Source: Guillardia theta CCMP2712 (taxonomy: Eukaryota; Protista; Cryptophyta). From it: a stretch of DNA of 64,000 nucleotides. A program made the translations under genes and the position numbers. This document shows, piece after piece, positions 1-64,000 of this stretch; position 1 is the first letter of the stretch, and each line of letters starts with the position of its first letter. Location of the stretch: contig NW_005434641.1 in NCBI RefSeq assembly GCF_000315625.1, positions 263,113 to 327,112 on the forward strand. The letters are read 5' to 3'. The notes below the pieces were generated by a model. It had not been told where the DNA came from. It was given only the letters and a program-made list of their open reading frames with translations, and ran no database searches.

Positions 1-473
1 ATGCTGAGCCCCAGCCATACGAGTACGACGACGGCAACAGCGAGCTCTTCGCCCATGTCACCCTCAGACGAAAGCATCATGAGGACCTCCGCACCAGAGA
101 CAGCGTCATGCTCGACAGCACGACCGTCACCAGCTACTTCCACATGCGCCAGAGCGAGGCGGCGGCGGCGTTCGGGATCTCGCTGACGGCCTTCAAGGCC
201 GCATGCAGGAAGCTCGGCATCCAGAGGTGGCCGTACATGCGACAGAAGGCGGCTGCTTCCGCCCAGACCGCCATGACAGACCCAGACCAGGAGGCCGGCG
301 GGGCGCGTGGGAGGAGGCGCGACCGGCGGGTCACGACGGGCCCAGGCGCTGGGGCGGAGCAGGAGCAGGCAGGCAGGGCTCGATGGGACGGCAGCCTTGA
401 GGACCTGATGGAGGAGGCGCTGGAGCATTGCACGCGGAAGGAAGAGGGGCAGTTTATAGCAGAGGGCAAGTGA
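1..473 (+). CDS. RWP-RK domain transcription factor, array copy 1 (5' end outside window)
   Basis: Translation contains YFHMRQSEAAAAFGISLTAFKAACRKLGIQRWPYMR, a typical RWP-RK domain; stop TGA at 471-473. Confidence 0.88.
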   Translation, partial: AEPQPYEYDDGNSELFAHVTLRRKHHEDLRTRDSVMLDSTTVTSYFHMRQSEAAAAFGISLTAFKAACRKLGIQRWPYMRQKAAASAQTAMTDPDQEAGGARGRRRDRRVTTGPGAGAEQEQAGRARWDGSLEDLMEEALEHCTRKEEGQFIAEGK

Positions 474-1758
474 AGGCGTCCGTCAGCCTTTCACTCAGAG
501 TCTACGTCTACGCCTGCCTGTCCCTGACGCCCGACGCATGCCTCCCTCTCTATCTGGGCCCGCGCCCTCCTCGTCCGCCTACATCGAGAGCACTCCGGAG
601 TCCACAGGGAGCCTCCCCGGCGGCCCGCGAGAGGTCCTCTCAGCGCGGCGATGGCATGCTGGGGCTCATCTCGACGTGGCCATCCTGCAGCCATGTCCTC
701 CTGGGGCCTGAGGTACCTCCCCCTATACGACCGGGCTGCTTGTCCTGGCTCCTCCGCCTCCCCTTGTCCCTCCCTGCGGGGGCCTCCGCATACCCTTTTG
801 CTTCCGATCCGTCGTCGTCCCGTACGACCTGCTCCGTTTCCTCCCTCCCCCCTCCCGTCTAGCCCTGCCCCACCCCACCATACCTCGTCAGGTCTGCTTC
901 GACCTTGTTCGGGCAAGCCCGTCTCAGCTCCTCTAGCGCGTCGTGTAGCTCCTTGGCGTCCGCGCAATGCCTCTCCGACATCCTGTACCTCCGTCCCTCT
1001 GACGGCGCCTCGCACACGAAGCTCGCGCACGTCCTGGGCGACGGCGCTTGTCTCGGCCGCCTCAGCGCTCCCTGTATAGACCGCCCGAGACTGCCCGACG
1101 CCGGCGCATGCCCGTCGTAGAGCAGCTCGTCCAGCGCCTCGACCCCCTTGCCGGTCGCGATCTCGTTGTAGTCGAGGCACACGTAGCTCCTCTTGTCTAG
1201 GCGTCGGAGCTGCGCTGCTAAGTCGAGCGCGCTCGTGCGGAGGGTCTTGGCCTGCACGTTCCAGGGGCGGAAGCGACGCTTGATGGTGCAAGAGCATAGG
1301 ATGATGACAGTGGCTGATTTTCATCTTGTCTTGTTTTCAACTTTTGCAATTCGAATTCTTGTTAAACACAATCGATTTGTTGTTTCATTACAATATTGAC
1401 ATTTTGATTCATGGCACAGTGCTGAATACTGCCCATGATGTTTCTAATTGGATGATCCTGATATGCTCTGGGCACTTCAGTGTTATCGAGGATTAGGATT
1501 ATTATAGTGCTCAAGTAGCAACGAAGATTCGTTTTCGAGACTTCGGGTGCACCTGAGGTTGTCCAGCAAGTCAACAAGAGAGATTTTGGCCACCTTTACA
1601 GACTACAAGGCAAGATGAGGGTTTTACTGCATACTTGACTCGATGGTCTCACTTTGTTGCATGAGGCTGCCTGGTCGCAACGAGTGTTGGCCAGGGAAGG
1701 AAAAAAAAATTTCTTCTTTTTTTGGTGTTAAAAAAAAGGGTTCAAGGAGGGGTGGGGG

Positions 1759-3000
1759 TTGCAAAATTTCGATCTATGCGCCAGTTTTGAAGCTATGCCA
1801 GCAACAGTGAAGAAAGGCGTGAAACACGAACAAAGCCAAGACAAGACGAGAACAGAAGAGCTAAGTAGTCGCCAAAAGCTCCCACATTGCCTGACCCATG
1901 AGACAACAAGTGCTTTTACCTACTGGATTTCCAGGCCAAAGATCGATGGTCGAACAAAATCAATCACACATCGTCCATCCATGAAGCCTAAGTGCGTTCC
2001 GAGCCCTCCCACGGCTGATATCAGGCGAGCGACGCGAGTAGTTGCCCAAGGCGAGCACCAACAGCTCCCCAACACCGGCACTACCGGCCCTGAGCTGTGC
2101 CCACACGCTCTCAACATCCTTCCAGCGGTTTGGTTTGTCCCCGGCGTGGCTTCATACGCACCCAGCAAGCCTGGAGATGAAGTGATGTTGGACTGGGACT
2201 ATCAGACCGACGAGACAAGTCAGAGAGATGCACGCTCTTGCCATCCCGCATCGATAGCCCTTCCGTTGAACCCGTTTCAAGCTCACTCGAGCCAAGTGGT
2301 ACAGCGTCTCCTTGAGATGCAAGAGACCGCCGCATCCCCGCACAAGGAAAGCATCGCAAGACATCCAGAACCCTTGCGCAAGCTGCTATCCTCCAGCAGC
2401 CCCTCCCCATCTGATCGATCTCAAGATGTCGTAAACAAGTTATCGAGCTCGGGCTCAGAAGACTCGGCGTACGGAAGCGCTCTGTCGTCGGACGAGGGGG
2501 TGGGCGTGGGGACGGAGAGCCAGAGCGATGCTGAGCCCCAGCAATACGAGTACGACGACGGCAACAGCGAGCTCTTCGCCCATGTCACCCTCAGACGAAA
2601 GCATCATGAGGACCTCCGCACCAGAGACAGCGTCATGCTCGACAGCACGACCGTCACCAGCTACTTCCACATGCGCCAGAGCGAGGCGGCGGCGGCGTTC
2701 GGGATCTCGCTGACGGCCTTCAAGGCCGCATGCAGGAAGCTCGGCATCCAGAGGTGGCCGTACATGCGACAGAAGGCGGCTGCTTCCGCCCAGACCGCCA
2801 AGACAGACCCAGACCAGGAGGCCGGCGGGGCGCGTGGGAGGAGGCGCGACCGGCGGGTCACGACGGGCCCAGGCGCTGGGGCGGAGCAGGAGCAGGCAGG
2901 CAGGGCTCGATGGGACGGCAGCCTTGAGGACCTGATGGAGGAGGCGCTGGAGCATTGCACGCGGAAGGAAGAGGGGCAGTTTATAGCAGAGGGCAAGTGA
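1759..3000 (+). CDS. RWP-RK transcription factor, copy 2 (intact, unique N-terminus; first in-frame ATG at 1795)
   Basis: 413-codon ORF ending in the same RWP-RK C-terminal block as copy 1. Confidence 0.85.
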   Translation: MQNFDLCASFEAMPATVKKGVKHEQSQDKTRTEELSSRQKLPHCLTHETTSAFTYWISRPKIDGRTKSITHRPSMKPKCVPSPPTADIRRATRVVAQGEHQQLPNTGTTGPELCPHALNILPAVWFVPGVASYAPSKPGDEVMLDWDYQTDETSQRDARSCHPASIALPLNPFQAHSSQVVQRLLEMQETAASPHKESIARHPEPLRKLLSSSSPSPSDRSQDVVNKLSSSGSEDSAYGSALSSDEGVGVGTESQSDAEPQQYEYDDGNSELFAHVTLRRKHHEDLRTRDSVMLDSTTVTSYFHMRQSEAAAAFGISLTAFKAACRKLGIQRWPYMRQKAAASAQTAKTDPDQEAGGARGRRRDRRVTTGPGAGAEQEQAGRARWDGSLEDLMEEALEHCTRKEEGQFIAEGK

Positions 3001-4145
3001 AGGTGTCCGTCAGCCTTTCACTCAAGCGACGTTGGATTTCATCAAAGTGACGTCACTTGGAAGACTGTTTTCTAGCACCAGGTTTCAGCTTTCCAAGTAC
3101 ATCGAGTCGTTGTATATTAACGATTGGCCAAGCCGAGCCTTCTGTGCCGTCCCCTAATTTGATGGCACTTGCGCTTTGTATTGACATCTGCATGATATGT
3201 AGGATTTCGACAATGGGGTTGATTCCCTCGCGTTTGCCTGGTCAGCTCCCTTTCGGCCTCACACACTGCCAGTTCTTTTGGACCGATCGGATTGTTTGAT
3301 GGCTTTCCCTTCCTGCGCTAAGGAGGGACACTAACAAGACGGTGGGCTGGTAGGTTTAGACGTGGAGGACCAGGGGCCTCTAGGTTTCTTTACACATTTC
3401 ATCAAAGGGGAGACTGTGAGGATGAGCTTTAACAAAGCTTGCTGATGAACCATGCACATTTTGGATTTGTTCCGAGATGTTATATTGTGATGTTTGTGCT
3501 CTTTATGGATTTGACGGTATCTTTTTGCAGCGCGCATTTTTTTGCTAAACATCCATAAAAGTTCAAGGCTGAAATGTACTGATTTCATACCTTGTCTGTG
3601 TACATGCTCTCCGTCCCATCTCGTCAAGCTCGCGTACCCTCGTAGACGTCTCATACACTTCTTGGGACGATTGATTTTGTTCGTATTGTCCAAGATGTGA
3701 AAAGAAAAGTTTAAATGCCGTTTGTCAGCAATCGAGAGTCAAAAAAGCAGTATGATTTTGTTCCTTCTTTGTGACTTTGAAATGAGTCGGAGAGTCACAT
3801 TGCATCTGATCTTTGTTTCGAAGGATTCTGTGCAATTTCGTTGTTTTCCTTTGGAAATGCAGGGCAGCAAAGAATCAGAATCAAACTTGTTTCCGTGAAA
3901 GACTCGACAGTCGTCTGTGACTCGGCCCATCTCTGTGCAGGTGGACATTCCAGGTATGTGAGTGCAAGCGCGGACCGGAGAACATGAGAGGTTGGATGCG
4001 AGAGGAAGGAAGGGCTGACTAGGAGGTGGGGGTCATATAAAAGGAACGGGGTGGAGGGGGCTCTCAGTTTTTTATAATCAGATCTTTACTTACCACTACT
4101 CGCCAACAGCACCCAACTGAAGCGACTGGAAGTCCAGGGGGTGGG

Positions 4146-5069
4146 GTGGGGTGGTCCTGTGCTTGCGATGCACACGATGTACAAATGCTCGGAACAGTTT
4201 CACAACGCAGCATGGGAGCATCAGGGAAAAGATTTCTCGACTGCACTATAAGCAGAAGTTCGTACAACGAGCAGCAGGAATATAAAGTCACTGGTAGTCT
4301 CACGAATGCGCAATACTTCAGTCCTCCAACCCTTGATGACACAGACAACCAGTCAAAACTTGAACCAAGTTCAACATCAGCTCCTCAACTCCACCAAGCA
4401 CAAACGTTCACAGGCTATGCACGTTCAACATTCAAAGCTGCGAGACGAAATATTCATCGAAATCAAAATCAAACAAATCAAGTTCAAGAACAAACAACAA
4501 AACTCGAATCAACACAGGTAAAAACAATAAATCAGGCAAAACAATACGCAGAGAACGATACGGACGAAAACAGATTCAGCATGGAAAATGAAAGCGATGA
4601 TGAGCCCCAGCCATACGAGTACGACGACGGCAACAGCGAGCTCTTCGCCCATGTCACCCTCAGACGAAAGCATCATGAGGACCTCCGCACCAGAGACAGC
4701 GTCATGCTCGACAGCACGACCGTCACCAGCTACTTCCACATGCGCCAGAGCGAGGCGGCGGCGGCGTTCGGGATCTCGCTGACAGCCTTCAAGGCCGCAT
4801 GCAGGAAGCTCGGCATCCAGAGGTGGCCGTACATGCGACAGAAGGCGGCTGCTTCCGCCCAGACCGCCATGACAGACCCAGACCAGGAGGCCGGCGGGGC
4901 GCGTGGGAGGAGGCGCGACCGGCGGGTCACGACGGGCCCAGGCGCTGGGGCGGAGCAGGAGCAGGCAGGCAGGGCTCGATGGGACGGCAGCCTTGAGGAC
5001 CTGATGGAGGAGGCGCTGGAGCATTGCACGCGGAAGGAAGAGGGGCAGTTTATAGCAGAGGGCAAGTGA
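4146..5069 (+). CDS. RWP-RK transcription factor, copy 3 (intact, Q/N/T-rich unique N-terminus; first in-frame ATG at 4185)
   Basis: 307-codon ORF with the shared RWP-RK block; TATAAAA at 4036-4042 upstream. Confidence 0.85.
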   Translation: MGWSCACDAHDVQMLGTVSQRSMGASGKRFLDCTISRSSYNEQQEYKVTGSLTNAQYFSPPTLDDTDNQSKLEPSSTSAPQLHQAQTFTGYARSTFKAARRNIHRNQNQTNQVQEQTTKLESTQVKTINQAKQYAENDTDENRFSMENESDDEPQPYEYDDGNSELFAHVTLRRKHHEDLRTRDSVMLDSTTVTSYFHMRQSEAAAAFGISLTAFKAACRKLGIQRWPYMRQKAAASAQTAMTDPDQEAGGARGRRRDRRVTTGPGAGAEQEQAGRARWDGSLEDLMEEALEHCTRKEEGQFIAEGK

Positions 5070-5454
5070 AGGCGTCCGTCAGCCTTTCACTCAGAGTCTA
5101 CGTCTACGCCTGCCTGTCCCTGACGCCCGACGCATGCCTCCCTCTCTATCTGGGCCCGCGCCCTCCTCGTCCGCCTACATCGAGAGCACTCCGGCGTCCA
5201 CAGGGAGCCTCCCCGGCGGCCCGCGAGAGGTCCTCTCATAGCGGAGATGGCATGCTGGGGCTCATCTCGACGTGGCCATCCTGCAGCCATGTCCTCCTGG
5301 GGCCTGAGGTACCTCCCCCTATACGACCGGGCTCCTTGTCCTGGCTCCTCCGCCTCCCCTTGTCCCTCCCTGCGGGGGCCTCCGCATTCCCTTTTGCTTC
5401 CGATCCGTCGTCGTCCCGTACGACCTGCTCCGTTTCCTCCCTCTCCCCTCCCGT

Positions 5455-5946
5455 CTAGCCCTGCCCCACCCCACCATACCTCGTCAGGTCTGCTTCGACT
5501 TGGTTTGGGCAACCTTCCGGCGCACATGACGAGCAACAGGCCTTGAGGAGCGAGGGCGACGTCTCGAGCCGAGGGAGAGAGACTCGCTCATCCAAGCATG
5601 AGGCGACAGGCGCGCCCGCTAGCCATGACAGAACATTGCAGAAAGGTGCCTCTAAGCTGGATTTCAAGTCCTCACATTGGAGCAGATAACACATTTTTGG
5701 ATTACAATTCAGTGCGTTGCACATGCAATTTCATTCCGTATCAGGTAAATATATCTTGTAAGCAACTTTTGCTGTCCAGAAGTCTACATATACCAAGTGA
5801 TCAATAAAACTGCAAAGCGGTGAATTCTCAATGGATTCAACCTTGCAGAGAGTTTGCATAATCACAAAAGCAATTGATAAACGAATCAAAACAAATGATG
5901 CTGGATAAAACAGAACCAATAAAGCATCCCAATTGACAACCCACAA
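5455..5946 (-). pseudogene. Degenerate sulfotransferase-like paralog joined to the shared 3' end
   Basis: Frame reads ...HLVYVDFW...TE*NCMCNAL...CYLLQCEDLKSSLE... then joins the shared CPNQVEADLTR; internal stop at ~5731; CEDL resembles the sulfotransferase YEDL motif. Confidence 0.4.
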
Positions 5947-6269
5947 CGAAGGTGCAGATTAAACGCATAGAAAGCATACAAATAAAACCATCTGTACTGG
6001 CTCCATTCACTTAGCTCACCTTGCACCGTCCTGTAGTAGGCAGCAGCTGTATCCTTGTACTCAATTTCCTACCTCCTTTCGGGCTCAACCAGCGATACGA
6101 TCACTGGCAGAGCCTCTTTCCCCGCCCTGGTGCTGGCCTCCCTCAACATCGATCCTCCCACCCTCCCCGCCCTGGCTGCTCTCCCGCCTCAAGATCGATC
6201 CTCGCCCTTCGCAGGTTGCTGGGCGTGAACTGACTGTGTTGAAAGCCAAAGCGACTGTCAGGACAGGGG

Positions 6270-7201
6270 GTGGGGGTGGTGGAGCTGACGCCATGGCAAA
6301 CTTTGCCGTCAGAGAGACACAAGAGCGAATGCAAGCAAGCTAACAACAGCAAACAGGTAGAGAAGAGCAGCCCAAAGGAGCTTTCAGAACACCAAGCACA
6401 AACCAAACTTCAGGGAATTTCAGAAAGCTGCTTCAACCACTCAAGACGCTGCCATCCACCGACAATGACAACACAACTAAACACCGATGTGAGACTCATG
6501 CCATCGCTCCCCGACAAGCTGCAGACAGACGAGCAAAGCTCTCTCTCTCATGTCGCCTTGCCTTGTGCCGACGATCAGCCATCAGAGCCTAGCCCCATCA
6601 CCAAGCCCCTTTCCCTGACCTTGAGCGAAGGCTTCGACTCCTCGGCATCGAGCTCGGGCTCAGAAGACTCGGCGTACGGAAGCGCTCTGTCGTCGGACGA
6701 GGGGGTGGGCGTGGGGACGGAGAGCCAGAGCGATGCTGAGCCCCAGCCATACGAGTACGACGACGGCAACAGCGAGCTCTTCGCCCATGTCACCCTCAGA
6801 CGAAAGCATCATGAGGACCTCCGCACCAGAGACAGCGTCATGCTCGACAGCACGACCGTCACCAGCTACTTCCACATGCGCCAGAGCGAGGCGGCGGCGG
6901 CGTTCGGGATCTCGCTGACATCAAGGCCGCATGCAGGAAGCTCGGCATCCAGAGGTGGCCGTACATGCGACAGAAGGCGGCTGCTTCCGCCCAGACCGCC
7001 ATGACAGACCCAGACCAGGAGGCCGGCGGGGCGCGTGGGAGGAGGCGCGACCGGCGGGTCACGACGGGCCCAGGCGCTGGGGCGGAGCAGGAGCAGGCAG
7101 GCAGGGCTCGATGGGACGGCAGCCTTGAGGACCTGATGGAGGAGGCGCTGGAGCATTGCACGCGGAAGGAAGAGGGGCAGTTTATAGCAGAGGGCAAGTG
7201 A
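6270..7201 (+). pseudogene. RWP-RK copy 4, frameshifted inside the DNA-binding domain
   Basis: 4-bp deletion (GCCT missing between 6920 and 6921 relative to copy 3 GACAGCCTTCAAGG) shifts the frame before KAACRKLGIQRWP. Confidence 0.8.
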
Positions 7202-7445
7202 AGGCGTCCGTCAGCCTTTCACTCAGAGTCTACGTCTACGCCTGCCTGTCCCTGACGCCCGACGCATGCCTCCCTCTCTATCTGGGCCCGCGCGCTCCTC
7301 CCTACATCGAGAGCACTCCGGCGTCCACAGGGAGCCTCCCCGGCGGCCCGCGAGAGGTCCTCTCAGCGCGGCGATGGCATGCTGGGGCTCATCTCGACGT
7401 CGCCATCCTGCAGCCATGTCCTCCTGGGGCCTGAGGTACCTCCCC

Positions 7446-8353
7446 CTATACGACCGGGCTCCTCCTCCTGGCTCCTCCGCCTCCCCTTGTCCCTCCCTGC
7501 GGGGGCCTCCGCAAACCCTTTTGCTCCCGATCCGTCGTCGTCCCGTACGACCTGCTCGTTTCCTCCCTCTCCCTCCCGTCTAGCCCTGCCCCTCCCCACC
7601 ATACCTCGTCAGGTCTGCTTCGACCTTGTTCGGGCAAGCCCGTCTCAGCTCCTCTAGCGCGTCGTGTAGCTCCTTGGCGTCCGCGCAATGCCTCTCCGAC
7701 ATCCTGTACCTCCGTCCCTCTGACGGCGCCTCGCACACGAAGCTCGCGCACGTCCTGGGCGACGGCGCTTGTCTCGGCCGCCTCAGCGCTCCCTGTATAG
7801 ACCGCCCGAGACTGCCCGACGCCGGCGCATGCCCGTCGTAGAGCAGCTCGTCCAGCGCCTCGACCCCCTTGCCGGTCGCGATCTCGTTGTAGTCGAGGCA
7901 CACGTAGCTCCTCTTGTCTAGGCGTCGGAGCTGCGCTGCTAAGTCGAGCGCGCTCGTGCGGAGGGTCTTGGCCTGCACGTTCCAGGGGCGGAAGCGACGC
8001 TTGATGGTGCAAGAGCATAGGATGCTGAGAGCGTCTCGGAACAGCACGACCACCTCGAGAGTCTTGCCAGCCAGGTAGAGGACGTGACCAAGCTTATCGA
8101 AGTCTCCGTCCATCTGAGCAGGAGCGTGTGTCCAGATGATCTGCCAGTCCTTGTTTTGGCATGGCAGTCGTTGTTGCTGCTTTTGGTCTCTCTCACTCCA
8201 GTCCATCCCTCTGCCCGTACGCTGTGACTCGATCCTGTGTCCGTGCACGGAGCCTGTCGGTATGTGGCAACATGTAAGTGGTCTAGATTGATACACGCAT
8301 CTACAGAGAGCCGCCAAGCACGCCATGATACAAGGCGCGACGAGTGCCCGCAC
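7446..8353 (-). CDS. Shortened/chimeric sulfotransferase-like paralog (new hydrophobic N-terminus fused in frame to the shared C-terminal part)
   Basis: ORF 7580-8353 matches the 10074-11459 protein from AGKTL.VVV onward; last exon ends ...RRRSPVV* at 7446. Confidence 0.5.
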
Positions 8354-8826
8354 TTCACCTCATTGCGGGGAAGACAACAAGTATGAGAACACAAGACTAT
8401 GAGCTGATAGCAAGAGAGCTCCAAGGACGGAGCCGTGTGACGGCAGAGTCTCCCATAGCATGCAGGTAGGAGCCAGACGTCATGCAGAAGAAGAGGAGGC
8501 CGCAGAGCTACATCATCATCGCTGACTGCATGATTTCGCCAGACAGGGAAGGACCGGAGACTAGGGGGTAGGGTAGGGGAATACCAAGACCATCACGGAG
8601 GCGTGGGGGTACTGATCGGAGGTATCAGGGGTAGGGGTACAGGGGGCTCAGTTTGTTGATGGATGGTTAACACTCAGGAACATGGCAGCAAAACAAGCGA
8701 TGCGAAAGGAAGCAATCTGAAGTCGATGAGACAGAAACAAGACACGACGAGCATGAGCAAGACAGGCATGTACATCAATCTAGGCTCAGGGCCACCTGTA
8801 CCTGTCCCTCAGAGGAGCATAAGACT

Positions 8827-9692
8827 TTGGACCAAACCGGATCAAACCGCGTAGCAGTGCAAAGACAAAGCAGACTGAAACAGGTGCTAGCTGACCAGTA
8901 CAACGCCCGAGGTAGTATCATCATGACATCTGCACTCAGACACGGGGCCACAAGCAAGAGTTGCCGAATGTACGAGTACCAAGCAGTAGGCTCCTCTCCA
9001 CACCAATGTGCAACTTCAGGAAACATGCCATCGCTCCCCGACAAGCTGCAGACAAACATCGCCGATCAGCCATCAGAGCCTAGCCCCATCACCAAGCCCC
9101 TTTCCCTGACCTTGAGCGAAGGCTTCGACTCCTCGGCATCGAGCTCGGGCTCAGAAGACTCGGCGTACGGAAGCGCTCTGTCGTCGGACGAGGGGGTGGG
9201 CGTGGGGACGGAGAGCCAGAGCGATGCTGAGCCCCAGCAATACGAGTACGACGACGGCAACAGCGAGCTCTTCGCCCATGTCACCCTCAGACGAAAGCAT
9301 CATGAGGACCTCCGCACCAGAGACAGCGTCATGCTCGACAGCACGACCGTCACCAGCTACTTCCACATGCGCCAGAGCGAGGCGGCGGCGGCGTTCGGGA
9401 TCTCGCTGACATCAAGGCCGCATGCAGGAAGCTCGGCATCCAGAGGTGGCCGTACATGCGACAGAAGGCGGCTGCTTCCGCCCAGACCGCCATGACAGAC
9501 CCAGACCAGGAGGCCGGCGGGGCGCGTGGGAGGAGGCGCGACCGGCGGGTCACGACGGGCCCAGGCGCTGGGGCGGAGCAGGAGCAGGCAGGCAGGGCTC
9601 GATGGGACGGCAGCCTTGAGGACCTGATGGAGGAGGCGCTGGAGCATTGCACGCGGAAGGAAGAGGGGCAGTTTATAGCAGAGGGCAAGTGA
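8827..9692 (+). pseudogene. RWP-RK copy 5, same frameshift as copy 4
   Basis: Identical 4-bp deletion between 9411 and 9412. Confidence 0.8.
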
Positions 9693-9937
9693 AGGCGTCC
9701 GTCAGCCTTTCACTCAGAGTCTACGTCTACGCCTGCCTGTCCCTGACGCCCGACGCATGCCTCCCTCTCTATCTGGGCCCGCGCCCTCCTCCCTACATCG
9801 AGAGCACTCCGGCGTCCACAGGGAGCCTCCCCGGCGGCCCGCGAGAGGTCCTCTCAGCGGCGGCGATGGCATGCTGGGGCTCATCTCGACGTCGCCATCC
9901 TGCAGCCATGTCCTCCTGGGGCCTGAGGTACCTCCCC

Positions 9938-11459
9938 CTATACGACCGGGCTCCTCCTCCTGGCTCCTCCGCCTCCCCTTGTCCCTCCCTGCGGGGGCCT
10001 CCGCAAACCCTTTTGCTCCCGATCCGTCGTCGTCCCGTACGACCTGCTCCGTTTCCTCCTTCTCCCCTCCCGTCTAGCCCTGCCCCTCCCCACCATACCT
10101 CGTCAGGTCTGCTTCGACCTTGTTCGGGCAAGCCCGTCTCAGCTCCTCTAGCGCGTCGTGTAGCTCCTTGGCGTCCGCGCAATGCCTCTCCGACATCCTG
10201 TACCTCCGTCCCTCTGACGGCGCCTCGCACACGAAGCTCGCGCACGTCCTGGGCGACGGCGCTTGTCTCGGCCGCCTCAGCGCTCCCTGTATAGACCGCC
10301 CGAGACTGCCCGACGCCGGCGCATGCCCGTCGTAGAGCAGCTCGTCCAGCGCCTCGACCCCCTTGCCGGTCGCGATCTCGTTGTAGTCGAGGCACACGTA
10401 GCTCCTCTTGTCTAGGCGTCGGAGCTGCGCTGCTAAGTCGAGCGCGCTCGTGCGGAGGGTCTTGGCCTGCACGTTCCAGGGGCGGAAGCGACGCTTGATG
10501 GTGCAAGAGCATAGGATGCTGAGAGCGTCTCGGAGCAGCACGACCACCTTGAGAGTCTTGCCAGCCTCCTTCATGATGTCGGCGAGTTTTGAGACGTCTG
10601 GGTCTCGTTCAGAATCTCCGCCAGAGTTTGGATATGACATCATTCCTGAATGGCACAGTCTTGTTTCATCCATTATATTCAGGAATGTCATGGCTGGTTT
10701 TTGTGATAAGTCGGATGGGATTGATTTTAGCTGCTGCAGCAAGTAGAGGCTTGCCTTTTTGGGGCTTGACGCCCACCTGATATTGAACAACCCATTCTGA
10801 CTCTCTTCATTCCATAACGCGCAAACCAGCTGCATGCTCTGCTCAGTCTTCCTCACGTGAGGATGCTGAACACTTGCTTCTTGTATCAGGTGGTGGCCCG
10901 TTCCCTCAAGGCCGGCCCAGAATACATACACATCTCTTGCAAAGAATCTTCCATTATTCGATGGCAGTGATTGCTGTGGTAGGTGAGCATCGGAAAGACG
11001 TTTGGCTGCTTGTAAGGGTTGCTCTACTCCTTCTTGCGCTTTGGAGTCTCCGAGTCCTGAAGAAACGAACATCTTGCCACGGCTGTGCAGCGTCCGGTAA
11101 ACAAGCGATCCGAGCCTCTTGACGACTGTCTGCTCGTTGTCTCCTTTTCTCAGGGAAGTGGTAGGGACGTTTTGGCTGAAATGTTCAAACGTCGCGTTTC
11201 GGTCGGGGTACAGGATTTGAGCATCAGGGTTGGTCGCGCGGACATTGAAGGGTTTGCGATGCTCTAAGGAGCTCAACTGGTGAAGCAACCGCAGGCTCTT
11301 GGCCTCGTTGTGCGCTTCTTTTCTCAAAGCACTCTGGTCATGAGCACGAAGGGACGGATCTCTTTGTAGCAAGCTATGATGCAAGACAGCGCCTGCTAGC
11401 GCCGCAAGGAGCGGGATCAAGATGCGGGTATACCTTGAGCTGATGCTGCTGCAAGACAT
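9938..11459 (-). CDS. Putative sulfotransferase-fold type II membrane protein (exons 11459-10099, 10043-9938)
   Basis: N-terminal anchor ILIPLLAALAGAVL; FWAGLEGTGHHL resembles a 5'-PSB loop and VVVLLRD a 3'-PB motif; 55-nt GTATGG...GCAG intron 10098-10044 gives C-terminus RSYGTTT...SPVV*. Confidence 0.6.
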
Positions 11460-11720
11460 GCTCTCTCCGCTGATGTCCGTCTGACCGCTGGATCAGATCA
11501 AACTGGAGGGTGTAGTCACCTGAGATGGGGAGGGACGGTGGTGGGGAGGAGCGGGCGAACTACCATGCTGGGGAGGAGCGATGACAGTTTGCCGTGCGCC
11601 TCAGTGTTTAAAAGGAAGGTTAGTAAAACAATAGAATGCATATCAGATTCATACAATGAGTGACTTTTCTCGGAGTATAGGAGATCTTTGAGGTGAGCTC
11701 GGAACGGGATTCCGCCGAGC

Positions 11721-13024
11721 ATGCTGATGCTGGTTCTCCTGCTACTACTGCAGCTCCTGGGGAGCTTCACATCCGCTTGCCCACCGCCCTTCGCAAGCTC
11801 TCCTTCTCCTACCTTCTTCTCTCCTTGTCCTACCTTCTTCTCTCCTTGTCCTACCTTCTTCTCTCCTTGTCCTACCTTCTTCTCTCCTTCTCCTGCCACA
11901 GCTTTTCTTTCCCCCCTCTCTCAAGGATCCGTCATTCCCGCGTTTCTCCAACCCTCGAAGCTGCCGCACAACTTCTTTCATCATCACAGTAGCTACAGAT
12001 GTACTCATCGATCACTTTCGCTTTCTTCCAACATTGGTATATCTCACCATCCTCACATCAGCACATTGCCGACTTCTTGCATCCAACGTAGACCCAGTCC
12101 ATGCATCTTGAGCAGTGTGTCCAGAGAAGCATCAACCATCGTCGAAGAGTTTGAGAGCGCGGCAGAGTCTGAACAGAACAGGACAGTAGCTGTTCTTGTC
12201 GGATTTCTCGGCTGTCGACTTAACATTTTGGACAAGTATGCAAGTATTTATCAGAGTGTTGGGATGCCAACGATTTGCATCCTCCCGTCGACTCGCTCGA
12301 TGCTCTTGGCGCATCTCGGATTCCGTGGCAAAGGCAGTAAAGATGTGCGGGAGTTTAACGAGATCGTCACGGTGAGCTGATGGTATTCTGCTGCTGGCCA
12401 TCTTCCTGACTTCTTTGAAGAGGCTCAAGGCACGTCATGACACCAAAATCGTGCTTCATCTCTTTTCGAACAATGGTTTCATTTTCTTTGGAAGCTCCTT
12501 GGTGCTTAACCCGTCCCTCGGAAACTTGATTTCTGCCATCGTTTTCGATTCCTGTCCCTGTCCCATCACGGACGAGGTGGCAGCAACTGGGTTGCTGTCG
12601 GCGATTGCGCGAGTGAATGCAGAGGAGGCTCGGAGAAAAGGGTGGTGGGAACCTCTAAGGGTTGTGTGCTCGCCCCTGGTCGCCTTGATGAACCGGAGAC
12701 AAACCCTCATATGGGAGACATGGAGGACGGCATTCCCCCGAGCTCCGGCCTTGTTTTTGTACAGGTGAGGGAAGGGTATCGCTCCTGGCATGCGCAACTG
12801 ACCAGGTCATTAGCCGCAGTGATGCTGTGGTGCCACCGGACGAGATCGAGAGGTTCATAGCTGCTTACGAGGTCAGTTTGAGCAGTGCTGGGCTGCCGGT
12901 GGAAAAGGAGCAGTGGGAGGATGCAGAGCACTGTGGTATCTTGCGGCTCTATCCCCAAGAATACAGTCAGAGAATACTTGAGTTCGTCAGACATGTTGTT
13001 TTTGCAGGGGATACTTTATTCTAA
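11721..13024 (+). CDS. DUF829 / TMEM53-like alpha-beta hydrolase-fold protein with signal peptide (3 exons)
   Basis: Motifs VLVGFLGC...DKYASIY, HLFSNNG, IVFDSCP, LFLYS..D.VVP, WEDAEHCGILRLYPQEY; introns at ~12372-12420 and ~12765-12818. Confidence 0.8.
11808..11891 (+). repeat. 21-bp tandem repeat x4 (CCTACCTTCTTCTCTCCTTGT) encoding PTFFSPC
   Basis: Seen directly in sequence. Confidence 0.95.
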
Positions 13025-13085
13025 CACCAATTCTACACCAGTTTTGCAAGCTCGCAGCAGCAAAGCCAAATTCTAACCAGCAAGT

Positions 13086-16000
13086 TCAATCCTTATGCTG
13101 AGAGTCTTGCAGCATCTTGTCGTATTCCATATTCAATCTCTTGTTAATTTCAAGAAGACTCCTGAGCTCGTTCACCAACAGATTCGCCGAATCAGAATCA
13201 GAACTGGCATCCTGGACAATAGGCTAAGCAGAAACCTCAAAGTCTTGCACTTATCAGAACCTTTTGAGCAGCATGGTCTTCGCCATCTTCAGCTTCATCC
13301 TCTTCAACAAGGTGCTAGAAACCAGCAGTCAACAGAGACAGCTGCGAATCGTACCTCACCAGTGCAGGGTGACGACCAATGGATTCTTCGGTGATGTTCA
13401 ACGTAGCTCGAATCTCTGCTGGAATACTATGCAGAATTTGCTCAAAGGTGGCAAATTGTTTCCTTTTGAGAAGCAACTCTACTGCCTGTTCTCCTTGTGA
13501 GAAACTCCAAAATGAAAATCATAGCGATCACCTTCAGGAGGATTTCGCTTTTTGGAATTCCAAATGAGAAGGAGTATTGAGTCAACAGAGACAAATCTGA
13601 CGCCAATGACGGGATTTGTTCTTCATCATCTCCATATTGTTTTGCCATATCCTCCTTTGCTTCCATGTATGAATCGACCTGACGAAAAATAGTCAGAGAT
13701 GTTTGATTCTCGACGTATTTGTCAAATGGACGGACCAAAATAGCAAGAAGAATGTTGAGCAGCACAATGTTGACTAGAAAAATGAATGTTGTATAGAAGA
13801 CCACAGCCATCTTCCCGTCTACCCTCGCCATCGAAGCGAAATGATCCAAACCAGCTCCAAGCATCCTGAACAGATGTCAACACCTTTGGGATTCGATGCT
13901 CAACTCACATCATCCATCCCGACGAAAGTGCGATAGGTAATGTTGAGAACATGTGCATTTCGGGACCAAAGAGAACATGCGATATAGCAGAGAATCCATA
14001 CAGGAATGTCATGAACATCAGAGCAAAATGGTAAAGATCAGGAATAGATTTCTCCAGTGTATTGTTGACAATGGCAAGTCGCGGCTGGAAACGATAATAC
14101 TTGAAGCATTTCAGGAGGCACCTGCGACATGTCAAGCACAATATCATATGCTGCATGCCTCTCGGAGCAATTACAAGAGCACGTTGAAAAAGTTTCCGAG
14201 GAGCTGATTCTGAATGATGGACGACGCTCTTTCTAGAATGATTTCATATTGATTCGTGGGGACCTATTTGCAGATCATGAAATCAAAAATATATCTCAGC
14301 TTCAAGGACTTATTTGACCTGGATGATATTATTTTTGGATGTGATCATCTGTGTAAGCGAAATACGAAGGATGATGTAGTAGATAAATAGCAGGTAATTG
14401 AGAATATCTATGAGTGTCCACTTGTCCAAAAAGAATGACTTGAGTCCGTTGTGACTTGCTTCGACGTTCTTTTCCCCTTTCAGATCTTTTCCATCCCATC
14501 CTCCTACCATGAAGCACTGGAGACCTTGTCTGGATCGTAGATTACCACAAGAAATCGATAAGACTTCAAAAATCACCGGATCAACCCTGAGATGTTGTAG
14601 AAGATAAAAACCATAAGAATGATTTCCAGGCTCTGGCATTCAACAACAATTAGATTGGAATTTGGAGCTGTGGGGACAAGAGCACCATTCTGATCGCGTC
14701 GGAAGTAACGCCAGGGGTGCAAATAGAGCATTTAGATTGGTCGGAGAGGGCAGTGCTGTTTAAGCATTGTAGCCTCTCTTGCTCGCTGTTGACACATCCT
14801 CCAACTTGTTGAATCCGATAGGGTTCCATATCGATGGACTGACATCGTGAACAAATCAGCACTTCTTTCTCTAGGTATACAAAGCTAACCTCTATCTTGA
14901 CAATGGTACCGCCCTTGGTGTTGAAAGGCTTGTAGGTTCCAGTCGTGGAGTAGCCAAACTTGATCTTCACAAATGTAAACCGGTGAAGCATTCCGTTGTA
15001 AACAGCGAATTTGATTTCGATTTTTCTTGTGAACCTTTGCACAGGAGTCAGCAAGTGAGAAGCATTTGTTTGAAGACTCCCGTCACCTATCGAGCCATCG
15101 ATTGTCGATCAAGAATTGAACTTTCTCTTGATTTCGAGCCGGGCCATCTGCTAGAGAAAGAAACACTTGGAAACCGCCAGCGCCATATTGAGGTTCTATC
15201 TTTGAAGAATAGGGCGACCAATAGCCAATGGAGTTTGGAGGTGCTGTCCCGTTGGGAACGCGGTAGGTAAACGCCTTCCAGAAACCTGGTTTCGTCGGAT
15301 CATTTCGCGTCGCATTCACGTCATGCGGAGATGTTGGCGGCGCCATCTGATCTGGAACAACGTTGTCAAATTCGTCAGCCTTGACTGTCCAAGGCACTTT
15401 GGTCCAGTCAGTTCTGTGCTCTTTTGGAAGTATGTTTTCGATCGGGGTAGTATCATAGCACACAGGATAGAACTTGTCGTAAGCGCTGGAGCAGTTGTCG
15501 AAGAGAACACCATTCCGCATCTTTGTACAGTTGAACATGGGCGTTTGACATGGAACCTAAAAAGATAGTGAGAGGAGCTACACACTTCATATCACACGCA
15601 GACCTTCACTTGACCTCGCTGTTGTACAATTAGTAGACCCCCAACGAGTTTGTTATAATGAAGAATATATCCGGACTCGTTCGTCTGAAAAGCTCTGCCG
15701 TTGTACCAAGAGCTCGGAAACACATTTGGCATAATTGTACCTTGAAGACTGGAACAAGCATTAAGATGCACCCAACGTGAATTAGCAAGACTCACTAGCC
15801 AAAGAAATCAGCATGAGTATTAATGCCCTGAAGCGAGTTTGACTCATCCACCACCGTTTGCCTCAGAGCTTCATCTATGGAGTATACCTTGTCTACCTGT
15901 GACCTTGTGTCAAACTTTTCAAGTACGCAACAACTCAAATCGTTACCTGTAGCTGAATTACAAGAACATAAACATAAAGTACAAGAAATAGTATGAAGAA

Positions 16001-16344
16001 AGCTAGATCAGCATATCCCTTGCGCATGGTTGGAAGCTCGCGCAAGTTTCGTGCCGTCTTTTCAAGTGCAACCAGCATCTTCCTGACAAGAAAGCTTTAA
16101 CCCTTTGACTGAAGTCGAAACGTGCACAGAATTATGTGTGAAATGTACAGGAATGATCGTGAGAGAATGTGCAGAAGTCAGCTGACACAGGATGCAGCAA
16201 GAGAACAACTGAGTGTACACAAGCACTCACGCCACACAGGCTTGAAGCAACCCAGCAAATCCTTAAGTCACGTTGCAGCAGGACAACACGCGGAAGCAAT
16301 CAGTGACATCCGGGGGGAGGCAGCCGGGTCGAGAACTCAACATC
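13086..16344 (-). CDS. Polycystin-2 (PKD2/TRPP)-like cation channel, multi-exon; 5' end uncertain
   Basis: Exon fragments YGAGGFQVFL, WLDRFTRKIEIKFAVYNG, KYYRFQPRLAIVNNTL...FLYGFSAISHVLFG...FSTL and FIFLVNIVLLNILLAILVDSY match PKD channel motifs. Confidence 0.85.
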
Positions 16345-17191
16345 ATAAGTGAACGACATGAAGAGGCTCTGAGAGGAGAGGAGGGACTGCAAGAGCGGCT
16401 CTGACTCTGACTCGGAGGAGAGGGGGACTCGGGAGGAAGTGCATTTCGGTGAAGCGCCAGGGGTAAAGTCGTGTCCAAGAGCAGGCCGGCCCTATCTTTT
16501 AAGCCGCTGTGCCGCCGGGCCCGACTCACCGGGCACTTTTGCATGATAGTACTTTGGCATGGTACGAGTCTTACGTCGGAGTACCGTACAAAATTGCCGG
16601 CCGGCCGGCCGGTGGCGACCGGCGGGCTCTCCGGTTATTTCCGTTAGAAGGCGTTATTTGTGGTTACGTTTTTTTTACCTCATGCCGCCGCCTTTCCTCT
16701 GCTATGCCACTCCCTGCCGCTCGCTTCACCTCGCAGTCTCCTCAAGAGCCCTCTCGCGCTCTCATATCTCGTCTCACTCGTCTTCTCTCATCTAAGTCTA
16801 ACTCTTCCTTCCTGGTCCTTTTGATTGGTCCTTCCGCGTCTTCCTCTCGACCAGCTCACCCTCCGACTGTTTGTTCCTTCATCCTTTCAATCTTCGACAT
16901 GCAAGCAAGAACTCGAGCATGCAGCTCACGCTAAAACCTTATTGTCAACACTCATACATTCATTAGTTTAATACCCTGCTCCTGCTCTTGCATTCCACCC
17001 TCACTAAAAACTCCTTATGGACTTCGTCTTGATACGGTTTTGTTTGAGTGTTTGACACCTTAAAGAATATATCTCTGCAATAACAGTACTTGCACACAAT
17101 CTCTTCGGCCTATCTATCATTGTCTCAAGATCAAACTTCATACTGATATTTCGTTCAGGAGTAACTCTTTTGCTTTGTCGTTGGAAGGGCC

Positions 17192-19066
17192 GTGCAGGTC
17201 CTGCAAAGCCCAAAAGCCGAATTTTTAAGTTCTGAAATAATTCCAGGTTTCACCGCGTTAGAGACTGCCAATATGCCTTCTCCTCTCGAGTATCAGGTTC
17301 TAGCGCTGCCTCAGCTCGATGGAGCGGACACCAAGGACAAGATGACAAAGAATCAGAAGAAGAAAATGAAGAAGAAGGAGAAGAAAAAGCAGAACCCAGA
17401 AGAGTCAACTGAAAATGCTGAGGGAGTTGTGAAAGTGGAAGCCAATGGCACAGATATGAATGGTCTTGAGGGTCTGGAGATCGAGTATGTCACTGATATG
17501 ATGTTGGACGAGAATGATCCCAATTTTGACGAATGGGCAAAGATCTTTCATAAATTTCAGAAAGGACCCCAGAAGAAAGAGCTGGACGACGAGGCTATGG
17601 GTGCTGGTCTCGATGGTGAAGAAGCAGTTCAGCCCAAAGTGACCGAAGTCAAGAAGGAGAAGAATTTTGATAGTGATGACGAAGACAATCAAACGTCGAA
17701 GCAAAAGCTGAGTAAGAAGAAGTATAAACAGTTGCACAGGCTGTCGATTGCTGAGTTGAAGCAGCTTGTGAAGAGGCCAGATGTCGTTGAAGTGTGGGAT
17801 GTTACTTCGTCGGATCCTCGATTGCTTGTGTACTTGAAGAGCTACAGAAATACTGTCGCTGTTCCTCGCCACTGGTGCAACAAGAGGAAGTACCTTCAGG
17901 GGAAACGTGGTATTGAGAAGCCCCCATTCCAGCTTCCACACTTCATTGAAGCTACTGGTATTGCAAAGTTGAGAGCAGCCTATGAGGAAAAAGAAAATGA
18001 GAAGAATGCAAAGCAGAAAGCACGAGCCATGTCAAGACCAAAAGTAAGTAAGATGGACATTGATTATCAAGTGCTCCACGATGCCTTCTTTCGATACCAA
18101 ACAAAACCGAGGCTGACGGGTCATGGAGATGTTTATTATGAAGGCAAGGAGTTCGAGGTCAAGTACAAGGAAAAGAGAGCAGGTGTATTGTCGGAAGAAT
18201 TGAAACACGCTTTGGGTATGCCTTCCGAAGGCGTTCCGGTTCCACCTCCCTGGCTCATCAACATGCAAAGATATGGACCACCACCTTCGTACCCAAATCT
18301 GAAAATTCCTGGTTTGAATGCACCTATACCCTCTGGGGCCCAGTTTGGTTATCATCCGGGAGGGTGGGGTAAGCCACCAGTTGACGAGTTCGGACGTCCG
18401 ATTTATGGTGACGTTTTCGGGACGAACGATACCGGTGGAGCTGCTATGAATGAAGCGCCGATAGACAAGAGAAGATGGGGTGAAATCGAGGAAGTTGAGG
18501 AGGAAGAGGAGGAGGAGGAAGAAGAGGAGGAAGAGGCCGTCGACGAGGAAGCTGTGCAGTCTGGTATCAGTTCAGTAACCTCTGGCCTTGAGACCCCATC
18601 CTCTACCGGCATCGAATCTATCGAACTGCGCAAGAATGCTATGTCTGGAGGATTGGACACTCCTGATTCCTCGATTGCGTCAACAGACTTCAACTTGAGG
18701 AAGGACAAATCACTTTACAAGGTCATCTCACAGGAGGACTCCAAGGTAGGATCGGACCTCATTGGTTCATCCTTCAAGTATAACATCTCAGATTCATCCG
18801 ATTCAGCCGCTGCTCGCAAAGACAAGCGTCATGTCGACTTGATGAAGAGCCAGGCATCTGCTGGAGTGGAAGTCACCATTGATGCCTCAGAGCTTGAAAA
18901 CATGGATGAGCGCATGTTGAAGGACAAGTACGATGAAAAAGTTTCTGGGAACAAGCAACATCGTGAAGATGTCAGCGAGGTCTTTGAAGAGCAGGCAAAG
19001 AAACGAGCGAAGAAAGGCGGCGACAAGGACAAGAAGAACAAGTATAAGGAGTATGCCTGGGGATAA
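17192..19066 (+). CDS. SF3B2: Splicing factor 3B subunit 2 (SAP145/CUS1); true start may be a downstream ATG
   Basis: LSIAELKQLVKRPDVVEVWD, DPRLLVYLKSYRNTVAVPRHW, DIDYQVLHDAFF, PPPWLINMQRYGPPPSYPNLKIPGLNAP (DUF382 + PSP domains). Confidence 0.97.
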   Translation: MQVLQSPKAEFLSSEIIPGFTALETANMPSPLEYQVLALPQLDGADTKDKMTKNQKKKMKKKEKKKQNPEESTENAEGVVKVEANGTDMNGLEGLEIEYVTDMMLDENDPNFDEWAKIFHKFQKGPQKKELDDEAMGAGLDGEEAVQPKVTEVKKEKNFDSDDEDNQTSKQKLSKKKYKQLHRLSIAELKQLVKRPDVVEVWDVTSSDPRLLVYLKSYRNTVAVPRHWCNKRKYLQGKRGIEKPPFQLPHFIEATGIAKLRAAYEEKENEKNAKQKARAMSRPKVSKMDIDYQVLHDAFFRYQTKPRLTGHGDVYYEGKEFEVKYKEKRAGVLSEELKHALGMPSEGVPVPPPWLINMQRYGPPPSYPNLKIPGLNAPIPSGAQFGYHPGGWGKPPVDEFGRPIYGDVFGTNDTGGAAMNEAPIDKRRWGEIEEVEEEEEEEEEEEEEAVDEEAVQSGISSVTSGLETPSSTGIESIELRKNAMSGGLDTPDSSIASTDFNLRKDKSLYKVISQEDSKVGSDLIGSSFKYNISDSSDSAAARKDKRHVDLMKSQASAGVEVTIDASELENMDERMLKDKYDEKVSGNKQHREDVSEVFEEQAKKRAKKGGDKDKKNKYKEYAWG

Positions 19067-19625
19067 TTTGATGACCTCAGACAAGCACAGCCGGCATGTT
19101 AACGTGGCAGCAGTTGATCTTGCATCACTGTTTCCCAAGTTTCAGGTAAGATGCGAATGTGGGGGCGATTTTTGTTCTTAGAATAAAGATTCCCGCTGTG
19201 ATGGTATTTTTTCTCACGATCAGAGGTTTTGCAGCTTTAGTTAAAATACTCTTGTATGTCACGTGTGACTGTGCGCTAATGCGCGCAACATGGTACTGTG
19301 AAAGAAGGGGGTGGTGTCAGTTTTGGAATTCCTCCCTTCAGACGTACGCAGTCTCTGCTTAGAGTGAGAAAGGTTCAAAATCCAATCATATTTTGCACCG
19401 ACGCAGCGGTGTCGTTGGTATGTGCGATGTCGGAACTGATGTGAATTGGACGATCGATCCTTGAGCTCTGCACGATACCCTGGGGACCAGCAGATCTCTT
19501 CGGATCATGCGTCTGCTCGAGCTATCACGCTCAGCAGAAACAATTCAAGTCAAGCACCTCTGCTGCCAAAGTGTTCTGACGCTGAAATCTTTCCCACGCT
19601 GCCCGTTCGATCGGGTTCATATGCT

Positions 19626-19967
19626 CTACATCCAGGTCAGTTGTATGATTGGAGTTAGCTTGAGCTTACTCTTAGACATCTTGTCATGACTCGATTTAGA
19701 GGATTCGCTGAGTTTGTTCTCTAGAGCCGCCCTCCTCGCGATCAGTTCCCTCTCGAAAGCCTGAACATGAGTCAAATGAAACACCAAACGGTTGATAGCA
19801 ACGTTTCTCTCTACCTTTGTAGTCTCTTTGTCATACTTGAGATGATTGCGAGCTTTGCTTTCATGCGGCAACTCTGTCAAAGTGCAACTTGAATATGAAC
19901 AAAGAAATCGACGTTGGAATACCCGCAGCTTGAAGATAGAGTCTCTCTGCCGCTTTCGTTGGAGCAA
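19626..19967 (-). CDS. Hypothetical protein fragment
   Basis: ORF with a plausible in-frame GTAGAG...TTCAG intron (~19814-19761); no recognisable domain. Confidence 0.25.
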   Translation of the reverse strand: MLQRKRQRDSIFKLRVFQRRFLCSYSSCTLTELPHESKARNHLKYDKETTKVERNVAINRLVFHLTHVQAFERELIARRAALENKLSESSKSSHDKMSKSKLKLTPIIQLTWM

Positions 19968-20560
19968 ATACTTCTGTCAGCATTCAATGCAGAAAGAGAG
20001 AAATTTCTATCGAAGGAGGCGTCGTAAGAATCCAAAGTGTCTCCTGTCCTGCCTTATCTGCAAAACAATTGATTCAACACCTTGGTTGTGAAGTACTCTT
20101 TGTTTCCATTCTCGTCCCTTGTCCCTTGTCCCTTGTCCCTTGTCCCTCTCCAGACCTCCTTCTGTGCTCTTATCTTCTCTCTCCTTCGCTCCTCTCGTCT
20201 CGTCTTTCTCTTCTTCTTCATCGTCAGAGCGCCTGGAGACCTCACGCCATGTTTGTACAGCTTTGGAGGTTGGAGACGGTGGGGTCCATAGGAATTCAGG
20301 TTCATTCATTTCACGGGTAGGGTTATATACCCCACCCATACTAAAATACCTTCCATTGAAAAGTGGTTCGAATGAGGGGGTAGGGGATGGATCAATGAAA
20401 TTATCATCAATCTGCAGGTGGGTATAATCGTGATTTATTATGGGTGGGGGTAGTATTTTACCTCACAGATAAGAAGATCCAGGGGTCATTTGTACTACCT
20501 GTAGGGTGGGGAGCTCCAAAGCGGCCGGGGTGGGGGTGGGGGAGGTCACGGGGTTGAAGA

Positions 20561-22537
20561 ATGGGAGAAGAGAAGGAGGAGGACGAGGGGAGGAAGGAGC
20601 AGGGGGTCGACGTTGGAGGAGGCTGGAAGAGGTAAGACATGCCGATCACTCCCATGAGTGCGCAACATGAACATGCGCGATGAGATGTTGTTGCATGTTG
20701 AAGCGCTGCTCTCCTCTACTTTCCCTCCCAGCCTGCGGGGAAAGCGCGAAACGTTTGAGTGATACTCATGATGACATCAGGTACTGGGATGATGTCGAGT
20801 CTGCCAACTACTGGCACAACACAGGTGACATTCCTTTCCTGTGTCATGGAGTGAGTCTGTTGGGCTCCAGAAACTGGACAAACAAAGTGGGAGGATCCGC
20901 TTTCCAAGGAAGGGCAGGACGAGGACGTGCAGGAGGAAGAGGAGGCTGTATCGGAAGAAGTCGACAAGGAAGAAGACGAGAGGAAGAAGCAAGGTGTCGT
21001 TCTTGGAGGTGGATGGATAAGGTGAATGCCCGTTGCTTGTCGTCCACTGCCCGCCTCGGATAGTTCCTAGTGACTTCAAGGTAGGTACTGGGATGAAGGA
21101 GAACAGGCAAACTACTGGCACAACCCTAGTGAGTTCCAAACTTCTCGCCTGCTCGGTTTGTGAACGAGCTGTGACAGACACGGGAGAGACTTCATGGGAT
21201 GAGCCTCCTGCGTCTAAAATGAATGTGAGTTCGAGAGTGGTTGTCTTTGCGTGATTGAGCAACAAACAGACAAAGTGGACGAACTTGTATGATGGAAGAG
21301 CATATCCAGCAGGAGCATGGAACATGCCCCTTGCTATTAAACCTGTCCAAGTACGCAATGGATATGTGTAGAACATCTCTAATGCCTTTCATAGCCTGGT
21401 TCTCAAGGCAATCAGAAAAACAATTCTTTGACTTCCTCCAAATTTCCTGGTAAGAGCATGGGCGTTCGAGGGATAATGCTTAATCTATCGATTTCAGATG
21501 GTTATGACTGGGACACATACGCAATGATGTACGGATTCCGAACAGGGCAGGATGCGTACAACAAGTACTACTACGGAAGCATTGCAGGGAAACCTCAAGG
21601 ACCGGAGAACAAGGGCACGACTCAAGCGTTTGGAGGCTTCATCTACGAGCCTTCGCAGGGGGACTCAGCTTCCAGGTTGAATCAAGTGCTGGCAAACCTG
21701 CCGGAAGGTAAAGAGCCCCATCGACTCTGAGACGATTGCTGACCTTGTCCTCCCTCTGCTACGAAAAGGGGAAGTGGGCGATGCTGAGCCAGCCGTTGAC
21801 GAGGATGGATTGACAGAAGCGCAGAAGATCTTTGGGACCAACGAGACCTTCACTGCTCCCGAGGTCCATGCAATCTGTTCCTGCTGGTGTGCTCATGCAG
21901 CTACAAAAGCTGGCGGAGGCAGCTGCCATGTCCAAGGGCATTGTGGCATCCAAGAAGACCGAAGATGGGCGACCTCAAATAACTCCAGAGGACATCGCCG
22001 CAGCAGCTGAAGGACTTCTTGACCAGGTGAGAAAACAGACGTGGAACTCCTGAGATTGAAAGTTGGAGCAGATCGAAAAAGGCCCCATCACGATGCACAG
22101 GACGGATATCACCAAACACACGCGTATAGCCGAGAAGTACACGAGAGAGGTGGAGAGACCATGATCTGGTTTCTTTTCCGTCTGTTGACTCGTGGATCAG
22201 GTGGCAGTTCGGGCGGCCATGAATGGAGAGACTCCGAAGCAAGAGCAATATCTCTTTCATGCCACCTTCAACAAGACGTCTGGAAGGTTCGAAGGGGCAG
22301 GACAAGTGTGAATACGCCATTGATATGTACCGTGACATTGACACGTCACGCCAGATCCACAAACTCCCTGTCGATGATCCTCGAAGGCAGACCAGTCATT
22401 ATTTCGATTATGACAAGTGGGCTACTGGTTGGTTTGCTATTGAAAGCTTTGCAATGCCGCTGATGCTAGAGTTCGCAGACAAAGCAGCGAAGTCAGCTCG
22501 CGCGGCCAAGCGTGCTAAGACTAACTTGGGGCTTTGA
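20561..22537 (+). CDS. Tandem WW-domain protein, multi-exon
   Basis: Spliced GGGWKR|YWDDVESANYWHNT|ETGQTKWEDP and GGGWIR|YWDEGEQANYWHNP|xTGETSWDEPP; C-terminal YLFHATFNKTSGRF and RRQTSHYFDYDKW. Confidence 0.8.
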
Positions 22538-22756
22538 GGACCTTGAAACGAGCTGTTGAGGGCAGGTGGTGAAAATCTAGGGGCGTTGAGAGGAACGTGA
22601 CAGATGTAGGGAGATGTTCACATGTTTGAGGATCACAAATGGTTTGAATTACAACATAAACCATGATGAGTGATGGGCTTTAAATGGTTTGGAGTACACC
22701 TTAAGACGTGATGATTGATTTACATCTTTAAGGCTCTTCATTTACATGGACTGATG

Positions 22757-24522
22757 TCAGGTTTCTTGCGGAAGCTCAACGATCTTCACTTTCTTTTTCC
22801 CCTCTTGCTTGTCATGAGCCGCCTGGCCCTGGGCTTCTTCCTCCTTCCAGTCCTTCTCCAATCTCTCCTTTACGATCAGTACTTGTGCCTGCAAGAGATT
22901 GATAACATCTGGATCGCGTTAGTGAACACACGAAGAACGACCAACTAGCCCGGCAAACAATACCTGTGCCAACTTCGTTGATCCAGCTGCAGAAGAAGAC
23001 AACCTTCTTCGAAGTTCTGTCCAGCCTGCTCTTGAATGACTTTTGGATGCTCGATGCAGCGCTCGCTCTTTGCAGGATGGCAAGGGTGTCGGAGAGGGCA
23101 GCTAGAACCCTCATCTTGAACTGGAGGAGGCGATGAATGTCGTCTACGAGCTCCTATACATGTCATGAGCTACAAGAGATGATAGTTATCGCGACGAGGT
23201 ACCAGGACGAAAGGCATGTGAGCACGTTTGAGGGACGAGGAGCTGATCAGATCAATACTCTGCTCCATGCAGGAGTTGAGAGACTCGGCAACCTGGGGGA
23301 ACAGGCGGAGGGGAGGGTCACAACTCGGAAACGTGGAGGAGGGACAGCATGGCACGGAGATGGAGGAGAGAAGATGGGCAGAGTGTCATATGAAGAGAGC
23401 AAGCAGTGCTAGGGAGTGACCCTCACGTTCTTGGGAGGGACACATTCCTCCTGGCGCGCCGACGGGGAGAGCATGTAGGGTGAGGACTCGCATAAGATCC
23501 TCGCGCTCTCGAGCAGAATCTCTTGATCAGAATCTGTGTCTCCGTTGCATCTGATAGCAGCGCGTCATTCCTCGACGGCATTCCCTCCCCTCGCAATCGT
23601 CTACCTCCTTTTGGTCAGAACATAACTCCACAGCATTCCCACAAGGATGAAGGGAAGCAACGGCGAGGGCTCTTTCCGACTCAAAGTACTAAACTTGGGA
23701 ATTTCTTTGAGAATCCTCGGCATTCTTCTCGAGGACATCTCTCCGTCCTCCTCCTCCTCCTCCTCCTCCTCCTCCTCTACCTCTATCGCGCAACCACTCT
23801 GCATCCACCATGGCACCCACTGCTGCATCAGTCCATCCAGTTTCCCTTCCCTCACGGCCTGCTCGACTTCCATCAGCAACAGTCCCTGCAAGGCTCCTCA
23901 CCAACCTTAATGAACGCTTGCTGCTGTGCTGCCGACAAGTCTTCCCATTGCGTGTTCTCATCCAGCTTCAACTGCCGCCATCTATCAAAGCTCATATCTC
24001 TTCCGCCGCTGATCGAGCATTGAGCATGCTCATCGTACCCCTTCAAGCTCCTCTCCCAGATCGTCTTCGTCGCACTCGTCCTGCATGGTAGGGATTACCA
24101 TCACAGACTGTCGGACAACAAGATCCCTTGAAGGGAAGCAGCGCGGCGTACCTTGTCGCTCTCCTCTTCCGCTTGCTCGCTGTGCATTCTCTTCCTACAG
24201 GCATGTGTAAGGAGGAAGCAAGGCATGATGCAGCGTTTACAAGATATCCATCATTTTCTTCTTCTCGTTGTCATCGACTCCCTCGCGCCCTTTGATCTCG
24301 TTCATCACCTGTAGAGCGAGCTCAACCAAGGAAGCAACAAGCACTGCCGACCTCGCCCTTGAAGAACATCTCGGCACATCTGCCCTCGTTGTGACTCTTG
24401 TAGCATGCGCTTGAGCAGATCCTTCCCTGGCACCGCCTGCATCTTCCCATCAAACTTCCTGATGCGCCTGTTCCCGCTCCTGCTTCGCTGCCGACGCCGC
24501 ATCCGACGCACGCATCTGCCAT
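22757..24522 (-). CDS. ZNHIT2: Zinc finger HIT protein, ZNHIT2-like, multi-exon
   Basis: CVGC...CRRCQGRICSSACYKSHNEGRCAEMFF (zf-HIT); LMQQWVPWW; PSPLL; KKVVFFCSW; C-terminal KIVEL. Confidence 0.75.
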
Positions 24523-24639
24523 GGCAAAGCCGGCCAAAAAAGGATCAAAGCGAGCCCACGCCGGAGTACATACATAGGGAGTGAGACAAGACACTAACTG
24601 AAGAAGCATTTGAAATAGAGCACGGTACCGTACATCTGC

Positions 24640-25150
24640 CAGTCGGACCGGACTCACTGAGTCAGTGACTCAGTCGGAGGTGCGAACTCCGAGGCCGGCG
24701 GTGCAGTGAAACCGGGCCGCTGTGAGTCTAGTCATTCCGCCTGGCATGAGGGCACCCGCGGCGGCCGGCTGGCAGCCTCAGGCCAGCCTCAGAGTCGGAC
24801 GGTCACCGGCGCCGCGGAATCGGCTCGGATGTCTGAACGGTCAGGCCCAAGTTAGTACACGCCGGCCCGGCCGCCCGGCCCGGACAGACTTCTTGACTCG
24901 GACTCAGCCCAGTGAGTCTGGCCGCGCCGGACTCGGGAGTCTCCGCAGCCTCGGTCACCCCGAGTGTTTCCGGCGCTCGGAGCGAGTCACCCGTAGCGGC
25001 CGCGCCGCGGCTGCCGGTGGGTTCAGTCAATCTGCGGCTGAGTGCGGCCCACTGGCCGGGCTCCGGACCTGAGCCGGGGGGCGGCCCGGTGTAAACTGAC
25101 ACCCGGAGCTCAGAGTGGCACGGCGTTCCGGGCCAGGCACACAGTGAGGG
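24640..25150. promoter_or_regulatory. GC-rich CCGG / TGAGTC-GACTCA-rich island between divergent genes (candidate bidirectional promoter)
   Basis: Compositional island between the ZNHIT2 start (-) and the oxygenase start (+); similar islands at 16500-16640, 33610-33860 and 37430-37960. Confidence 0.45.
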
Positions 25151-25499
25151 CTTAAAATAATAAGTGACACTAAAAAAAAGTGTCAGATTTGAACCCGCGC
25201 CACCTCTCTCTATCTGCTCCTCCTCTATGGCTCTGGGACCCGCTCGTCCCCCCCCGCTCCTCTGACCCGCCCCCCGCTGCTTTCACCAGTCAGAGTCGAT
25301 CCTCCTCATGCTGCTCTCACTCCCTGCATCATGCCTCCCCTCTTGGCGGGTCCCTGGAAAACTTTCTTGAACGTTCCGGTTCTCTCATCCCACATACACT
25401 TGCTGCTCTTCTTGTCCTTCATGTCTCAGCAGCACATCAAGCACATCCTGCCTGTTTGACCTCATGGTCCAGGTCTGCGCGTGGTGGCGTGTCAAGACG

Positions 25500-26476
25500 A
25501 TGGTGAAGCGGAAGATGAGCACAGAGACAGCCTACAAGGTCCTGGTGATCGGGCTGATTGTGACCACGCTGTTAGCGTTTCTTCTGGTCACGCAATCGCA
25601 GCTTGTGCAAGCCTGATACTCTCCTCTGCAGGCCAGGCTGATCTTCACCCCGATGATTTCTTGTCTGAGGTGACGACAATGAGATGGTCTGAGTGCAAGG
25701 TGAATCGTACGATCATAACAGCCATCAGAAGCTCGTCAGGAAGGTAGAGGGCTTCATGCCGGAGGAGGTGGCAGCTTCGTTGCCGCATGTCGTGTTGGCT
25801 CATTCGGTGACGTGCGAAGGAGTTTGCATGGATGCAGCAGTGCTTGGAGAACCACCCGCTCACTGGCCCATCGGTGCTGGATCAGAACGCGTTCTCAGCC
25901 ACCAAAGGCTTCGTCATCGCCTTCAACAGGTGCGAAGAGTCTTTGCCGCAGCAAAATGTGAGGGTTATGGTCGGAGCAGGAAGGGGATCGACCGGTTCAA
26001 GAAGGACGTGCGCTTCGAGTGCCTGCATGTCGTGACTGTGATGTGTGAGTGCCGGAGGCTGACATGCGATCGAGCCAGCCTTACTTCGACAGAGCACTCT
26101 ACGCTGGAGCCAACGCCTTCGTCATGAACCTGGTGTGTGTGGAGTGAGAGAGCGAGAGGGGAGGGAGGCTGACTTTGAAGCAGCTAGTCTGCCATACCCC
26201 GACGAATGAGAGCGATGTTGTCGTCAATTTGCATATCGACAACACCATTCAGTCATGGTGGGTCGGAGAGATCTTTGCCCATCAGGTTCTGAGCTGATAG
26301 CAAGCAGAAGAAGCGTGCGAGACTGACGGGGTATAGGTGAATGTGCTCTACATCTCGGTACCAGAAGACATGAAAGGAGGGCAGCTTCAGGCACGATGAT
26401 GATCATGAAAAAGATCAGAATGATGATAATGATGATGATAATGATCATGATGATGCTCATGATGATGCTCATGGTC

Positions 26477-26568
<92 letters not shown>

Positions 26569-27458
26569 CATGGTCATGGTCATGGTCATGAGCTTGTGAA
26601 GGTTGGTTCTCATGTCGGTGTCTCTCAAGGTCTTCAAGTACAGCAAGACGGTGCCTGAAATCGCCAATCCTCCTCCTCCGGACGAGGTGCGAGACCGTTA
26701 TGACTCTGTCCTACCTCTGCTCCTAGTCAGCAAGCAAGCCAGTAGGTCAGTAGGTCAGTAGGTCAGTAAGTCAGTAAGTCAGTAAGTCTCGTCATTGGTC
26801 GTGATGCTTGTCTGTCTGGCTGTGAGTGAGTGAGTGAGTGAGTGAGTGAGTGAGTGAGTGAGTGAGTGAGTGAGTGAGTGAGTGAGTGAGTGAGTGAGTG
26901 AGTGAGTGAGTGAGTGAGGGAGTGAGTGAGTGAGTGAGTGAGGGAGTGAGTGAGGGAGTGAGTGAGTGAGTGAGTGAGTGAGGGAGTGAGTGAGTGAGTG
27001 AGGGAGTGAGTGAGTGAGTGAGTGAGTGAGTGAGTGAGTGAGATAGTCAGCCAGAGTCCGTCAGGCCTCTGTGAGCGTCTTCACTTCATCTCCTCTCTCC
27101 CTCTGCTTCTCTCGCTCCTTCCTTCACGTAGAGTCGCTCGTCAAACATCTCGATCTCATGTCTCTTGGTCCAGGAAGTCTTCCCGCAGGAGAACACCATG
27201 GTCGCCTTCCGAGGCGACGCCTACCACCGGGTACTTGCACCTCTCCCGCTACCTTCCAGTGAGCCAAGGCAGGTGATGGGCTACCGGACGCAGATCCAGA
27301 AGAAGCGCATCTCGCTCGTGCTCGAGCAGTATCAAGTGCCTTCATGGTGAGGCCCGGGAGACTCTCGGAGGGGAGGGGAGTGAGCATGCGGCGGCAGGGT
27401 GGAGTCACTGACCAAGACCTTCAAGTTCTTTCAACGGGATAACATGCCGATGGTGTGA
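25500..27458 (+). CDS. 2OG-Fe(II)-dependent oxygenase with N-terminal membrane anchor, multi-exon
   Basis: Anchor VLVIGLIVTTLLAFLL; HxD motif LHIDNTI (~26228); distal His in FRGDAYHRV; RISLVLEQY (RxS); last exon WVESL...MPMV*. Confidence 0.75.
26395..26590 (+). repeat. (GAT)n microsatellite, intronic
   Basis: Seen directly. Confidence 0.97.
26822..27042 (+). repeat. (GAGT)n microsatellite, intronic
   Basis: Seen directly. Confidence 0.97.
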
Positions 27459-27636
27459 GGGGGAACACTCACGTCTGTCATCTTTTTCTTTCTCCTCCTC
27501 CTCGTTATGATTTGTTCCCCCCTCCCTCTACCTCCCGTTTCTCTCCCTTCCCCCGGCCTCGTCCGTTGTTTCCTACTCTGTACACGCTTGGCAAGAGATC
27601 TACTTCAAGCACCACCACCATCTCCTCCTCTCTCGC

Positions 27637-30600
27637 TCACTTGCCGAGCAACGAGGATCTCCTGGCTCTGGCGTTCAAGTGACTCAGCCCAGCGCTGGAT
27701 CGGAAGACGTCTGTCCTCCTCGACATCTCCGCCTGCTCGATCTCAGCCAGCATCGCGTCCACGTTGGCGACGAGCCTCTGCGGGAAACATGAGCATTCTT
27801 CGATCTGTCTCCTCCGATTCTTTCCTCGCTCTCCTCCTCCTCTCCTCGTTCCGTTCCCTCCTCTTACCTCCTTGCTGAGGGAGAAGAGAGGGACTTCTTT
27901 GGGCAGGCTCGATACCATCATCGTGTCCGAGCTCGGGAACCTGCGTAGCATGAGACAGGATGGGAGCGATTCGAGCAGCCTTACAGCGCGTCTCCCATCC
28001 TGCAGAGAAAATCTCTCGACTTCACTTCCCACGGCTCCTCCTCCATCGAGTTATCCTTCGACTGGAAGAACGGGTTGATGTTCTCTCCCTCCGCCTGCAT
28101 CCCCGTCATGACCTGCCACTGCTCTCTCTCTCTCCCCCTCCCCCCCTCGCTCCCTCGCTCCCTCGCTCCCTCGCGTCCTCTTCACTCACAGCCTGAAAGG
28201 CCCCAACTTTCTCATGGGTGCTGACGATCCAGAAGGAAATCTGCTCATCTGTCAAATAACTTCCTCCGCCTCCTCTCCCTTTCCTCTTCCTCCACCTCTC
28301 CTCCACCTTCATGATCCTCCATCATCATCATAGCAGCAGCATCACAAGCACCATCAACAACACCCTCGAGCTGCTCTTCCACTTCATCACAGCAGCAGCG
28401 AAGAGGACAGCATGCGGAGAGCAGGCGAGTTGAGGACAAGACGATCAAAGTATGAGCGCACCTTTGCACTGTCTTGCGTGGAGATGGGAAAGGACGGGAA
28501 CTTAGGAGCAGAGATACTGAAGCATTCGGCCGTCTCTCCACCAGCATCCTCGGGCGGGTCCATCAAAGAAACGTTTCTTTCCTCCTCCTCCTCCTCCTCC
28601 TTCGGCCTCTTGTCCTCCAGCCATCGTCCCGTCCGCAGCTTCCTTTGGGTCTCGGAGCACTGTTGCTGGAACTCTATCGTGCTGCGGTACTGGTCAAGCT
28701 GATGCTGGTACCGCCTCCTGAGGTAGGCGAACTTCTCCTGCAGCGATTGAAGCTTCTCGATCAAGACTTTGAACTGCATGGCGGGAGAGACCTGGAGGTT
28801 TCGGATGTACTGCTGCACTATCCCCTCCACGTCCTGCGGTTTGATCGACAACCGACGGAGCGATGCTCGGCTCGCAGCCACGTTCTTCTCCACCTCCGTG
28901 CTCACATGAGTTGCAGCCTCGCTCTCCTCGCTGACCTCCGACATCTCCGATGGCTCCACGTGCGAGAGTTCGAGGAGGGCGTGAAGGTCTTGGAGGAAGG
29001 TCGACATCTCTGTCACAAGGCTCTGCCTCGACCTCCTCCTCCTCTCCCGCTGCTGCCCCTTCAGGTCGACCTTGGAGGGCGCCATGTTCAGCAGCTGCGC
29101 CTGGAGGGCAGCGGGGAAGAGCTCGAGGCACGCGGGTCGCTCACCAGCAGCTATCAGACGCGTCGCAACCTCAGCCATCAGCGAGCGAGTCACGATCGCT
29201 CTCTCTACGGATGTCCAGGCATGCCGCAGGGCTGCGAACCTCCGCACGTGCGCCTGTAGTCTCTTCCTCCACCAGCGCTGGATCCTGTTGACCTTGGTCG
29301 CCAGCAGCCGGATCATGTTGACCACCACTTTGCCTCTGTTGGCCTCCTGCAGGAACGAGCGGATGACGTTGCCCGCGTGCTGAATGATCTCTGCTTGCCG
29401 CTTCTTCACCAGCCTGAGGGTATCCTGTCACTCTCTTCTCCAGCCCTTGCCACTTCCTCCTCCCAGCTGCTCATCACCTGTCTAGCTTGCTTGCAACCAT
29501 GAAGAAACTTGCAGCTTGACGCTCATCGACGATGCCAAACTCGGGAAAGTGATGCAGAGGTTTCTGAGACTTGTTGTGAGCAAGTAGTGAAGACAAAGAT
29601 GAGAAAGAGACGGTAACAGAGGAGGAGGAGGTGGAGAGGGAGGATGTTGCGAGTGAGGAAGAGAGGGAAGGAAGCAGCGAAGGCGGACGATGAGGGACAG
29701 GGAGGAGGTAGAGGAGGCAGAGGAGGTGGTGAGAACAAGGAGGAGAGAAGAGGAAGAGGACAGAGGAAGAGGAGGGAAGAGGGAGGACGAGATCCTTACC
29801 TTGATCTTGTGAGAGGACGATGACGATCGAATGCATGAGAAACACTGATACAGGATCTGCCGCAGCCACTTGTGCACTCGCGCGCAGGCAGGAAAGACCT
29901 TGAGCAGGTTTCCCTTCTTGATCTGCACCCCGATAAAGGCCAGGAAGACTGTGGAGATGCGAAGCCCTCGCTCCGTGTCCTCCCGAACGATCTTTGGAAG
30001 GAGCAACAGGTCAGGAGGGGGGGGGATGCAGGAGATCGAACCTGAAAGTCCGACTTCAAGGCTTCTCGGCGCTTGCGGAACTCCTTGTAGAGGAGGTTGA
30101 AAAAGCTGCTGCAGACGACGGAGATCAGAAGGAGCTTCTGCCTCCTCTCGCTCTCCTCCTTGATCAGGTCGTTCTGTATCATAGCGAGCCTCCTGTCTCG
30201 CCTGTTCGCAACGTCGCTCAGCAGCAGGCCGCCAGAACAACCTCGCATCACCTCTCTATCGTGTCCTTGATCCTCCTCACCTTCCCCTCCTCGATCTCTT
30301 GCCTCCTCGTCTGCACCGTGGCAATCGCCTGCTGCTGCCGCCTCCAGGAGAGCGGTCGCTCCTCCGTTCCTCGCTGTCTTCGAGCGCTCAGGATGTTCTC
30401 TCGGACGTGATCACGGGGTGGAAATCGAGCTGAGAACGGCCTGCTGCTCAGCTGGATATGTCTGCTGCTGTGCTCTCGTGCCGTGCTGGGCCTCAAGTCA
30501 TCCTTCTCAGGTCTCCTCAGGTCAAACGTCCGTTCTGTCATCACATTCGACTCCGAGTTCACCCTCGACATGTCGAGGTGTAGGCGACGGGAAGAGCCCT

Positions 30601-31591
30601 GCTGCTGCTCCTCACCTGCCATGGTAGATGCAAGCATCACGCTCGACTCCATCTGGATGCTCTCCCTTCGCCCGCTCGCCTCCGCAAGGTTCTCTCCTTG
30701 GCCTCCTGCCTGCTCCGCCCTCTCCTCCTGGTCCCCTTCCTTGGGCTGTTTCTCAAACCAGCTCGAGCTTCTCCTGGTCCTGTCGGACGCTTCTTTGTTT
30801 CTGTGGCAACAAGTCAACGACACTGCAAGGATACAGACAGGAGCTTTCCTGGGTGTCTGTAGAGTCTCTGGCTTTCCTCTCCAAAGATGCTCCTTGTGGA
30901 TTCTCTGCCGGAGATTGTCTGCCATGGAGCTGCCGGAAGGTCATCGGCTAGCAGGCAGCAATCCTTACCGACCTCTCCTCCACTTCGAAGAGAGAGTTCG
31001 CCCACTGCGCGAAACTCTTGGGGACCCCCATCTCATCATACAGCGCGATGTACGGGATGTCCTTCTCCCTCCTGCGACCGCCTCCTGTGAGTGGCGGGAC
31101 GAGCCGGCATGGTACCGCACTTGAGCCCGTTCTTGCGCAGGGTGGTTCCGAGGAACGCAACACCGAGGGCGAACTCGTCTCTGACTTCGATCTTCTTCTT
31201 CTTTGATCCTGGTGCGTTCATCGGCTTCTACACGAAGCTCAGCAAGGTTTATCGACTCTACTCCACCAGCCTACCTTTATGTTGTTTCCTATCCTCCTGG
31301 CGCATGTACTGAAGACAGGGACCTAGCAACCCTTGAGCATGCACGGGGACGAGCTCGAAACTTACTCCCGTCTCGAAAATCTCCAGCGCCTTGGAGAAAG
31401 GATCGACCTAGTAGGAGCCCTGTCATCCTGAGGTGGAGACTAGCGGGTCGTCAGGCTCACCTGATCCTTCATCGTCCTGCCACTCCTCTCGCCCCGGGTC
31501 TCTTCCTCTACCTGTTACTTCTGTCCTGGCATCCTCCCCTCCTCCCTCTTGCTCCTCCTCCTCGCTTCTCGTGTCCTGGTTCAGTTCCCAT
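27637..31591 (-). CDS. Hypothetical charged/coiled-coil protein with IQ-like motifs, multi-exon; start uncertain
   Basis: Same-strand ORF chain (30248-30925, 28387-29409, 27637-28032) with GT-AG boundaries; VNRIQRWWRKRL and AGNVIRSFLQE resemble IQ motifs. Confidence 0.55.
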
Positions 31592-31983
31592 ATGGCAACG
31601 GAAACGAGGTTTCAAGGTAGCAGATAGCGTACCCTAGGGGTATCTTTGACGCTGAATGAAGGGGTAGGGGTGATTACTTGTCATTTCAGGTTGACAAGTG
31701 GATATAAAATGGGAGAACAACGCCATGGAGGGGAACGGAGGGAGGGAGGTAGAGACAGGGAAGGACTTGGTAGGAAGGGAAGAGACAGAGGACAAGAGAA
31801 GGGAAGTCAAAGAGAGACAATGAGGGAGGGGAGGGGAGAGCAGTTTGGGGCAGTGAAGAGCAGCCATGCGAGGGAGGGATGCTGAGGAAGGAGGAAGTCT
31901 GAGTCAAAGGTGACGAGTTGTGAAAGCAGAAACTGAGAACGCCAAATGATTCATTCGTTAACTCTAGCATGGAGTGCCTCCAT

Positions 31984-33235
31984 TTAATTCATGTTGTTGA
32001 CATCGGCGAACGGCAACACCAATTTGCCGTGCTCCTGCCTTACTCTACCCTCTGCCGCATCAGACTCAGTAGTCGTATTCAAACTTTCATCCAACATACC
32101 AGGTGCGAGCTTCGCAGTGTAGAAATGAATCTTCTTCCTCTGCCACTGCTCGGCAGCCTCATTCCCGCTCCTGCCATCATTATCAGACAACACGCATCCG
32201 ACGCGACCAGTGTACCTTGCGGCTATCTCTTGCTGCCTCTTTTGCTGTCTCCTTGCTCGCTCAAAGAATGTCTCTCTTGGCTCCTTTGCTGTAAAGACGT
32301 CACAGAGCGCCAGCGGAAAGCAAAGACATCTGCAAGACACACACCTGTGGACCTGTCTCTCCACATCTCATATTCGACGCGCTGATTCTCTGCTCCTTGC
32401 TGCTCCAGCTTCTTATGCACCTTCTCCGCGTATCGATCTGCCACTTTCTCGATGTCCTCCGTGGGGTCTGGGTATCGGACTGGCGGCGCGGGTTTGCGAT
32501 GGAACAGCAGGCCTGCGAGATCCCCTTTCTCCAGCAGGGAGAAGAAGCTCTGAAGATCGTTGCGCGACTCACCGTCCTTCATCGATCTCTTGCTCTTGAC
32601 CTTGTCTGACAGGCTGTTGAAGTAGCTGTTGAGATCATCGCGCGACTCTCTTGATGAGATGTAAGAGGCGATGCTGCTGGGAGCAGGGTCGGGATGCTGC
32701 TCCTTCTCCAACTTCATCACTTCCTTTGCAAGGACAGTCTCCAACTTCTTCTCGAGCTCTGTTCGTGAAGGCACGAGTGCAGACACCCTTTGCTGCTCCT
32801 CCTTGCTCGGGCAACAAAGGTTGTCCACGACTGCAACTCCAGTTCCTGCATGGACGCAACATCTGTACCCGCCGCTGCTTGACATGGGACAGGCCCCACT
32901 GTTACGATCATCCAACCGGCTCGGTCCCGGACAAACCCATGTGTATTCGGATGTGGGGTTTGGAGAGGAGCTGAAGTAAGTCTGTTCATAAAGGTCAGCA
33001 AATATGAGGCAGTATTGGCTGCATTCACCATGGGAAATTCAGACTGATAACCAGGATCGGGAAGTACTATCTGCTGGTCAGTCGGTAGAATGAAAGATTG
33101 AGACTCGAGAACGGTGCGCTGGCGAATCTGGCGAGGCAAGGTTGCAAGAAGAAGACACGAAACCATCAGAACGCCTGCAACTAAGCTCGTAAGCGATGAT
33201 CGCTGCCCCATTCGAAGTCGATTCATCGTCAGCAT
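31984..33235 (-). CDS. Hypothetical type II membrane/secreted protein
   Basis: Hydrophobic SLVAGVLMVSCLLLATL followed by RTVLE; Cys cluster CPMS...YRCCV...LCCP; repeated SRDDLNSYFNSL / SRNDLQSFFSLL. Confidence 0.6.
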
Positions 33236-34637
33236 CGTGTTAACAACCAGTCGACACGTTGACAAGACCCAATCTGCGTGGTGAGTGAGTTTAATCGTCT
33301 TTCTGCCACCTGAGAACAACTAGCAGGCCATTATGGTGTGCTTTGACGTATACAAAGTCCAAACAGGAGGGGTGACAGTTTTTCGCCTAGCAACAGAACG
33401 TGGCAAAAGAAAAGGAACAGCATGAGCGAGGAGCGTCAGGGTAAGCGGGGAGAGTGTATTTAAGAGCCAGAAGACAACAAGGGAGGATGTAGGTACACTC
33501 GATTAGCAGCATCGCCTCTGTGCGCATCATTGTCTTACCAGCAGGCCATGGCGGCTCTTCACCCCGTTTTGTAACGCTTCAGGCATACATTGTAACCGTT
33601 TGCAGCATTCACCGGCCGCGGCCCGCCCGACTCGCGATCGGACTCGCCGCCGCGTGACTCGGACGTCGGAGGCCCACACGTGACCCGGGACGGCGTCGGT
33701 GACCGTTCCGGGACTGATCGGACTCCGAGTGACCGGGCCCGCCTCCGCGTTGGAACTAGAAGCCTCTTTCAAGCCTCAGCGGCCCGGGCCTGCGGCACTG
33801 CGGCAAGTTTACTGTCACAGTGTGACGCCCCCGGATCACAGAGTCACTCATTTCAGTTTCAAGAAGGTTTCAAGTTCCCCTTCTTCAACCTCTGTGAATG
33901 ATATCAAGTTCAATCTCACTCACACAGATCACCAGCGAACCGCAAACTGTCATCAACACTGATCTGCCACCAGTCCGGGTCATGCCACCAGTCATGCTCA
34001 TTGAATCAGAATGCCACCAGTCATTCCTGCTGATTCCCTCGATCAAGACTTAGACCAAACACTGACCATAAGGATCAAATCAGAAACCTTGCCAACTCTG
34101 ACATGGCCAGGGAAATCGAAAGTTTAGACAACCGTGGCAACCTGCAATCCTTCATCCTGTCTGCCGAGATTAGATTATCACACCGCCGATACATTCCACG
34201 ACTTCATCGACCGGACTCCCGGAATGACAAAGTCTCTCTGACCCTGGAATACAACTGACACACTACTGAGTGGACTGGATTGATTTCTTCCATTGCCGCT
34301 TTGTGCCACTGCTGCAATCTACTATACACACAGCACCTGAGACTGCTCCTCTGCCTTCTCTGAAGGTCACCAGTGTCCCAGCTCCCTAGTTTGTTCCCCT
34401 ACCGTACCCTAACCCCCCTACCCCCCGAACCTCCTTCGCACGTCCCCGTACACGCGCATGTCCCCGTACACGCCCGTTTTCCGCGTCAGTCATCCTTGTG
34501 CTTTATTCATCCCTAGTGGGTTCTTATCGTTTCCTATAATCGTTGTATTACTTTGTTTTGTCTATCTGTTCTATCCGAGCCTCGGCGTCCCAGTCGCTTC
34601 CGCCTTCAAGCTCTGACGCCGCGCTCTGCTAGTCTGC

Positions 34638-34754
34638 TCATTTGCACTTGCATCGCAGCTCTCTCGGCACGTCGCCCAGCACTGACTCGACGTGCATGCC
34701 GCAGCCGGCCCAGGAGGGCTTGTTGCACTTGGTACAGGTGACCTTTCTGCACAT
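34638..34754 (-). CDS. 38-aa Cys/His-rich microprotein, copy A (MCRKVTCTKCNKPSWAGCGMHVESVLGDVPRELRCKCK)
   Basis: CCACC-ATG context, TATA at 34886-34892, AATAAA downstream; protein-level conservation with the diverged paralog at 39063. Confidence 0.88.
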   Translation of the reverse strand: MCRKVTCTKCNKPSWAGCGMHVESVLGDVPRELRCKCK

Positions 34755-35015
34755 GGTGGTTGGTGTGGAGGTGTGAGGGTAGGTAGGTAGAGGGGCGCTT
34801 GGTAGCTCTAGAGAGAAGAGGAGGGAAGAGGGTTGCTGGTGAGATACGGAGCGGGAAGTGAAGGAGAACCGGTCGAGGAGGAGGGATATATAGACGAGGG
34901 AAGGGGAAGGTCAGGGAGAAGGGGACGGTTTTTTACTACCGCTGGTCTAGAAGGTCATCGCCAGTCAGGGGAGTTATAAATTGCGGTTGAGGGCTACATG
35001 GGTGCTATTTATAGC

Positions 35016-35129
35016 GTACATTTGTACCATGAGGAGCTTCTGTATGGGGATAGCGCTGTACCAAAATGCCGTACACATGGGTCGAGATGTACCAGCATGC
35101 CCCTGCCAGCTGGTACAGTCAAATAGTAC
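35016..35129. promoter_or_regulatory. Cluster of 7 GTAC cores in the divergent promoter of copies A/B
   Basis: GTAC at 35016, 35024, 35058, 35071, 35089, 35113, 35126. Confidence 0.7.
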
Positions 35130-35430
35130 CAGAAGACATTTTATTCCCCCGTGACGCATCGTGACCTCGAGGACGGTCAGCGACCAGTCATCGACCGGTT
35201 CTCNNNNNNNNNNNNNNNNNNNNNNNNNNNNNNNNNNNNNNNNNNNNNNNNNNNNNNNNNNNNNNNNNNNNNNNNNNNNNNNNNNNNNNNNNNNNNNNNN
35301 NNNTCACTTCCACGGATCGCGAGGCAACCCTCTTCCCTCCTCTTCTCTCTAGTACTAGGAAAAGGCCTCTCTACCTATCTACCCTCACACCACCCTTCCT
35401 CCCTACCCTCACACCTTCACACCAACCACC

Positions 35431-35547
35431 ATGTGCAGAAAGGTCACCTGTACCAAGTGCAACAAGCCCTCCTGGGCCGGCTGCGGCATGCACGTCGAGT
35501 CAGTGCTGGGCGACGTGCCGAGAGAGCTGCGATGCAAGTGCAAATGA
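35431..35547 (+). CDS. 38-aa Cys/His-rich microprotein, copy B
   Basis: Identical CDS; CCACCATG; AATAAA at 35676-35681. Confidence 0.88.
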   Translation: MCRKVTCTKCNKPSWAGCGMHVESVLGDVPRELRCKCK

Positions 35548-36240
35548 GCAGACTAGCAGAGCGCGGCGTCAGAGCTTGAAGGCGGAAGCGACTGGGACCG
35601 AGGCTCGGATAGAACAGATAGACAAGACAAAGTAATACAACGATTATAGGAAACGATAAGAACCCACTAGGGATGAATAAAACCACACAATAATGATGAA
35701 TTGAGAATGCTGTCTTTACCTACTCCACATCTACCTGATCCTCGCTTCACTAGGGATGAATAAAGCACAAGGATGATTTGCGCGGGAAGCAAGCGCTCAC
35801 GGGGACATGTCAACAAGGTGTGGAGTGCGAGAGAGGGGGCAAGATGGCTTGAGAAGCTTCAGAGGCAGAGCAAGTGAAGCTTGGTTGTCTCTGTATTTCA
35901 ATTTGAGAAGATAGAACAATGTTGAAACAAATAAGCTTGTTGAGATATGGATGCTGACGCTGCCCTAGAAATTTAGTTTAGAACTGAGAAACAAGAAGGG
36001 AGTTACGCCCATTCAAAGGCTGGATTGACGACACGAGGAGTTCTATGGATCAGGCAGATGTGGAGTAGGTAAAGACAGCATTCTCAATTCATCATTATTG
36101 TGTGGTTTTATTCATCCCTAGTGGGTTCTTATCGTTTCCTATAATCGTTGTATTACTTTGTCTTGTCTATCTGTTCTATCCGAGCCTCGGTCCCAGTCGC
36201 TTCCGCCTTCAAGCTCTGACGCCGCGCTCTGCTAGTCTGC

Positions 36241-36357
36241 TCATTTGCACTTGCATCGCAGCTCTCTCGGCACGTCGCCCAGCACTGACTCGACGTGCAT
36301 GCCGCAGCCGGCCCAGGAGGGCTTGTTGCACTTGGTACAGGTGACCTTTCTGCACAT
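36241..36357 (-). CDS. 38-aa Cys/His-rich microprotein, copy C
   Basis: Identical CDS; TATA at 36489-36495. Confidence 0.88.
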   Translation of the reverse strand: MCRKVTCTKCNKPSWAGCGMHVESVLGDVPRELRCKCK

Positions 36358-36569
36358 GGTGGTTGGTGTGAGGGTAGGTAGGAAGGTTGGTGTGAGGGTA
36401 GGTAGGTAGAGGGGCGCTTGGTAGCTCTAGAGAGAAGAGGAGGGAAGAGGGTTGCTGGTGAGATGCGGAGCGGGAAAGGGGAGGAGGGATATATAGCCGG
36501 GGGAGGGATGACTGGTCGCTGACCGTCCTCGAGGTCACGATGCGTCACGGGGGAATAAAATGTCTTCTG

Positions 36570-36683
36570 GTACTATTTGACTGTACCAGCTGGCAGGGGC
36601 ATGCTGGTACATCTCGACCCATGTGTACGGCATTTTGGTACAGCGCTATCCCCATACAGAAGCTCCTCATGGTACAAATGTAC
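36570..36683. promoter_or_regulatory. Mirror cluster of 7 GTAC cores in the divergent promoter of copies C/D
   Basis: GTAC at 36570, 36583, 36607, 36625, 36638, 36672, 36680. Confidence 0.7.
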
Positions 36684-36962
36684 GCTATAAATAGCACCCA
36701 TGTAGCCCTCAACCGCAATTTATAACTCCCCTGACTGGCGATGACCTTCTAGACCAGCGGTAGTAAAAAACCGTCCCCTTCTCCCTGACCTTCCCCTTCC
36801 CTCGTCTATATATCCCTCCTCCTCGACCGGTTCTCCTTCACTTCCACATCTCACCAGCAACCCTCTTCCCTCCTCTTCTCTCTAGAGCTACCAAGCGCCC
36901 CTCTACCTACCTACCCTCACACCAACCTTCCTACCTACCCTCACACCTTCACACCAACCACC

Positions 36963-37079
36963 ATGTGCAGAAAGGTCACCTGTACCAAGTGCAACAAGCC
37001 CTCCTGGGCCGGCTGCGGCATGCACGTCGAGTCAGTGCTGGGCGACGTGCCGAGAGAGCTGCGATGCAAGTGCAAATGA
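36963..37079 (+). CDS. 38-aa Cys/His-rich microprotein, copy D
   Basis: Identical CDS; TATATAT at 36807-36813, Inr-like TCACTT ~30 nt downstream; AATAAA at 37202-37207. Confidence 0.88.
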   Translation: MCRKVTCTKCNKPSWAGCGMHVESVLGDVPRELRCKCK

Positions 37080-39062
37080 GCAGACTAGCAGAGCGCGGCG
37101 TCAGAGCTTGAAGGCGGAAGCGACTGGGACGAGAACAGATAGACAAGACAAAGTAATACCGTTGAACGATTATAGGAAACGATAAGAACCCACTAGGGAT
37201 GAATAAAGCACAAGGATGACTGACGCGGCAAGCGAGCCTGGCATGCCATCATGTACGAAGATCTCTAGTGTCCCAACTCCCTAGCTCCTCCCCCCCCCAC
37301 CCCCTGGCTTCCCCGGCACTGCCAGACCCGCCGGGACACTGTGTGTTTCACAGTGTACTGAGGAAGCAATCAATCCAGTCCACTCAGTACTGTAGTGCTT
37401 TGTATTTTCAGGGGCAGTGAAACTCGCCAAGATCCGATCCGATCGGGTTGCGACTAGCCTCCTCATCTCCGATGATCCGACCGGGACTCGGAGCCTGAGA
37501 CAGGCTCACAGAGTCAGTCCGCCGGGCGTCCGGCCCGGCGGCCCGACACCGGGTCCGACGGCCGGTCCGATCAGTTCTGACTTCGTTCATTGACCCTCTC
37601 AGTGAACCGTTCGGAACGGTTCATCGGATACTCGGAGGCTCAGTGACTACCGTCACGGAGCCTCGGAGGGTGGGTACGGTAAAGAAGCCTTTAAGATGAG
37701 AGTCTTTTTGACTGAAGTACAGCACAGAAATGCCACACAGTAGTGACTCAGTGGCAACTTGTGAGTCACCGTGCCTGAGGCCCCCGGGCCCACAAGTTGG
37801 TTCCGATCGGTCGGTTTAGTGAACTTCGGCGGAGTCAAAGTCACCGACGGTCGGACCGTACACTGAGTGGTGGCAGTCACCCGGCCCCGGGCCGGGCGTC
37901 GGGCCGCGGCAAACAACTTAGTGACTTGCCAACGCCGGTCAACTCAGTTGGGTGTCAACTTGAGTGACTTCACTGGACTCGAGTTCGGAACGACTGCAAG
38001 GAGCGGGGATGAGGTCACCGATCATCACAGAGATTGTGAGACCCCACCCCTCCTCTCTACCACATTTACCACCCTACCCTCGTATGTCTTACACCCTACC
38101 CATCCCTATCAAGCCCTACTCCAACAGATTTCTGATCAACCACCATCGGTGGTAAAGGTAAGTCGAATGCACACCCGTAGTATTATCTACCCTCACCATA
38201 TTATTTATGGTGTTTGGTACCCACCTTTTCATATACTTGTCTTCCTCGGATGATCACCCCTACCCCCTTTTCCCTACAGTGTTGAAGTTTTTGCTTCCAC
38301 TACCCCTCCGTACCCACAATCACCATCGACCAGAGTAACCTCCACCCCACCCCTTGAATGTAAGGTTGTGCCTGGGGTGTAGAATGTAGCAGGTAAATGG
38401 GGGTTATTGCATGGCATTTGGTGGGTGGTAAGGGGGGTGGGATGGGGGATCAAGGAGGAGTTCAAAAGCAGGACACGGAGGGTGGGAGCGTGGGGATGCG
38501 ACAGTGCGAGAGGGGAGGGGAGGGGAGGGGAGGAGAGGATAGTAGAGGAGAGGAGAGGACAGGGCAGGGCAGGGCAGGACAGGGCAGGACAGGACAGGGC
38601 AGGGCAGGAGAGGACAGGAGAGTAGAGGACAGGATAGTATAGGAGGGCAGGACAGTCGCAGAAGTATGAGTAAATGGAGCACAGGTCATATGAGAGGAAC
38701 CTGTTGAAACTTTCGGATGCTGATGAGATAATAGAAGAGATTCAATGCATAAACAAAATGGATCCAGGCCTGTCTCCCCCTATTTTGGCAATACCTGATT
38801 GGGGAAGTGCTCAAGATGAGTTAATCGAAGATTTCGTGGATTGAACAGTTTCCAATGTATCAAGTGTATGCTCAAAACGAAAGAAGAAACAAGTATGTTG
38901 TATCCCTGAATGATCTCGTGGAACATAGCTGTTGAGAGCAACGAGGCTAGATGCTGACAGGAAACCAGAGTATCCAAATTAGAAATTGCTGCTCCAACTT
39001 TCGTGGTCATTCCAGACTTAATCCTGACGCTACTTGTTTCAGTTTCTTCGAAGAATCCCAAC

Positions 39063-39227
39063 ATGTGTATGAGAGTAACCTGCACGAAATGCAACAAGCC
39101 CTCCTGGGTCGGTTGCGGTCAGTGCAAGGTACAGGATACATTGACCCGCTGACGATTTTCGGCAGGAATGCACGTCGAACAGGTGTTGGGGGATGTTCCC
39201 AAGGATCAGAGGTGCAAGTGTAAATAG
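39063..39227 (+). CDS. Intron-containing paralog E of the microprotein (MCMRVTCTKCNKPSWVGCGMHVEQVLGDVPKDQRCKCK)
   Basis: Exons 39063-39117 and 39166-39227; 48-nt intron GTCAGT...GCTGAC...GGCAG; all 6 Cys plus W and H conserved, many synonymous changes. Confidence 0.88.
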
Positions 39228-39486
39228 TCGATCACTCTTCTGTCGACGAGCATGTTTTGGTTGTAATTTACACGTCTTTGGATGATCTCTGAGTAAAGGG
39301 TTGAACGAGAGCACCTCCCAGTGTGCGCATGTCTTGGTTACCCGGGATCGTCGGCTTGAGTAGATAACAAGCTCCAACTTACACTCGAATGATGATGTAT
39401 AGAGGATCTAATGAACAACATGAACATGCTGAACTCTATTAGATACATTTCGATATACACGTCGATCGTGGTGTTGTTGCAAAACT

Positions 39487-42400
39487 TCAACTCCTCAACA
39501 GGTGAAGGAGGTCGATTGCTGTGCTCTTGATCAGACTGCTGACTTGCCTCTGCGTGGCTGCATCGACATCAGCCTTGGCCCTGTCCCCCTTCTTCGTCTT
39601 CCTGCCACCTTTCGTCCTGTTCTTCTTGTCACTGTGCCCGTTGACACTGCCAAGGAGCGGGTGGTACTTGATGGGTGCCTCCTCCACTGAACATCCCTCC
39701 CCGCTCTGAAGATTCTGTTCTGCACCATCGTCGACTATCTCCTCCAACTCCAGCAGGTCACTCTCTTTGGCAGACCTCTTGGCCTTTGCCGGTAGGATGA
39801 GATCCAGGATGGAGTTTGACAAGGGCTTAACTAGCGGCTTCGGGGTAAGGTTGTTCTTCTCGTTGTACGCCAGCTGAAGCCTCCTCCTCCTCTCTGTCTC
39901 TGCGATGGCTCGAGCCATCGAGTTGGTGACTGTCTCGCAGTAGAGGATGACAGTCCCGTTCACGTTCCTCGACGCTCTGCCGATGGTCTGGATGAGGCTG
40001 CGGTCGCTGCGGAGGAAACCCTCCTTGTCTGCGTCCAAGATGGCAACGAGCGAGACCTCGGGGATATCGAGGCCCTCGCGCAGGAGGTTGACGCCTACAA
40101 GCACGTCGATCTTGCCAGCGCGCAGGGCGTGAACGATCTTGAGCCTCTCCATTGACTTCACCTCTGAGTGCAGCCATGCTGCCTTGAGGTCATGGTCCCT
40201 GAGGAAGCTCGAGACCTCCTCCGCCGTCCTCTTGGTCAAGGTTGTGATCAGTACCCTCTCCCTCCTCGATATTCTCTGCAGGATCTCCTTGAGGAGATCG
40301 TCCACCTGCCCTACCGCGCTCCTCGTGTGAACGATCGGGTCAAGGATGCCCGTGGGCCTGATGATCAGCTCCGTCACCTCCTCCATGCTTGCATCGCCGC
40401 TCCTGCACAACGAACTCTGGGGGTATCAGAGTCAGACGCGGTGCTGTAGAGTTTCAGCTGGGCACCTGCTGAAGCTCCCACTGCCCAGGGGTGGCGGAGA
40501 CGAAGATGCACTGGTGGACTCTGGACCAGAACTCTTCCTCCTGCAGCGGGCGGTTGTCGAGCGCGGAAGGGAGGCGGAAGCCATGGCGAACAAGCGTCTC
40601 CTTCCTCATCCTGTCTCCGAAGTACATGCCTCGAACTTGAGGGACCGTGATGTGAGACTCGTCGACGATGAGCAGCCAGTCCTTGCAGAAGGGGGTGAGG
40701 GGAGCACGGCGAGGGAGGGATTCACCTCATGGGGGAAGTAGTCGACAAGGCAGTCCGGAGGCTCTCCGGCCTTCCGACCGGACAAATGCCGGGCGTAGTT
40801 CTCGATGGAGCGACAGTATCCTACCGCCTCGATCTGCATCAGGTCTGACTCTGTCCTCTGAGTCAGCCGCTCTGCCTCCAGGAAGGAGCCTTTCTCCTAC
40901 AACCCACGTCAGGCAACACAGGAGAAGCAGACCCGGCTGTTACCTCCAACTCCGCCACCCTATCGTAGAGCTCAGTCCTGATCTCATGCAGAATCCTCTG
41001 CTTGTCTTCCGACGACGTGACGAAGTGGCTGGCCGGGTAGATCACGATCTCGCTGATGTTCCTATTCGACTCTTTGGCCTCGTTTGCCTCCTCCTTTGCT
41101 CCCTTCATCAGGACTTGAGCTGGGGAGGAGCTGGCTTCGGAGGTGGAAGCAGGAGAATGACTCTCTTCTTCCTGTATGCGACTCACGTAAAACCCGTCAG
41201 CCGCCGAGAGGTTCTGCGCGACGGCCGAGCGCCGAAAGAAAACTCTCAAGATGCTGTCGGTGTGGGAGGGCCCGATCAACAAGCAACCTTGTTCCTCATC
41301 CGACAGTGCACCTCCTCCCTCCTTGTCTCCACGAGCCTTCGCTCCGTCGCTGAGCACGTAGATCTGTCCTCTGCTGATCGCAGGGCTGAGCTCGTTCGAC
41401 ACGTAGTGGAGGAGGCGAAGTTTGGAGGCCAAGGCGAGGGGGGAGCACTGGGCCCCCACGTGGAGGAGGAGGGAGTTTCTGAGGTACTCCGACGGCATTC
41501 CTAACCCGTAGATGCAGCTGACGCTAGCGACGACAACTGTGTCTCGTCGCTCGAAGAGGGAGCGAGTGGCCGAGTGCCGCAAGCGGTCGATGTCGTCGTT
41601 GACAACTGAGACCTTGTCCACGAACACGTCGGAGACGGCGAGGTAAGCTTCGGGCCTGTAGTAGTCGTAGTAGGACACGAAGTACTCCACCGCATTGTTG
41701 GGGAACAGCTCCTTCAGCTCGTTGCACAGCTGGGCTGCGAGCATCTTGTTGGGGGCGAGGATGAGCGTCGGTTTCTGATGCTGGACGATCACGTTGGCCA
41801 TTACGAAAGTTTTGCCCGTGCCTGTGGCTCCCAGGAGGGTCTGAAAGCGGAGGCTCTGCCGCAGGCCCGTCACAAGCTGCTCGATTGCCTTGGGCTGGTC
41901 GCCGCACGGGGAGAAAGGGGAGAAGAGGATGAAACGGTCGTCTCCTCTCGGTCTCCTGTCGTGCCCGGGGAAAGAGAACCCCATCTGCCTCCTCTGCTTC
42001 CCCTCGGACGCCAGGACTCCCTCCTGCTCCTTGAGCAGGTCAAGCTTCCCTTCCCCCAACTTCTCCAGCTCGTCCCACGTCAGCACGCGTCCTCCTGCGC
42101 TCCTCACCTTAGCGACAGCAGCAGAGTCAGCGGCAGCTCGAGTGAGCACGAGGAGGAGCTGGAAGCTGGTGTCTGCGAGGGGACGGCCGGTGAACCCAAC
42201 CTGCTGCTGGAGTTGTGGTGGGATGTCGAGGAAGAATCGGGACCGCTGGGAGACAAACTCCTTCTTGACATCGATGTTGCCGAACCTCCCCCTGGTCCTC
42301 CTCCTCCAGCTGAAGTAGAGGTGGTCCCTGGCTCGGGTGCAGGCCACGTAGACTAGCCTCCTCTCCTCTGCTATCTCGATGTCGTCGGTGAGAGATCGCT

Positions 42401-44453
42401 GGTGGGGAAACGTCCCCTCCTCCATCCCCACACAGAACACCACCTTAAACTCTAGGCCCTTGCTCGCGTGCACGGTGAGCAGAGAGACCTGCTGCTGGAG
42501 CTCCTGCGACTGACCTCCTCCCTCTGCCACATCCTGCTGCTGCTGCTGCTGCTGCTGCTCCTGATTGTCCAAGAAGACGTCCTCGAGGAAGCGGGAGGTG
42601 GACGAGAGGCCTCTGTCAGGGTAGTGGAGAGCTGCTAGGAGGAGCTCCTTGAGGTTGGAGACCCTGCTCTCTCCGTCTGGTTCCTTGCGGTAGAACTCCT
42701 CCAGCCCGAGCTCCTGTACCACCACCTGGACCATCTCTGCTGGGGTGCAGACGGAGACTTTGTCTGAGAACAGTCTCAGGGACCTGCTGAGATTGAGCAG
42801 GGAGTTCCGTTGCCTGGATGGGATTCCAATCTCCTCCTTCTCCTCCTTCTTCTCCTCCTCCTCCTCCAGAGACAGGATGAGTTGGGTTACCGACTGATTG
42901 CGCAGAGCAGCGAGGGCAACCAGCTTTTGGCGAGTCACTTCCCCTACCCCTCGGGTCGGCACGTTGAGGATGCGGAGGAGGCTCGCCGAGTCAAGGTCGT
43001 TGCAGAGGACGCGGAGGTACGAGAGGACGTCTCTGATCTCCCTCCTCTCGTAGAACCTCGTCGACCCGAGCACGCGATAGGGGATGCGATGTCTGCGCAG
43101 ACAGTCCTCGAAGGCTCTGCATTGCTGGTTGGTGCGGAAGAGCACGCCGACGTCGCTGAAGGCCCCGATGCTCCCCCTCTCTTTCATCCTCATCACCTCC
43201 AATGTCACGAACTCCGACTCGTCCCTGTCATCGTATGCGCTGTAAACCTTGGCCTTCTCCCCTCCCTCGCGCATGGACCGAGTCGTCTTGTTGTGCCTGT
43301 TCCCCTGCCCCTGCTCGATCAGCGACTGAGCGATGGAAGTGATAGTCATCGTGCTCCGGAAGTTCTTTTCAAGCGTGCAGACTCGACATCTCTTCATCTC
43401 CCCGATGAAGCGCGCGAAGATGTCTGTCTGCGCTCCTCGCCAACCGTAGATGCACTGATCCTCGTCGCCGACCACGAACAACGTCCTCGTTTTCCTCCCT
43501 TCCTCGCTCCCCTCCTCGTCCTTCTCTCCCTCCTTCTCCCCCCCCTGTCCTTCCGCGTTCCCCTTGAACAGCAGTTTGATCAGGTCGTACTGCAGCAAGC
43601 TGATGTCCTGAAGCTCGTCCACCATCAAGTTCCTCCACTGCCGTCGGAACTCCCGCAGGACGTGAGGCAGCAGCAGCAGTCGCATCCCTTCCCGCAGCAG
43701 CATGTCGAAATCCAGCGCGTTCGCCCGCCTCATCGCTCGCTCGTACGCCCTCCTGATCTTGCTCAGCGCGATCCCGTTCCACTCCTTCCCGCCCAACTCC
43801 CCAGCTGACCCGTTGCCGTAAAGGGTCTCGGCGCTCAGAAGATTTCCCAGCTCGACGATGGCGCGTTTGTCGTACCTCTCGTGCCCCATCCCCAGCAGGG
43901 CGTCGGACAGCACGGTGTACTTCTCCTCGTTGCCGTAGATAGAGAAGCTGGGGGCGATTCCCAGCTCCTCTCCCCTCCTCCTGAGCAGGTTGGCGCAAAG
44001 TGAGTGGAAGGTCCCTGCAAAGAATCCACGGCGTCCCCAACCCCCTTGCCAGCTCCAGCCCAGCTGCTGGAGCCTTTCCTTCAGCTCGTTTGCGGCCTTG
44101 TTGGTGAAGGTGAGGGCGAGGAAGGAGTCTTGCGGCTGCTCGCGCTCAGTCCGCAGAAACTCCATCCTCCTCGTCAGCACAGTTGTCTTCCCCGAGCCCG
44201 GCCCAGCGATCACGACAGTCACGTGCTCTCTTGTCTCTCCCTCCTCCTCCTCCTGCTCGATCGCCTCCAGCTGCTCGTGGCTGAGCCCGTGTGCCCAATG
44301 CTCGCTATGAGCTTGCTCGTCTTGTGCTGGGGAGACGGAGCCAGTCTGTTGTAGGAGAGCAGCGTCGGAAGGTGGAGGAGGGGCTTGAGAAGGAACAGGA
44401 GCAGGAGAGGGAGGAGGAGGCGGAAAAGACGCGCTGTTCCACCACTCAGCCAT
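39487..44453 (-). CDS. uvrD-uvrB: UvrD/PcrA helicase - UvrB fusion protein (further 5' exons probably extend to at least ~46306)
   Basis: UvrD: [66 protein letters not shown]. UvrB, starting in the same ORF: [40 protein letters not shown]; then downstream exons [49 protein letters not shown]. Confidence 0.93.
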
Positions 44454-45061
44454 CTCGAAGGCGATGTCGACTTCCTAGAAGGAACTGAGACGTGGAGGAG
44501 CAAGGAAGACAAGTGTGAGACAACGAGGAAGGGATGTGGTTGAGAGGAGGATTCTGAGAGGAGGAGAGGGGAGGTTGAGTGGAGGGGGAGGAGGAGGACA
44601 GGAAGGATGGGAGAAGGAGGACGGAGGAGGAAGAGGAGGGTGCAGGACTAACCGCGACATCGAGAGACATCTTCCTATCTGACACGATGACGATGGGAGA
44701 AGCTGCAAGGATGTCAGACTTCAGGCGGGAGAGGTCAGTGAGGTACCTTGAGAGGAGATCCTAGAGGCAAACATATGAAGGTTCGACCTCCTGATATGAG
44801 GGGGCGCGTCCGCCTGGGGAGGAAGGTGAGGAGGAGGAAGAGGAGGAGGAACCGTTGATCACTGTGCTTTCTTCTGTTGCTCTGCCTGAGACGATCTTGG
44901 CGGCGAGGAGTTGCAGAGCATCGTGTTGGTTGTTGGTGTTTGTTTCTGTTGGCGTGCCAGGTTCTTCAGAAGGAGGAGGAGGACTTGTGTGCGAGGGATT
45001 ATCGATCTTGCTGCTCTCTGCTGTGTTCTGTGCCCAGCGTCATTGTCGAGAATTGATTAAG

Positions 45062-45103
45062 TGTTGGTGGTGGTGTTGGTGGTGGTGGTGGTGGTGGTGG
45101 TGG

Positions 45104-45141
<38 letters not shown>

Positions 45142-45142
45142 C
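45062..45142 (+). repeat. (GGT)n(GAT)n microsatellite, intronic
   Basis: Seen directly. Confidence 0.9.
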
Positions 45143-46384
45143 TCACCTCAGCATGTTTGTCGTACAATGATGACCATTCTTCATGTCCGCGCATTCTTCG
45201 CTATAATGTTGAGTTACAACGAACCGACAAATCAAACAACAAAGGGGATGCTGCAAGAATCAGCTTGGAGCGAGGAGAGATCAACGGAAAAACATGAATC
45301 ATAGTGTTCAGAAATGGAAGAAGCCAAGAGCAGGAAGGCAAGTATGAGGAGAGGAAGAGAACAAGAGGAGAGGAAGAGAACAAGAGGAGAGGAAGAGAGG
45401 AGAGGAGGAGAACAAGAGGAGAGGAGGAGAAGAGGAGATGGGGGATATGGAGCAAGAGGAGAAGAGGGAGCAAGACGAAGGGAGGAGAACGAGAGGTGGA
45501 CGGGAGGAGGACGAGAGGTCTGCTACTCGTTACCCGCGGGCTGTAGATAGAATCGCTCATGACTGGACGACTTGCCTTGAGCAGCCCAGCCTGAGGTCAG
45601 AAGTTCAGATGAGAAGATGTGAGAGGAAGGAGAACGCAGGAAAATAGGAGGGAGGAGGGAGGAGGGAGGAGGGAGGAGGGATAACAGGCGAAGGACAACG
45701 AAGAAGCAGGGAGTGCTGGGTAAGTAGGAGGTATCGGAAAGTAGGAGCAGGAGGAAGGAGGGAGAGAGAGAGCAAAGTGGAGAGCAGTGGACCTCTATCC
45801 GCATAGAGCTTGGGAGGAGGAAGGAGGAGCACTGAGAGGGGGAGAGGATCTGTAGCCCGGAATTGTTGTTGAAAGAGGAGAGAGCGAGAGAAAAGCAAAA
45901 GAAAACAGCCTGCAGAACGTTTCAGCTCTCCTGCCTCTTGCCTCCTCCTGCTTCCTGCTTCCTGTCTCCTCCCCCTCTCCCTCCTCCTTTCACTCTCCTC
46001 CTCGTTAAAACACTCCCAACAATCCATCCTCCTCCTACAATACCACCCTAGCTCCTTCCCTCCCCATCCTCCCTTTCTTCCCCCTTCCACACCCCCTCGC
46101 CTTGCTCCTCACCTCGACGTACTCAGGACGCCCAGCTCTCCCAAGGAACGCACTGAGGACGTTGACGTGACTCTCTCCTCCCTCCAGCCATCATGTTACC
46201 TTCTCTCCTCTCCCCACATCCTCCTGCTCCTCTGCAGCCGGAACGCGATCCCCCGCTGGTTCGACAGAACCTTCGACATCTTCGTCGTTGAGAACCAAAG
46301 AGGCATGCTGCAATCCAACATACGTCATCTCCTCCCACTGCTACACCTGCTGCTGCTGCTGCTGCTGCTGCTCATCTGTGTCTC

Positions 46385-47010
46385 TCACCTCCTCCACTTC
46401 CTTTCAGCTCGTCGGAAAATCTTCTGAAAACTGTCGACATGCTGTAGCATCTTAACAGGCTGGTCGCGTTCGCTCGTGACGTTGGAGCTCAAACTTGTCC
46501 CGTTGACTTCACTCAGATTTCTCTTCTGAAAATGCTCGATGATCGCAGACGCCTGAAGCTCGTCGACCCCCTGGCAGGGCTGCCACGTCAGCACCAGAGC
46601 CGAGCCCTCCACATCCAATACAACACAGCTTCGCCCTCCCTCCTTGACCCATCGGTCAGTCACCGTCCCTTCTGTCTTTCTCACTTTCATCTTCATCATG
46701 CCTCGCAGCTCTTCTCTCCCCCGTCTCCTCGTCTCCTCGTCTCCTCGTCTCCTCCGCTCCTCGTCTCCTCCGCTCCTCGTCTCCTCCGCTCCTCCTTCCC
46801 CCTTCACCTCGACAGCTGCTATGTCTCCTTCTTCCGCTGTCCCAAGCGCCTCGATGGACCCGAACTTCTCAATCAGCTTCTTCCTCGTCTTCCTCTCAAT
46901 CCCTGCGTAATCAGAATCATCTTGAAGAAATATCCATGCCGCTCCTCCGCTTCCTTCCCCTCCTCCCCCTCCTCCCTCCTTCCCCTCCTCTCCTTCCCCT
47001 TTTCCTGTTG

Positions 47011-47061
<51 letters not shown>

Positions 47062-49460
47062 ACATTCTCCTCCTCCTCCTTCCATCCTTTAGCCTCCTCT
47101 CTGAGCCCATTTTGGGTTGTCTCACCTGGGATCGCATCAAAAACGCTCCGAAGGTATTCGGAGCTCCGAAGGGAGCGATGGTGATAGACAGCAAAGGCAT
47201 GGGCCTCGTCTCGACACTTCCTGCGACTTGGCATTACAAACGAGAGGAAGAAGCAAGTCTGACAAGAAGAGTGAGGTTGCAAGGTGTACGCCGAGAGCTG
47301 TGGAGACAAGATTCGATGACATCGTGAAGACAACAGCAATGGCGGTACAAGTACGCAGAGGTGGCCAGTCATGTGGGGCAACTCCAGTAGTGGGGCATGC
47401 GTAAACTTGCCTCAACAGCAACATGGCAGCTGAAAAGATCCCTCCCTGCTCGCAGCGTCACCTCAGCTCAGGTCCAGCTCTCCTCACCTCAAAGTGCAGG
47501 GGTCGAGGATTGTCGGGGACATACACCTCCTCTCGCTGCTTCGCCAAGGACAGGAACGTCACTCTCTTCAGGATCTCCTCGCACCTCCCCGGGTCCGTCG
47601 AGTTTCGAATCGCCGCCATGACCGCCGCGAGCTATCAGGACATGAGCAGCAGCAACGCCACCTCCAGCTCGTCTACCTGCCCTCTCCCTCCGTCGATCAA
47701 GACGACGTCGGGGAGCGGGCTCGAAGGGATCGAGGAGTAGCTGCAATTCTCCCCTTTCTCTTCCCTCCCTTGCCTCTCATTCAGACCGAACCGTCTTATG
47801 ATCGCCTCAGCAAGAGAAGCAAAGTCATCTGAATGGCCCGTTCGCACGTTGGCGCTTTCGATCCTAATCCACCTGTTGCCATTTTCAACATTTTTCCACC
47901 GCTCGTCTCTCAGTTTTCAGGAAACATTGATAATCACATCTCGTTATCTTCAAACACAACAAACATGTCGAGATCACCTCGAACGCAATCACCAACTTTA
48001 CAAGGGGAACAGACATCTGCCGTTGTTTCAGTCCTCACCTGTAATATCTCGGAACGGGAAACCCATCGAGCAACATCGAGGAGGAAGCGATAGTTCCATA
48101 CCCCTACCAAATCGCAGTCTCAGCCTTTCTCTTCATCTCTCTCCACCCACTTCCCGTCCTTCTTCCTTCTCCCCTTGCTCACCATCTGACTCATGACCCC
48201 TTACCGGTATCCTCTCCCCTCCTCTCCTCTCCTCTCCTCTCCCCTCCTCTCTTCTCCTCTCCTCTCCTCTCCTTCTTCTCCATCATTCCACTCTGCTCCC
48301 TTACCTGTATATGGCTGATATCATACCCCTCAATGATCCTCGGGGTCTTCTCCATCTTGAGCGTCGCACTCAGCTCTGCCAGCCCATCTATGATCGTTGC
48401 TATCAAACAAACTTCAGCTCTCTGCCATCCTCCCTCCTCTCCTCCTGCCTGATTTCTGCAATCCGTTCCCGAGCGCGGCGGCTTGTTCAGAGAAGAGTCG
48501 CAGCGCGCTGGTCGAGTTCTTCTCATGCACGAGCTCCAGCAGTTCCCGGATGGCGTTCTGTGACATGTCAGACTCTGTTGGCTCGCAGTGCACAGGAGAT
48601 CACGGGAGAAGAGTTGCTGTCTGGGAGAGAGGACTTTTTAGAGACATCCATCGAATCGCTGGACTCGTCGTCAGCGGAAAGGTTGCTTCCCTTGCTAGTT
48701 CTTACCTCAGTATGGCCTCTGCGACTGCCATGGCCTCCTCAGAGGCTCTCAGTCCCCTTCCTCCTCTCCGCGTCTCATTCTTCAGAGCGATCTCCCACAA
48801 GCAGCACATGTTGATGAACTTTCTCAACCTGCGGGGTCATGGCGTCACCCCATACGAACAGGCGGGCCCGTCGAGCTTCCTGATGCAAATCTTGTTGGCG
48901 AACGATCGAGAGGCAAAGGGACCGTAGAGACGATCGACTTTCAGCCAGTCTGAGCAGCAGAACGAGATCAGGACAGGCACCAACAACAGGAGGAGGAGAA
49001 GAGGAACGAGCAGAGCAAGATGTCAGAAGCAGCAGCGCTGGAGGCGATGGATACGTCGCCTATCACCCCCTCACCTGACTTTGGAGCGCTCGATTGCAAT
49101 CGAGGGAAGAAGCAGTTCCCCGAGAGGAGAGGAAATCGAAGGGGGAGGGAGGAACAGCTCAGATGCTCCGCGACTGTCAGGTTTCAGAAGAGGACAAGGG
49201 CAAGCTCTCGTTCACCCTCAGCCCCAGGGACGACGAGCTCTGACTTGCGTCTCTCCACCATCAGGTGCGGCGACGGCTGGCTCCATGCAAAGTTGATGAA
49301 CCTGAGGAAGACATTGAATACAGCACATGACTGCGTCTGACGAACTGAAATTTATCCTTTCCCCCTCCCCCCCCTCCTCCGCCCTTCCCCTTCCTTATCC
49401 CCGCTTGCTATCCCCTCCCACACCCTCCTCACTTCTCCCTCCTCTTCTCCCTCCCTCACC
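46385..49460 (-). CDS. uvrC: UvrC-like excinuclease (RNase H-like nuclease + HhH), multi-exon; N-terminus/GIY-YIG not clearly resolved
   Basis: YGPFAS (~48900-48930), PRIIEGYDISHIQG (~48305-48345), DDFASLAEAIIRRF, LPDVVLIDGGRGQV, RDEAHAFAVYHHRSLR, GIERKTRKKLIEKFGSIEAL...VEGVDELQASAI. Confidence 0.88.
47010..47061 (+). repeat. (CTG)n microsatellite, intronic in uvrC
   Basis: Seen directly. Confidence 0.9.
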
Positions 49461-50378
49461 ATGGATGATGATGTGACCCTTTGCTGATGTTTCTTTCACC
49501 TTCCTTCAACCTCTTTCTTGACAGGCAAAGAAACGCCTGGGTTCTGAGGCAATCATTACCACCAACACCAGTGCATTCCCTATATGTCTTGCTTACAAGG
49601 TCGTGAACATAAAAGATGCGCTTCTTCTGTACAGCCGAACTAGCCGCATGTCTTCGTCTGCACTTTGCGGCGAACGCTTTTGGCTTGAGAGCTTTTCCTG
49701 TGCATCGGGATATCAGATACTGCGCAGTAAAGAAATTCATCGAAGGATGACGAATAACAGGAAGAGAAGTATCGTAACACAGAACTATGAAACACAACAA
49801 GTGAAGACCTTTCTTGATCTGTTTCTTGTCCTCAATCCATCAGTGCTCGTCGGGAGATGTAGTTGGCCATCTCCCCCTCCTCCCCCTCCTTCGTCGCCAA
49901 GTCTTCTTCTCCTCCCTCGTCCTCGTCGTTCGCTCCTTTGCCCTCGTTGGTTGCTTCCCTTCTCTCCTCCTCCTTCTCCTCCTCCTCCCTCCAAACATCG
50001 CGCGCCTTGCTCCCCGAACATAGATCCTTGGAGGAACCTACAAACATGCCACCCACCCCACTTCATTCCATAGAATGGTGTGGTGAAAGTACCCCTCCCT
50101 GAGACCCTACATGCATGAGAAATGAGATCCGTCCGACTGATGGAATGCACGTGAAGTTTTGAGAGGGGAAGGGGGAGGAGGAGGAGGAGGAGGAGGAGTA
50201 AGAAGGACTAGGAGGACACGCCAAGAAGAGGAGTTGGAGGAGGACAAGGGAGGAAGAGGGGTTAGAGGGAGGTGGTTGTAGAAGGAGGGAGAAGGGTTGA
50301 GTGTGGATCGAGTAGCGAAAGGAGAGGAGAGAGGTTGAACACAACGAAAGGGAGGGAGAGAGGGGGAGAGAAACAGGG

Positions 50379-53300
50379 ATGACGCATGCGACTCGGAGCA
50401 AGAAGTCACAGCAGCCATCTCATGCCGGCACAACACTGCGCGAGACGAAGAGGAGAAGACATACGGTCAAGCAGGAGGGGCAGGGGGAACAGGGGGAGAG
50501 GGAGCGCGGGTTCAGATCATGGCTGAACAAGGAAGGGTTTGTCCTCCATGACTCCCTCGATCTGAGATTCTCCGGCAAGCTGATCGCTCTCTTGCTCCCT
50601 CTCCTCTTCCTTGACTGCTGAGGGCCGCAGGATCGCTTAATGGTGGAGGAGTCTTCGCCAGCAAGGCTCTGAGGAGAGGAGAGGTGCTGTGCACATGGCA
50701 TGACGCGTCTCGCGGTGCGATGATGCTAGAACAGACAGCCGTCCTGATCCCCAAGAGAAGCTGCATCACCTGGATGACCTCCGGACTGCGAACACACCTG
50801 GAATCCATCTGTAACGGTCTATCCTCCTCCTCACTCCTCCTCACTCCTCCTCACTCCTCCTCACTCCTCCTCTTCCTCACTCCTCCCCTCACCCCCCCCC
50901 TCCGGCCTCTTCCTCCTCCTCGTCCCTCCTTCTGATCCTCCTCCTCCCTCTCCTCCTCCTCTTTCTCCCCCCACCACGTTCTCGTTCATGTTCTTGTCTT
51001 CATACCCCATAATATCCATATAAAACTTCTCATCCCCTCCCCATTCTTCAGTCTTCCGCTTCTCCTGCTTCCTTCCACTCCTCCCCGCTCCCACTCTCCC
51101 ACATTCCTGATCCTCTTCCCCAGACGTTACCGAGAGGACGATCAAGACGTTCTTCGCTGCACCTGCGTCTGTCAAGTTGACTTGCTGCCTCCTGTTTGAG
51201 ATGTCCTTGCAAGAAAGGTTCCTCCTGAGAGGGGGAGGGGAAGGGGGAGGGGGGGGGGAGGAAAGATGCAGGGGGGGAGTCGTGGGGAGGAGTCGTGGGG
51301 GAGGAGGGGGAAATGGGGAAGGGGGGACCTCATGTCGTGCAGATTTCGAATCNNNNNNNNNNNNNNNNNNNNNNNNNNNNNNNNNNNNNNNNNNNNNNNN
51401 NNNNNNNNNNNNNNNNNNNNNNNNNNNNNNNNNNNNNNNNNNNNNNNNNNNNNNNNNNNNNNNNNNNNNNNNNNNNNNNNNNNNNNNNNNNNNNNNNNNN
51501 NNNNNNNNNNNNNNNNNNNNNNNNNNNNNNNNNNNNNNNNNNNNNNNNNNNNNNNNNNNNNNNNNNNNNNNNNNNNNNNNNNNNNNNNNNNNNNNNNNNN
51601 NNNNNNNNNNNNNNNNNNNNNNNNNNNNNNNNNNNNNNNNNNNNNNNNNNNNNNNNNNNNNNNNNNNNNNNNNNNNNNNNNNNNNNNNNNNNNNCATCCC
51701 TCCTATCCTCTCGATCCTTCGCCATCGACAAGTGTCGTCGACTGCCTTCCCCTGTCATCCAAGAGTTCTTCACCATCCCTGCTCCTCTACCCCTGAACTC
51801 GCTCTAGATGCTCCCTTCCTTCGAATCCCACCTTCCTCCCTTTCCTCTTCCCCTCCCTTCCTCTCCTTGGTTTCTTTCATTCCTACCCGCTTCTTCCTCG
51901 CTCATTCCCCCCTCCCTCCCTCCCTCCCTCCCTCCCTTCATCCATCCCTCCCTGTCGCTCCCTCCATCCCTCCCATCGTCTCAGCCTCCTGCTCCTCCTC
52001 TCTCGTTCATCCCTCTGTCTCATTCTGTACGCCAGCTTCCATGGGCCAGGCATGATCCCTCTTGCGGATCTTTTCAACCATCTCACGGATAGAGAAAATC
52101 TACATCTAATAGGTGCTCCCTCCTCCTCTTCTCTCTCCTACGCTCCCCCTCCTCTGTGCTCTACTCTCCTCCTTTCTGCCCTGCTATAGCCTCTTCCTTC
52201 TTCCCCACCCTCTGCCTTTCTCCTCCTCTCCCCCTCTCCTCCACCAACCTCTTCCTCATCAGCTTATCTCTGATTGTTCAAAACATCTTTTCGTACTTCC
52301 AGCTTTCCATGCTGACACGAGTTCCAAGGGGATGAAGATACAACAAACTTGGAGGAGGAGGAGGAGGAGGACAAGAAACAAAGCAGGAGGTTGAACGCAC
52401 AAAGGCAGGAGAGCACGAGAGGCAAGCAAAAGGAGGAGGAGGATGGAGGCATGTTAAGCATGGAGGTGGTCCGAAGCGTCAAGGGAGGAAGTGAGATCTT
52501 CAACACGTATGGAGAGCTTGGGAGTGCTGCCCTCCTACTGCGATACGGGTGAGTGGGGGAGGAGGAGGAGGAGGAGGAGGTGATGGAAGAGGAGGAGGTG
52601 ATGGAGGAGGAGGAGGAGATAATCGGGGGGAAGGAGGAGGAGGTGGAGGAGGAGATGGTGGTGGTGGAGGCTCGCTGCCGCGTGTTCTGATGTGTGGCAG
52701 TTTCGTGGACAAGAAGAACCCACACGACTTTGTGAGCATGAACGAGGACCTGGTGGGAGCCGGGCTGGTGCGATGGATGAGGAGGAGTGGGGGGGAGAAG
52801 CTGGAGGAAGAAGTGAGGAGACGACTGAAGTTCTGCATCGATGCTGGTGAGCTGAAAGCAGAGAGGTTGATGAAGTCAGGGATGGATCAGCGGAACGATA
52901 AGGGTGTTCGAAGGGTGGAGGAAGAGGAGGAGGGAGGAGGAAGAGGAGGAGGGAGGAGGGGAGGGGGAGGGGGGGAGGAGGAGGGAGGAAGGAAGGGGGG
53001 GGGTGAGGAGGAGGGGGGAGCNNNNNNNNNNNNNNNNNNNNNNNNNNNNNNNNNNNNNNNNNNNNNNNNNNNNNNNNNNNNNNNNNNNNNNNNNNNNNNN
53101 NNNNNNNNNNNNNNNNNNNNNGAGGAGGGTGAGGATGGGAGGAATATCGACACGAAGGAGCAGGAGAGCAAAGTCGGAAACAAGGGAGGATCAGAAAATG
53201 CGACAAGACAAGTGTTGAAAGGGAAGGAGGAAGGTCAGCAGAATGGAGAAGCAGAGGGAGCAGACGAGGAGGAGGAGGAGGAGGAGGAGGAGGAGGAGGA

Positions 53301-53652
53301 GGTTGTGGAAGTGGACATCAACACTCTGCTCTCCATCGAGTCGGAGGAGGGACTGCCGTAAGTCGAGGCCCAGCTGGTGATTAGCTGACTGATCAGCAGG
53401 CGGTGGATCCTCGGTGAGGACGTGCTGGGCTGCTTCTCCGAGCTCCTACGATCGCGCATGGCCGAGCTGGAAGAGGGAGAAGGTTGGGAGGAGCTGAAGG
53501 GAGAGAGGACGGAGGAGAGGAAGGAGCTGGCGATGCAGCTGAGGGAGAACGAGCGGCTGCTGCTGCGAAGGGCGCAAGCATGGACAGAGAAAGCATTGGA
53601 GGAGCAGAGAGGGGAAGAGGAGGAGGAGGAGGAGGAGGAGGAGGAGAAATGA
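50379..53652 (+). CDS. SET-domain protein lysine methyltransferase (Rubisco LSMT/SETD6/Rkm-like), multi-exon, interrupted by N-gaps
   Basis: FRSWLNKEG, GGGVFASKALRRGEVLC, MIPLADLFNH, VRSVKGGSEIFNTYGELGSAALLLRYG|FVDKKNPHD, LAMQLRENERLLL. Confidence 0.85.
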
Positions 53653-53701
53653 AATACAGACATGTATACAACAACAAGAGGAGGAGGAGGAGGTGGGGGG
53701 G

Positions 53702-56118
53702 CTAGTGAGCCTGCTGGAGGAGGTCGAGCTGCTCAAGTTTGCGGTCGAGGACGTTTTTCAGCTCCTCGAGGACCGCGTGCTGGCTGAGATTCTCAGCTCC
53801 GATGCCCCTTGAGACGTCGAACGGAAGGTCCGCAAAGAGAGAGATAAGCTGATGTACCTCCTCCCTCTCCCTACCTTGTGTCAAGTATCTCCTCCTCCTC
53901 CTCCTCCTCCTCCTCCATCACCGTCACCTCCTCCTCCTCCTCCTCCTCCTCCTCCTCCTCGCCCCCTCACTGCTTGTCCTCCCTCTTCTCCTTCATCTAC
54001 CTCAACCTCCTCTCCGTCTTCCTCCCATGAGCACAGCGAGCAGCTCGTCAACCCAGTAGTATCTCCTGCTCCCGCTCCTGCTCCCGCTTCCGCTCCCGCT
54101 CTTCCTGCCGTCTCACTGTGCGCTCGGCGCAGCACCAAGTCGATCGCGTCCACTCGTCGTGCGATCCCACTCAGGCAGGACGACAACCCCCCGTCGAAAC
54201 CCAGCTCGACCCCAGGAGCCCCCTTGGGACGAGGAAGCCCCTGCACTCTCCTTACGATCTCCTCTAGGACCAGGACCGTCTCCTCCGCCGCGCTCAAAGT
54301 TCGCTCCTCCTCCTGCTCCCTCAACCACAGACGGACATGCGACAGCTCCGCCTCCTCCTCCCACCACAGACGCACGTGCGGCAGCCCTCTCGTGGTAGCG
54401 GAGAGGACGGAGCGGAGCATGAAGATTTCCTCCTCCTTTCCCCGCAGCTCTGTCGTGCTGTAGTCTACCAGCTTCGCCAGCCGCTCGAAGGAAGCAGCAA
54501 GTCTGTCTCGGTCCTCGCTGAGAAACCTCGCGTCCTCTCGCAGCTCTCCCGCCAACTCTCCCAGCGCCGACATCAGCTCGTTCATGTCCGACAGGCAGGA
54601 GGCAGCTGCTGAGCATGCACTCGTCCTCCTCCGTTCCTGCGATGCGCGTGAGCGGGGAGAGCGAGGAGGAGCACGGAAGCTCAAAGGGAGCGAGGAGGGG
54701 GGGGATAGAAGAAGAGGAAGAGAAGGAGGTGAGGACAAGATCGAAGAAAGGAAGGAAAAGGAGATAGAAGGAGAAGGGGGAGGATCAAGAAGAGGAAGGA
54801 GGAGGAGGACAGGGAGATAGAAGGAGGTGGAGAGGAAGGAGAAGGAGGAAGGAAAGAGGAGGAGGGAGGAGGAAGGAAGGAAAGAGGAGGAGGGAGGAGG
54901 AGGGAACCTCAAGCTGCAGGACAAGAACCCGATAGGAGAGAGAGGAGAGCTCGTTGCGGAGGCTCTCAATCTGCAGCTCAACTTCAGCTGGTCAGCAGGT
55001 GGAGGAGGATAGAGGATTAGCATCTGAGCAGGAAGACGATCAAGGTCGCTCTTCCTGCCCTGACTCGCTCCCCCGCCTCCTCCTCCTCGTTGCCTCTGCT
55101 AGCCGGACAGCAGCAGAGGCTGCGGTCTGATCGCTGAGCTGAGACAAGGTAGAGAGCACAAGATTCAAACAACCAGAGGAGAGGGGGATTAGATGCGCGA
55201 GAGAAGGAGGGAGAGGATGCGGATAAGGAAAAGAAGGGGAGGAGGAAGGGCAAAGGGGAACATGATTGAAAGGCGGAAAGAAATTGAACAGAGACGATTT
55301 AGAAGAGGAAGGGAGGAGGAAGAAGGGAGGAGAGAGAGGGAGGAGGGGAGAGGGAGGAGGGGAGAGGGAGGAGGGAGGAGGGAGGAGGGAGGAGGGAGGA
55401 GGGAGGAGGGGGAGATGGGAAGGAGGGAGGGAGGGGGGAGGTCGTACCTGGAGCAGGAGAAGTTTGCTCTGCTTCCGCTCTGCTTGCAACTCTTGAGTTC
55501 GAACTCTCTCAGACGAAATCGCAAGCGCCGCCTTGTCCTCCAGCATCTCCTTCCTTCTCTGCTCCCTCCTCTGCTCCTCCTGCTGCGCCCTCAACCCCCA
55601 CAGCTCCTGCGGACCCCGTCACGTCATGTCTCCCCCTCCCCCCTCGTCTTCTTCCATTCTCCTTCCCATCCCTCCGCGCCCTTCCATTCTCCCTCCCTCC
55701 GCTCCTCGATTGCTCCACCGATTCTGCAGCGTCCAGTTTCTTCTGCGTGTCATCCAGGCGCTCCTGTTGAAACCTCAGGAGAGGAAGCGGAGGAAATCAG
55801 CAGCAGCAGCAGCAGAAGAAGAAGAAGAAGAAGATGAAGATGAAGATGAAGGAGGAGGAGGAGAAGGAGAATGAGAAGAGGGAGGGGGGGGGGAGGGAGG
55901 ATGGGTGCAAGTTTAGACAGGTAGTGCGGAAGAAGAGGAAAGGGATGAAGGATGAATCAAGCAGCGAAAGAAGGAAAAGACCTGTAGCGAGTCTCGCTGC
56001 CTTGCAATCTTGCTGAGAGTTGACAACTTGCGCTCCTGTGAAAAGAGATGAAAAGAATCCAGAGAGTTGATCAATCGAAGTGATCATTGTCTCTAGCTCT
56101 ACCATCACCATCATTACT

Positions 56119-56209
<91 letters not shown>

Positions 56210-56238
56210 GCATCATCATCTCCATCATCATCATCATT

Positions 56239-56286
<48 letters not shown>

Positions 56287-57046
56287 TCAATCGGTTCATC
56301 ACCAAGGATCTGCACTGGGATCGCAGCTGAGAGTTCTCCTCTTCCATCTTCTGCAGTGCTGCCCCCATGCTCCGCAGGCTTCGCTCGAGCGTTCGCTGCT
56401 CTCGTCCTTGCCGCGAGCTGTCTCTGCCTTGCTGATCGGGTCGATCCAGGAGAGGCGAATCCTGCCAGAGGAGGCGAGTCAACGAAGACAAGAGCGAAAG
56501 GAGGAAGCGAGGGAGGAGGAAGCGAGGGAAAGGAGGAGAGAAGGCGAGGAGAGAGACGGAGACGAGAGAGGGGAGGGGAGGGGCAGGAGAAGGGGAGGGA
56601 AAGGTTGAAGAGTGGTGGGAGGGAGGGAGGGGCTTACAAAGGTTTTTCTTCGCAGCTCCTGCTCCAGCTTGTGCTTCTCTCTCTCGAGCTCTTTCACCCT
56701 CCCAAGGAGCGACGACTCTATGTCCGGGGAAGCAGCCCCGACCTATCGCAAGTCACTCGCTCCCTCGCTCCCTCGCTCCCTCGTTCTCTCTCTCTCGCTC
56801 TCTCCCTCCCTCCCTCCAGGGGTTCCCTGCTACCTGTCGTGCATGCTTGGAGGGGATCGCACTGAAGTCTTGGGATGAAGGAGGGTGTGTCATGCCTCCA
56901 AAGTCTTCATCCTGCAGCAACCAAGAAAGAGAAGACAAGGCAAGGAATCAGTTGTGCTGTACCCACAACATCAGGTGTGGGAAGCAGAGTAGCAGAATCA
57001 GAGAGGAGATGGGAAGAGCAGCAGAGAGGAGGAGCAGAGAGGAGGA

Positions 57047-57104
<58 letters not shown>

Positions 57105-59079
57105 GAGTAGCTGGTGGGAATTCGAAGATCAGGGTGGAGGAAACAAGAGCATATTGAGGTCTTCACATTCAATCCGTCAGCGCAGGAGATCGTTTGCTGC
57201 ATTAGTCCCTTCCCCCAGTCCTCCTCCTCCTGCTCCACAGACAAGCCATGCTCCAATGAAGGATCTCGGCCGCTGGTCCACATTCTCACTAGCCTCATCC
57301 TCCGTGATCGCTCGAGAACAAACGACTTGCTCCTCCTCACACACCCCGACAGCGCGCCGAGCGTGTCCTGCATCACGCTGGCGTCCTGGCAGGCGAGGGT
57401 GAGTTCCATGTTCCAGCAGTCGCTCCACGCCTGCAGCCACCGCAAGGAGCAGCCGTCTACTCCCTCCTCTCTGCTCGCACGTCAGCACACCCGAAGCCTC
57501 TCTGCTGTGTTCACCTGAGTCCGCGCAGGATGCTGCCAGCCTCCCTCTCGGAACAGGAGGAGCTGGGCTCCTCGGACGCGAGGAGGAGAGAGACTTTCAG
57601 CTGGAGCGGCTCAAGGAAGGAGCTGGAGGAGACCGGGTTCCTCGCAGCAGAGGACTCGTCGGGGGACGCTGCCCGTACCCTCCTCTCATGCAGCGCCTTC
57701 TCCAACGTCTCGTTGGCCCTCCTGAGGCCTTCAGCCTGCCGTTCCATCTCCTCCCGATCCCTCGCGTGCGATCCTCGTAGCTCGTCCACCTCCTGCTGGT
57801 GCTGCAGCAACAGCTCCTCCACGTGCTTCTTTTGCGAGCTCTTCATACTCTCCCACAGGCCCCGGAGGTCCTTCACCTCGTGCAGCAACTCCTTCGCCTC
57901 CTCCTCAGCTCTCCTCCTCTCCCGTTGCGACTCCTCCAGCTGCTGCTCGACTGCCGACAACTTCTTCGTCAGATCAGCTGCGACATCCGAGTGAGACTTG
58001 AGCAGGTTCTCTTCCTTCAACCTCCCTTTCTTCACAGCGGCCTCGAGCTCCTCAACCCTCCCCCTCTGTTCCTGTAGCTGCTCTTCCTGCTGCTGCTTCG
58101 CGCGTTTGAGCGACTCGTTCTCCATCCTCTGCTTGCTGATCGTCTGCAGACTCTCCTGATACTCCTCTTGCAGATTCCGAACAACATGCCGCAGGTTTGT
58201 AGTGACTTCTTGCTCTTTCAGCAGCTGGTTGACTACCTCACTGCTGGCGCTCACCGAGTCCCTCAGCAAGGCCTCGGTTGACCTCAGGCGCTGCTCCAGG
58301 TCCTTAAGGTCTGCCGACAGCGAAGCTCTTGACTCCTCCACTTCCCTCACCAACTCCGACAGCTCCTTCATCTTCTCCACCACTTGCCCGTCCACGAGCC
58401 CTTGGCACAGCTCCTTCGCCTTGGCTTTCATGTCCTCGCTCTCGCTCCTCTCCCTCGTCATCGACGCCAACAGCTTCCTCGTTCCCCTCTGAGTGACGTC
58501 CAGCACATCAGCTACCCCGTTCAGCGAAGTCTCGATCTCCGAGAGCATCCTGTCCTGGTCACCCTCCCGCTCCTCCTTCACCCTGTGTTCCTCCTTGAAC
58601 TTCACGATATCATCCTTCAGCCACCCAACCTCGTTCCTCAGCTTCTGGAACGCTGCCTCCCTCTGACTCTTCTTGTCGAAAGCATCCTGCAGCCATCCTT
58701 GAAAAACTTCGCCGTAGCCGCCCGTCACGTTCTCTGCCATGAAAGCAGCCAGCTTCGAGGAGACCTCCGAGGAGATCGGAACCTCGCAGCAGTTGGCGAT
58801 GTAGATGAGCAGAGCGATCTCATCGTTCTTGGCTCTCAGCTGCTGGTCTACATCCCATTGCTGGCTCGGAGTGTGAAACCTTGTGTTCACCACTCGCTCG
58901 GTAGCTCTTCTGAAGTCGGAGTAACTCTCATACGCTGAGCTCCTATCCTGCGCGTCCATGGACCTCAGCATGGACGAGAACATGGAGTGCGCATCAACGC
59001 TCTGCGACGGCTCATCTGGAGTTCCTTCCCCAGCCGCAGAACCTGCAGCACTTTGCGGGGAGGAGAGAATTCGTGGCAT
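53702..59079 (-). CDS. Large coiled-coil protein, multi-exon (could be more than one gene)
   Basis: 531-codon E/K/Q/L-rich ORF 57511-59106 and further same-strand heptad-rich exons down to 53702. Confidence 0.65.
56100..56286 (+). repeat. (CAT)n microsatellite, intronic
   Basis: Seen directly. Confidence 0.97.
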
Positions 59080-59818
59080 CACGACGGAGGATGCAGAGAA
59101 ATGCAAACAGAACTGCGAAGGGAGCGGCTCATCGTGCCCTCATGAGTGGATCTGCATACAAGGACAAAGTCAGACGGTCTCTTCTCCCCTCCCTCACATC
59201 ACCTTCAGCCCTCCCCCCCCTTCCCTCCTCGCCCCCCTCTCCCCCTCCCACACACCTTGCTCCATTCCCGTCCATTCCCCGCCACTCGCCCGTTAAAGTG
59301 CAATATCGGAGTGTAACGGTCTGTAACGCTGTAACGTGTAATAACGGCGGGGTCCATAACCGTCCAGACACCGTTGAAATTTAAAAATTTGAAGGAGGGG
59401 GAGGGCAGAGGGAGCAGGGAACATGGAGGCAAAGTGGAAGAGGGAGGAGGCGAGGGCGGCGTGAGGGCTGGTTGATGGTAGAACAGTGATGAAACAATGG
59501 ACAGGGAAACTGAAGTGATGTGATGTGGAAGAGGAGGGTGGGAAAGAAAAGATTTGCGTGAGGGAGAGCAAGCAGTTTGTGTAAGTTTAAGGCAAGGAGG
59601 TTGTGAGAACGGAGCAGTTGATATCCGAAGTGATCTGATGAGCGACAAACTACAGGAAGCAACCAGATCTACCGAGATTGCTCAGGAACAGAGGGCATGA
59701 CAGTCATTCAATCTAGCATACGAGCAGAATATTTTGTTGGGAGAGCTTCCACTCTTCCACTGCTCTAAGCCAATGTTTGTTATCTGACTGATCATCACCA
59801 TCAGGCGAACCAATCATC

Positions 59819-62674
59819 ATGCCAGGAACGCCGCGCAGGCCGCGTTCTTCCCCAGGAAGGACGCGAAGGTCTATATCGAACAAGGAAAACGAACCGCTGC
59901 CACCTCCCGAGTCGCCAGGGGTCATGGTCACCAAAGAGAAGGTCCATGACATCAAGTTGACGGCAAGTGAGACTGACTGACCCGCAGAGGGCATCCCGCG
60001 TCACCAGCAGATTCTCCGTGCTCAAGGTGCTGGGGACCACTGAGTCGGAGATATCTCCATGCCAGGACAAGGCCAACGACATCGCCAAGAAGAGAAGAAC
60101 TTCTCGTGTGAGCTTCGGAAACATCCAAACAACCATCTTCCAGAAGGACTCTGAGTTCGGCAACAACTCTCCTTCCCCTGGCTCCTCCGGGAAAGCATCA
60201 CAGCCTACTAACCTCTCCACTCTCCCTGACGACACCGTCTTCGGCTCACCTGCCGTGTCGGTTGCTGGCAGCGAAGCCATGGAGATCACTGGCACAGTGC
60301 TGCAGCCGCTCCCTTCCCTGCCCAACATGTCGGATCAGGACGATGGCAGCTTTGCTTCCTTTGGGGATGGCACGCAAGAGCAACCTCAGTTCGGTCAGCC
60401 GGTCTCCCTGTCGGACTTGGTTGAGGAGGATGAACGTTGCTGGGAGAATCAAAGCAGGCAGAAGAAGCCATCAGGCCAGCTCGAGTTCATGAAGGACAGG
60501 CCTGCAGCTGAGGACAAGAACGCTGACCTGACCGACCATGACCTGACTGCAGACATTCCTGACCCTGGTAACCGGACCCGAGCTCTTGCGGATCACACCG
60601 GCGCGTTCATGAGCGGAAACACTGGTGTCTTCCGTGATCAGACGTGCATGGGTATGGAGATCACAGCAGCTTACGGAGGCATCGTCTCTCAACGCCCCGA
60701 GGTAGCCTCCCACTCAACCTCCTCTACCTGCTCTCTCCTGCACCCGCTCGGACTGACGTTTCTTCAGCCCTCCATGAACAACGACGTCACCTGCACTGAA
60801 GGCATGGAGTTCACTAACGCATACGGCGGGATCGTCGCTGCCAACGCCATGCAGGACAAGCCAGTGGAGAGCCGCCAGTCTGCCATCAGCGAGGAGATCA
60901 GCGGGACCCTCTCGAAGCTGCGCGAGGCTGAGATGGCAGATCATGATGATGGAGAGGAGGAAGAGCCGCATGATGCCGTGGCGATGGAGATGACGGGGAC
61001 CTTCGGGAAGATCCTGAGCGCCATCAGCACTAACCCAGCAGACGAGGAGGAGGAGGCGACTGACTCTCAAGGAGCGGAGGTGTGGGGCAACAAGACCTTC
61101 ACAGACGGGGAGGTGACGATGTTCACTCCTCTCTCCCGCATCAAATCCCTCGGCACTCGTCGGGCGTCTCGCTCCAGCATGGCCCCAGAAGCCCGCGAGC
61201 TCGTGTCTCAGTACGGGAAGATGGAACAAGACAACGTGGCTGGTAAGGCACCCTTGACGGTGCTGGCTCGTGCTCGGTTGACGTGGGTCCTGCAGGTGAT
61301 GTAGCAGAGAACGGCAGGAGGATGAGCGTGAGACCCAAGGACAGCGGTATCACGCTCGACTCGTTCCTCGACGAGATCGGGATCCGCTTCCTCACCAATG
61401 CCAAGGCCTCGAAGCGCAAGTCGTCAGTCTGCCCGCCCCTCCGGCTGGTGCCAGGAGAGATGACGGAGGTTGACAAGCTCAACGAGGTGCTGGTGAGCGA
61501 GACGGAGCTGGGGCAGCTCCGGAACAACAGCTCGAGGCTTCGATCTATGTACGAGAAGCTCAAGGAGGACATGGTGGAGCTGGAGGAGGCGATCAACCGA
61601 CACAACCCTGAATGCTTCGCGCTGCCGTTCGGGGAGGATCAAGAGGTGACGATGAACTTTCAAAAGCAAATGAAGCTGCTCAAGAAGTTCTGCCGCGCCA
61701 AGGCTGAGAGCCGCTGGATGGAGTGGCGGGAGAGTGCGCAGCAGCAAGTCGAGGACGCCTTGCAGCGGGTGAAGGATGCGGTGCTGGAGGACGGAGCCAT
61801 GATCGATCAGAAGATGGTCGAGCTCGCCGAGGAGCGAGTCCGCGTGCTGCAGGAGAAATCTTCCATCGCCACAGAGGGTCTTCGAGCTCAGCTGACGAGC
61901 ATGGCGGAGGCTGAGGCTGAGCAGAGCTTCGTGGTCGGTGCCTTCCGTAAGCAGGTTGAGGACCTCGAGAGCCAGCGGCAGCAGCTGGAGGAAACCATCG
62001 AGAGCATCAAGGAGGAGGCGGCCAAGGTCAGCGTGAACCCCAACGACTCCATGCTGGTCGAGCTCGAGGGCATCGGGGAGGAGGACGTGGCCAGGCTGAG
62101 CCTCGAGCATGCTGCCACCCAGGGCCTCGTTCCATGGCGCCTCCTCCGCACGAGCACGGGGGGGCTCACCCTGCAGCTGGAGGGCGGCTGGACTCTCAAC
62201 GTTCAGCTGGGCAAGTCGGGGGTGGTCAGCTCCGTGCAGCTCGACCGCCAGGAGCCGCCGACTGAGTTCGAGCGAGCGTTGATGGAGCAGGCGGACCTGC
62301 ACGGCCTGCTGAGGAGCTGCAGGAAGGCGAGCGAGCTGGGGGATGTGCTGCAGGAGTTGTCCTTCCGCATCGGACGGGTCGTGACGCTCAGCCAGGAGCT
62401 CGACAAGCTCTCGCGCATGTGCTTCGTGCAGAGGAGGGTGGACGGCGATGGGGCTCCGGAGCTCTTCACCACCGTCGCTAACCCCGAGCTGGGCTACAAG
62501 CTGGGCCTTACGTGGAAGATGTCGTGGCACTACCCTGCTGGGAGGATGCCGCTCTCCATGGAAGTCCTGTCGGGTAGCGCCGATGAAGAGCAGATCCTGG
62601 ATGTCACGAGCAGGCACAGCTGCGGCCCCCTCCGCCTGACGAGGATCCTGCGAGAACTATCAGGGAGCGGCTGA
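59819..62674 (+). CDS. KNL1: Kinetochore scaffold KNL1/Spc105/Spc7
   Basis: SVLK (SILK) and RRTSRVSF (RVSF) PP1-docking motifs; MELT-type repeats MEIT, MEITAAYGGI, MEFTNAYGGI, MEMTGTFGKI; ITLDSFLDEIGIRF; coiled coil and RWD-like end; introns ~59942-59987, ~60702-60768, ~61243-61295. Confidence 0.9.
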
Positions 62675-62777
62675 GATGACGCGAAGAGCTCCTGGACTGA
62701 CTTGTGTTTTTAACTGCGTTCAATGAATCATCGCTAATGAACTATTTACATGCCCAACGAGAGTGGTTGCTTCTGTC

Positions 62778-63922
62778 TCAAAGAATAGAACAAAATCGCT
62801 TCTTCTTGCCTCCCGTTCGTTGTTTGATGTCGTGGATTTGAATCACATCCTTTTTGTCTGCTTTCCTCTGTCTCTCTTTCTCCTTGACACTCTCATTCAC
62901 TTTCTCAACCGTCTCCGTCTTCTTGCTGTCAGTGTTTGCTTTCACGGGTTTGGAACTCGCACTTGCACTCGTGCTCGTATTTGCCTTGTTGGTAGACATC
63001 TCCTCAATACTGGCAAGGCCGCTTTCACCGCCGTTCTGCTCATTCTTCACATACTGTTCACCAAGGTATTCGAAGACCTGCCGAAATGTCAAATACGACA
63101 TCACGTGTCATTGTCTTTGTGACGTTGACAATTTCTCACTTTGTCAACATTCAAGTTTTCACTGACGCATGTTCTGTACAACTTGAGCTTGAGCTTCTTC
63201 GACAGGTTCTCGACTTCCTCCGGGCTAACCTGTACCACAGGTTATCTCCGTCGGTCTTACAGAGGCAGCACGTACAACTGATTGATCGATCAAGTCCACT
63301 TTGTTCTATCGAAAACCGTCAAAGCTGTGAGATTCAGCAGGGAGGAGCACCTGGACCAACACCATTGGGATCTGGCCGACCTCTGCTTCAACCTGCAGTG
63401 ACCGCATGGGTGATCGCATGGTTCCTGAGAGAAGCCGCACCTTTGACTTCCATTTCTCCACAGCCTCAAAGCTGTCTCTATCCACCGTCGAGAAAGCCAC
63501 CACGCACCCGTTGGCGTTGCGGTAATACCTGGGGGGAACAATCAACTGAAACATTCCCGTCAAGAGCCTGTAGAGCTTACGATCGAGTGATGGCGTCGAA
63601 CTCTTCTTGTCCTGCTGTATCCCACACCATGAATGTAATGTTCTGCGCTACACTGTCGATGTATTTCTCTTTCTCGAGGAAGTCAACTCCAATCGTCTTC
63701 TTGTAAGTATCCGTGTATTCTCCTTTGCAGAACCTGCCCGGAGTCGAACTTCACTAACAAGGTCATAAACAAAGTCAATTTCAACCTTCTGATCATGCTG
63801 GACTTTCCCACTCCACCATTTCCCACCACAATTATCTTGATAGTGGCTGAAGGACAAGCTTCAGTATGATCAACGTCTTGTCAAAGACGAAGCTGACTTT
63901 CAAAATCTTCAACAATCGCCAT
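62778..63922 (-). CDS. RAB23: Rab23-like small GTPase, multi-exon
   Basis: IKIIVVGNGGVGKSSMI, FCKGEYTDTYKKTIGVDFLEK, WDTAGQEEFDAIT, YYRNANGCVVAFSTVDRDSF, C-terminal CAAX CSIL. Confidence 0.93.
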
Positions 63923-64000
63923 GATTGCTATCCACTTTCTCCTCCGAGTATCGGGGGAAAATTTGTTGCAACCTGATACAAGCAAACCTCGTTCTGATGC

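Follow-up and report, generated by a model that had tools for sequence, protein, structure and literature searches.

Does the region between positions 34,638 and 39,227 of the 64,000-nt stretch of DNA analysed here (the window), from the cryptophyte alga Guillardia theta CCMP2712, encode a genuine set of Cys/His-rich microproteins, and what could such small peptides do? The ORF list revealed four intronless ORFs of 38 codons, located exactly where the first-pass annotation had placed them and encoding one and the same 38-amino-acid product: copies A (34638-34754, minus strand), B (35431-35547, plus strand), C (36241-36357, minus strand) and D (36963-37079, plus strand), with stop codons included. 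When the four units were aligned, not one letter differed in the coding sequences or in some 70 nt of 3' flank; the untranslated regions vary by indels. A spliced paralog, E, had also been predicted at 39063-39227 on the plus strand. The coding part of its exon 1 (39063-39117) holds codons 1-18 and the first base of the Gly19 codon, and is followed by a 48-nt GT..AG intron in phase 1 (39118-39165) and by the coding part of exon 2 (39166-39227), which ends in a TAG stop. The intron is backed by RNA, as 9 raw reads with 7 different start points, together with one 686-nt contig, cross the splice junction (39116/39165, cut +1). The five genes initially described are therefore all present, but the family is larger than had been thought, since a sixth gene, the spliced paralog F, was found about 190 kb away on the minus strand of the same contig (G000:C33:108203-108533), giving six nuclear loci in the genome, five of them inside the window. 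The intron of F lies in the same codon phase as that of E, and its C-terminus is longer. Paralogs E and F were searched and compared exon by exon and not as joined proteins.

Transcripts were found on the strand expected for these genes, and at a high level. In 6% of one run, plus-strand RNA depth over copy D reached about 1400 and was zero beyond 37276; the mRNA of D extends from approximately 36850 to 37240, and a 412-nt contig covers 36855-37207. The sense-strand call of the reads is based on strand calibration by the GT..AG intron of paralog E. A letter specific to the 5'UTR of copy B, a T at the place matching 36910, was present in 348 of 581 RNA reads, indicating that copy B is transcribed. 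For copy C, minus-strand reads were found over the 5'UTR (36358-36459), and a 3'UTR of the B/C type was detected in loose ends. The comparison between D and E showed saturated synonymous sites (pS 0.85) and conserved replacement sites (pN 0.095), in agreement with the earlier proposal of purifying selection on a real peptide, and the dN/dS between E and F was approximately 0.1. An opposite reading would treat the ORFs as having arisen by chance in a repeat that is transcribed but non-coding, or that derives from a transposon. The copies do lie in a palindromic repeat beside an assembly gap, and the exact 38-amino-acid product is absent from public gene calls, a set which may leave out the records of this genome. 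Nevertheless, hundreds of bacterial and eukaryotic homologs keep the Cys/His pattern, the differences between paralogs are mainly synonymous, the intron position is common to E and F, and no further copies of the repeat were found elsewhere in the genome. A chance ORF or repeat artefact was ruled out by the homologs, their conserved Cys/His pattern and the D-E pS and pN values, and the probability left to a non-functional element is close to nil. We therefore regard these as real genes, whose expression, splicing, selective constraint and wide conservation are all documented here.

The arrangement of the four identical copies is that of a palindrome of about 2.8 kb (34457-37240), in which A-promoter-B is mirrored as C-promoter-D, as established by inverted repeats I1, I2, I5 and I8 and the alignment of the four units. 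Copy A matches D, copy B matches C, and a 305-nt spacer (35742-36046) separates the two halves. The head-to-head promoter between A and B (34755-35430) contains the TATATA box of A at 34887, while that between C and D (36358-36962) contains the boxes of C at 36490 and of D at 36807 and shows RNA starts on both strands. The TATA boxes reported for A, C and D were therefore found again, but the location of the box of B within the assembly gap is only one of two options. The gap occupies 35204-35303 of the A/B promoter, ending 127 nt before the ATG of B, and no family ORF crosses or touches it. Its flanks match consecutive positions of the proximal promoter of D with only 2 nt missing. The true gap may therefore be tiny, in which case copy B would be devoid of a TATA box; the alternative is that the gap contains the box.

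An array of seven GTAC cores (35016-35129) was identified midway along the A/B promoter, with a mirror copy in the C/D promoter (36570-36683), the two 339-nt arms being 100% complementary. Seven cores per approximately 115 nt, where 0.31 would be expected per 120 nt (Poisson P ~4e-8), make this the densest place for GTAC in the window. Each head-to-head pair would be driven by its shared GTAC-array promoter, and jointly the pairs yield an mRNA of about 400 nt in great abundance. In green algae, SBP-domain factors bind copper-response elements that have GTAC as their core, and the duplicated array would suit a metal buffer or chaperone whose six Cys and single His bind Cu(I) or several Zn ions, with expression following metal supply through GTAC (CuRE-like) elements in the alga and CsoR-family repressors in bacteria. 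The SBP domain (PF03110), in turn, gave no match at E<=0.001 in the six frames of the alga genome, which speaks against such control, although this is a weak test given the introns of the genome and control genomes without the family. A literature search on copper work in the alga found none. All evidence considered, including the composition of the peptide and its gene context in bacteria described below, a metal-buffering role is unlikely.

Homologs of the peptide in bacteria and fungi, which the first-pass annotation had mentioned, do exist and keep the Cys/His pattern. A phmmer search of 1.8 billion representatives retrieved 642 representatives at 50% identity (E<=1e-3, with values down to 2e-12), and a wider homolog search yielded 1680 clusters at 90% identity. 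Members come from two bacterial groups, Actinomycetota and Myxococcota, from chytrid and zoopagomycete fungi, and from a chrysophyte as well as the present alga. The domain follows the pattern M-C-x4-C-x2-C-x-K-P-x-W-x-G-C-G-x-H ... R-C-x-C, and the 38-residue algal protein is its minimal form. Among 98 aligned members, C7, C10 and H21 are invariant, and M1, C2, G17, C18, G19, L26, R34 and C35 are conserved in at least 90%; Cys37 is conserved less than the other cysteines. All named members are labelled hypothetical. Pfam and NCBIfam scans of the 38-residue peptide gave zero matches at E<=10, a profile search of PDB sequences gave chance matches only (E>0.6), and a literature search for a published description of this microprotein family found none. 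Judged by its Met1-Cys2 start and its Cys/His pattern, the algal peptide is a member of a family that has no Pfam or NCBIfam model, name or structure. Microproteins of this length are routinely missed in annotation, and this one lacks a model in spite of its high expression, its several gene copies and a conservation that reaches from Actinomycetota to algae and fungi.

Structure prediction with AF2 gave an ordered model (pLDDT 89), composed of a hairpin with strands at residues 3-6 and 13-16 and a helix at residues 22-25. The C7/C10 pair is placed at the hairpin turn as a CxxC knuckle, and C18/H21 (C-x2-H) just before or at the start of the helix; since AF2 places no metal, the ligand assignment is based on the motif and the predicted secondary structure. 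ESM-Atlas models of members from Actinomycetota and Myxococcota superpose at TM 0.91-0.94. The previous suggestion of a small zinc finger or zinc ribbon is compatible with this predicted fold. As in the treble-clef and zinc-ribbon mini fingers, such as the single-domain microproteins of archaea and bacteria and the 38-residue CCCH ribosomal protein bL36, the domain is shorter than 70 residues, and it is predicted to combine a CxxC knuckle at the turn of a beta-hairpin and a C-x2-H at the helix start with one structural Zn. It differs from these fingers by an additional N-terminal Met-Cys and C-terminal R-C-x-C, by the lack of any significant sequence or fold match, and by a ligand spacing that fits no named family. 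The Foldseek search against the PDB retrieved only CW-type zinc fingers, the histone-reading domain, with insignificant scores (best E 2.5, TM 0.36), and VIA-align wide returned nothing at Z>=2. The CW domain resembles the predicted mini-domain in its four-ligand zinc site and the conserved Trp after the knuckle, but is longer and has four Cys and several Trp.

A structural zinc-finger adaptor, which would bind protein or nucleic acid without sulfur or metal chemistry of its own, is consistent with several of these features. The predicted architecture is treble-clef-like, a type common in binding modules; the only Foldseek matches, insignificant as they are, were CW-type zinc fingers; the peptide is basic (8 Lys/Arg vs 3 Asp/Glu); and in one fusion protein, an OTU1-type deubiquitinase, the domain takes the place of the module normally found at the N-terminus. 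This fusion is nonetheless a single case, and the conservation of M1-C2 at the extreme N-terminus and of C35 goes beyond the four ligands of a plain zinc finger.

The composition of the peptide bears in turn on the metal-buffering role. Seven potential ligands in 38 residues and one ESM-Atlas cluster of the family automatically named 'Metallothionein family protein' favour it. Metallothioneins, however, contain approximately 25-30% Cys in C-C or C-x-C clusters, have few aromatic residues and adopt no stable fold without metal, whereas the peptide has 6 Cys in 38 residues (16%), conserves Trp15 along with Gly, Pro and His, and is predicted to be ordered. No metallothionein family of Pfam matched the peptide; ten longer homologs scanned against Pfam likewise gave nothing relevant and no metallothionein family. 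MymT, the small copper metallothionein of mycobacteria, is controlled by a CsoR paralog, and the bacterial members of the present family resemble metallothioneins of this type in being small, Cys-rich and placed behind a CsoR-family operator; they differ in their lower Cys density, in having no C-C or repeated C-x-C clusters, and in their conserved aromatic, Gly and Pro residues. The metallothionein-like chelator put forward initially is thus not supported.

Genomic context analyses were carried out on 80 bacterial loci, gathered with a narrower alignment (A2) that is biased to Acidimicrobiia-type sequences, as the broad alignment (A1) had no stretch conserved enough for a locus search. To derive neighbour families in spite of spurious high-GC ORFs, clustering stricter than single linkage was combined with phmmer seeds and a census of Pfam domains. 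The loci are phylogenetically clustered, mostly in Acidimicrobiia, so that the counts over the 80 loci are not independent events. In 56 of them, a CsoR/CstR-type operator, TACCC-N4-GGGGTA, is located at exactly -13 and overlaps the ATG, and 59 of 76 hits of this motif in 548 kb are found at microprotein genes. The operator nearly matches the experimentally used cst operator of S. mitis (PMC8643695). Thirty-four of the 80 loci adjoin a gene for an MBL-rhodanese protein (persulfide dioxygenase type), a Pyr_redox_2-rhodanese protein (CoA persulfide reductase type; CoA-disulfide-reductase-rhodanese) or a CsoR-family regulator; the two rhodanese fusions are found at about 30 loci, and rhodanese is the commonest immediate neighbour (17 of 148 ORFs). 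In Myxococcota, the microprotein gene lies directly 5' of a reductase-rhodanese gene on the same strand, and in a complete 2.4-Mb Acidimicrobiia genome the sole CsoR-family gene is directly downstream of the microprotein gene. The operator is absent from 24 of the 80 loci and sulfur-related neighbours from 46, and one Myxococcales and one Streptomyces-like locus showed no link to the operator or to sulfur genes.

The linked CsoR-family regulators carry Gly in place of the copper-ligand His in 16 of 16 cases (x-C-x-C), as in CstR, and their best PDB match is the CstR of S. pneumoniae (7MQ1). These observations weigh against metal buffering, as does the absence of HMA and P-type ATPase families among the 25 commonest neighbour families, the neighbours being persulfide enzymes. 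On the other side, the operator is of the general CsoR-family type, and some of the same genomes carry copper-type and CstR-type paralogs together, either of which could bind it. The length of the operator was considered as a discriminator between copper and cst types and rejected: it spans 14 nt at the microprotein genes and at one cst-like cluster and 15 nt at two copper-type csoR genes, but these are too few cases, and a span of 15 is also that of the cst operator in S. mitis. Taken together, the bacterial gene context points to persulfide and thiol stress, with a regulon of the CstR type, and less to genes for metal efflux or metal chaperones. The likeness to the CstR regulon of Gram-positive bacteria (CstR, the persulfide dioxygenase-rhodanese CstB, CoA persulfide reductase, and rhodanese and TusA sulfur carriers) concerns the enzyme types that adjoin the bacterial homologs, the x-C-x-C regulator and the cst-like operator on the start codon, although the microprotein itself resembles no known cst gene product. 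At many loci the microprotein and regulator genes are co-oriented with a gap of 50-240 nt, an arrangement that would also suit an adaptor modulating the co-transcribed CstR-type repressor or another abundant partner. Such a partner is hypothetical, and we regard the adaptor as improbable.

The interpretation that we favour, albeit tentatively and as a possibility somewhat short of probable, is that of a mini-domain which is stabilised by zinc, carries a pair of terminal thiols and has its role in stress from reactive sulfur or in thiol stress. The peptide would fold around one Zn(II) as a treble-clef-like mini zinc finger, with Cys7 and Cys10 forming the knuckle of the beta-hairpin and Cys18 and His21 at the start of the short helix. 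Removal of Met would leave Cys2 N-terminal, and Cys35, plus Cys37, could lie near enough to form a reactive thiol pair with it, which would take up or pass on sulfane sulfur or else react with further thiol oxidants. On this model the protein serves to buffer or relay when cells respond to sulfide, persulfide or thiol stress, and in bacteria a CstR-type persulfide sensor is predicted to repress the gene and to release it once persulfidated. The zinc site, the sulfur chemistry and the thiol pair are inferences, as is the extension to the alga of what the bacterial context suggests; the alga has no CstR and no such gene neighbourhood, and we know of no CstR in eukaryotes.

A broader and more doubtful proposition is that bacteria and eukaryotes have in common a microprotein handling reactive sulfur, a one-zinc mini-finger whose N- and C-terminal Cys take sulfane sulfur, which would be a core CstR target operated at the start codon in Actinomycetota and would have been kept in chytrids, zoopagomycetes, chrysophytes and cryptophytes, with six highly expressed genes and a GTAC-array promoter in Guillardia. 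From the bacterial context comes a testable hypothesis, that of a component of the sulfide/persulfide response under CstR control. If true, reactive-sulfur biology would gain a new player, and the function of the eukaryotic members, among them those of Batrachochytrium salamandrivorans, a pathogen of amphibians, could be approached for the first time. Each of the six algal genes begins with Met-Cys, and in eukaryotes an exposed N-terminal Cys could tie the stability of the protein to oxygen or NO.

The four identical intronless ORFs described in the first-pass annotation were recovered as copies A (34638-34754, minus strand), B (35431-35547, plus), C (36241-36357, minus) and D (36963-37079, plus), and all of them translate into the same 38-aa product. 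A and B stand head to head, as do C and D, and repeat analysis revealed that the block from 34457 to 37240 is a palindrome as a whole, in which the unit A-promoter-B is mirrored as C-promoter-D (A being the counterpart of D, and B that of C). The arms flank a 305-nt spacer and share a 339-nt promoter segment with 100% complementarity. When the four transcription units were aligned, the coding sequence (117 nt) and about 70 nt 3' of the stop proved identical, and several indels distinguish the 5' and 3' UTRs. A TATATA element lies approximately 130-155 nt 5' of the ATG of A, C and D, while AATAAA is present downstream of every one of the four genes.

The spliced paralog E has its first coding exon at 39063-39117, a 48-nt GT..AG intron at 39118-39165 and a second exon that begins at 39166 and is closed by the TAG at 39225-39227. 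Whole-genome search revealed a sixth gene, the spliced paralog F, on the same contig (G000:C33:108203-108533, minus strand); its 220-nt GT..AG intron interrupts the Gly19 codon in the same phase as that of E, and its tail is about ten residues longer. A profile search of the genome found no members beyond these, and the family in the alga, initially counted at five genes, thus comprises six, all on one contig. The intron common to E and F is absent from the four identical copies, and we infer that the latter arose through intron loss or as a processed copy and were then duplicated locally in inverted orientation. Between the repeat block and E is a purine-rich microsatellite of ~185 nt (38476-38660) built of 5-nt units (GGGAG/CAGGG/CAGGA), at which contigs from RNA runs break. 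Directly 3' of E, on the opposite strand, a 307-aa ORF (39487-40410, minus) encodes what we take to resemble the C-terminal helicase part of UvrB.

Comparison of D with E and of E with F, performed exon by exon with the split codon left out, bore out the proposal that purifying selection acts on a real peptide. Between D and E, 18.5 of 21.8 synonymous sites differ, against only 8.5 of 89.2 replacement sites, and dN/dS between E and F is about 0.1. D and E show no relationship in the 100 nt that flank them on each side; conservation is of the peptide and not of the nucleotide sequence.

Exhaustive phmmer searching of 1.84 billion representatives retrieved 642 proteins at E<=1e-3 (best match 2e-12, 73% identity), nearly all of which carry the domain at the extreme N-terminus. 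In one protein the domain is fused to an OTU protease. A profile search of a 5.8-billion collection gave 1680 clusters within the size range of 23-73 aa; these are devoid of Pfam domains, and those with a name are all called 'hypothetical protein'. The carriers include Acidimicrobiia and other Actinomycetota (among them a Streptomyces-like strain), Myxococcota, Acidobacteriota and Oligoflexia. Eukaryotic carriers include the chrysophyte Chlorochromonas danica and three fungi, Dispira parvispora, Cladochytrium replicatum and Batrachochytrium salamandrivorans, of which B. salamandrivorans has several paralogs. Among 98 aligned domains, C7, C10 and H21 are invariant and M1, C2, G17, C18, G19, L26, R34 and C35 are conserved at 90% or more, C37 being less conserved. 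No characterisation of the family was found in Pfam, NCBIfam, PDB or the literature searched, and it may be described in other papers. The product of the alga is the bare domain, whereas most bacterial members have an extra tail of 15-30 residues. In many bacterial members (P0004, P0019, P0028, P0059, P0097 and others) a short aromatic-basic C-terminal tail is found (such as ...WFSR, ...LFRR or ...RLFSK), which is missing from the 38-aa version and could represent a short amphipathic or docking motif.

The AlphaFold2 model obtained with the family alignment was confident (pLDDT 89) and consists of a beta-hairpin (residues 3-6 and 13-16) and a short helix (22-25). Superposition of Atlas models of family members gave TM 0.91-0.94. 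In a treble-clef zinc finger, a knuckle in the hairpin turn is combined with a second ligand pair just before the helix; likewise, the model places C7 and C10 in the hairpin turn and C18 and H21 just before the helix, while C2 and C35/C37 remain at the two ends, outside this set. Sequence and structure searches of the PDB gave no significant match among solved structures. The microprotein of the alga is probably a one-zinc mini-finger. It might serve purely as a binding module, a role that we regard as rather unlikely.

The genomic context was analyzed in 80 bacterial loci retrieved with a narrow family profile, a set of non-independent loci drawn predominantly from one class. Clustering of neighboring ORFs and Pfam scans revealed an adjoining, divergently transcribed gene for a metallo-beta-lactamase plus triple-rhodanese protein, the same architecture as in CstB-type persulfide dioxygenase-rhodanese fusions. 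Directly 3' of the microprotein gene, Myxococcota carry on the same strand a gene for a pyridine-nucleotide-disulfide-reductase plus rhodanese protein, with the architecture of CoA persulfide reductase, and Acidimicrobiia carry a CsoR-family repressor gene. According to phmmer seeds, at least one of these three neighbor types occurs at 34 of the 80 loci, sulfur-related neighbors being absent from many; among 148 immediate neighbors scanned with Pfam, the Rhodanese family ranked first (17) and Lactamase_B second (10). All 16 linked regulators retain both Cys and have Gly in place of the His ligand of copper-sensing CsoR, and their best PDB match is 7MQ1, the CstR of S. pneumoniae (PMC8643695). 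An x-C-x-C fingerprint and sulfide-detoxification neighborhoods are the marks of persulfide sensors (PMC8643695). In a complete 2.4-Mb Acidimicrobiia genome, the single CsoR-family gene adjoins the microprotein gene.

Upstream, a palindrome, TACCC-N4-GGGGTA, starts at exactly -13 and runs into the ATG at 56 of the 80 loci, being absent from the other 24, and 59 of its 76 matches in 548 kb are upstream of a microprotein gene. It is almost identical to the S. mitis cst operator core, as taken from a binding-assay sequence. Because of this operator and the regulator evidence, the bacterial homologs are predicted to be direct targets of a CstR-type repressor, even where no regulator gene is adjacent; in some genomes a copper-type paralog coexists with a CstR-type one, and their operators are too alike for assignment. 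Since the palindrome extends as far as the AT of the start codon (-13 to +2 in 56 of loci L009-L088), no room is left for a Shine-Dalgarno sequence; leaderless mRNAs are one possibility, location of the operator within a 5'UTR another. In a Streptomyces-like genome, the microprotein gene is preceded, at a distance of 45 nt and in the same orientation, by a DUF302 gene (L089 4567-4956).

The peptide is thus a real, selected and conserved Cys/His microprotein. With the context taken from the bacterial homologs, the best-supported mechanism, put forward tentatively and at somewhat less than even chance, is that a zinc-held scaffold would display the Cys2/Cys35 thiol pair, which would work in reactive-sulfur or thiol stress. 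Metal buffering by the peptide is likewise regarded as rather unlikely. The earlier interpretation is right in part: the conserved peptide stands, on the homologs and the D/E and E/F site comparisons, but the metallothionein idea lacks support.

Expression was analyzed in the raw reads of a stranded RNA run, of which only 6% was read. RNA depth, which is the sum over identical copies, reached approximately 1400 over D. Coverage over D begins near 36850, about 40 nt past the TATA box, and stops shortly past AATAAA near 37240, thus indicating an mRNA of about 400 nt; by rough arithmetic, approximately 8000 of 19.8 million reads fall on this 0.4-kb transcript, which puts expression in the region of a thousand reads per kilobase per million. 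The predicted splice junction of E was confirmed by 9 reads, which start at 7 different positions, and by one independent older contig. As the E intron reads GT..AG on the plus strand and the first mates of E reads are also on plus, the first mate reads the RNA's own strand in this library; with this calibration, transcription follows the ORF sense at D and runs on the minus strand over the 5'UTR of C. Loose read ends reproduced the B/C-type 3'UTR and the A/B/C-type 13-nt insertion, indicating that at least three distinct copies are expressed. Two RNA letters occur in none of the four assembled copies (37108 T>G in 120 of 1183 reads; 36954 C>A in 40 of 377), and might reflect additional copies missing from the assembly, allelic variants or divergence between strains. 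Upstream of E, 219 reads carry about 15 unmatched letters just 5' of 39041, beside a pyrimidine-rich ...tttcag acceptor (39030-39045), which could represent a 5'UTR intron or library adaptor; older contigs are unspliced from 38656 onward.

The center of each bidirectional promoter contains a GTAC array (35016-35129 and 36570-36683) of seven cores in ~115 nt, mostly TGGTAC or TGTAC, and these clusters are the densest in the 64-kb window (P ~4e-8). No SBP-domain gene, as a candidate for the GTAC-binding factor, was detected in the genome of the alga, this being a weak test. The A/B promoter is interrupted by an N run (35204-35303), 127 nt upstream of the ATG of B, which no family ORF crosses; long ORFs drawn through it, in other frames, are artefacts. 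The left flank of the gap aligns to the mirrored C/D promoter up to where the TATA segment of C would come, while its last 11-13 letters and the entire right flank match consecutive positions of the D proximal promoter, with 2 nt missing. Two readings remain: the true gap may be a few bases, leaving copy B without a TATA box, or the join may be imperfect, with the TATA of B in unread sequence. Copy B is transcribed, since its diagnostic 5'UTR letter is present in 348 of 581 RNA reads.

What the first reader, a model, noticed from the sequence alone, without database searches (positions are those of the whole stretch)
35016..36683. Seven GTAC cores in 114 bp of the bidirectional promoter driving each microprotein pair: CuRE-like regulatory module
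Seen: GTAC occurs 7 times in 35016-35129 and in the mirror copy 36570-36683. About 0.45 is expected at uniform base composition. Five sites read TGGTAC(A/T) and two read CGTACA on one strand or the other; the cluster sits between the two TATA boxes. Established: GTAC is the core of the copper-response element bound by SBP-domain factors CRR1 (Chlamydomonas) and SPL7 (Arabidopsis). Inference: Cys-rich peptide, gene amplification and a multimerised GTAC element together look like an inducible metal-homeostasis (or hypoxia) system. This would be notable in a non-green lineage, where SBP factors are not expected and another protein would have to read the motif.
Basis: partly seen in the sequence, partly recalled or inferred. 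Interest (0 to 1): 0.82.

Follow-up and report, generated by a model that had tools for sequence, protein, structure and literature searches.

The report
GTAC-rich shared promoter of microprotein genes
A cryptophyte alga (very probably Guillardia theta) has a real, dense array of seven GTAC motifs in the untranscribed DNA between two back-to-back, strongly expressed microprotein genes. It is most likely a binding array for an unknown activator, and I found nothing that ties it to copper.

Summary
OBSERVATION: confirmed. GTAC occurs seven times in 35016-35129 and seven times in 36570-36683: TGGTACA four times, TGGTACT once, CGTACA twice. The two clusters are one 339-nt sequence present as an exact inverted duplicate, so they count as one observation.

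NOT CHANCE OR TANDEM REPEAT: no tandem repeat underlies the cluster, and 0 of 20,000 dinucleotide shuffles reach seven.

PROMOTER POSITION: stranded RNA reads show about zero depth over the cluster and heavy divergent transcription on both sides.

ASSEMBLY GAP: the gap at 35204-35303 lies 75 nt outside the cluster, in the proximal promoter of copy B. No record bridges it.

COPPER READING: unsupported.
- A six-frame search of the whole genome finds no SBP and no Copper-fist domain, while AP2 is found (positive control).
- Transcripts are abundant in ordinary RNA runs.
- The two intron-containing paralogs lack the array.
- 80 relatives of the microprotein, mostly bacterial, have no GTAC cluster upstream.
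- The other dense TGGTAC clusters in this genome sit mostly in transposon-like repeats, one of them with at least 21 copies.

BEST READING: an upstream activating array read by an unidentified factor that is not an SBP protein.

EARLIER NOTES: the scan had already noted GTAC tracts in other pieces of this genome.

The parts
35016..35129 (.). GTAC array, copy 1: seven sites (TGGTACA x4, TGGTACT x1, CGTACA x2). Four GTACCA sites in one orientation are spaced 34, 31 and 37 nt apart.
   Evidence: no tandem repeat; RNA depth 0
36570..36683 (.). GTAC array, copy 2: the exact reverse complement of copy 1.
   Evidence: DNA contigs of runs X1 and X3 cover it without differences; RNA depth at most 0.4
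34854..35192 (.). Shared promoter segment P of gene pair A/B: the 339-nt arm that is 100% identical to its mirror copy.
   Evidence: unique in the genome apart from its mirror copy
36507..36845 (.). Shared promoter segment P of gene pair C/D, the mirror copy.
   Evidence: In run X3 its DNA depth is about 1.7 times that of the single-copy centre, so two real copies exist.
34638..34754 (-). Microprotein gene A: 38 codons plus stop, no intron.
   Evidence: minus-sense RNA reads
35431..35547 (+). Microprotein gene B. Its own 5' leader (35304-35401) has almost no reads.
36241..36357 (-). Microprotein gene C.
36963..37079 (+). Microprotein gene D. Its 5' leader begins within 36796-36899.
34886..34892 (-). 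TATA-type box of gene A.
   Evidence: transcripts start downstream of it
36489..36495 (-). TATA-type box of gene C. DNA run X3 shows a variant here.
36807..36813 (+). TATA-type box of gene D.
35204..35303 (.). Assembly gap in the proximal promoter of gene B. It lies outside the array and is not bridged.
35003..35014 (.). Near-palindrome GCTAT-TT-ATAGC abutting the array (mirror copy at about 36685-36696). It is not used as a TATA box, because no RNA starts behind it.
39063..39227 (+). Fifth paralog with a 48-nt GT..AG intron (39118-39165, phase 1). There is no GTAC in the roughly 750 nt upstream.

Best explanation
WHAT IT IS. The 114-bp array is a cluster of seven sites of one short word: TGGTAC(A/T) five times and CGTACA twice. 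It lies in the untranscribed spacer of about 310 bp between the TATA boxes of two divergently transcribed, intronless copies of a 38-residue Cys/His microprotein gene.

HOW IT MOST LIKELY WORKS. I read it as an upstream activating array. Several molecules of one sequence-specific protein bind side by side and drive strong transcription outward in both directions. That protein is not yet identified and is not an SBP-domain protein. The strong transcription appears constitutive.

HOW IT AROSE. The array came with the new promoter of a retrocopied or intron-less gene copy. It was then doubled twice by inverted duplication, giving the present four-gene palindrome.

SHOWN: the motif excess; the absence of a tandem-repeat origin; the position between TATA boxes; the lack of transcription over the array; strong divergent transcription beside it; two real DNA copies; no SBP domain in the genome.

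INFERRED: that a protein binds the sites; that binding activates transcription; that expression is constitutive rather than metal-regulated.
For: - Seven GTAC in 114 bp, five of them in the hexamer TGGTAC. That hexamer makes up only 18 of 215 GTAC sites in 89 kb of unselected sequence from this genome.
- 0 of 20,000 dinucleotide shuffles reach seven, and there is no tandem unit.
- Stranded RNA reads (run X21) give zero depth over 34924-35339 and at most 0.4 over 36484-36795.
- Depth reaches about 2,000 over the genes and their untranslated regions.
- The reads lie on the strand expected for each gene, and a poly(A) end is seen at about 35700.
- 11,685 of 19.8 million records lie on the 3.1-kb locus.
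- Probable RNA assemblies from four further studies hold the transcripts.
- The two intron-containing paralogs have other upstream regions, so the array goes with the amplified, intronless copies.
- The same hexamer forms dense clusters elsewhere in the genome. These include a 2.8-kb repeat with at least 21 copies and the DNA upstream of a subtilase open reading frame (ORF). This suggests a real reader for the word in this organism.
Against: - There are no binding or reporter data.
- This is one sequence, not two, so nothing is replicated.
- No other cryptophyte genome was at hand, so conservation between species is untested.
- Exact transcription starts were not resolved; only 104-nt depth bins are available.
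- Most reads fit more than one copy, so the expression of each copy is uncertain.
- The culture conditions of the RNA runs are unknown, so 'constitutive' is an inference.
- Most other dense clusters lie in mobile-element-like repeats. The word could therefore belong to a transposon protein rather than to a host activator.
Confidence: 0.55

Rival explanations
1. One reading: the array is a copper-response-like element. A copper-, metal- or oxygen-sensing factor reads the GTAC cores and induces the amplified Cys-rich peptide genes as part of metal homeostasis.
For: - Multimerised GTAC cores are typical of SBP targets. The Arabidopsis FSD1 promoter peak holds eight GTAC cores, and SBP domains recognise a GTAC core (PMC9516184, read; Kropat et al. 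2005, title seen).
- Two of the seven sites are CGTACA.
- The peptide has six invariant Cys and one invariant His, and the gene is amplified.
Against: - No SBP and no Copper-fist domain in a six-frame search of the genome. AP2 and Ctr are found by the same method.
- SBP was also absent from the haptophytes, stramenopiles and red alga surveyed in PMC4827209.
- Five of the seven sites are TGGTAC.
- Transcripts are abundant in ordinary RNA runs.
- The paralogs and 80 relatives lack the array.
- The bacterial neighbours of the family are not metal genes.
- The other clusters I could inspect lie in transposon-like repeats or beside a subtilase ORF.
Confidence: 0.07
2. The array is mobile-element material: a set of binding sites for a transposon protein (subterminal repeats), or a transposon's own promoter. 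It came to lie beside the retrocopied gene and may or may not matter for the gene's expression.
For: - The densest other GTACCA clusters are transposon-like.
- One is a 2.8-kb repeat with at least 21 copies at 95-100% identity. Its cluster lies 155-255 nt from one end, and four more GTAC lie near the other end.
- Another lies in a repeat seen at four places, beside an ORF with a DDE_Tnp_4 transposase domain of the Harbinger/PIF type.
- The four genes have no intron, as expected of a retrocopy.
Against: - The promoter segment has no DNA similarity to anything else in the genome.
- The locus is a local palindrome, not a dispersed family.
- The array sits exactly between working TATA boxes of strongly expressed genes.
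Confidence: 0.15
3. The array has no function. It is a chance or mutation-driven pile-up of a short palindromic word, carried along by the duplication.
For: - It is one sequence, not two.
- A scan of a whole genome offers many chances.
- Three-site GTAC clusters are no commoner genome-wide than a reversed control pattern (683 against 805).
Against: The Poisson expectation for the whole genome is about 0.1 for seven GTAC and about 2e-4 for five TGGTAC. No shuffle reaches seven. The position between TATA boxes of highly expressed genes is not a random place.
Confidence: 0.1

Closest known systems
Copper-response elements (CuRE) read by the SBP-domain factors CRR1 (Chlamydomonas) and SPL7 (Arabidopsis)
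   Same: Several GTAC cores are packed into a short promoter stretch upstream of the transcription start. Two sites have the CGTACA form. The FSD1 promoter peak holds eight GTAC cores (PMC9516184).
   Different: The genome has no SBP domain. The dominant word is TGGTAC. There is no sign of copper control. The target is an uncharacterised microprotein, not a copper-economy gene.
Clusters of one repeated binding site in shared divergent promoters, such as the yeast GAL1-GAL10 upstream activating sequence or divergent histone gene pairs (from my own knowledge)
   Same: An untranscribed spacer of a few hundred bp lies between two divergent TATA-driven genes and carries repeated copies of one short word. 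The likely mechanism is the same.
   Different: Both the word and its reader are unknown here. The two genes are identical copies made by inverted duplication, not two different co-regulated genes.
Subterminal repeat arrays of DNA transposons, which bind the transposase or an accessory protein
   Same: In this genome the same GTACCA hexamer is clustered near the ends of a 2.8-kb repeat with at least 21 copies, and inside a Harbinger-like element.
   Different: The promoter segment shares no longer similarity with those elements and is unique in the genome. It works, or at least sits, as a gene promoter.
GTAC-core motif of the apicomplexan AP2 factor AP2-G (from my own knowledge)
   Same: It is a factor outside the SBP family whose preferred site has a GTAC core. 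AP2 domains exist in this genome (three hits).
   Different: Nothing links any of the three AP2 genes to this array. They are named only as candidates to test.

Membership tests
CuRE / SBP copper-response module | Multiple GTAC cores in the promoter of the regulated gene | tested here: met
   Seven GTAC in 114 bp between the TATA boxes
CuRE / SBP copper-response module | An SBP-domain factor (PF03110) encoded in the genome | tested here: not met
   The six-frame profile search of all 87 Mb gave no candidate. The same method finds AP2 and Ctr. A domain split by introns could still escape.
CuRE / SBP copper-response module | Transcription induced by copper deficiency, hypoxia or nickel | not testable with these tools
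   The conditions of the RNA runs are unknown. The high read depth in an ordinary run, and presence in probable RNA runs of four more studies, argue against a normally silent gene.
CuRE / SBP copper-response module | The same element in front of copper-economy genes (Ctr, Cu-ATPases, cytochrome c6) | tested here: inconclusive
The clusters I could inspect lie in repeats, beside a subtilase ORF and beside ORFs without a Pfam family.
Shared divergent promoter with a repeated binding-site array | Two divergent transcription units with an untranscribed spacer under 1 kb | tested here: met
   Start codons are 606 nt (C/D) apart. RNA depth is about zero in the spacer, and the reads on both sides lie on the expected strands.
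Shared divergent promoter with a repeated binding-site array | One short word over-represented without a tandem-repeat origin | tested here: met
Shared divergent promoter with a repeated binding-site array | A sequence-specific protein binds the word, and the word is needed for expression | not testable with these tools
   This needs EMSA or pull-down and reporter or editing experiments.
Shared divergent promoter with a repeated binding-site array | The array is kept in related promoters | tested here: not met
   Paralog 5 has no GTAC in the roughly 750 nt upstream. Paralog 6 has six GTAC in about 310 nt, but of the GGGTAC / GTACCCC kind. The 80 metagenome relatives have at most 3 GTAC in their 300 nt upstream. 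True orthologues from other cryptophytes were not available.
Transposon-derived sequence | DNA similarity to a dispersed repeat family | tested here: not met
   BLAST of 34924-35203 against the whole genome finds only the two local copies.

The most novel reading that the evidence does not exclude
Cryptophytes have a DNA-binding protein outside the SBP family that reads TGGTAC(A). The same reader serves a young transposon family and has been recruited, or its sites have, to drive one of the most strongly expressed small genes of the cell. That would make this array the first defined cis-element and enhancer of a cryptophyte nucleus.
Probability: 0.15. Interest if true: 0.55.

Novelty: new member of a known kind. 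Interest (0 to 1): 0.3.

Why it matters
Almost nothing is known about nuclear promoters in cryptophytes. This is a compact spacer of about 310 bp that drives two strongly expressed genes outward and is built around one repeated 6-7-bp word. It gives a concrete probe for finding the first sequence-specific activator in this lineage. It is also a candidate strong promoter for transgene work. The copper story, which gave the finding its high first score, has no support, so the finding should not be passed on as a metal-response system.

Tried and rejected
MICROPROTEIN SEARCHES
- Pfam scans of the microprotein and ten longer relatives found no family for the domain.
- The word-index protein search was blank. 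This means little for a 38-residue query; the exhaustive search then found 642 representatives.
- A profile search of solved structures and a Foldseek search of the confident model gave no significant match.
A 5-row alignment worked.

GENOME-WIDE PATTERN SEARCHES
- All were limited to two variable gaps.
- Three-site GTAC clusters are no commoner than a reversed control.
- WGTACCA and SGTACAA triples are dominated by satellites and dispersed repeats, so their counts say little.

SAMPLING AND FETCHING
- One contig look-up failed for technical reasons. Two others gave short metagenome contigs of no use.

GENERAL PROMOTER MARK
- I tested crudely whether GTAC is a general mark of non-coding DNA here, an idea from other readers' notes. 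Density is 2.26 per kb inside long ORFs and 2.52 outside. This shows no difference, but the ORF mask is too permissive to settle it.

PAPERS
- Searches for cryptophyte promoter motifs or copper transcriptomics of Guillardia found nothing relevant. GTAC hits were swamped by the opsin name GtACR.

CONSIDERED AND REJECTED
- A tandem-repeat origin of the array.
- An assembly artefact as the source of the second copy: DNA depth of the promoter segment is about 1.7 times that of the single-copy centre.
- A transcribed small RNA in the spacer: RNA depth is zero.

Full report
THE LOCUS AND THE GENOME

The window is contig C33:263113-327112 of an 87.1-Mb assembly in 669 contigs. Earlier notes of this scan call the genome a cryptophyte, very probably Guillardia theta. 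The size fits what I remember of that genome, but I could not confirm the name from a paper.

Four identical, intronless genes for a 38-residue protein lie here:
- gene A at 34638-34754 (-)
- gene B at 35431-35547 (+)
- gene C at 36241-36357 (-)
- gene D at 36963-37079 (+)

They form two divergent pairs, A/B and C/D. The whole stretch from about 34255 to 37400 is one palindrome around a unique centre of about 305 nt (35742-36046).

A fifth paralog lies at 39063-39227. A sixth lies at C33:108203-108533. Both have an intron at the same place and in the same phase, inside the codon of Gly19. I translated their exons separately and did not join them. The amplified copies therefore look like a retrocopy, or an intron-loss copy, that gained its own promoter and was then doubled twice by inverted duplication.

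CHECK OF THE OBSERVATION

GTAC occurs seven times in 35016-35129 and seven times in 36570-36683. The sites are TGGTACA four times, TGGTACT once and CGTACA twice.

The two arrays are one sequence. 34854-35192 and 36507-36845 are complementary at 339 of 339 positions.

The excess is real:
- The window's own GTAC density gives 0.29 expected sites.
- None of 20,000 dinucleotide-preserving shuffles of the 339-nt arm reaches seven.
- There is no tandem repeat unit under the array.
- A Poisson model was built on 89 kb of unselected sequence from this genome. It expects about 0.1 clusters of seven GTAC and about 2e-4 clusters of five TGGTAC in the whole genome.

TATA-type boxes lie at 34886-34892, 36489-36495 and 36807-36813.

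THE GAP

The gap at 35204-35303 lies 75 nt to the right of the last GTAC, in the proximal promoter of gene B. It is non-coding, so frame does not matter.
- Left of the gap, the B side follows the C side and then switches to letters that in copies A and D follow the TATA box.
- The letters on the two sides of the gap are only 2 nt apart in copy D at 36825.
- In the known letters copy B therefore has no TATA box.
- No read or contig bridges the gap.
- 35304-35339 has no depth in any of the four runs laid.
- The B side of pair 1 is therefore uncertain. The array itself is not affected.

TRANSCRIPTION

I laid one stranded RNA run of raw reads (X21), two runs that hold the locus as DNA or unknown material (X1, X3) and one probable RNA assembly (X6) on 34300-37400.

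In run X21:
- Depth over 34924-35339 is 0, and over 36484-36795 it is at most 0.4.
- Depth over the genes and their untranslated regions reaches about 2,000.
- First mates lie on + for the + genes and on - for the - genes.
- 185 reads carry a poly(A) run after about 35700, 24 nt behind an AATAAA at 35676.
- 11,685 of 19.8 million records read lie on this 3.1-kb stretch.
- 10,228 of them fit two places, so depth cannot be assigned to single copies.

Leader sequences of the A/D type and 3' ends of the B/C type are both well covered. The leader of D begins inside 36796-36899, just after its TATA box.

Nine further runs from four studies, guessed to be RNA, hold 27-51% of the sampled words.

The array is thus untranscribed DNA between two active, divergent promoters.

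DNA contigs of X1 (36436-36876) and X3 (36436-36845) reproduce the array exactly. In X3 the depth of the promoter segment is about 1.7 times that of the single-copy centre, so the duplication is real.

TEST OF THE COPPER READING

GTAC is the core recognised by SBP-domain factors, and real SPL7 targets carry many cores (PMC9516184; reference list of PMC5570362). The resemblance in form is fair. The rest of the reading does not hold up:
- A six-frame profile search of the whole assembly finds no SBP domain and no Copper-fist domain.
- The same method finds three AP2 domains and the one Ctr transporter, so it can detect small domains in this intron-rich genome.
- A published survey found no SBP genes in haptophytes, stramenopiles or a red alga (PMC4827209).
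- Five of the seven sites carry TGGTAC, not CGTAC.
- The genes are strongly expressed in ordinary RNA data.
- Paralog 5 has no GTAC in the roughly 750 nt upstream of it. Paralog 6 has six GTAC in about 310 nt, but of a different kind, GGGTAC or GTACCCC.

THE PEPTIDE

The peptide does not look like a metal buffer.
- It belongs to a large uncharacterised family: 642 representatives at E of 0.001 or better. One member is a protein named hypothetical in the fungus Dispira parvispora.
- Positions C2, C7, C10, C18, H21, C35 and C37 are invariant or nearly so.
- The predicted fold is confident (pLDDT 90.7).
- It matches no Pfam family and has no significant solved relative.
- A metagenome scan found 501 confirmed loci. 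The 80 kept are mostly 63-75% G+C.
- Those I checked had bacterial neighbours: MMPL, a PASTA kinase, AcrB and topoisomerase I.
- None of those neighbours is a metal gene.
- None of the 80 loci has more than three GTAC in the 300 nt upstream.

OTHER CLUSTERS IN THE GENOME

Pattern searches for three WGTACCA or three SGTACAA words return mostly satellites and dispersed repeats. I fetched eight such places with 10 kb of context each.
- Four belong to one repeat family. Near-full-length copies share about 2.8 kb. Its GTAC-rich stretch is found at 21 or more places at 95-100% identity. Six or seven GTAC, mostly GTACCA, lie 155-255 nt from one end, and four more lie near the other end.
- One lies in a repeat seen at four places, next to an ORF with a DDE_Tnp_4 transposase domain.
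- One, itself partly a tandem duplication, lies upstream of a 2,217-residue subtilase ORF.
- One, with six GTAC, has a second copy in the genome. Another, with five, lies upstream of a short ORF with no Pfam family.

In about 220 kb of unselected sequence there was one cluster of five and one of eight, the latter a 50-bp tandem repeat.

These clusters mix TGGTACA(A) with CGTACA(A), as the promoter array does. The promoter segment itself matches nothing else in the genome.

So the word seems to have a reader in this organism.

VERDICT

The array is most likely an upstream activating array of a shared divergent promoter, read by an unknown factor that is not an SBP protein (confidence 0.55). Rivals:
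- transposon-derived sites (0.15)
- no function (0.10)
- a copper- or metal-responsive element (0.07)

It is a new member of a known kind of promoter design in a lineage whose promoters are uncharted, and its interest is modest.

Other first-stage notes had already pointed to GTAC-rich tracts and TACCCC/GGGGTA words near gene starts in other parts of this genome. My crude test did not show a general GTAC excess outside long ORFs, so that idea stays open.

Noticed in passing
window 34638-37079; loci L059-L138: The 38-residue microprotein family is not only eukaryotic. A metagenome scan confirmed 501 loci. The 80 kept are mostly 63-75% G+C. Those checked had bacterial neighbours (MMPL, PASTA kinase, AcrB, topoisomerase I). 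Identity to the algal protein is 63-78%, which raises the question of gene transfer.
   Followed up: partly
window 39063-39227 and L052 8203-8533 (minus strand): Paralogs 5 and 6 share a phase-1 intron in the Gly19 codon (48 nt and about 230 nt). The four amplified copies have none, which suggests a retrocopy or an intron loss before amplification.
   Followed up: partly
L046 6240-9023 (G000:C108): A dispersed repeat whose near-full-length copies share about 2.8 kb. It has no long ORF. Its GTAC-rich stretch is found at 21 or more places at 95-100% identity. Its ends share a short GCGTTGTCG word in inverted orientation. A subterminal cluster of six or seven GTAC (mostly GTACCA) marks it as probably a young non-autonomous DNA transposon.
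   Followed up: partly
L051 4363-6922 (G000:C13): A transposon-like unit seen at four or more places. It has a DDE_Tnp_4 (Harbinger/PIF-type) transposase ORF, a second ORF of 369 residues on the other strand, and five GTAC at that ORF's upstream end.
   Followed up: partly
window 35646 and 36141: RNA reads (480 reads) and an RNA contig carry a 6-nt insertion in the 3' untranslated region that none of the four assembled copies has. Summed DNA contig depth over the coding sequence is also well above four times the single-copy centre. Either the strains differ or some gene copies are not in the assembly, possibly in the gap.
   Followed up: no
window 35304-35339: The letters just right of the assembly gap have no depth in any of four runs (RNA or DNA). 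They may be a poor read end rather than true sequence.
   Followed up: partly
window 36457: An RNA contig of run X6 (depth about 400) covers gene C from its 3' end to 36457. It then continues for 29 letters unlike the assembly, at the 5' end of the transcript. This could be another copy's leader, a chimeric contig, or an added leader.
   Followed up: no
window 36471-36497: DNA run X3 shows five substitutions and one deletion packed into 27 nt around the C-side TATA box. They turn the TATATA box into a TATAAAAAA-type box, while the adjacent 339-nt promoter segment is identical.
   Followed up: no
window 34732, 35450, 36335, 36982: Each amplified copy has one more TGGTACA (on the antisense strand) inside codons 6-8, made by the codon pair TGT ACC. 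Paralogs 5 and 6 use other codons and lack it. This is probably chance.
   Followed up: no
window, whole: GTAC occurs 165 times against 74 expected from dinucleotide shuffles, but about 245 would be expected from base composition alone. The word is thus rarer than base composition predicts and commoner than its dinucleotides predict. Repeats in 1-10 kb of the window add recurring sites.
   Followed up: no
window 37400-37900: A GC-rich stretch full of CCGG and short palindromes, followed by GTAC words, lies right beside the palindrome. It resembles the intergenic GC islands that other notes of this scan describe at gene starts.
   Followed up: no

Follow-up and report, generated by a model that had tools for sequence, protein, structure and literature searches.

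A UvrD-type helicase and UvrB encoded as one polypeptide in the nuclear genome of a cryptophyte alga

The cryptophyte alga Guillardia theta CCMP2712 carries a genuine nuclear gene in which a UvrD-type helicase and UvrB are encoded as a single polypeptide; to the whole explanation developed below, gene and proposed mechanism together, we assign a probability of roughly 60%. In bacteria, UvrB is the damage-verification subunit of the UvrABC system, and eukaryotes are usually said to lack bacterial nucleotide excision repair. The open-reading-frame listing of the window, that is, of the entire 64-kb stretch of DNA analysed here, contains a minus-strand frame of 1196 stop-free codons (44453-40863). 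The first-pass annotation had described such an uninterrupted passage from UvrD into UvrB, and both the frame and the motifs quoted for it (AGPGSGKT, VACTRAR and SRFFLDIP, together with those of UvrB) are found where it had placed them. The readable coding span, delineated from the ORF, profile matches and alignment, covers 39487-44453 on the minus strand, as do all parts of the gene given below, and comprises four exons. Exon 1 (40944-44453, 1170 codons) encodes an N-terminal extension, the PcrA/UvrD helicase, the junction and, on the UvrB side, domain 1a, the beta-hairpin and a divergent domain 2. It is followed by exon 2 (40726-40896, 57 codons, UvrB positions 277-332), exon 3 (40466-40681, 72 codons, UvrB positions 333-403, with the DESH box LLIVDESH) and exon 4 (39487-40416, 309 codons and the stop), which covers Helicase_C, the UvrB signature domain (UvrB positions 416-614) and a non-conserved basic tail. 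The remainder of UvrB thus lies in three further spliced exons, as had been proposed, and the three introns predicted from the sequence are of the GT-AG type: 47 nt at 40897-40943 (GTAACA...GTAG), 44 nt at 40682-40725 (GTGAAT...CAAG) and 49 nt at 40417-40465 (GTGCCC...CCAG). Together they bring the frame back exactly, and in the third a single acceptor (CCAG) keeps it. The predicted product is 1,608 residues long if the ATG at 44453 is the start codon, and the fusion protein may exceed this length, given that its start is read from that ATG. The flanking genes are eukaryotic, encoding RWP-RK, SF3B2 (DUF382 and PSP) and KNL1/Spc7 with MELT motifs, and these neighbours and the spliceosomal-type introns bear out the assignment to a eukaryotic nuclear genome.

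The helicase half corresponds to a PcrA/UvrD SF1A core (residues 57-750, 42204-44285) that aligns to residues 5-647 of PcrA (1pjr) and is matched by Pfam UvrD-helicase (PF00580; residues 73-351, E 8e-55, 186.8 bits against a cut-off of 23), Pfam UvrD_C (PF13361; residues 360-718, E 3e-62, 211.5 bits against 25.6) and NCBIfam pcrA (residues 72-793, E 1e-142). All seven SF1A motifs (I, Ia, II, III, IV, V and VI) are intact, with VDELQD as motif II, AGPGSGKT at residues 83-90, VACTRAR at 703-709 and SRFFLDIP at 738-745. The scores remain under the NCBIfam equivalog cut-offs, both for PcrA (TIGR01073, 477 versus 911 bits) and for UvrD (TIGR01075, 397 versus 1144 bits), and by that standard the helicase half is a divergent UvrD/PcrA member rather than an equivalog. 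It shares all helicase motifs with bacterial PcrA and UvrD (1pjr, 2is1), yet differs from them in its low-complexity inserts, its covalent attachment to UvrB, its nuclear encoding and the lack of a detectable C-terminal Tudor domain, the module that contacts RNA polymerase and UvrB: PF21196 has no Pfam match at E ≤ 0.01 in the ORF, nor in the fused relatives P0001 and P0002, whereas the bacterial matches P0003-P0005 carry it.

The UvrB half begins in exon 1 (40944-41942, UvrB positions 2-275) with GDQPKAI (residues 851-857), the Walker A motif GATGTGKT (875-882), a beta-hairpin with the conserved tyrosines (residues 928-937, nucleotides 41643-41672) and a domain 2 interrupted by low-complexity inserts, and Pfam ResIII/DEAD matches residues 852-923. 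The Walker A motif and the DESH box mark an SF2 ATPase core, to which the beta-hairpin is added, and taken together the exons align to positions 2-614 of Gloeobacter UvrB without loss. Against NCBIfam uvrB (TIGR00631), profile positions 2-184 match residues 841-1023 (E 4e-86, 289.6 bits) and the last exon matches positions 401-609 (297.3 bits), both being partial scores against an equivalog cut-off of 750 bits, since the exons were scored apart. The last exon furthermore contains the UvrB signature domain (PF12344, 63.4 bits, cut-off 27) and Helicase_C (74.8 bits, cut-off 23.5).

The algal protein therefore resembles bacterial UvrB (1d9x, 2fdc) in its full-length register, Walker A motif, beta-hairpin, DESH box, Helicase_C and signature domain, but it departs from it in the modules through which bacterial UvrB meets its partners. 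Domain 2, the UvrA and Mfd-like docking domain to which PcrA also binds, goes unrecognised by the UvrB_inter profile (PF17757, no match at E ≤ 1 on 40944-41960), although a loose alignment of this stretch with Gloeobacter UvrB can still be made around its large inserts, and the apparent loss of this domain is read from that HMM non-detection. Nor does the last exon match the UVR domain (PF02151, E ≤ 1), the UvrC-binding element, which all bacterial UvrBs listed among the matches carry, and no UvrA partner was detected in the genome. The PcrA-interaction motif of UvrB is also missing in all eukaryotic copies, but it is likewise missing in 70 of the 82 bacterial UvrBs sampled; with the strict motif in just 12 of them, we dropped its absence as evidence.

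Cyanobacteria, Sericytochromatia and both eukaryotic UvrBs cluster at 100/100 in the UvrB tree, and the UvrB half appears to be of cyanobacterial ancestry. In the helicase tree, on the other hand, the fused half does not fall with cyanobacterial PcrA; its sister is a stand-alone PcrA-like gene from the alga's own genome. The proposed bacterial derivation holds for each half, whereas a single origin for both is too simple.

The two halves meet in a junction that had been annotated as a linker of about 85 residues. Only its distal part, about 45 residues (794-837, 41943-42074) that are variable and predicted to be disordered, fits that description; the preceding 50 or so (743-793, 42075-42227) form the best-conserved block of the junction, DIP..L..V..TG.PL...VLTRAAA.S.A..RS..G..TW, which is invariant in four lineages and lies where the PcrA Tudor domain would start. 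Across six aligned sequences that represent these four lineages, 23 residues are invariant. Two segments earlier put forward as candidate linker introns (42200-42108 and 42107-42069, 31 and 13 residues) encode 18 of the 23 and are therefore exon. Codon comparisons are in keeping with this: relatives relB and relC, at 79% nucleotide identity, differ in their junction codons by 18, 9 and 36 substitutions at positions 1, 2 and 3 and by one 3-nt indel, and the relA pair differs by 4, 0 and 7 substitutions with no indel. The junction thus evolves under in-frame purifying selection. AlphaFold2 modelling of a 361-residue junction fragment yielded low confidence (mean pLDDT 56.7), and the linker looks disordered in the model.

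A methionine at residue 824 of the linker may be a relic of a UvrB start codon. It lies about 27 residues before GDQP here, the corresponding distance in relB and relC being 15-17 residues, approximately where bacterial UvrB starts, so that UvrB could conceivably be made alone, with Met 824 or an internal promoter as its starting point, as one of two separate products. We regard this as improbable: nowhere is the junction better conserved than upstream of that methionine, where it also keeps its codon-position bias in frame, all four lineages read from one half into the other with no intervening stop, and initiation 2.5 kb into an mRNA is rare for eukaryotic ribosomes.

Three or more further eukaryotic lineages, all uncultured and known from metagenome contigs, share the UvrD-UvrB fusion with a stop-free junction. 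Fused relatives include P0001 (1060 residues), P0002 (910 residues) and P0132 (490 residues, across the junction), and their contigs are eukaryote-like, also encoding synaptobrevin, SAP, RCC1 and WD40 genes. A decaying relic, a bacterial contaminant or an assembly chimera devoid of function is very improbable in view of this distribution, as assemblies of independent origin (metagenome, Logan and NCBI) show the same architecture. The many low-complexity inserts, the sub-equivalog scores and the lost accessory domains would fit such an origin; they are set against a 1196-codon open frame with intact catalytic motifs, introns that restore the frame exactly, eukaryotic genes on both sides and a junction under purifying selection. 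Beyond these relatives the architecture appears to be very rare: no full-length equivalent was found among 1.84 billion representative proteins, and a feature search of the ESM Atlas returned ordinary UvrD clusters only. A word search with region 700-850 alone gave no matches at E ≤ 0.001, although it missed the known fused relatives too. Our literature search found no description of a UvrD-UvrB fusion and nothing relevant on algal UvrB or UvrC, in agreement with the earlier suggestion that the fusion is uncharacterised.

To place the fusion within the alga's Uvr repertoire, we consider the other Uvr genes of the same genome. Profile searches of the genome found only generic ABC regions as the best match to UvrA (TIGR00630, E 1.2e-6) and a PF17755 match of 19.5 bits, under the cut-off, while a control search matched 13 of 14 well-known genomes; the genome accordingly appears to have no UvrA. 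It does encode a full UvrC fused to UvrB, on contig C42, with UvrB running stop-free into the GIY-YIG domain. This gene resembles the UvrD-UvrB fusion in being nuclear, intron-bearing and built on a cyanobacterial-type UvrB joined in frame to a Uvr protein, but differs in that its partner is UvrC, UvrB comes first, UvrB_inter is kept (23.8 bits, over the cut-off) and a signal-peptide-like leader is followed by F. A 2006 survey of 318 UvrC proteins included no eukaryotic one (PMC1564403).

We propose that the fused chain works as a repair module in which UvrB and UvrD are tethered to each other, an explanation that we somewhat favour given the conserved in-frame fusion and the intact catalytic motifs of both halves. 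The UvrB beta-hairpin would clamp the damaged strand, a UvrC-type nuclease would cut it, with the UvrB-UvrC fusion on C42 and the C-terminal UvrC half whose exons lie shortly upstream of this gene as candidates, and the covalently attached helicase would then strip off the cut oligonucleotide together with the nuclease. In bacteria, UvrD attaches to UvrB through its C-terminus (Manelyte et al. [quoted passage not shown] 2021, PMC8318588). The algal arrangement involves the same two proteins, and where the bacterial helicase contacts UvrB through its C-terminus, the algal one is joined there to the UvrB N-terminus; it differs from the non-covalent complex in that the contact is covalent and in having neither the Tudor domain nor the TGE-type domain 2 motif. 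The covalent link could stand in for the bacterial contact, in which the PcrA/UvrD Tudor domain holds UvrB domain 2 non-covalently, which would explain why neither signature is detectable. Nucleotide excision repair in E. coli does not require the C-terminal contact, so it is not obvious what tethering brings. With no UvrA in the genome, UvrB loading would have to be UvrA-independent, and it is possibly the helicase that gives UvrB access by opening the DNA.

At least two Uvr fusion genes that look expressed persist in the alga alongside no UvrA, so that UvrB can evidently be useful without its canonical loader, and evolution has turned the bacterial UvrD-UvrB contact into a permanent one. As a natural Rosetta stone, the fusion confirms that contact, and it provides a tractable single-chain object for studying UvrB loading and unloading without UvrA. 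A further question is which of the four cryptophyte genomes is still served by excision repair of the prokaryotic kind.

The compartment served may be the plastid, nucleomorph, mitochondrion or nucleus. Plastid-targeted proteins of cryptophytes carry a bipartite leader, made of a signal peptide and then a transit peptide whose first residue is typically F, and two other Uvr-type genes of the genome have signal-peptide-like leaders. From the ATG at 44453, by contrast, the fusion has an acidic, proline-rich N-terminus with no hydrophobic core and no signal or transit peptide, and a search for a signal-peptide-led first exon found no ATG-led hydrophobic exon in 44460-46400 or 48600-51000 (excluding 45638-45686), so that the organelle targeting earlier deemed probable gains no support from this N-terminus or from a nearby leader exon.

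The region upstream nonetheless bears on where the gene begins. Exons for the UvrC C-terminal half, comprising the RNase H-like 5'-incision nuclease and HhH, lie on the same strand at 46388-48400, 1.9 kb upstream (RNase H-like match at 47503-47847, 39.3 bits, over the cut-off), and a further UvrC mid-region exon occupies about 48853-48930 in the same neighbourhood. An in-frame TAG at 44475-44477 (minus strand), eight codons upstream of the ATG, ends a pyrimidine tract of about 160 nt and reads as a candidate 3' splice acceptor (..ttctAG/GAA), to which an upstream exon could be joined in frame. The gene might accordingly be larger, with the UvrC half spliced on to give a UvrC'-UvrD-UvrB chain that would take its targeting leader, if any, from that gene. 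We treat this reading as tentative and on the unlikely side. It would account for the directly upstream position of the RNase H-like and HhH exons, an order that recurs in lineage relB with about 45% protein identity, for the leaderless ORF whose upstream stop doubles as an acceptor, for the overlap between the stop of the last UvrC exon and a donor-like site (AG/GTGAGA), for the lack of a conserved ATG in the relatives' N-terminal exon and for the signal-peptide-like segment of the UvrC-like ORF in relB. That donor, however, is out of frame when joined directly to the 44475 acceptor; the 1.9-kb spacer shows no protein-level conservation against the relatives, tblastn of the spacer and upstream regions giving nothing significant; similarity and codon bias between relB and relC are lost upstream of the conserved N-terminal exon; and relA has no UvrC piece within 3.9 kb upstream. 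Less likely again is the fuller proposal of one UvrC'-UvrD-UvrB chain that would act as a UvrA-independent nuclease, helicase and damage clamp for a non-nuclear genome, with the helicase loading UvrB in place of UvrA and residues 743-793 as a new coupling element.

Finally, an exon of relA (L027, about 1172-1616) had been considered as a UvrC HhH segment spliced to the helicase. The sequence AGLSQHGRP of relB is contiguous at the site matching relA L027, which rules out the HhH reading; the comparison places the exon in the helicase gene's own N-terminal extension, and we therefore dropped the argument for a triple fusion drawn from it.

The minus-strand open reading frame at 44453-40863 runs for 1196 codons without a stop and encodes a complete helicase core followed by the beginning of a UvrB. 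Pfam assigns UvrD-helicase and UvrD_C domains to residues 73-718 and an SF2 ResIII/DEAD segment to residues 852-923, and in NCBIfam the PcrA profile extends over residues 72-793 (E 1e-142), UvrB profile positions 2-184 fall on residues 841-1023, and UvrB positions 401-627 are recovered from a 307-aa ORF at 40410-39487. From a tblastn search of the region with Gloeobacter UvrB as query, and from reading of the DNA, we derived a four-exon model, all on the minus strand: exon 1, with its 3′ end at 40944 (..VAELE), and exon 2 (40896-40726), exon 3 (40681-40466, holding LLIVDESH) and exon 4 (40416-39487, stop included), separated by introns of 47, 44 and 49 nt read from the DNA (40943-40897, 40725-40682 and 40465-40417). 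The exons were searched one by one, each by reference. On this model the UvrB half is complete, with predicted exons covering positions 2-614 of the cyanobacterial protein, and the predicted fusion protein would count 1,608 residues if it starts at ATG 44453. Every motif quoted in the first-pass annotation was found where it had been placed, and its assignment of the gene to a eukaryotic nucleus agrees with the coding content of the window, which holds two adjacent RWP-RK ORFs (1759-5069), an SF3B2-type splicing factor with DUF382 plus PSP (17192-19066) and the kinetochore protein KNL1/Spc7 with MELT motifs (59967-62674). These are ordinary eukaryotic genes on the flanks of the Uvr locus; the genome assembly examined comprises 87.1 Mb in 669 contigs.

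With the full-length ORF as query, a word search returned two proteins with both halves, P0001 and P0002, of 1060 and 910 aa, the former at 42% identity and 73% coverage, and an exhaustive phmmer search of 1.84 billion representative proteins added a third, P0132 (490 aa, 53% identity), spanning query residues 742-1102. This junction fragment was the only both-halved protein among the top phmmer matches; the protein set searched also failed to yield P0001 and P0002, so its coverage is imperfect. An ESM Atlas search yielded zero clusters with both domain sets and we found no description of a UvrD-UvrB fusion in the literature searched, in keeping with the first-pass annotation, to which no characterised fusion of this kind was known; one relative is annotated as a hypothetical protein, as the present gene probably is in public annotation. 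The contigs of the fused relatives come from several metagenomes, one Logan assembly and one NCBI assembly and represent three lineages, relA (L009, L026-L029), relB (L010, L011, L030, L031) and relC (L035-L037). Judging from their interrupted Uvr ORFs and adjoining synaptobrevin, SAP, RCC1 and WD40 genes, they are eukaryotic.

In every fused relative the UvrD/UvrB junction lies within a single open frame, and the aligned junctions share 23 invariant columns at ORF residues 743-793 (DIP..L..V..TG.PL...VLTRAAA.S.A..RS..G..TW), with 35-45 variable residues between this block and the start of UvrB. Two linker introns had been put forward at 42200-42108 and 42107-42069; they start with GT and end with AG, yet encode exactly the invariant block and were therefore rejected. 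Between relB and relC, at 79% nucleotide identity, junction substitutions number 18/9/36 at codon positions 1/2/3 with one 3-nt indel, and within relA they number 4/0/7 with zero indels, so the junction is translated and constrained. The same relB/relC comparison applied to an intron-like, 69-nt stop-free segment in the relB UvrD C-terminal region (L030 about 11174-11260; P0128 residues 392-420) gives 8/9/10 substitutions, without positional bias, and indels of 17 nt and 5 nt; the segment thus behaves as an intron, which explains why the relC ORF P0132 begins just after it. At the level of sequence, then, the fusion is real: UvrD and UvrB share one frame, as first claimed, and the junction is stop-free and under in-frame constraint in the relatives too. 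An AlphaFold2 model of the junction is of low confidence.

The helicase half retains all SF1A motifs in intact form and can be aligned to residues 5-647 of PcrA (1pjr), and the likeness ends at the expected start of the C-terminal Tudor domain; PF21196 (Tudor), present in the bacterial matches, is found neither in the fusion ORF nor in the fused relatives. In a quick maximum-likelihood tree with weak deep nodes, the fused helicases form one clade (SH-aLRT 99) whose sister (support 100) is a stand-alone PcrA-like gene on another contig, C6, of the same genome (L033, G000:C6:879000-888000, about 3205-5800, plus strand), which for this reason is likely the source or a duplicate of the helicase half. 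The nearest named bacterial relatives are one Bacillota and one Dehalococcoidia protein at 36-40% identity. In a careful tree, the UvrB half and its fused relatives also form one clade (100/99), nested in a 100/100 clade that also takes in Cyanobacteriota, Sericytochromatia and the other UvrB of this genome, from contig C42; the two algal UvrBs may be sisters (support 60/51). The cyanobacterial donor contemplated in the first-pass annotation therefore fits UvrB and not the helicase, which the quick tree sets apart from cyanobacterial PcrA. The separate placements indicate that the two halves have different histories and were both already resident in the eukaryote.

In bacteria, UvrD contacts UvrB through its C-terminus (PMC2997466), and the PcrA Tudor domain binds a beta-hairpin motif of UvrB domain 2 (PMC8318588). 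Compared with this contact, the algal fusion joins exactly the two contacting ends, yet carries no recognisable version of either contact element: UvrB_inter, the domain 2 that serves as docking site for UvrA and for the PcrA Tudor domain, is not detectable in the UvrB half at E <= 1, whereas the C42 UvrB does score for it, and the UVR domain that forms the UvrC-binding tail goes undetected at the same threshold. Going beyond the anatomy, conservation and phylogeny of the fusion, we infer from these joined ends and unrecognisable elements that a covalent tether may have taken the place of the docking interaction between helicase and UvrB. The chain would then amount to a UvrB clamp carrying its own post-incision helicase, and because UvrA is absent, the helicase may also open DNA for UvrB. 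In the assembly, the full-length UvrA profile matches generic ABC segments only (best E 1e-6) and the UvrA-specific DNA-binding domain stays below cut-off, in a search whose control matched 13 of 14 well-known genomes. Despite having no detectable UvrA, the genome keeps a pair of UvrB genes as well as UvrC nuclease domains; a 2006 census listed zero eukaryotic UvrC entries (PMC1564403).

The C42 UvrB gene (L032, G000:C42:50000-59999, 9973-4944, minus strand) continues stop-free from its last UvrB exon into a full UvrC, with GIY-YIG and then RNase H-like domains (L032:7347-5632). It opens with a signal-peptide-like stretch and then F, as does the C6 PcrA-like gene (leader MKGATSRGIAAVFFMAFIALGHG, then F), and by analogy with these two genes organelle targeting of the fusion is plausible. 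The fusion gene itself lends no support to the organelle targeting proposed earlier: its N-terminus from ATG 44453 is acidic, without a hydrophobic core, and a leader-exon scan detected no ATG-led hydrophobic exon near the ORF.

Directly upstream, exons for the C-terminal half of a UvrC occupy 46388-48400 and about 48853-48930 on the minus strand, comprising the RNase H-like 5′-incision nuclease (47503-47847, above the Pfam cut-off), a HhH region and the mid-region motif YGPFAS..C. By eye, IEGYDISH, SDDFASL, LIDGGRGQ and RDEAHAF can be read, and the D/D/D/H catalytic motifs look intact; a GIY-YIG domain is not detectable in this gene. A truncated UvrC half likewise precedes UvrD-UvrB in relB. 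The two may be one spliced gene. The in-frame stop just ahead of ATG 44453 closes a long pyrimidine tract and resembles a splice acceptor, and at the end of the last UvrC exon the stop codon shares bases with a donor-like AG|GTGAGA; however, a join of these two sites would break the frame, conservation is lacking in the spacer, and in relA the 3.9 kb upstream of the fusion show no UvrC piece. The stretch at 45638-45686, in the low-complexity spacer, lay outside the scope of the later searches. The N-terminal exon common to the relatives (..AGLSQHGRP.PRRD..) has no conserved ATG, so that any start codon given for them is, like ATG 44453 here, a candidate. Finally, upstream of the relB UvrC half lies a 705-codon ORF (L030:1492-3609) with zero Pfam or NCBIfam matches. 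It holds the UvrC mid motif TRLYGPFAS..LRC as well as a signal-peptide-like stretch, MKGTTRHALAAAGVFLACCVGLTLTVEALA, and probably represents the N-terminal region of the truncated UvrC gene.
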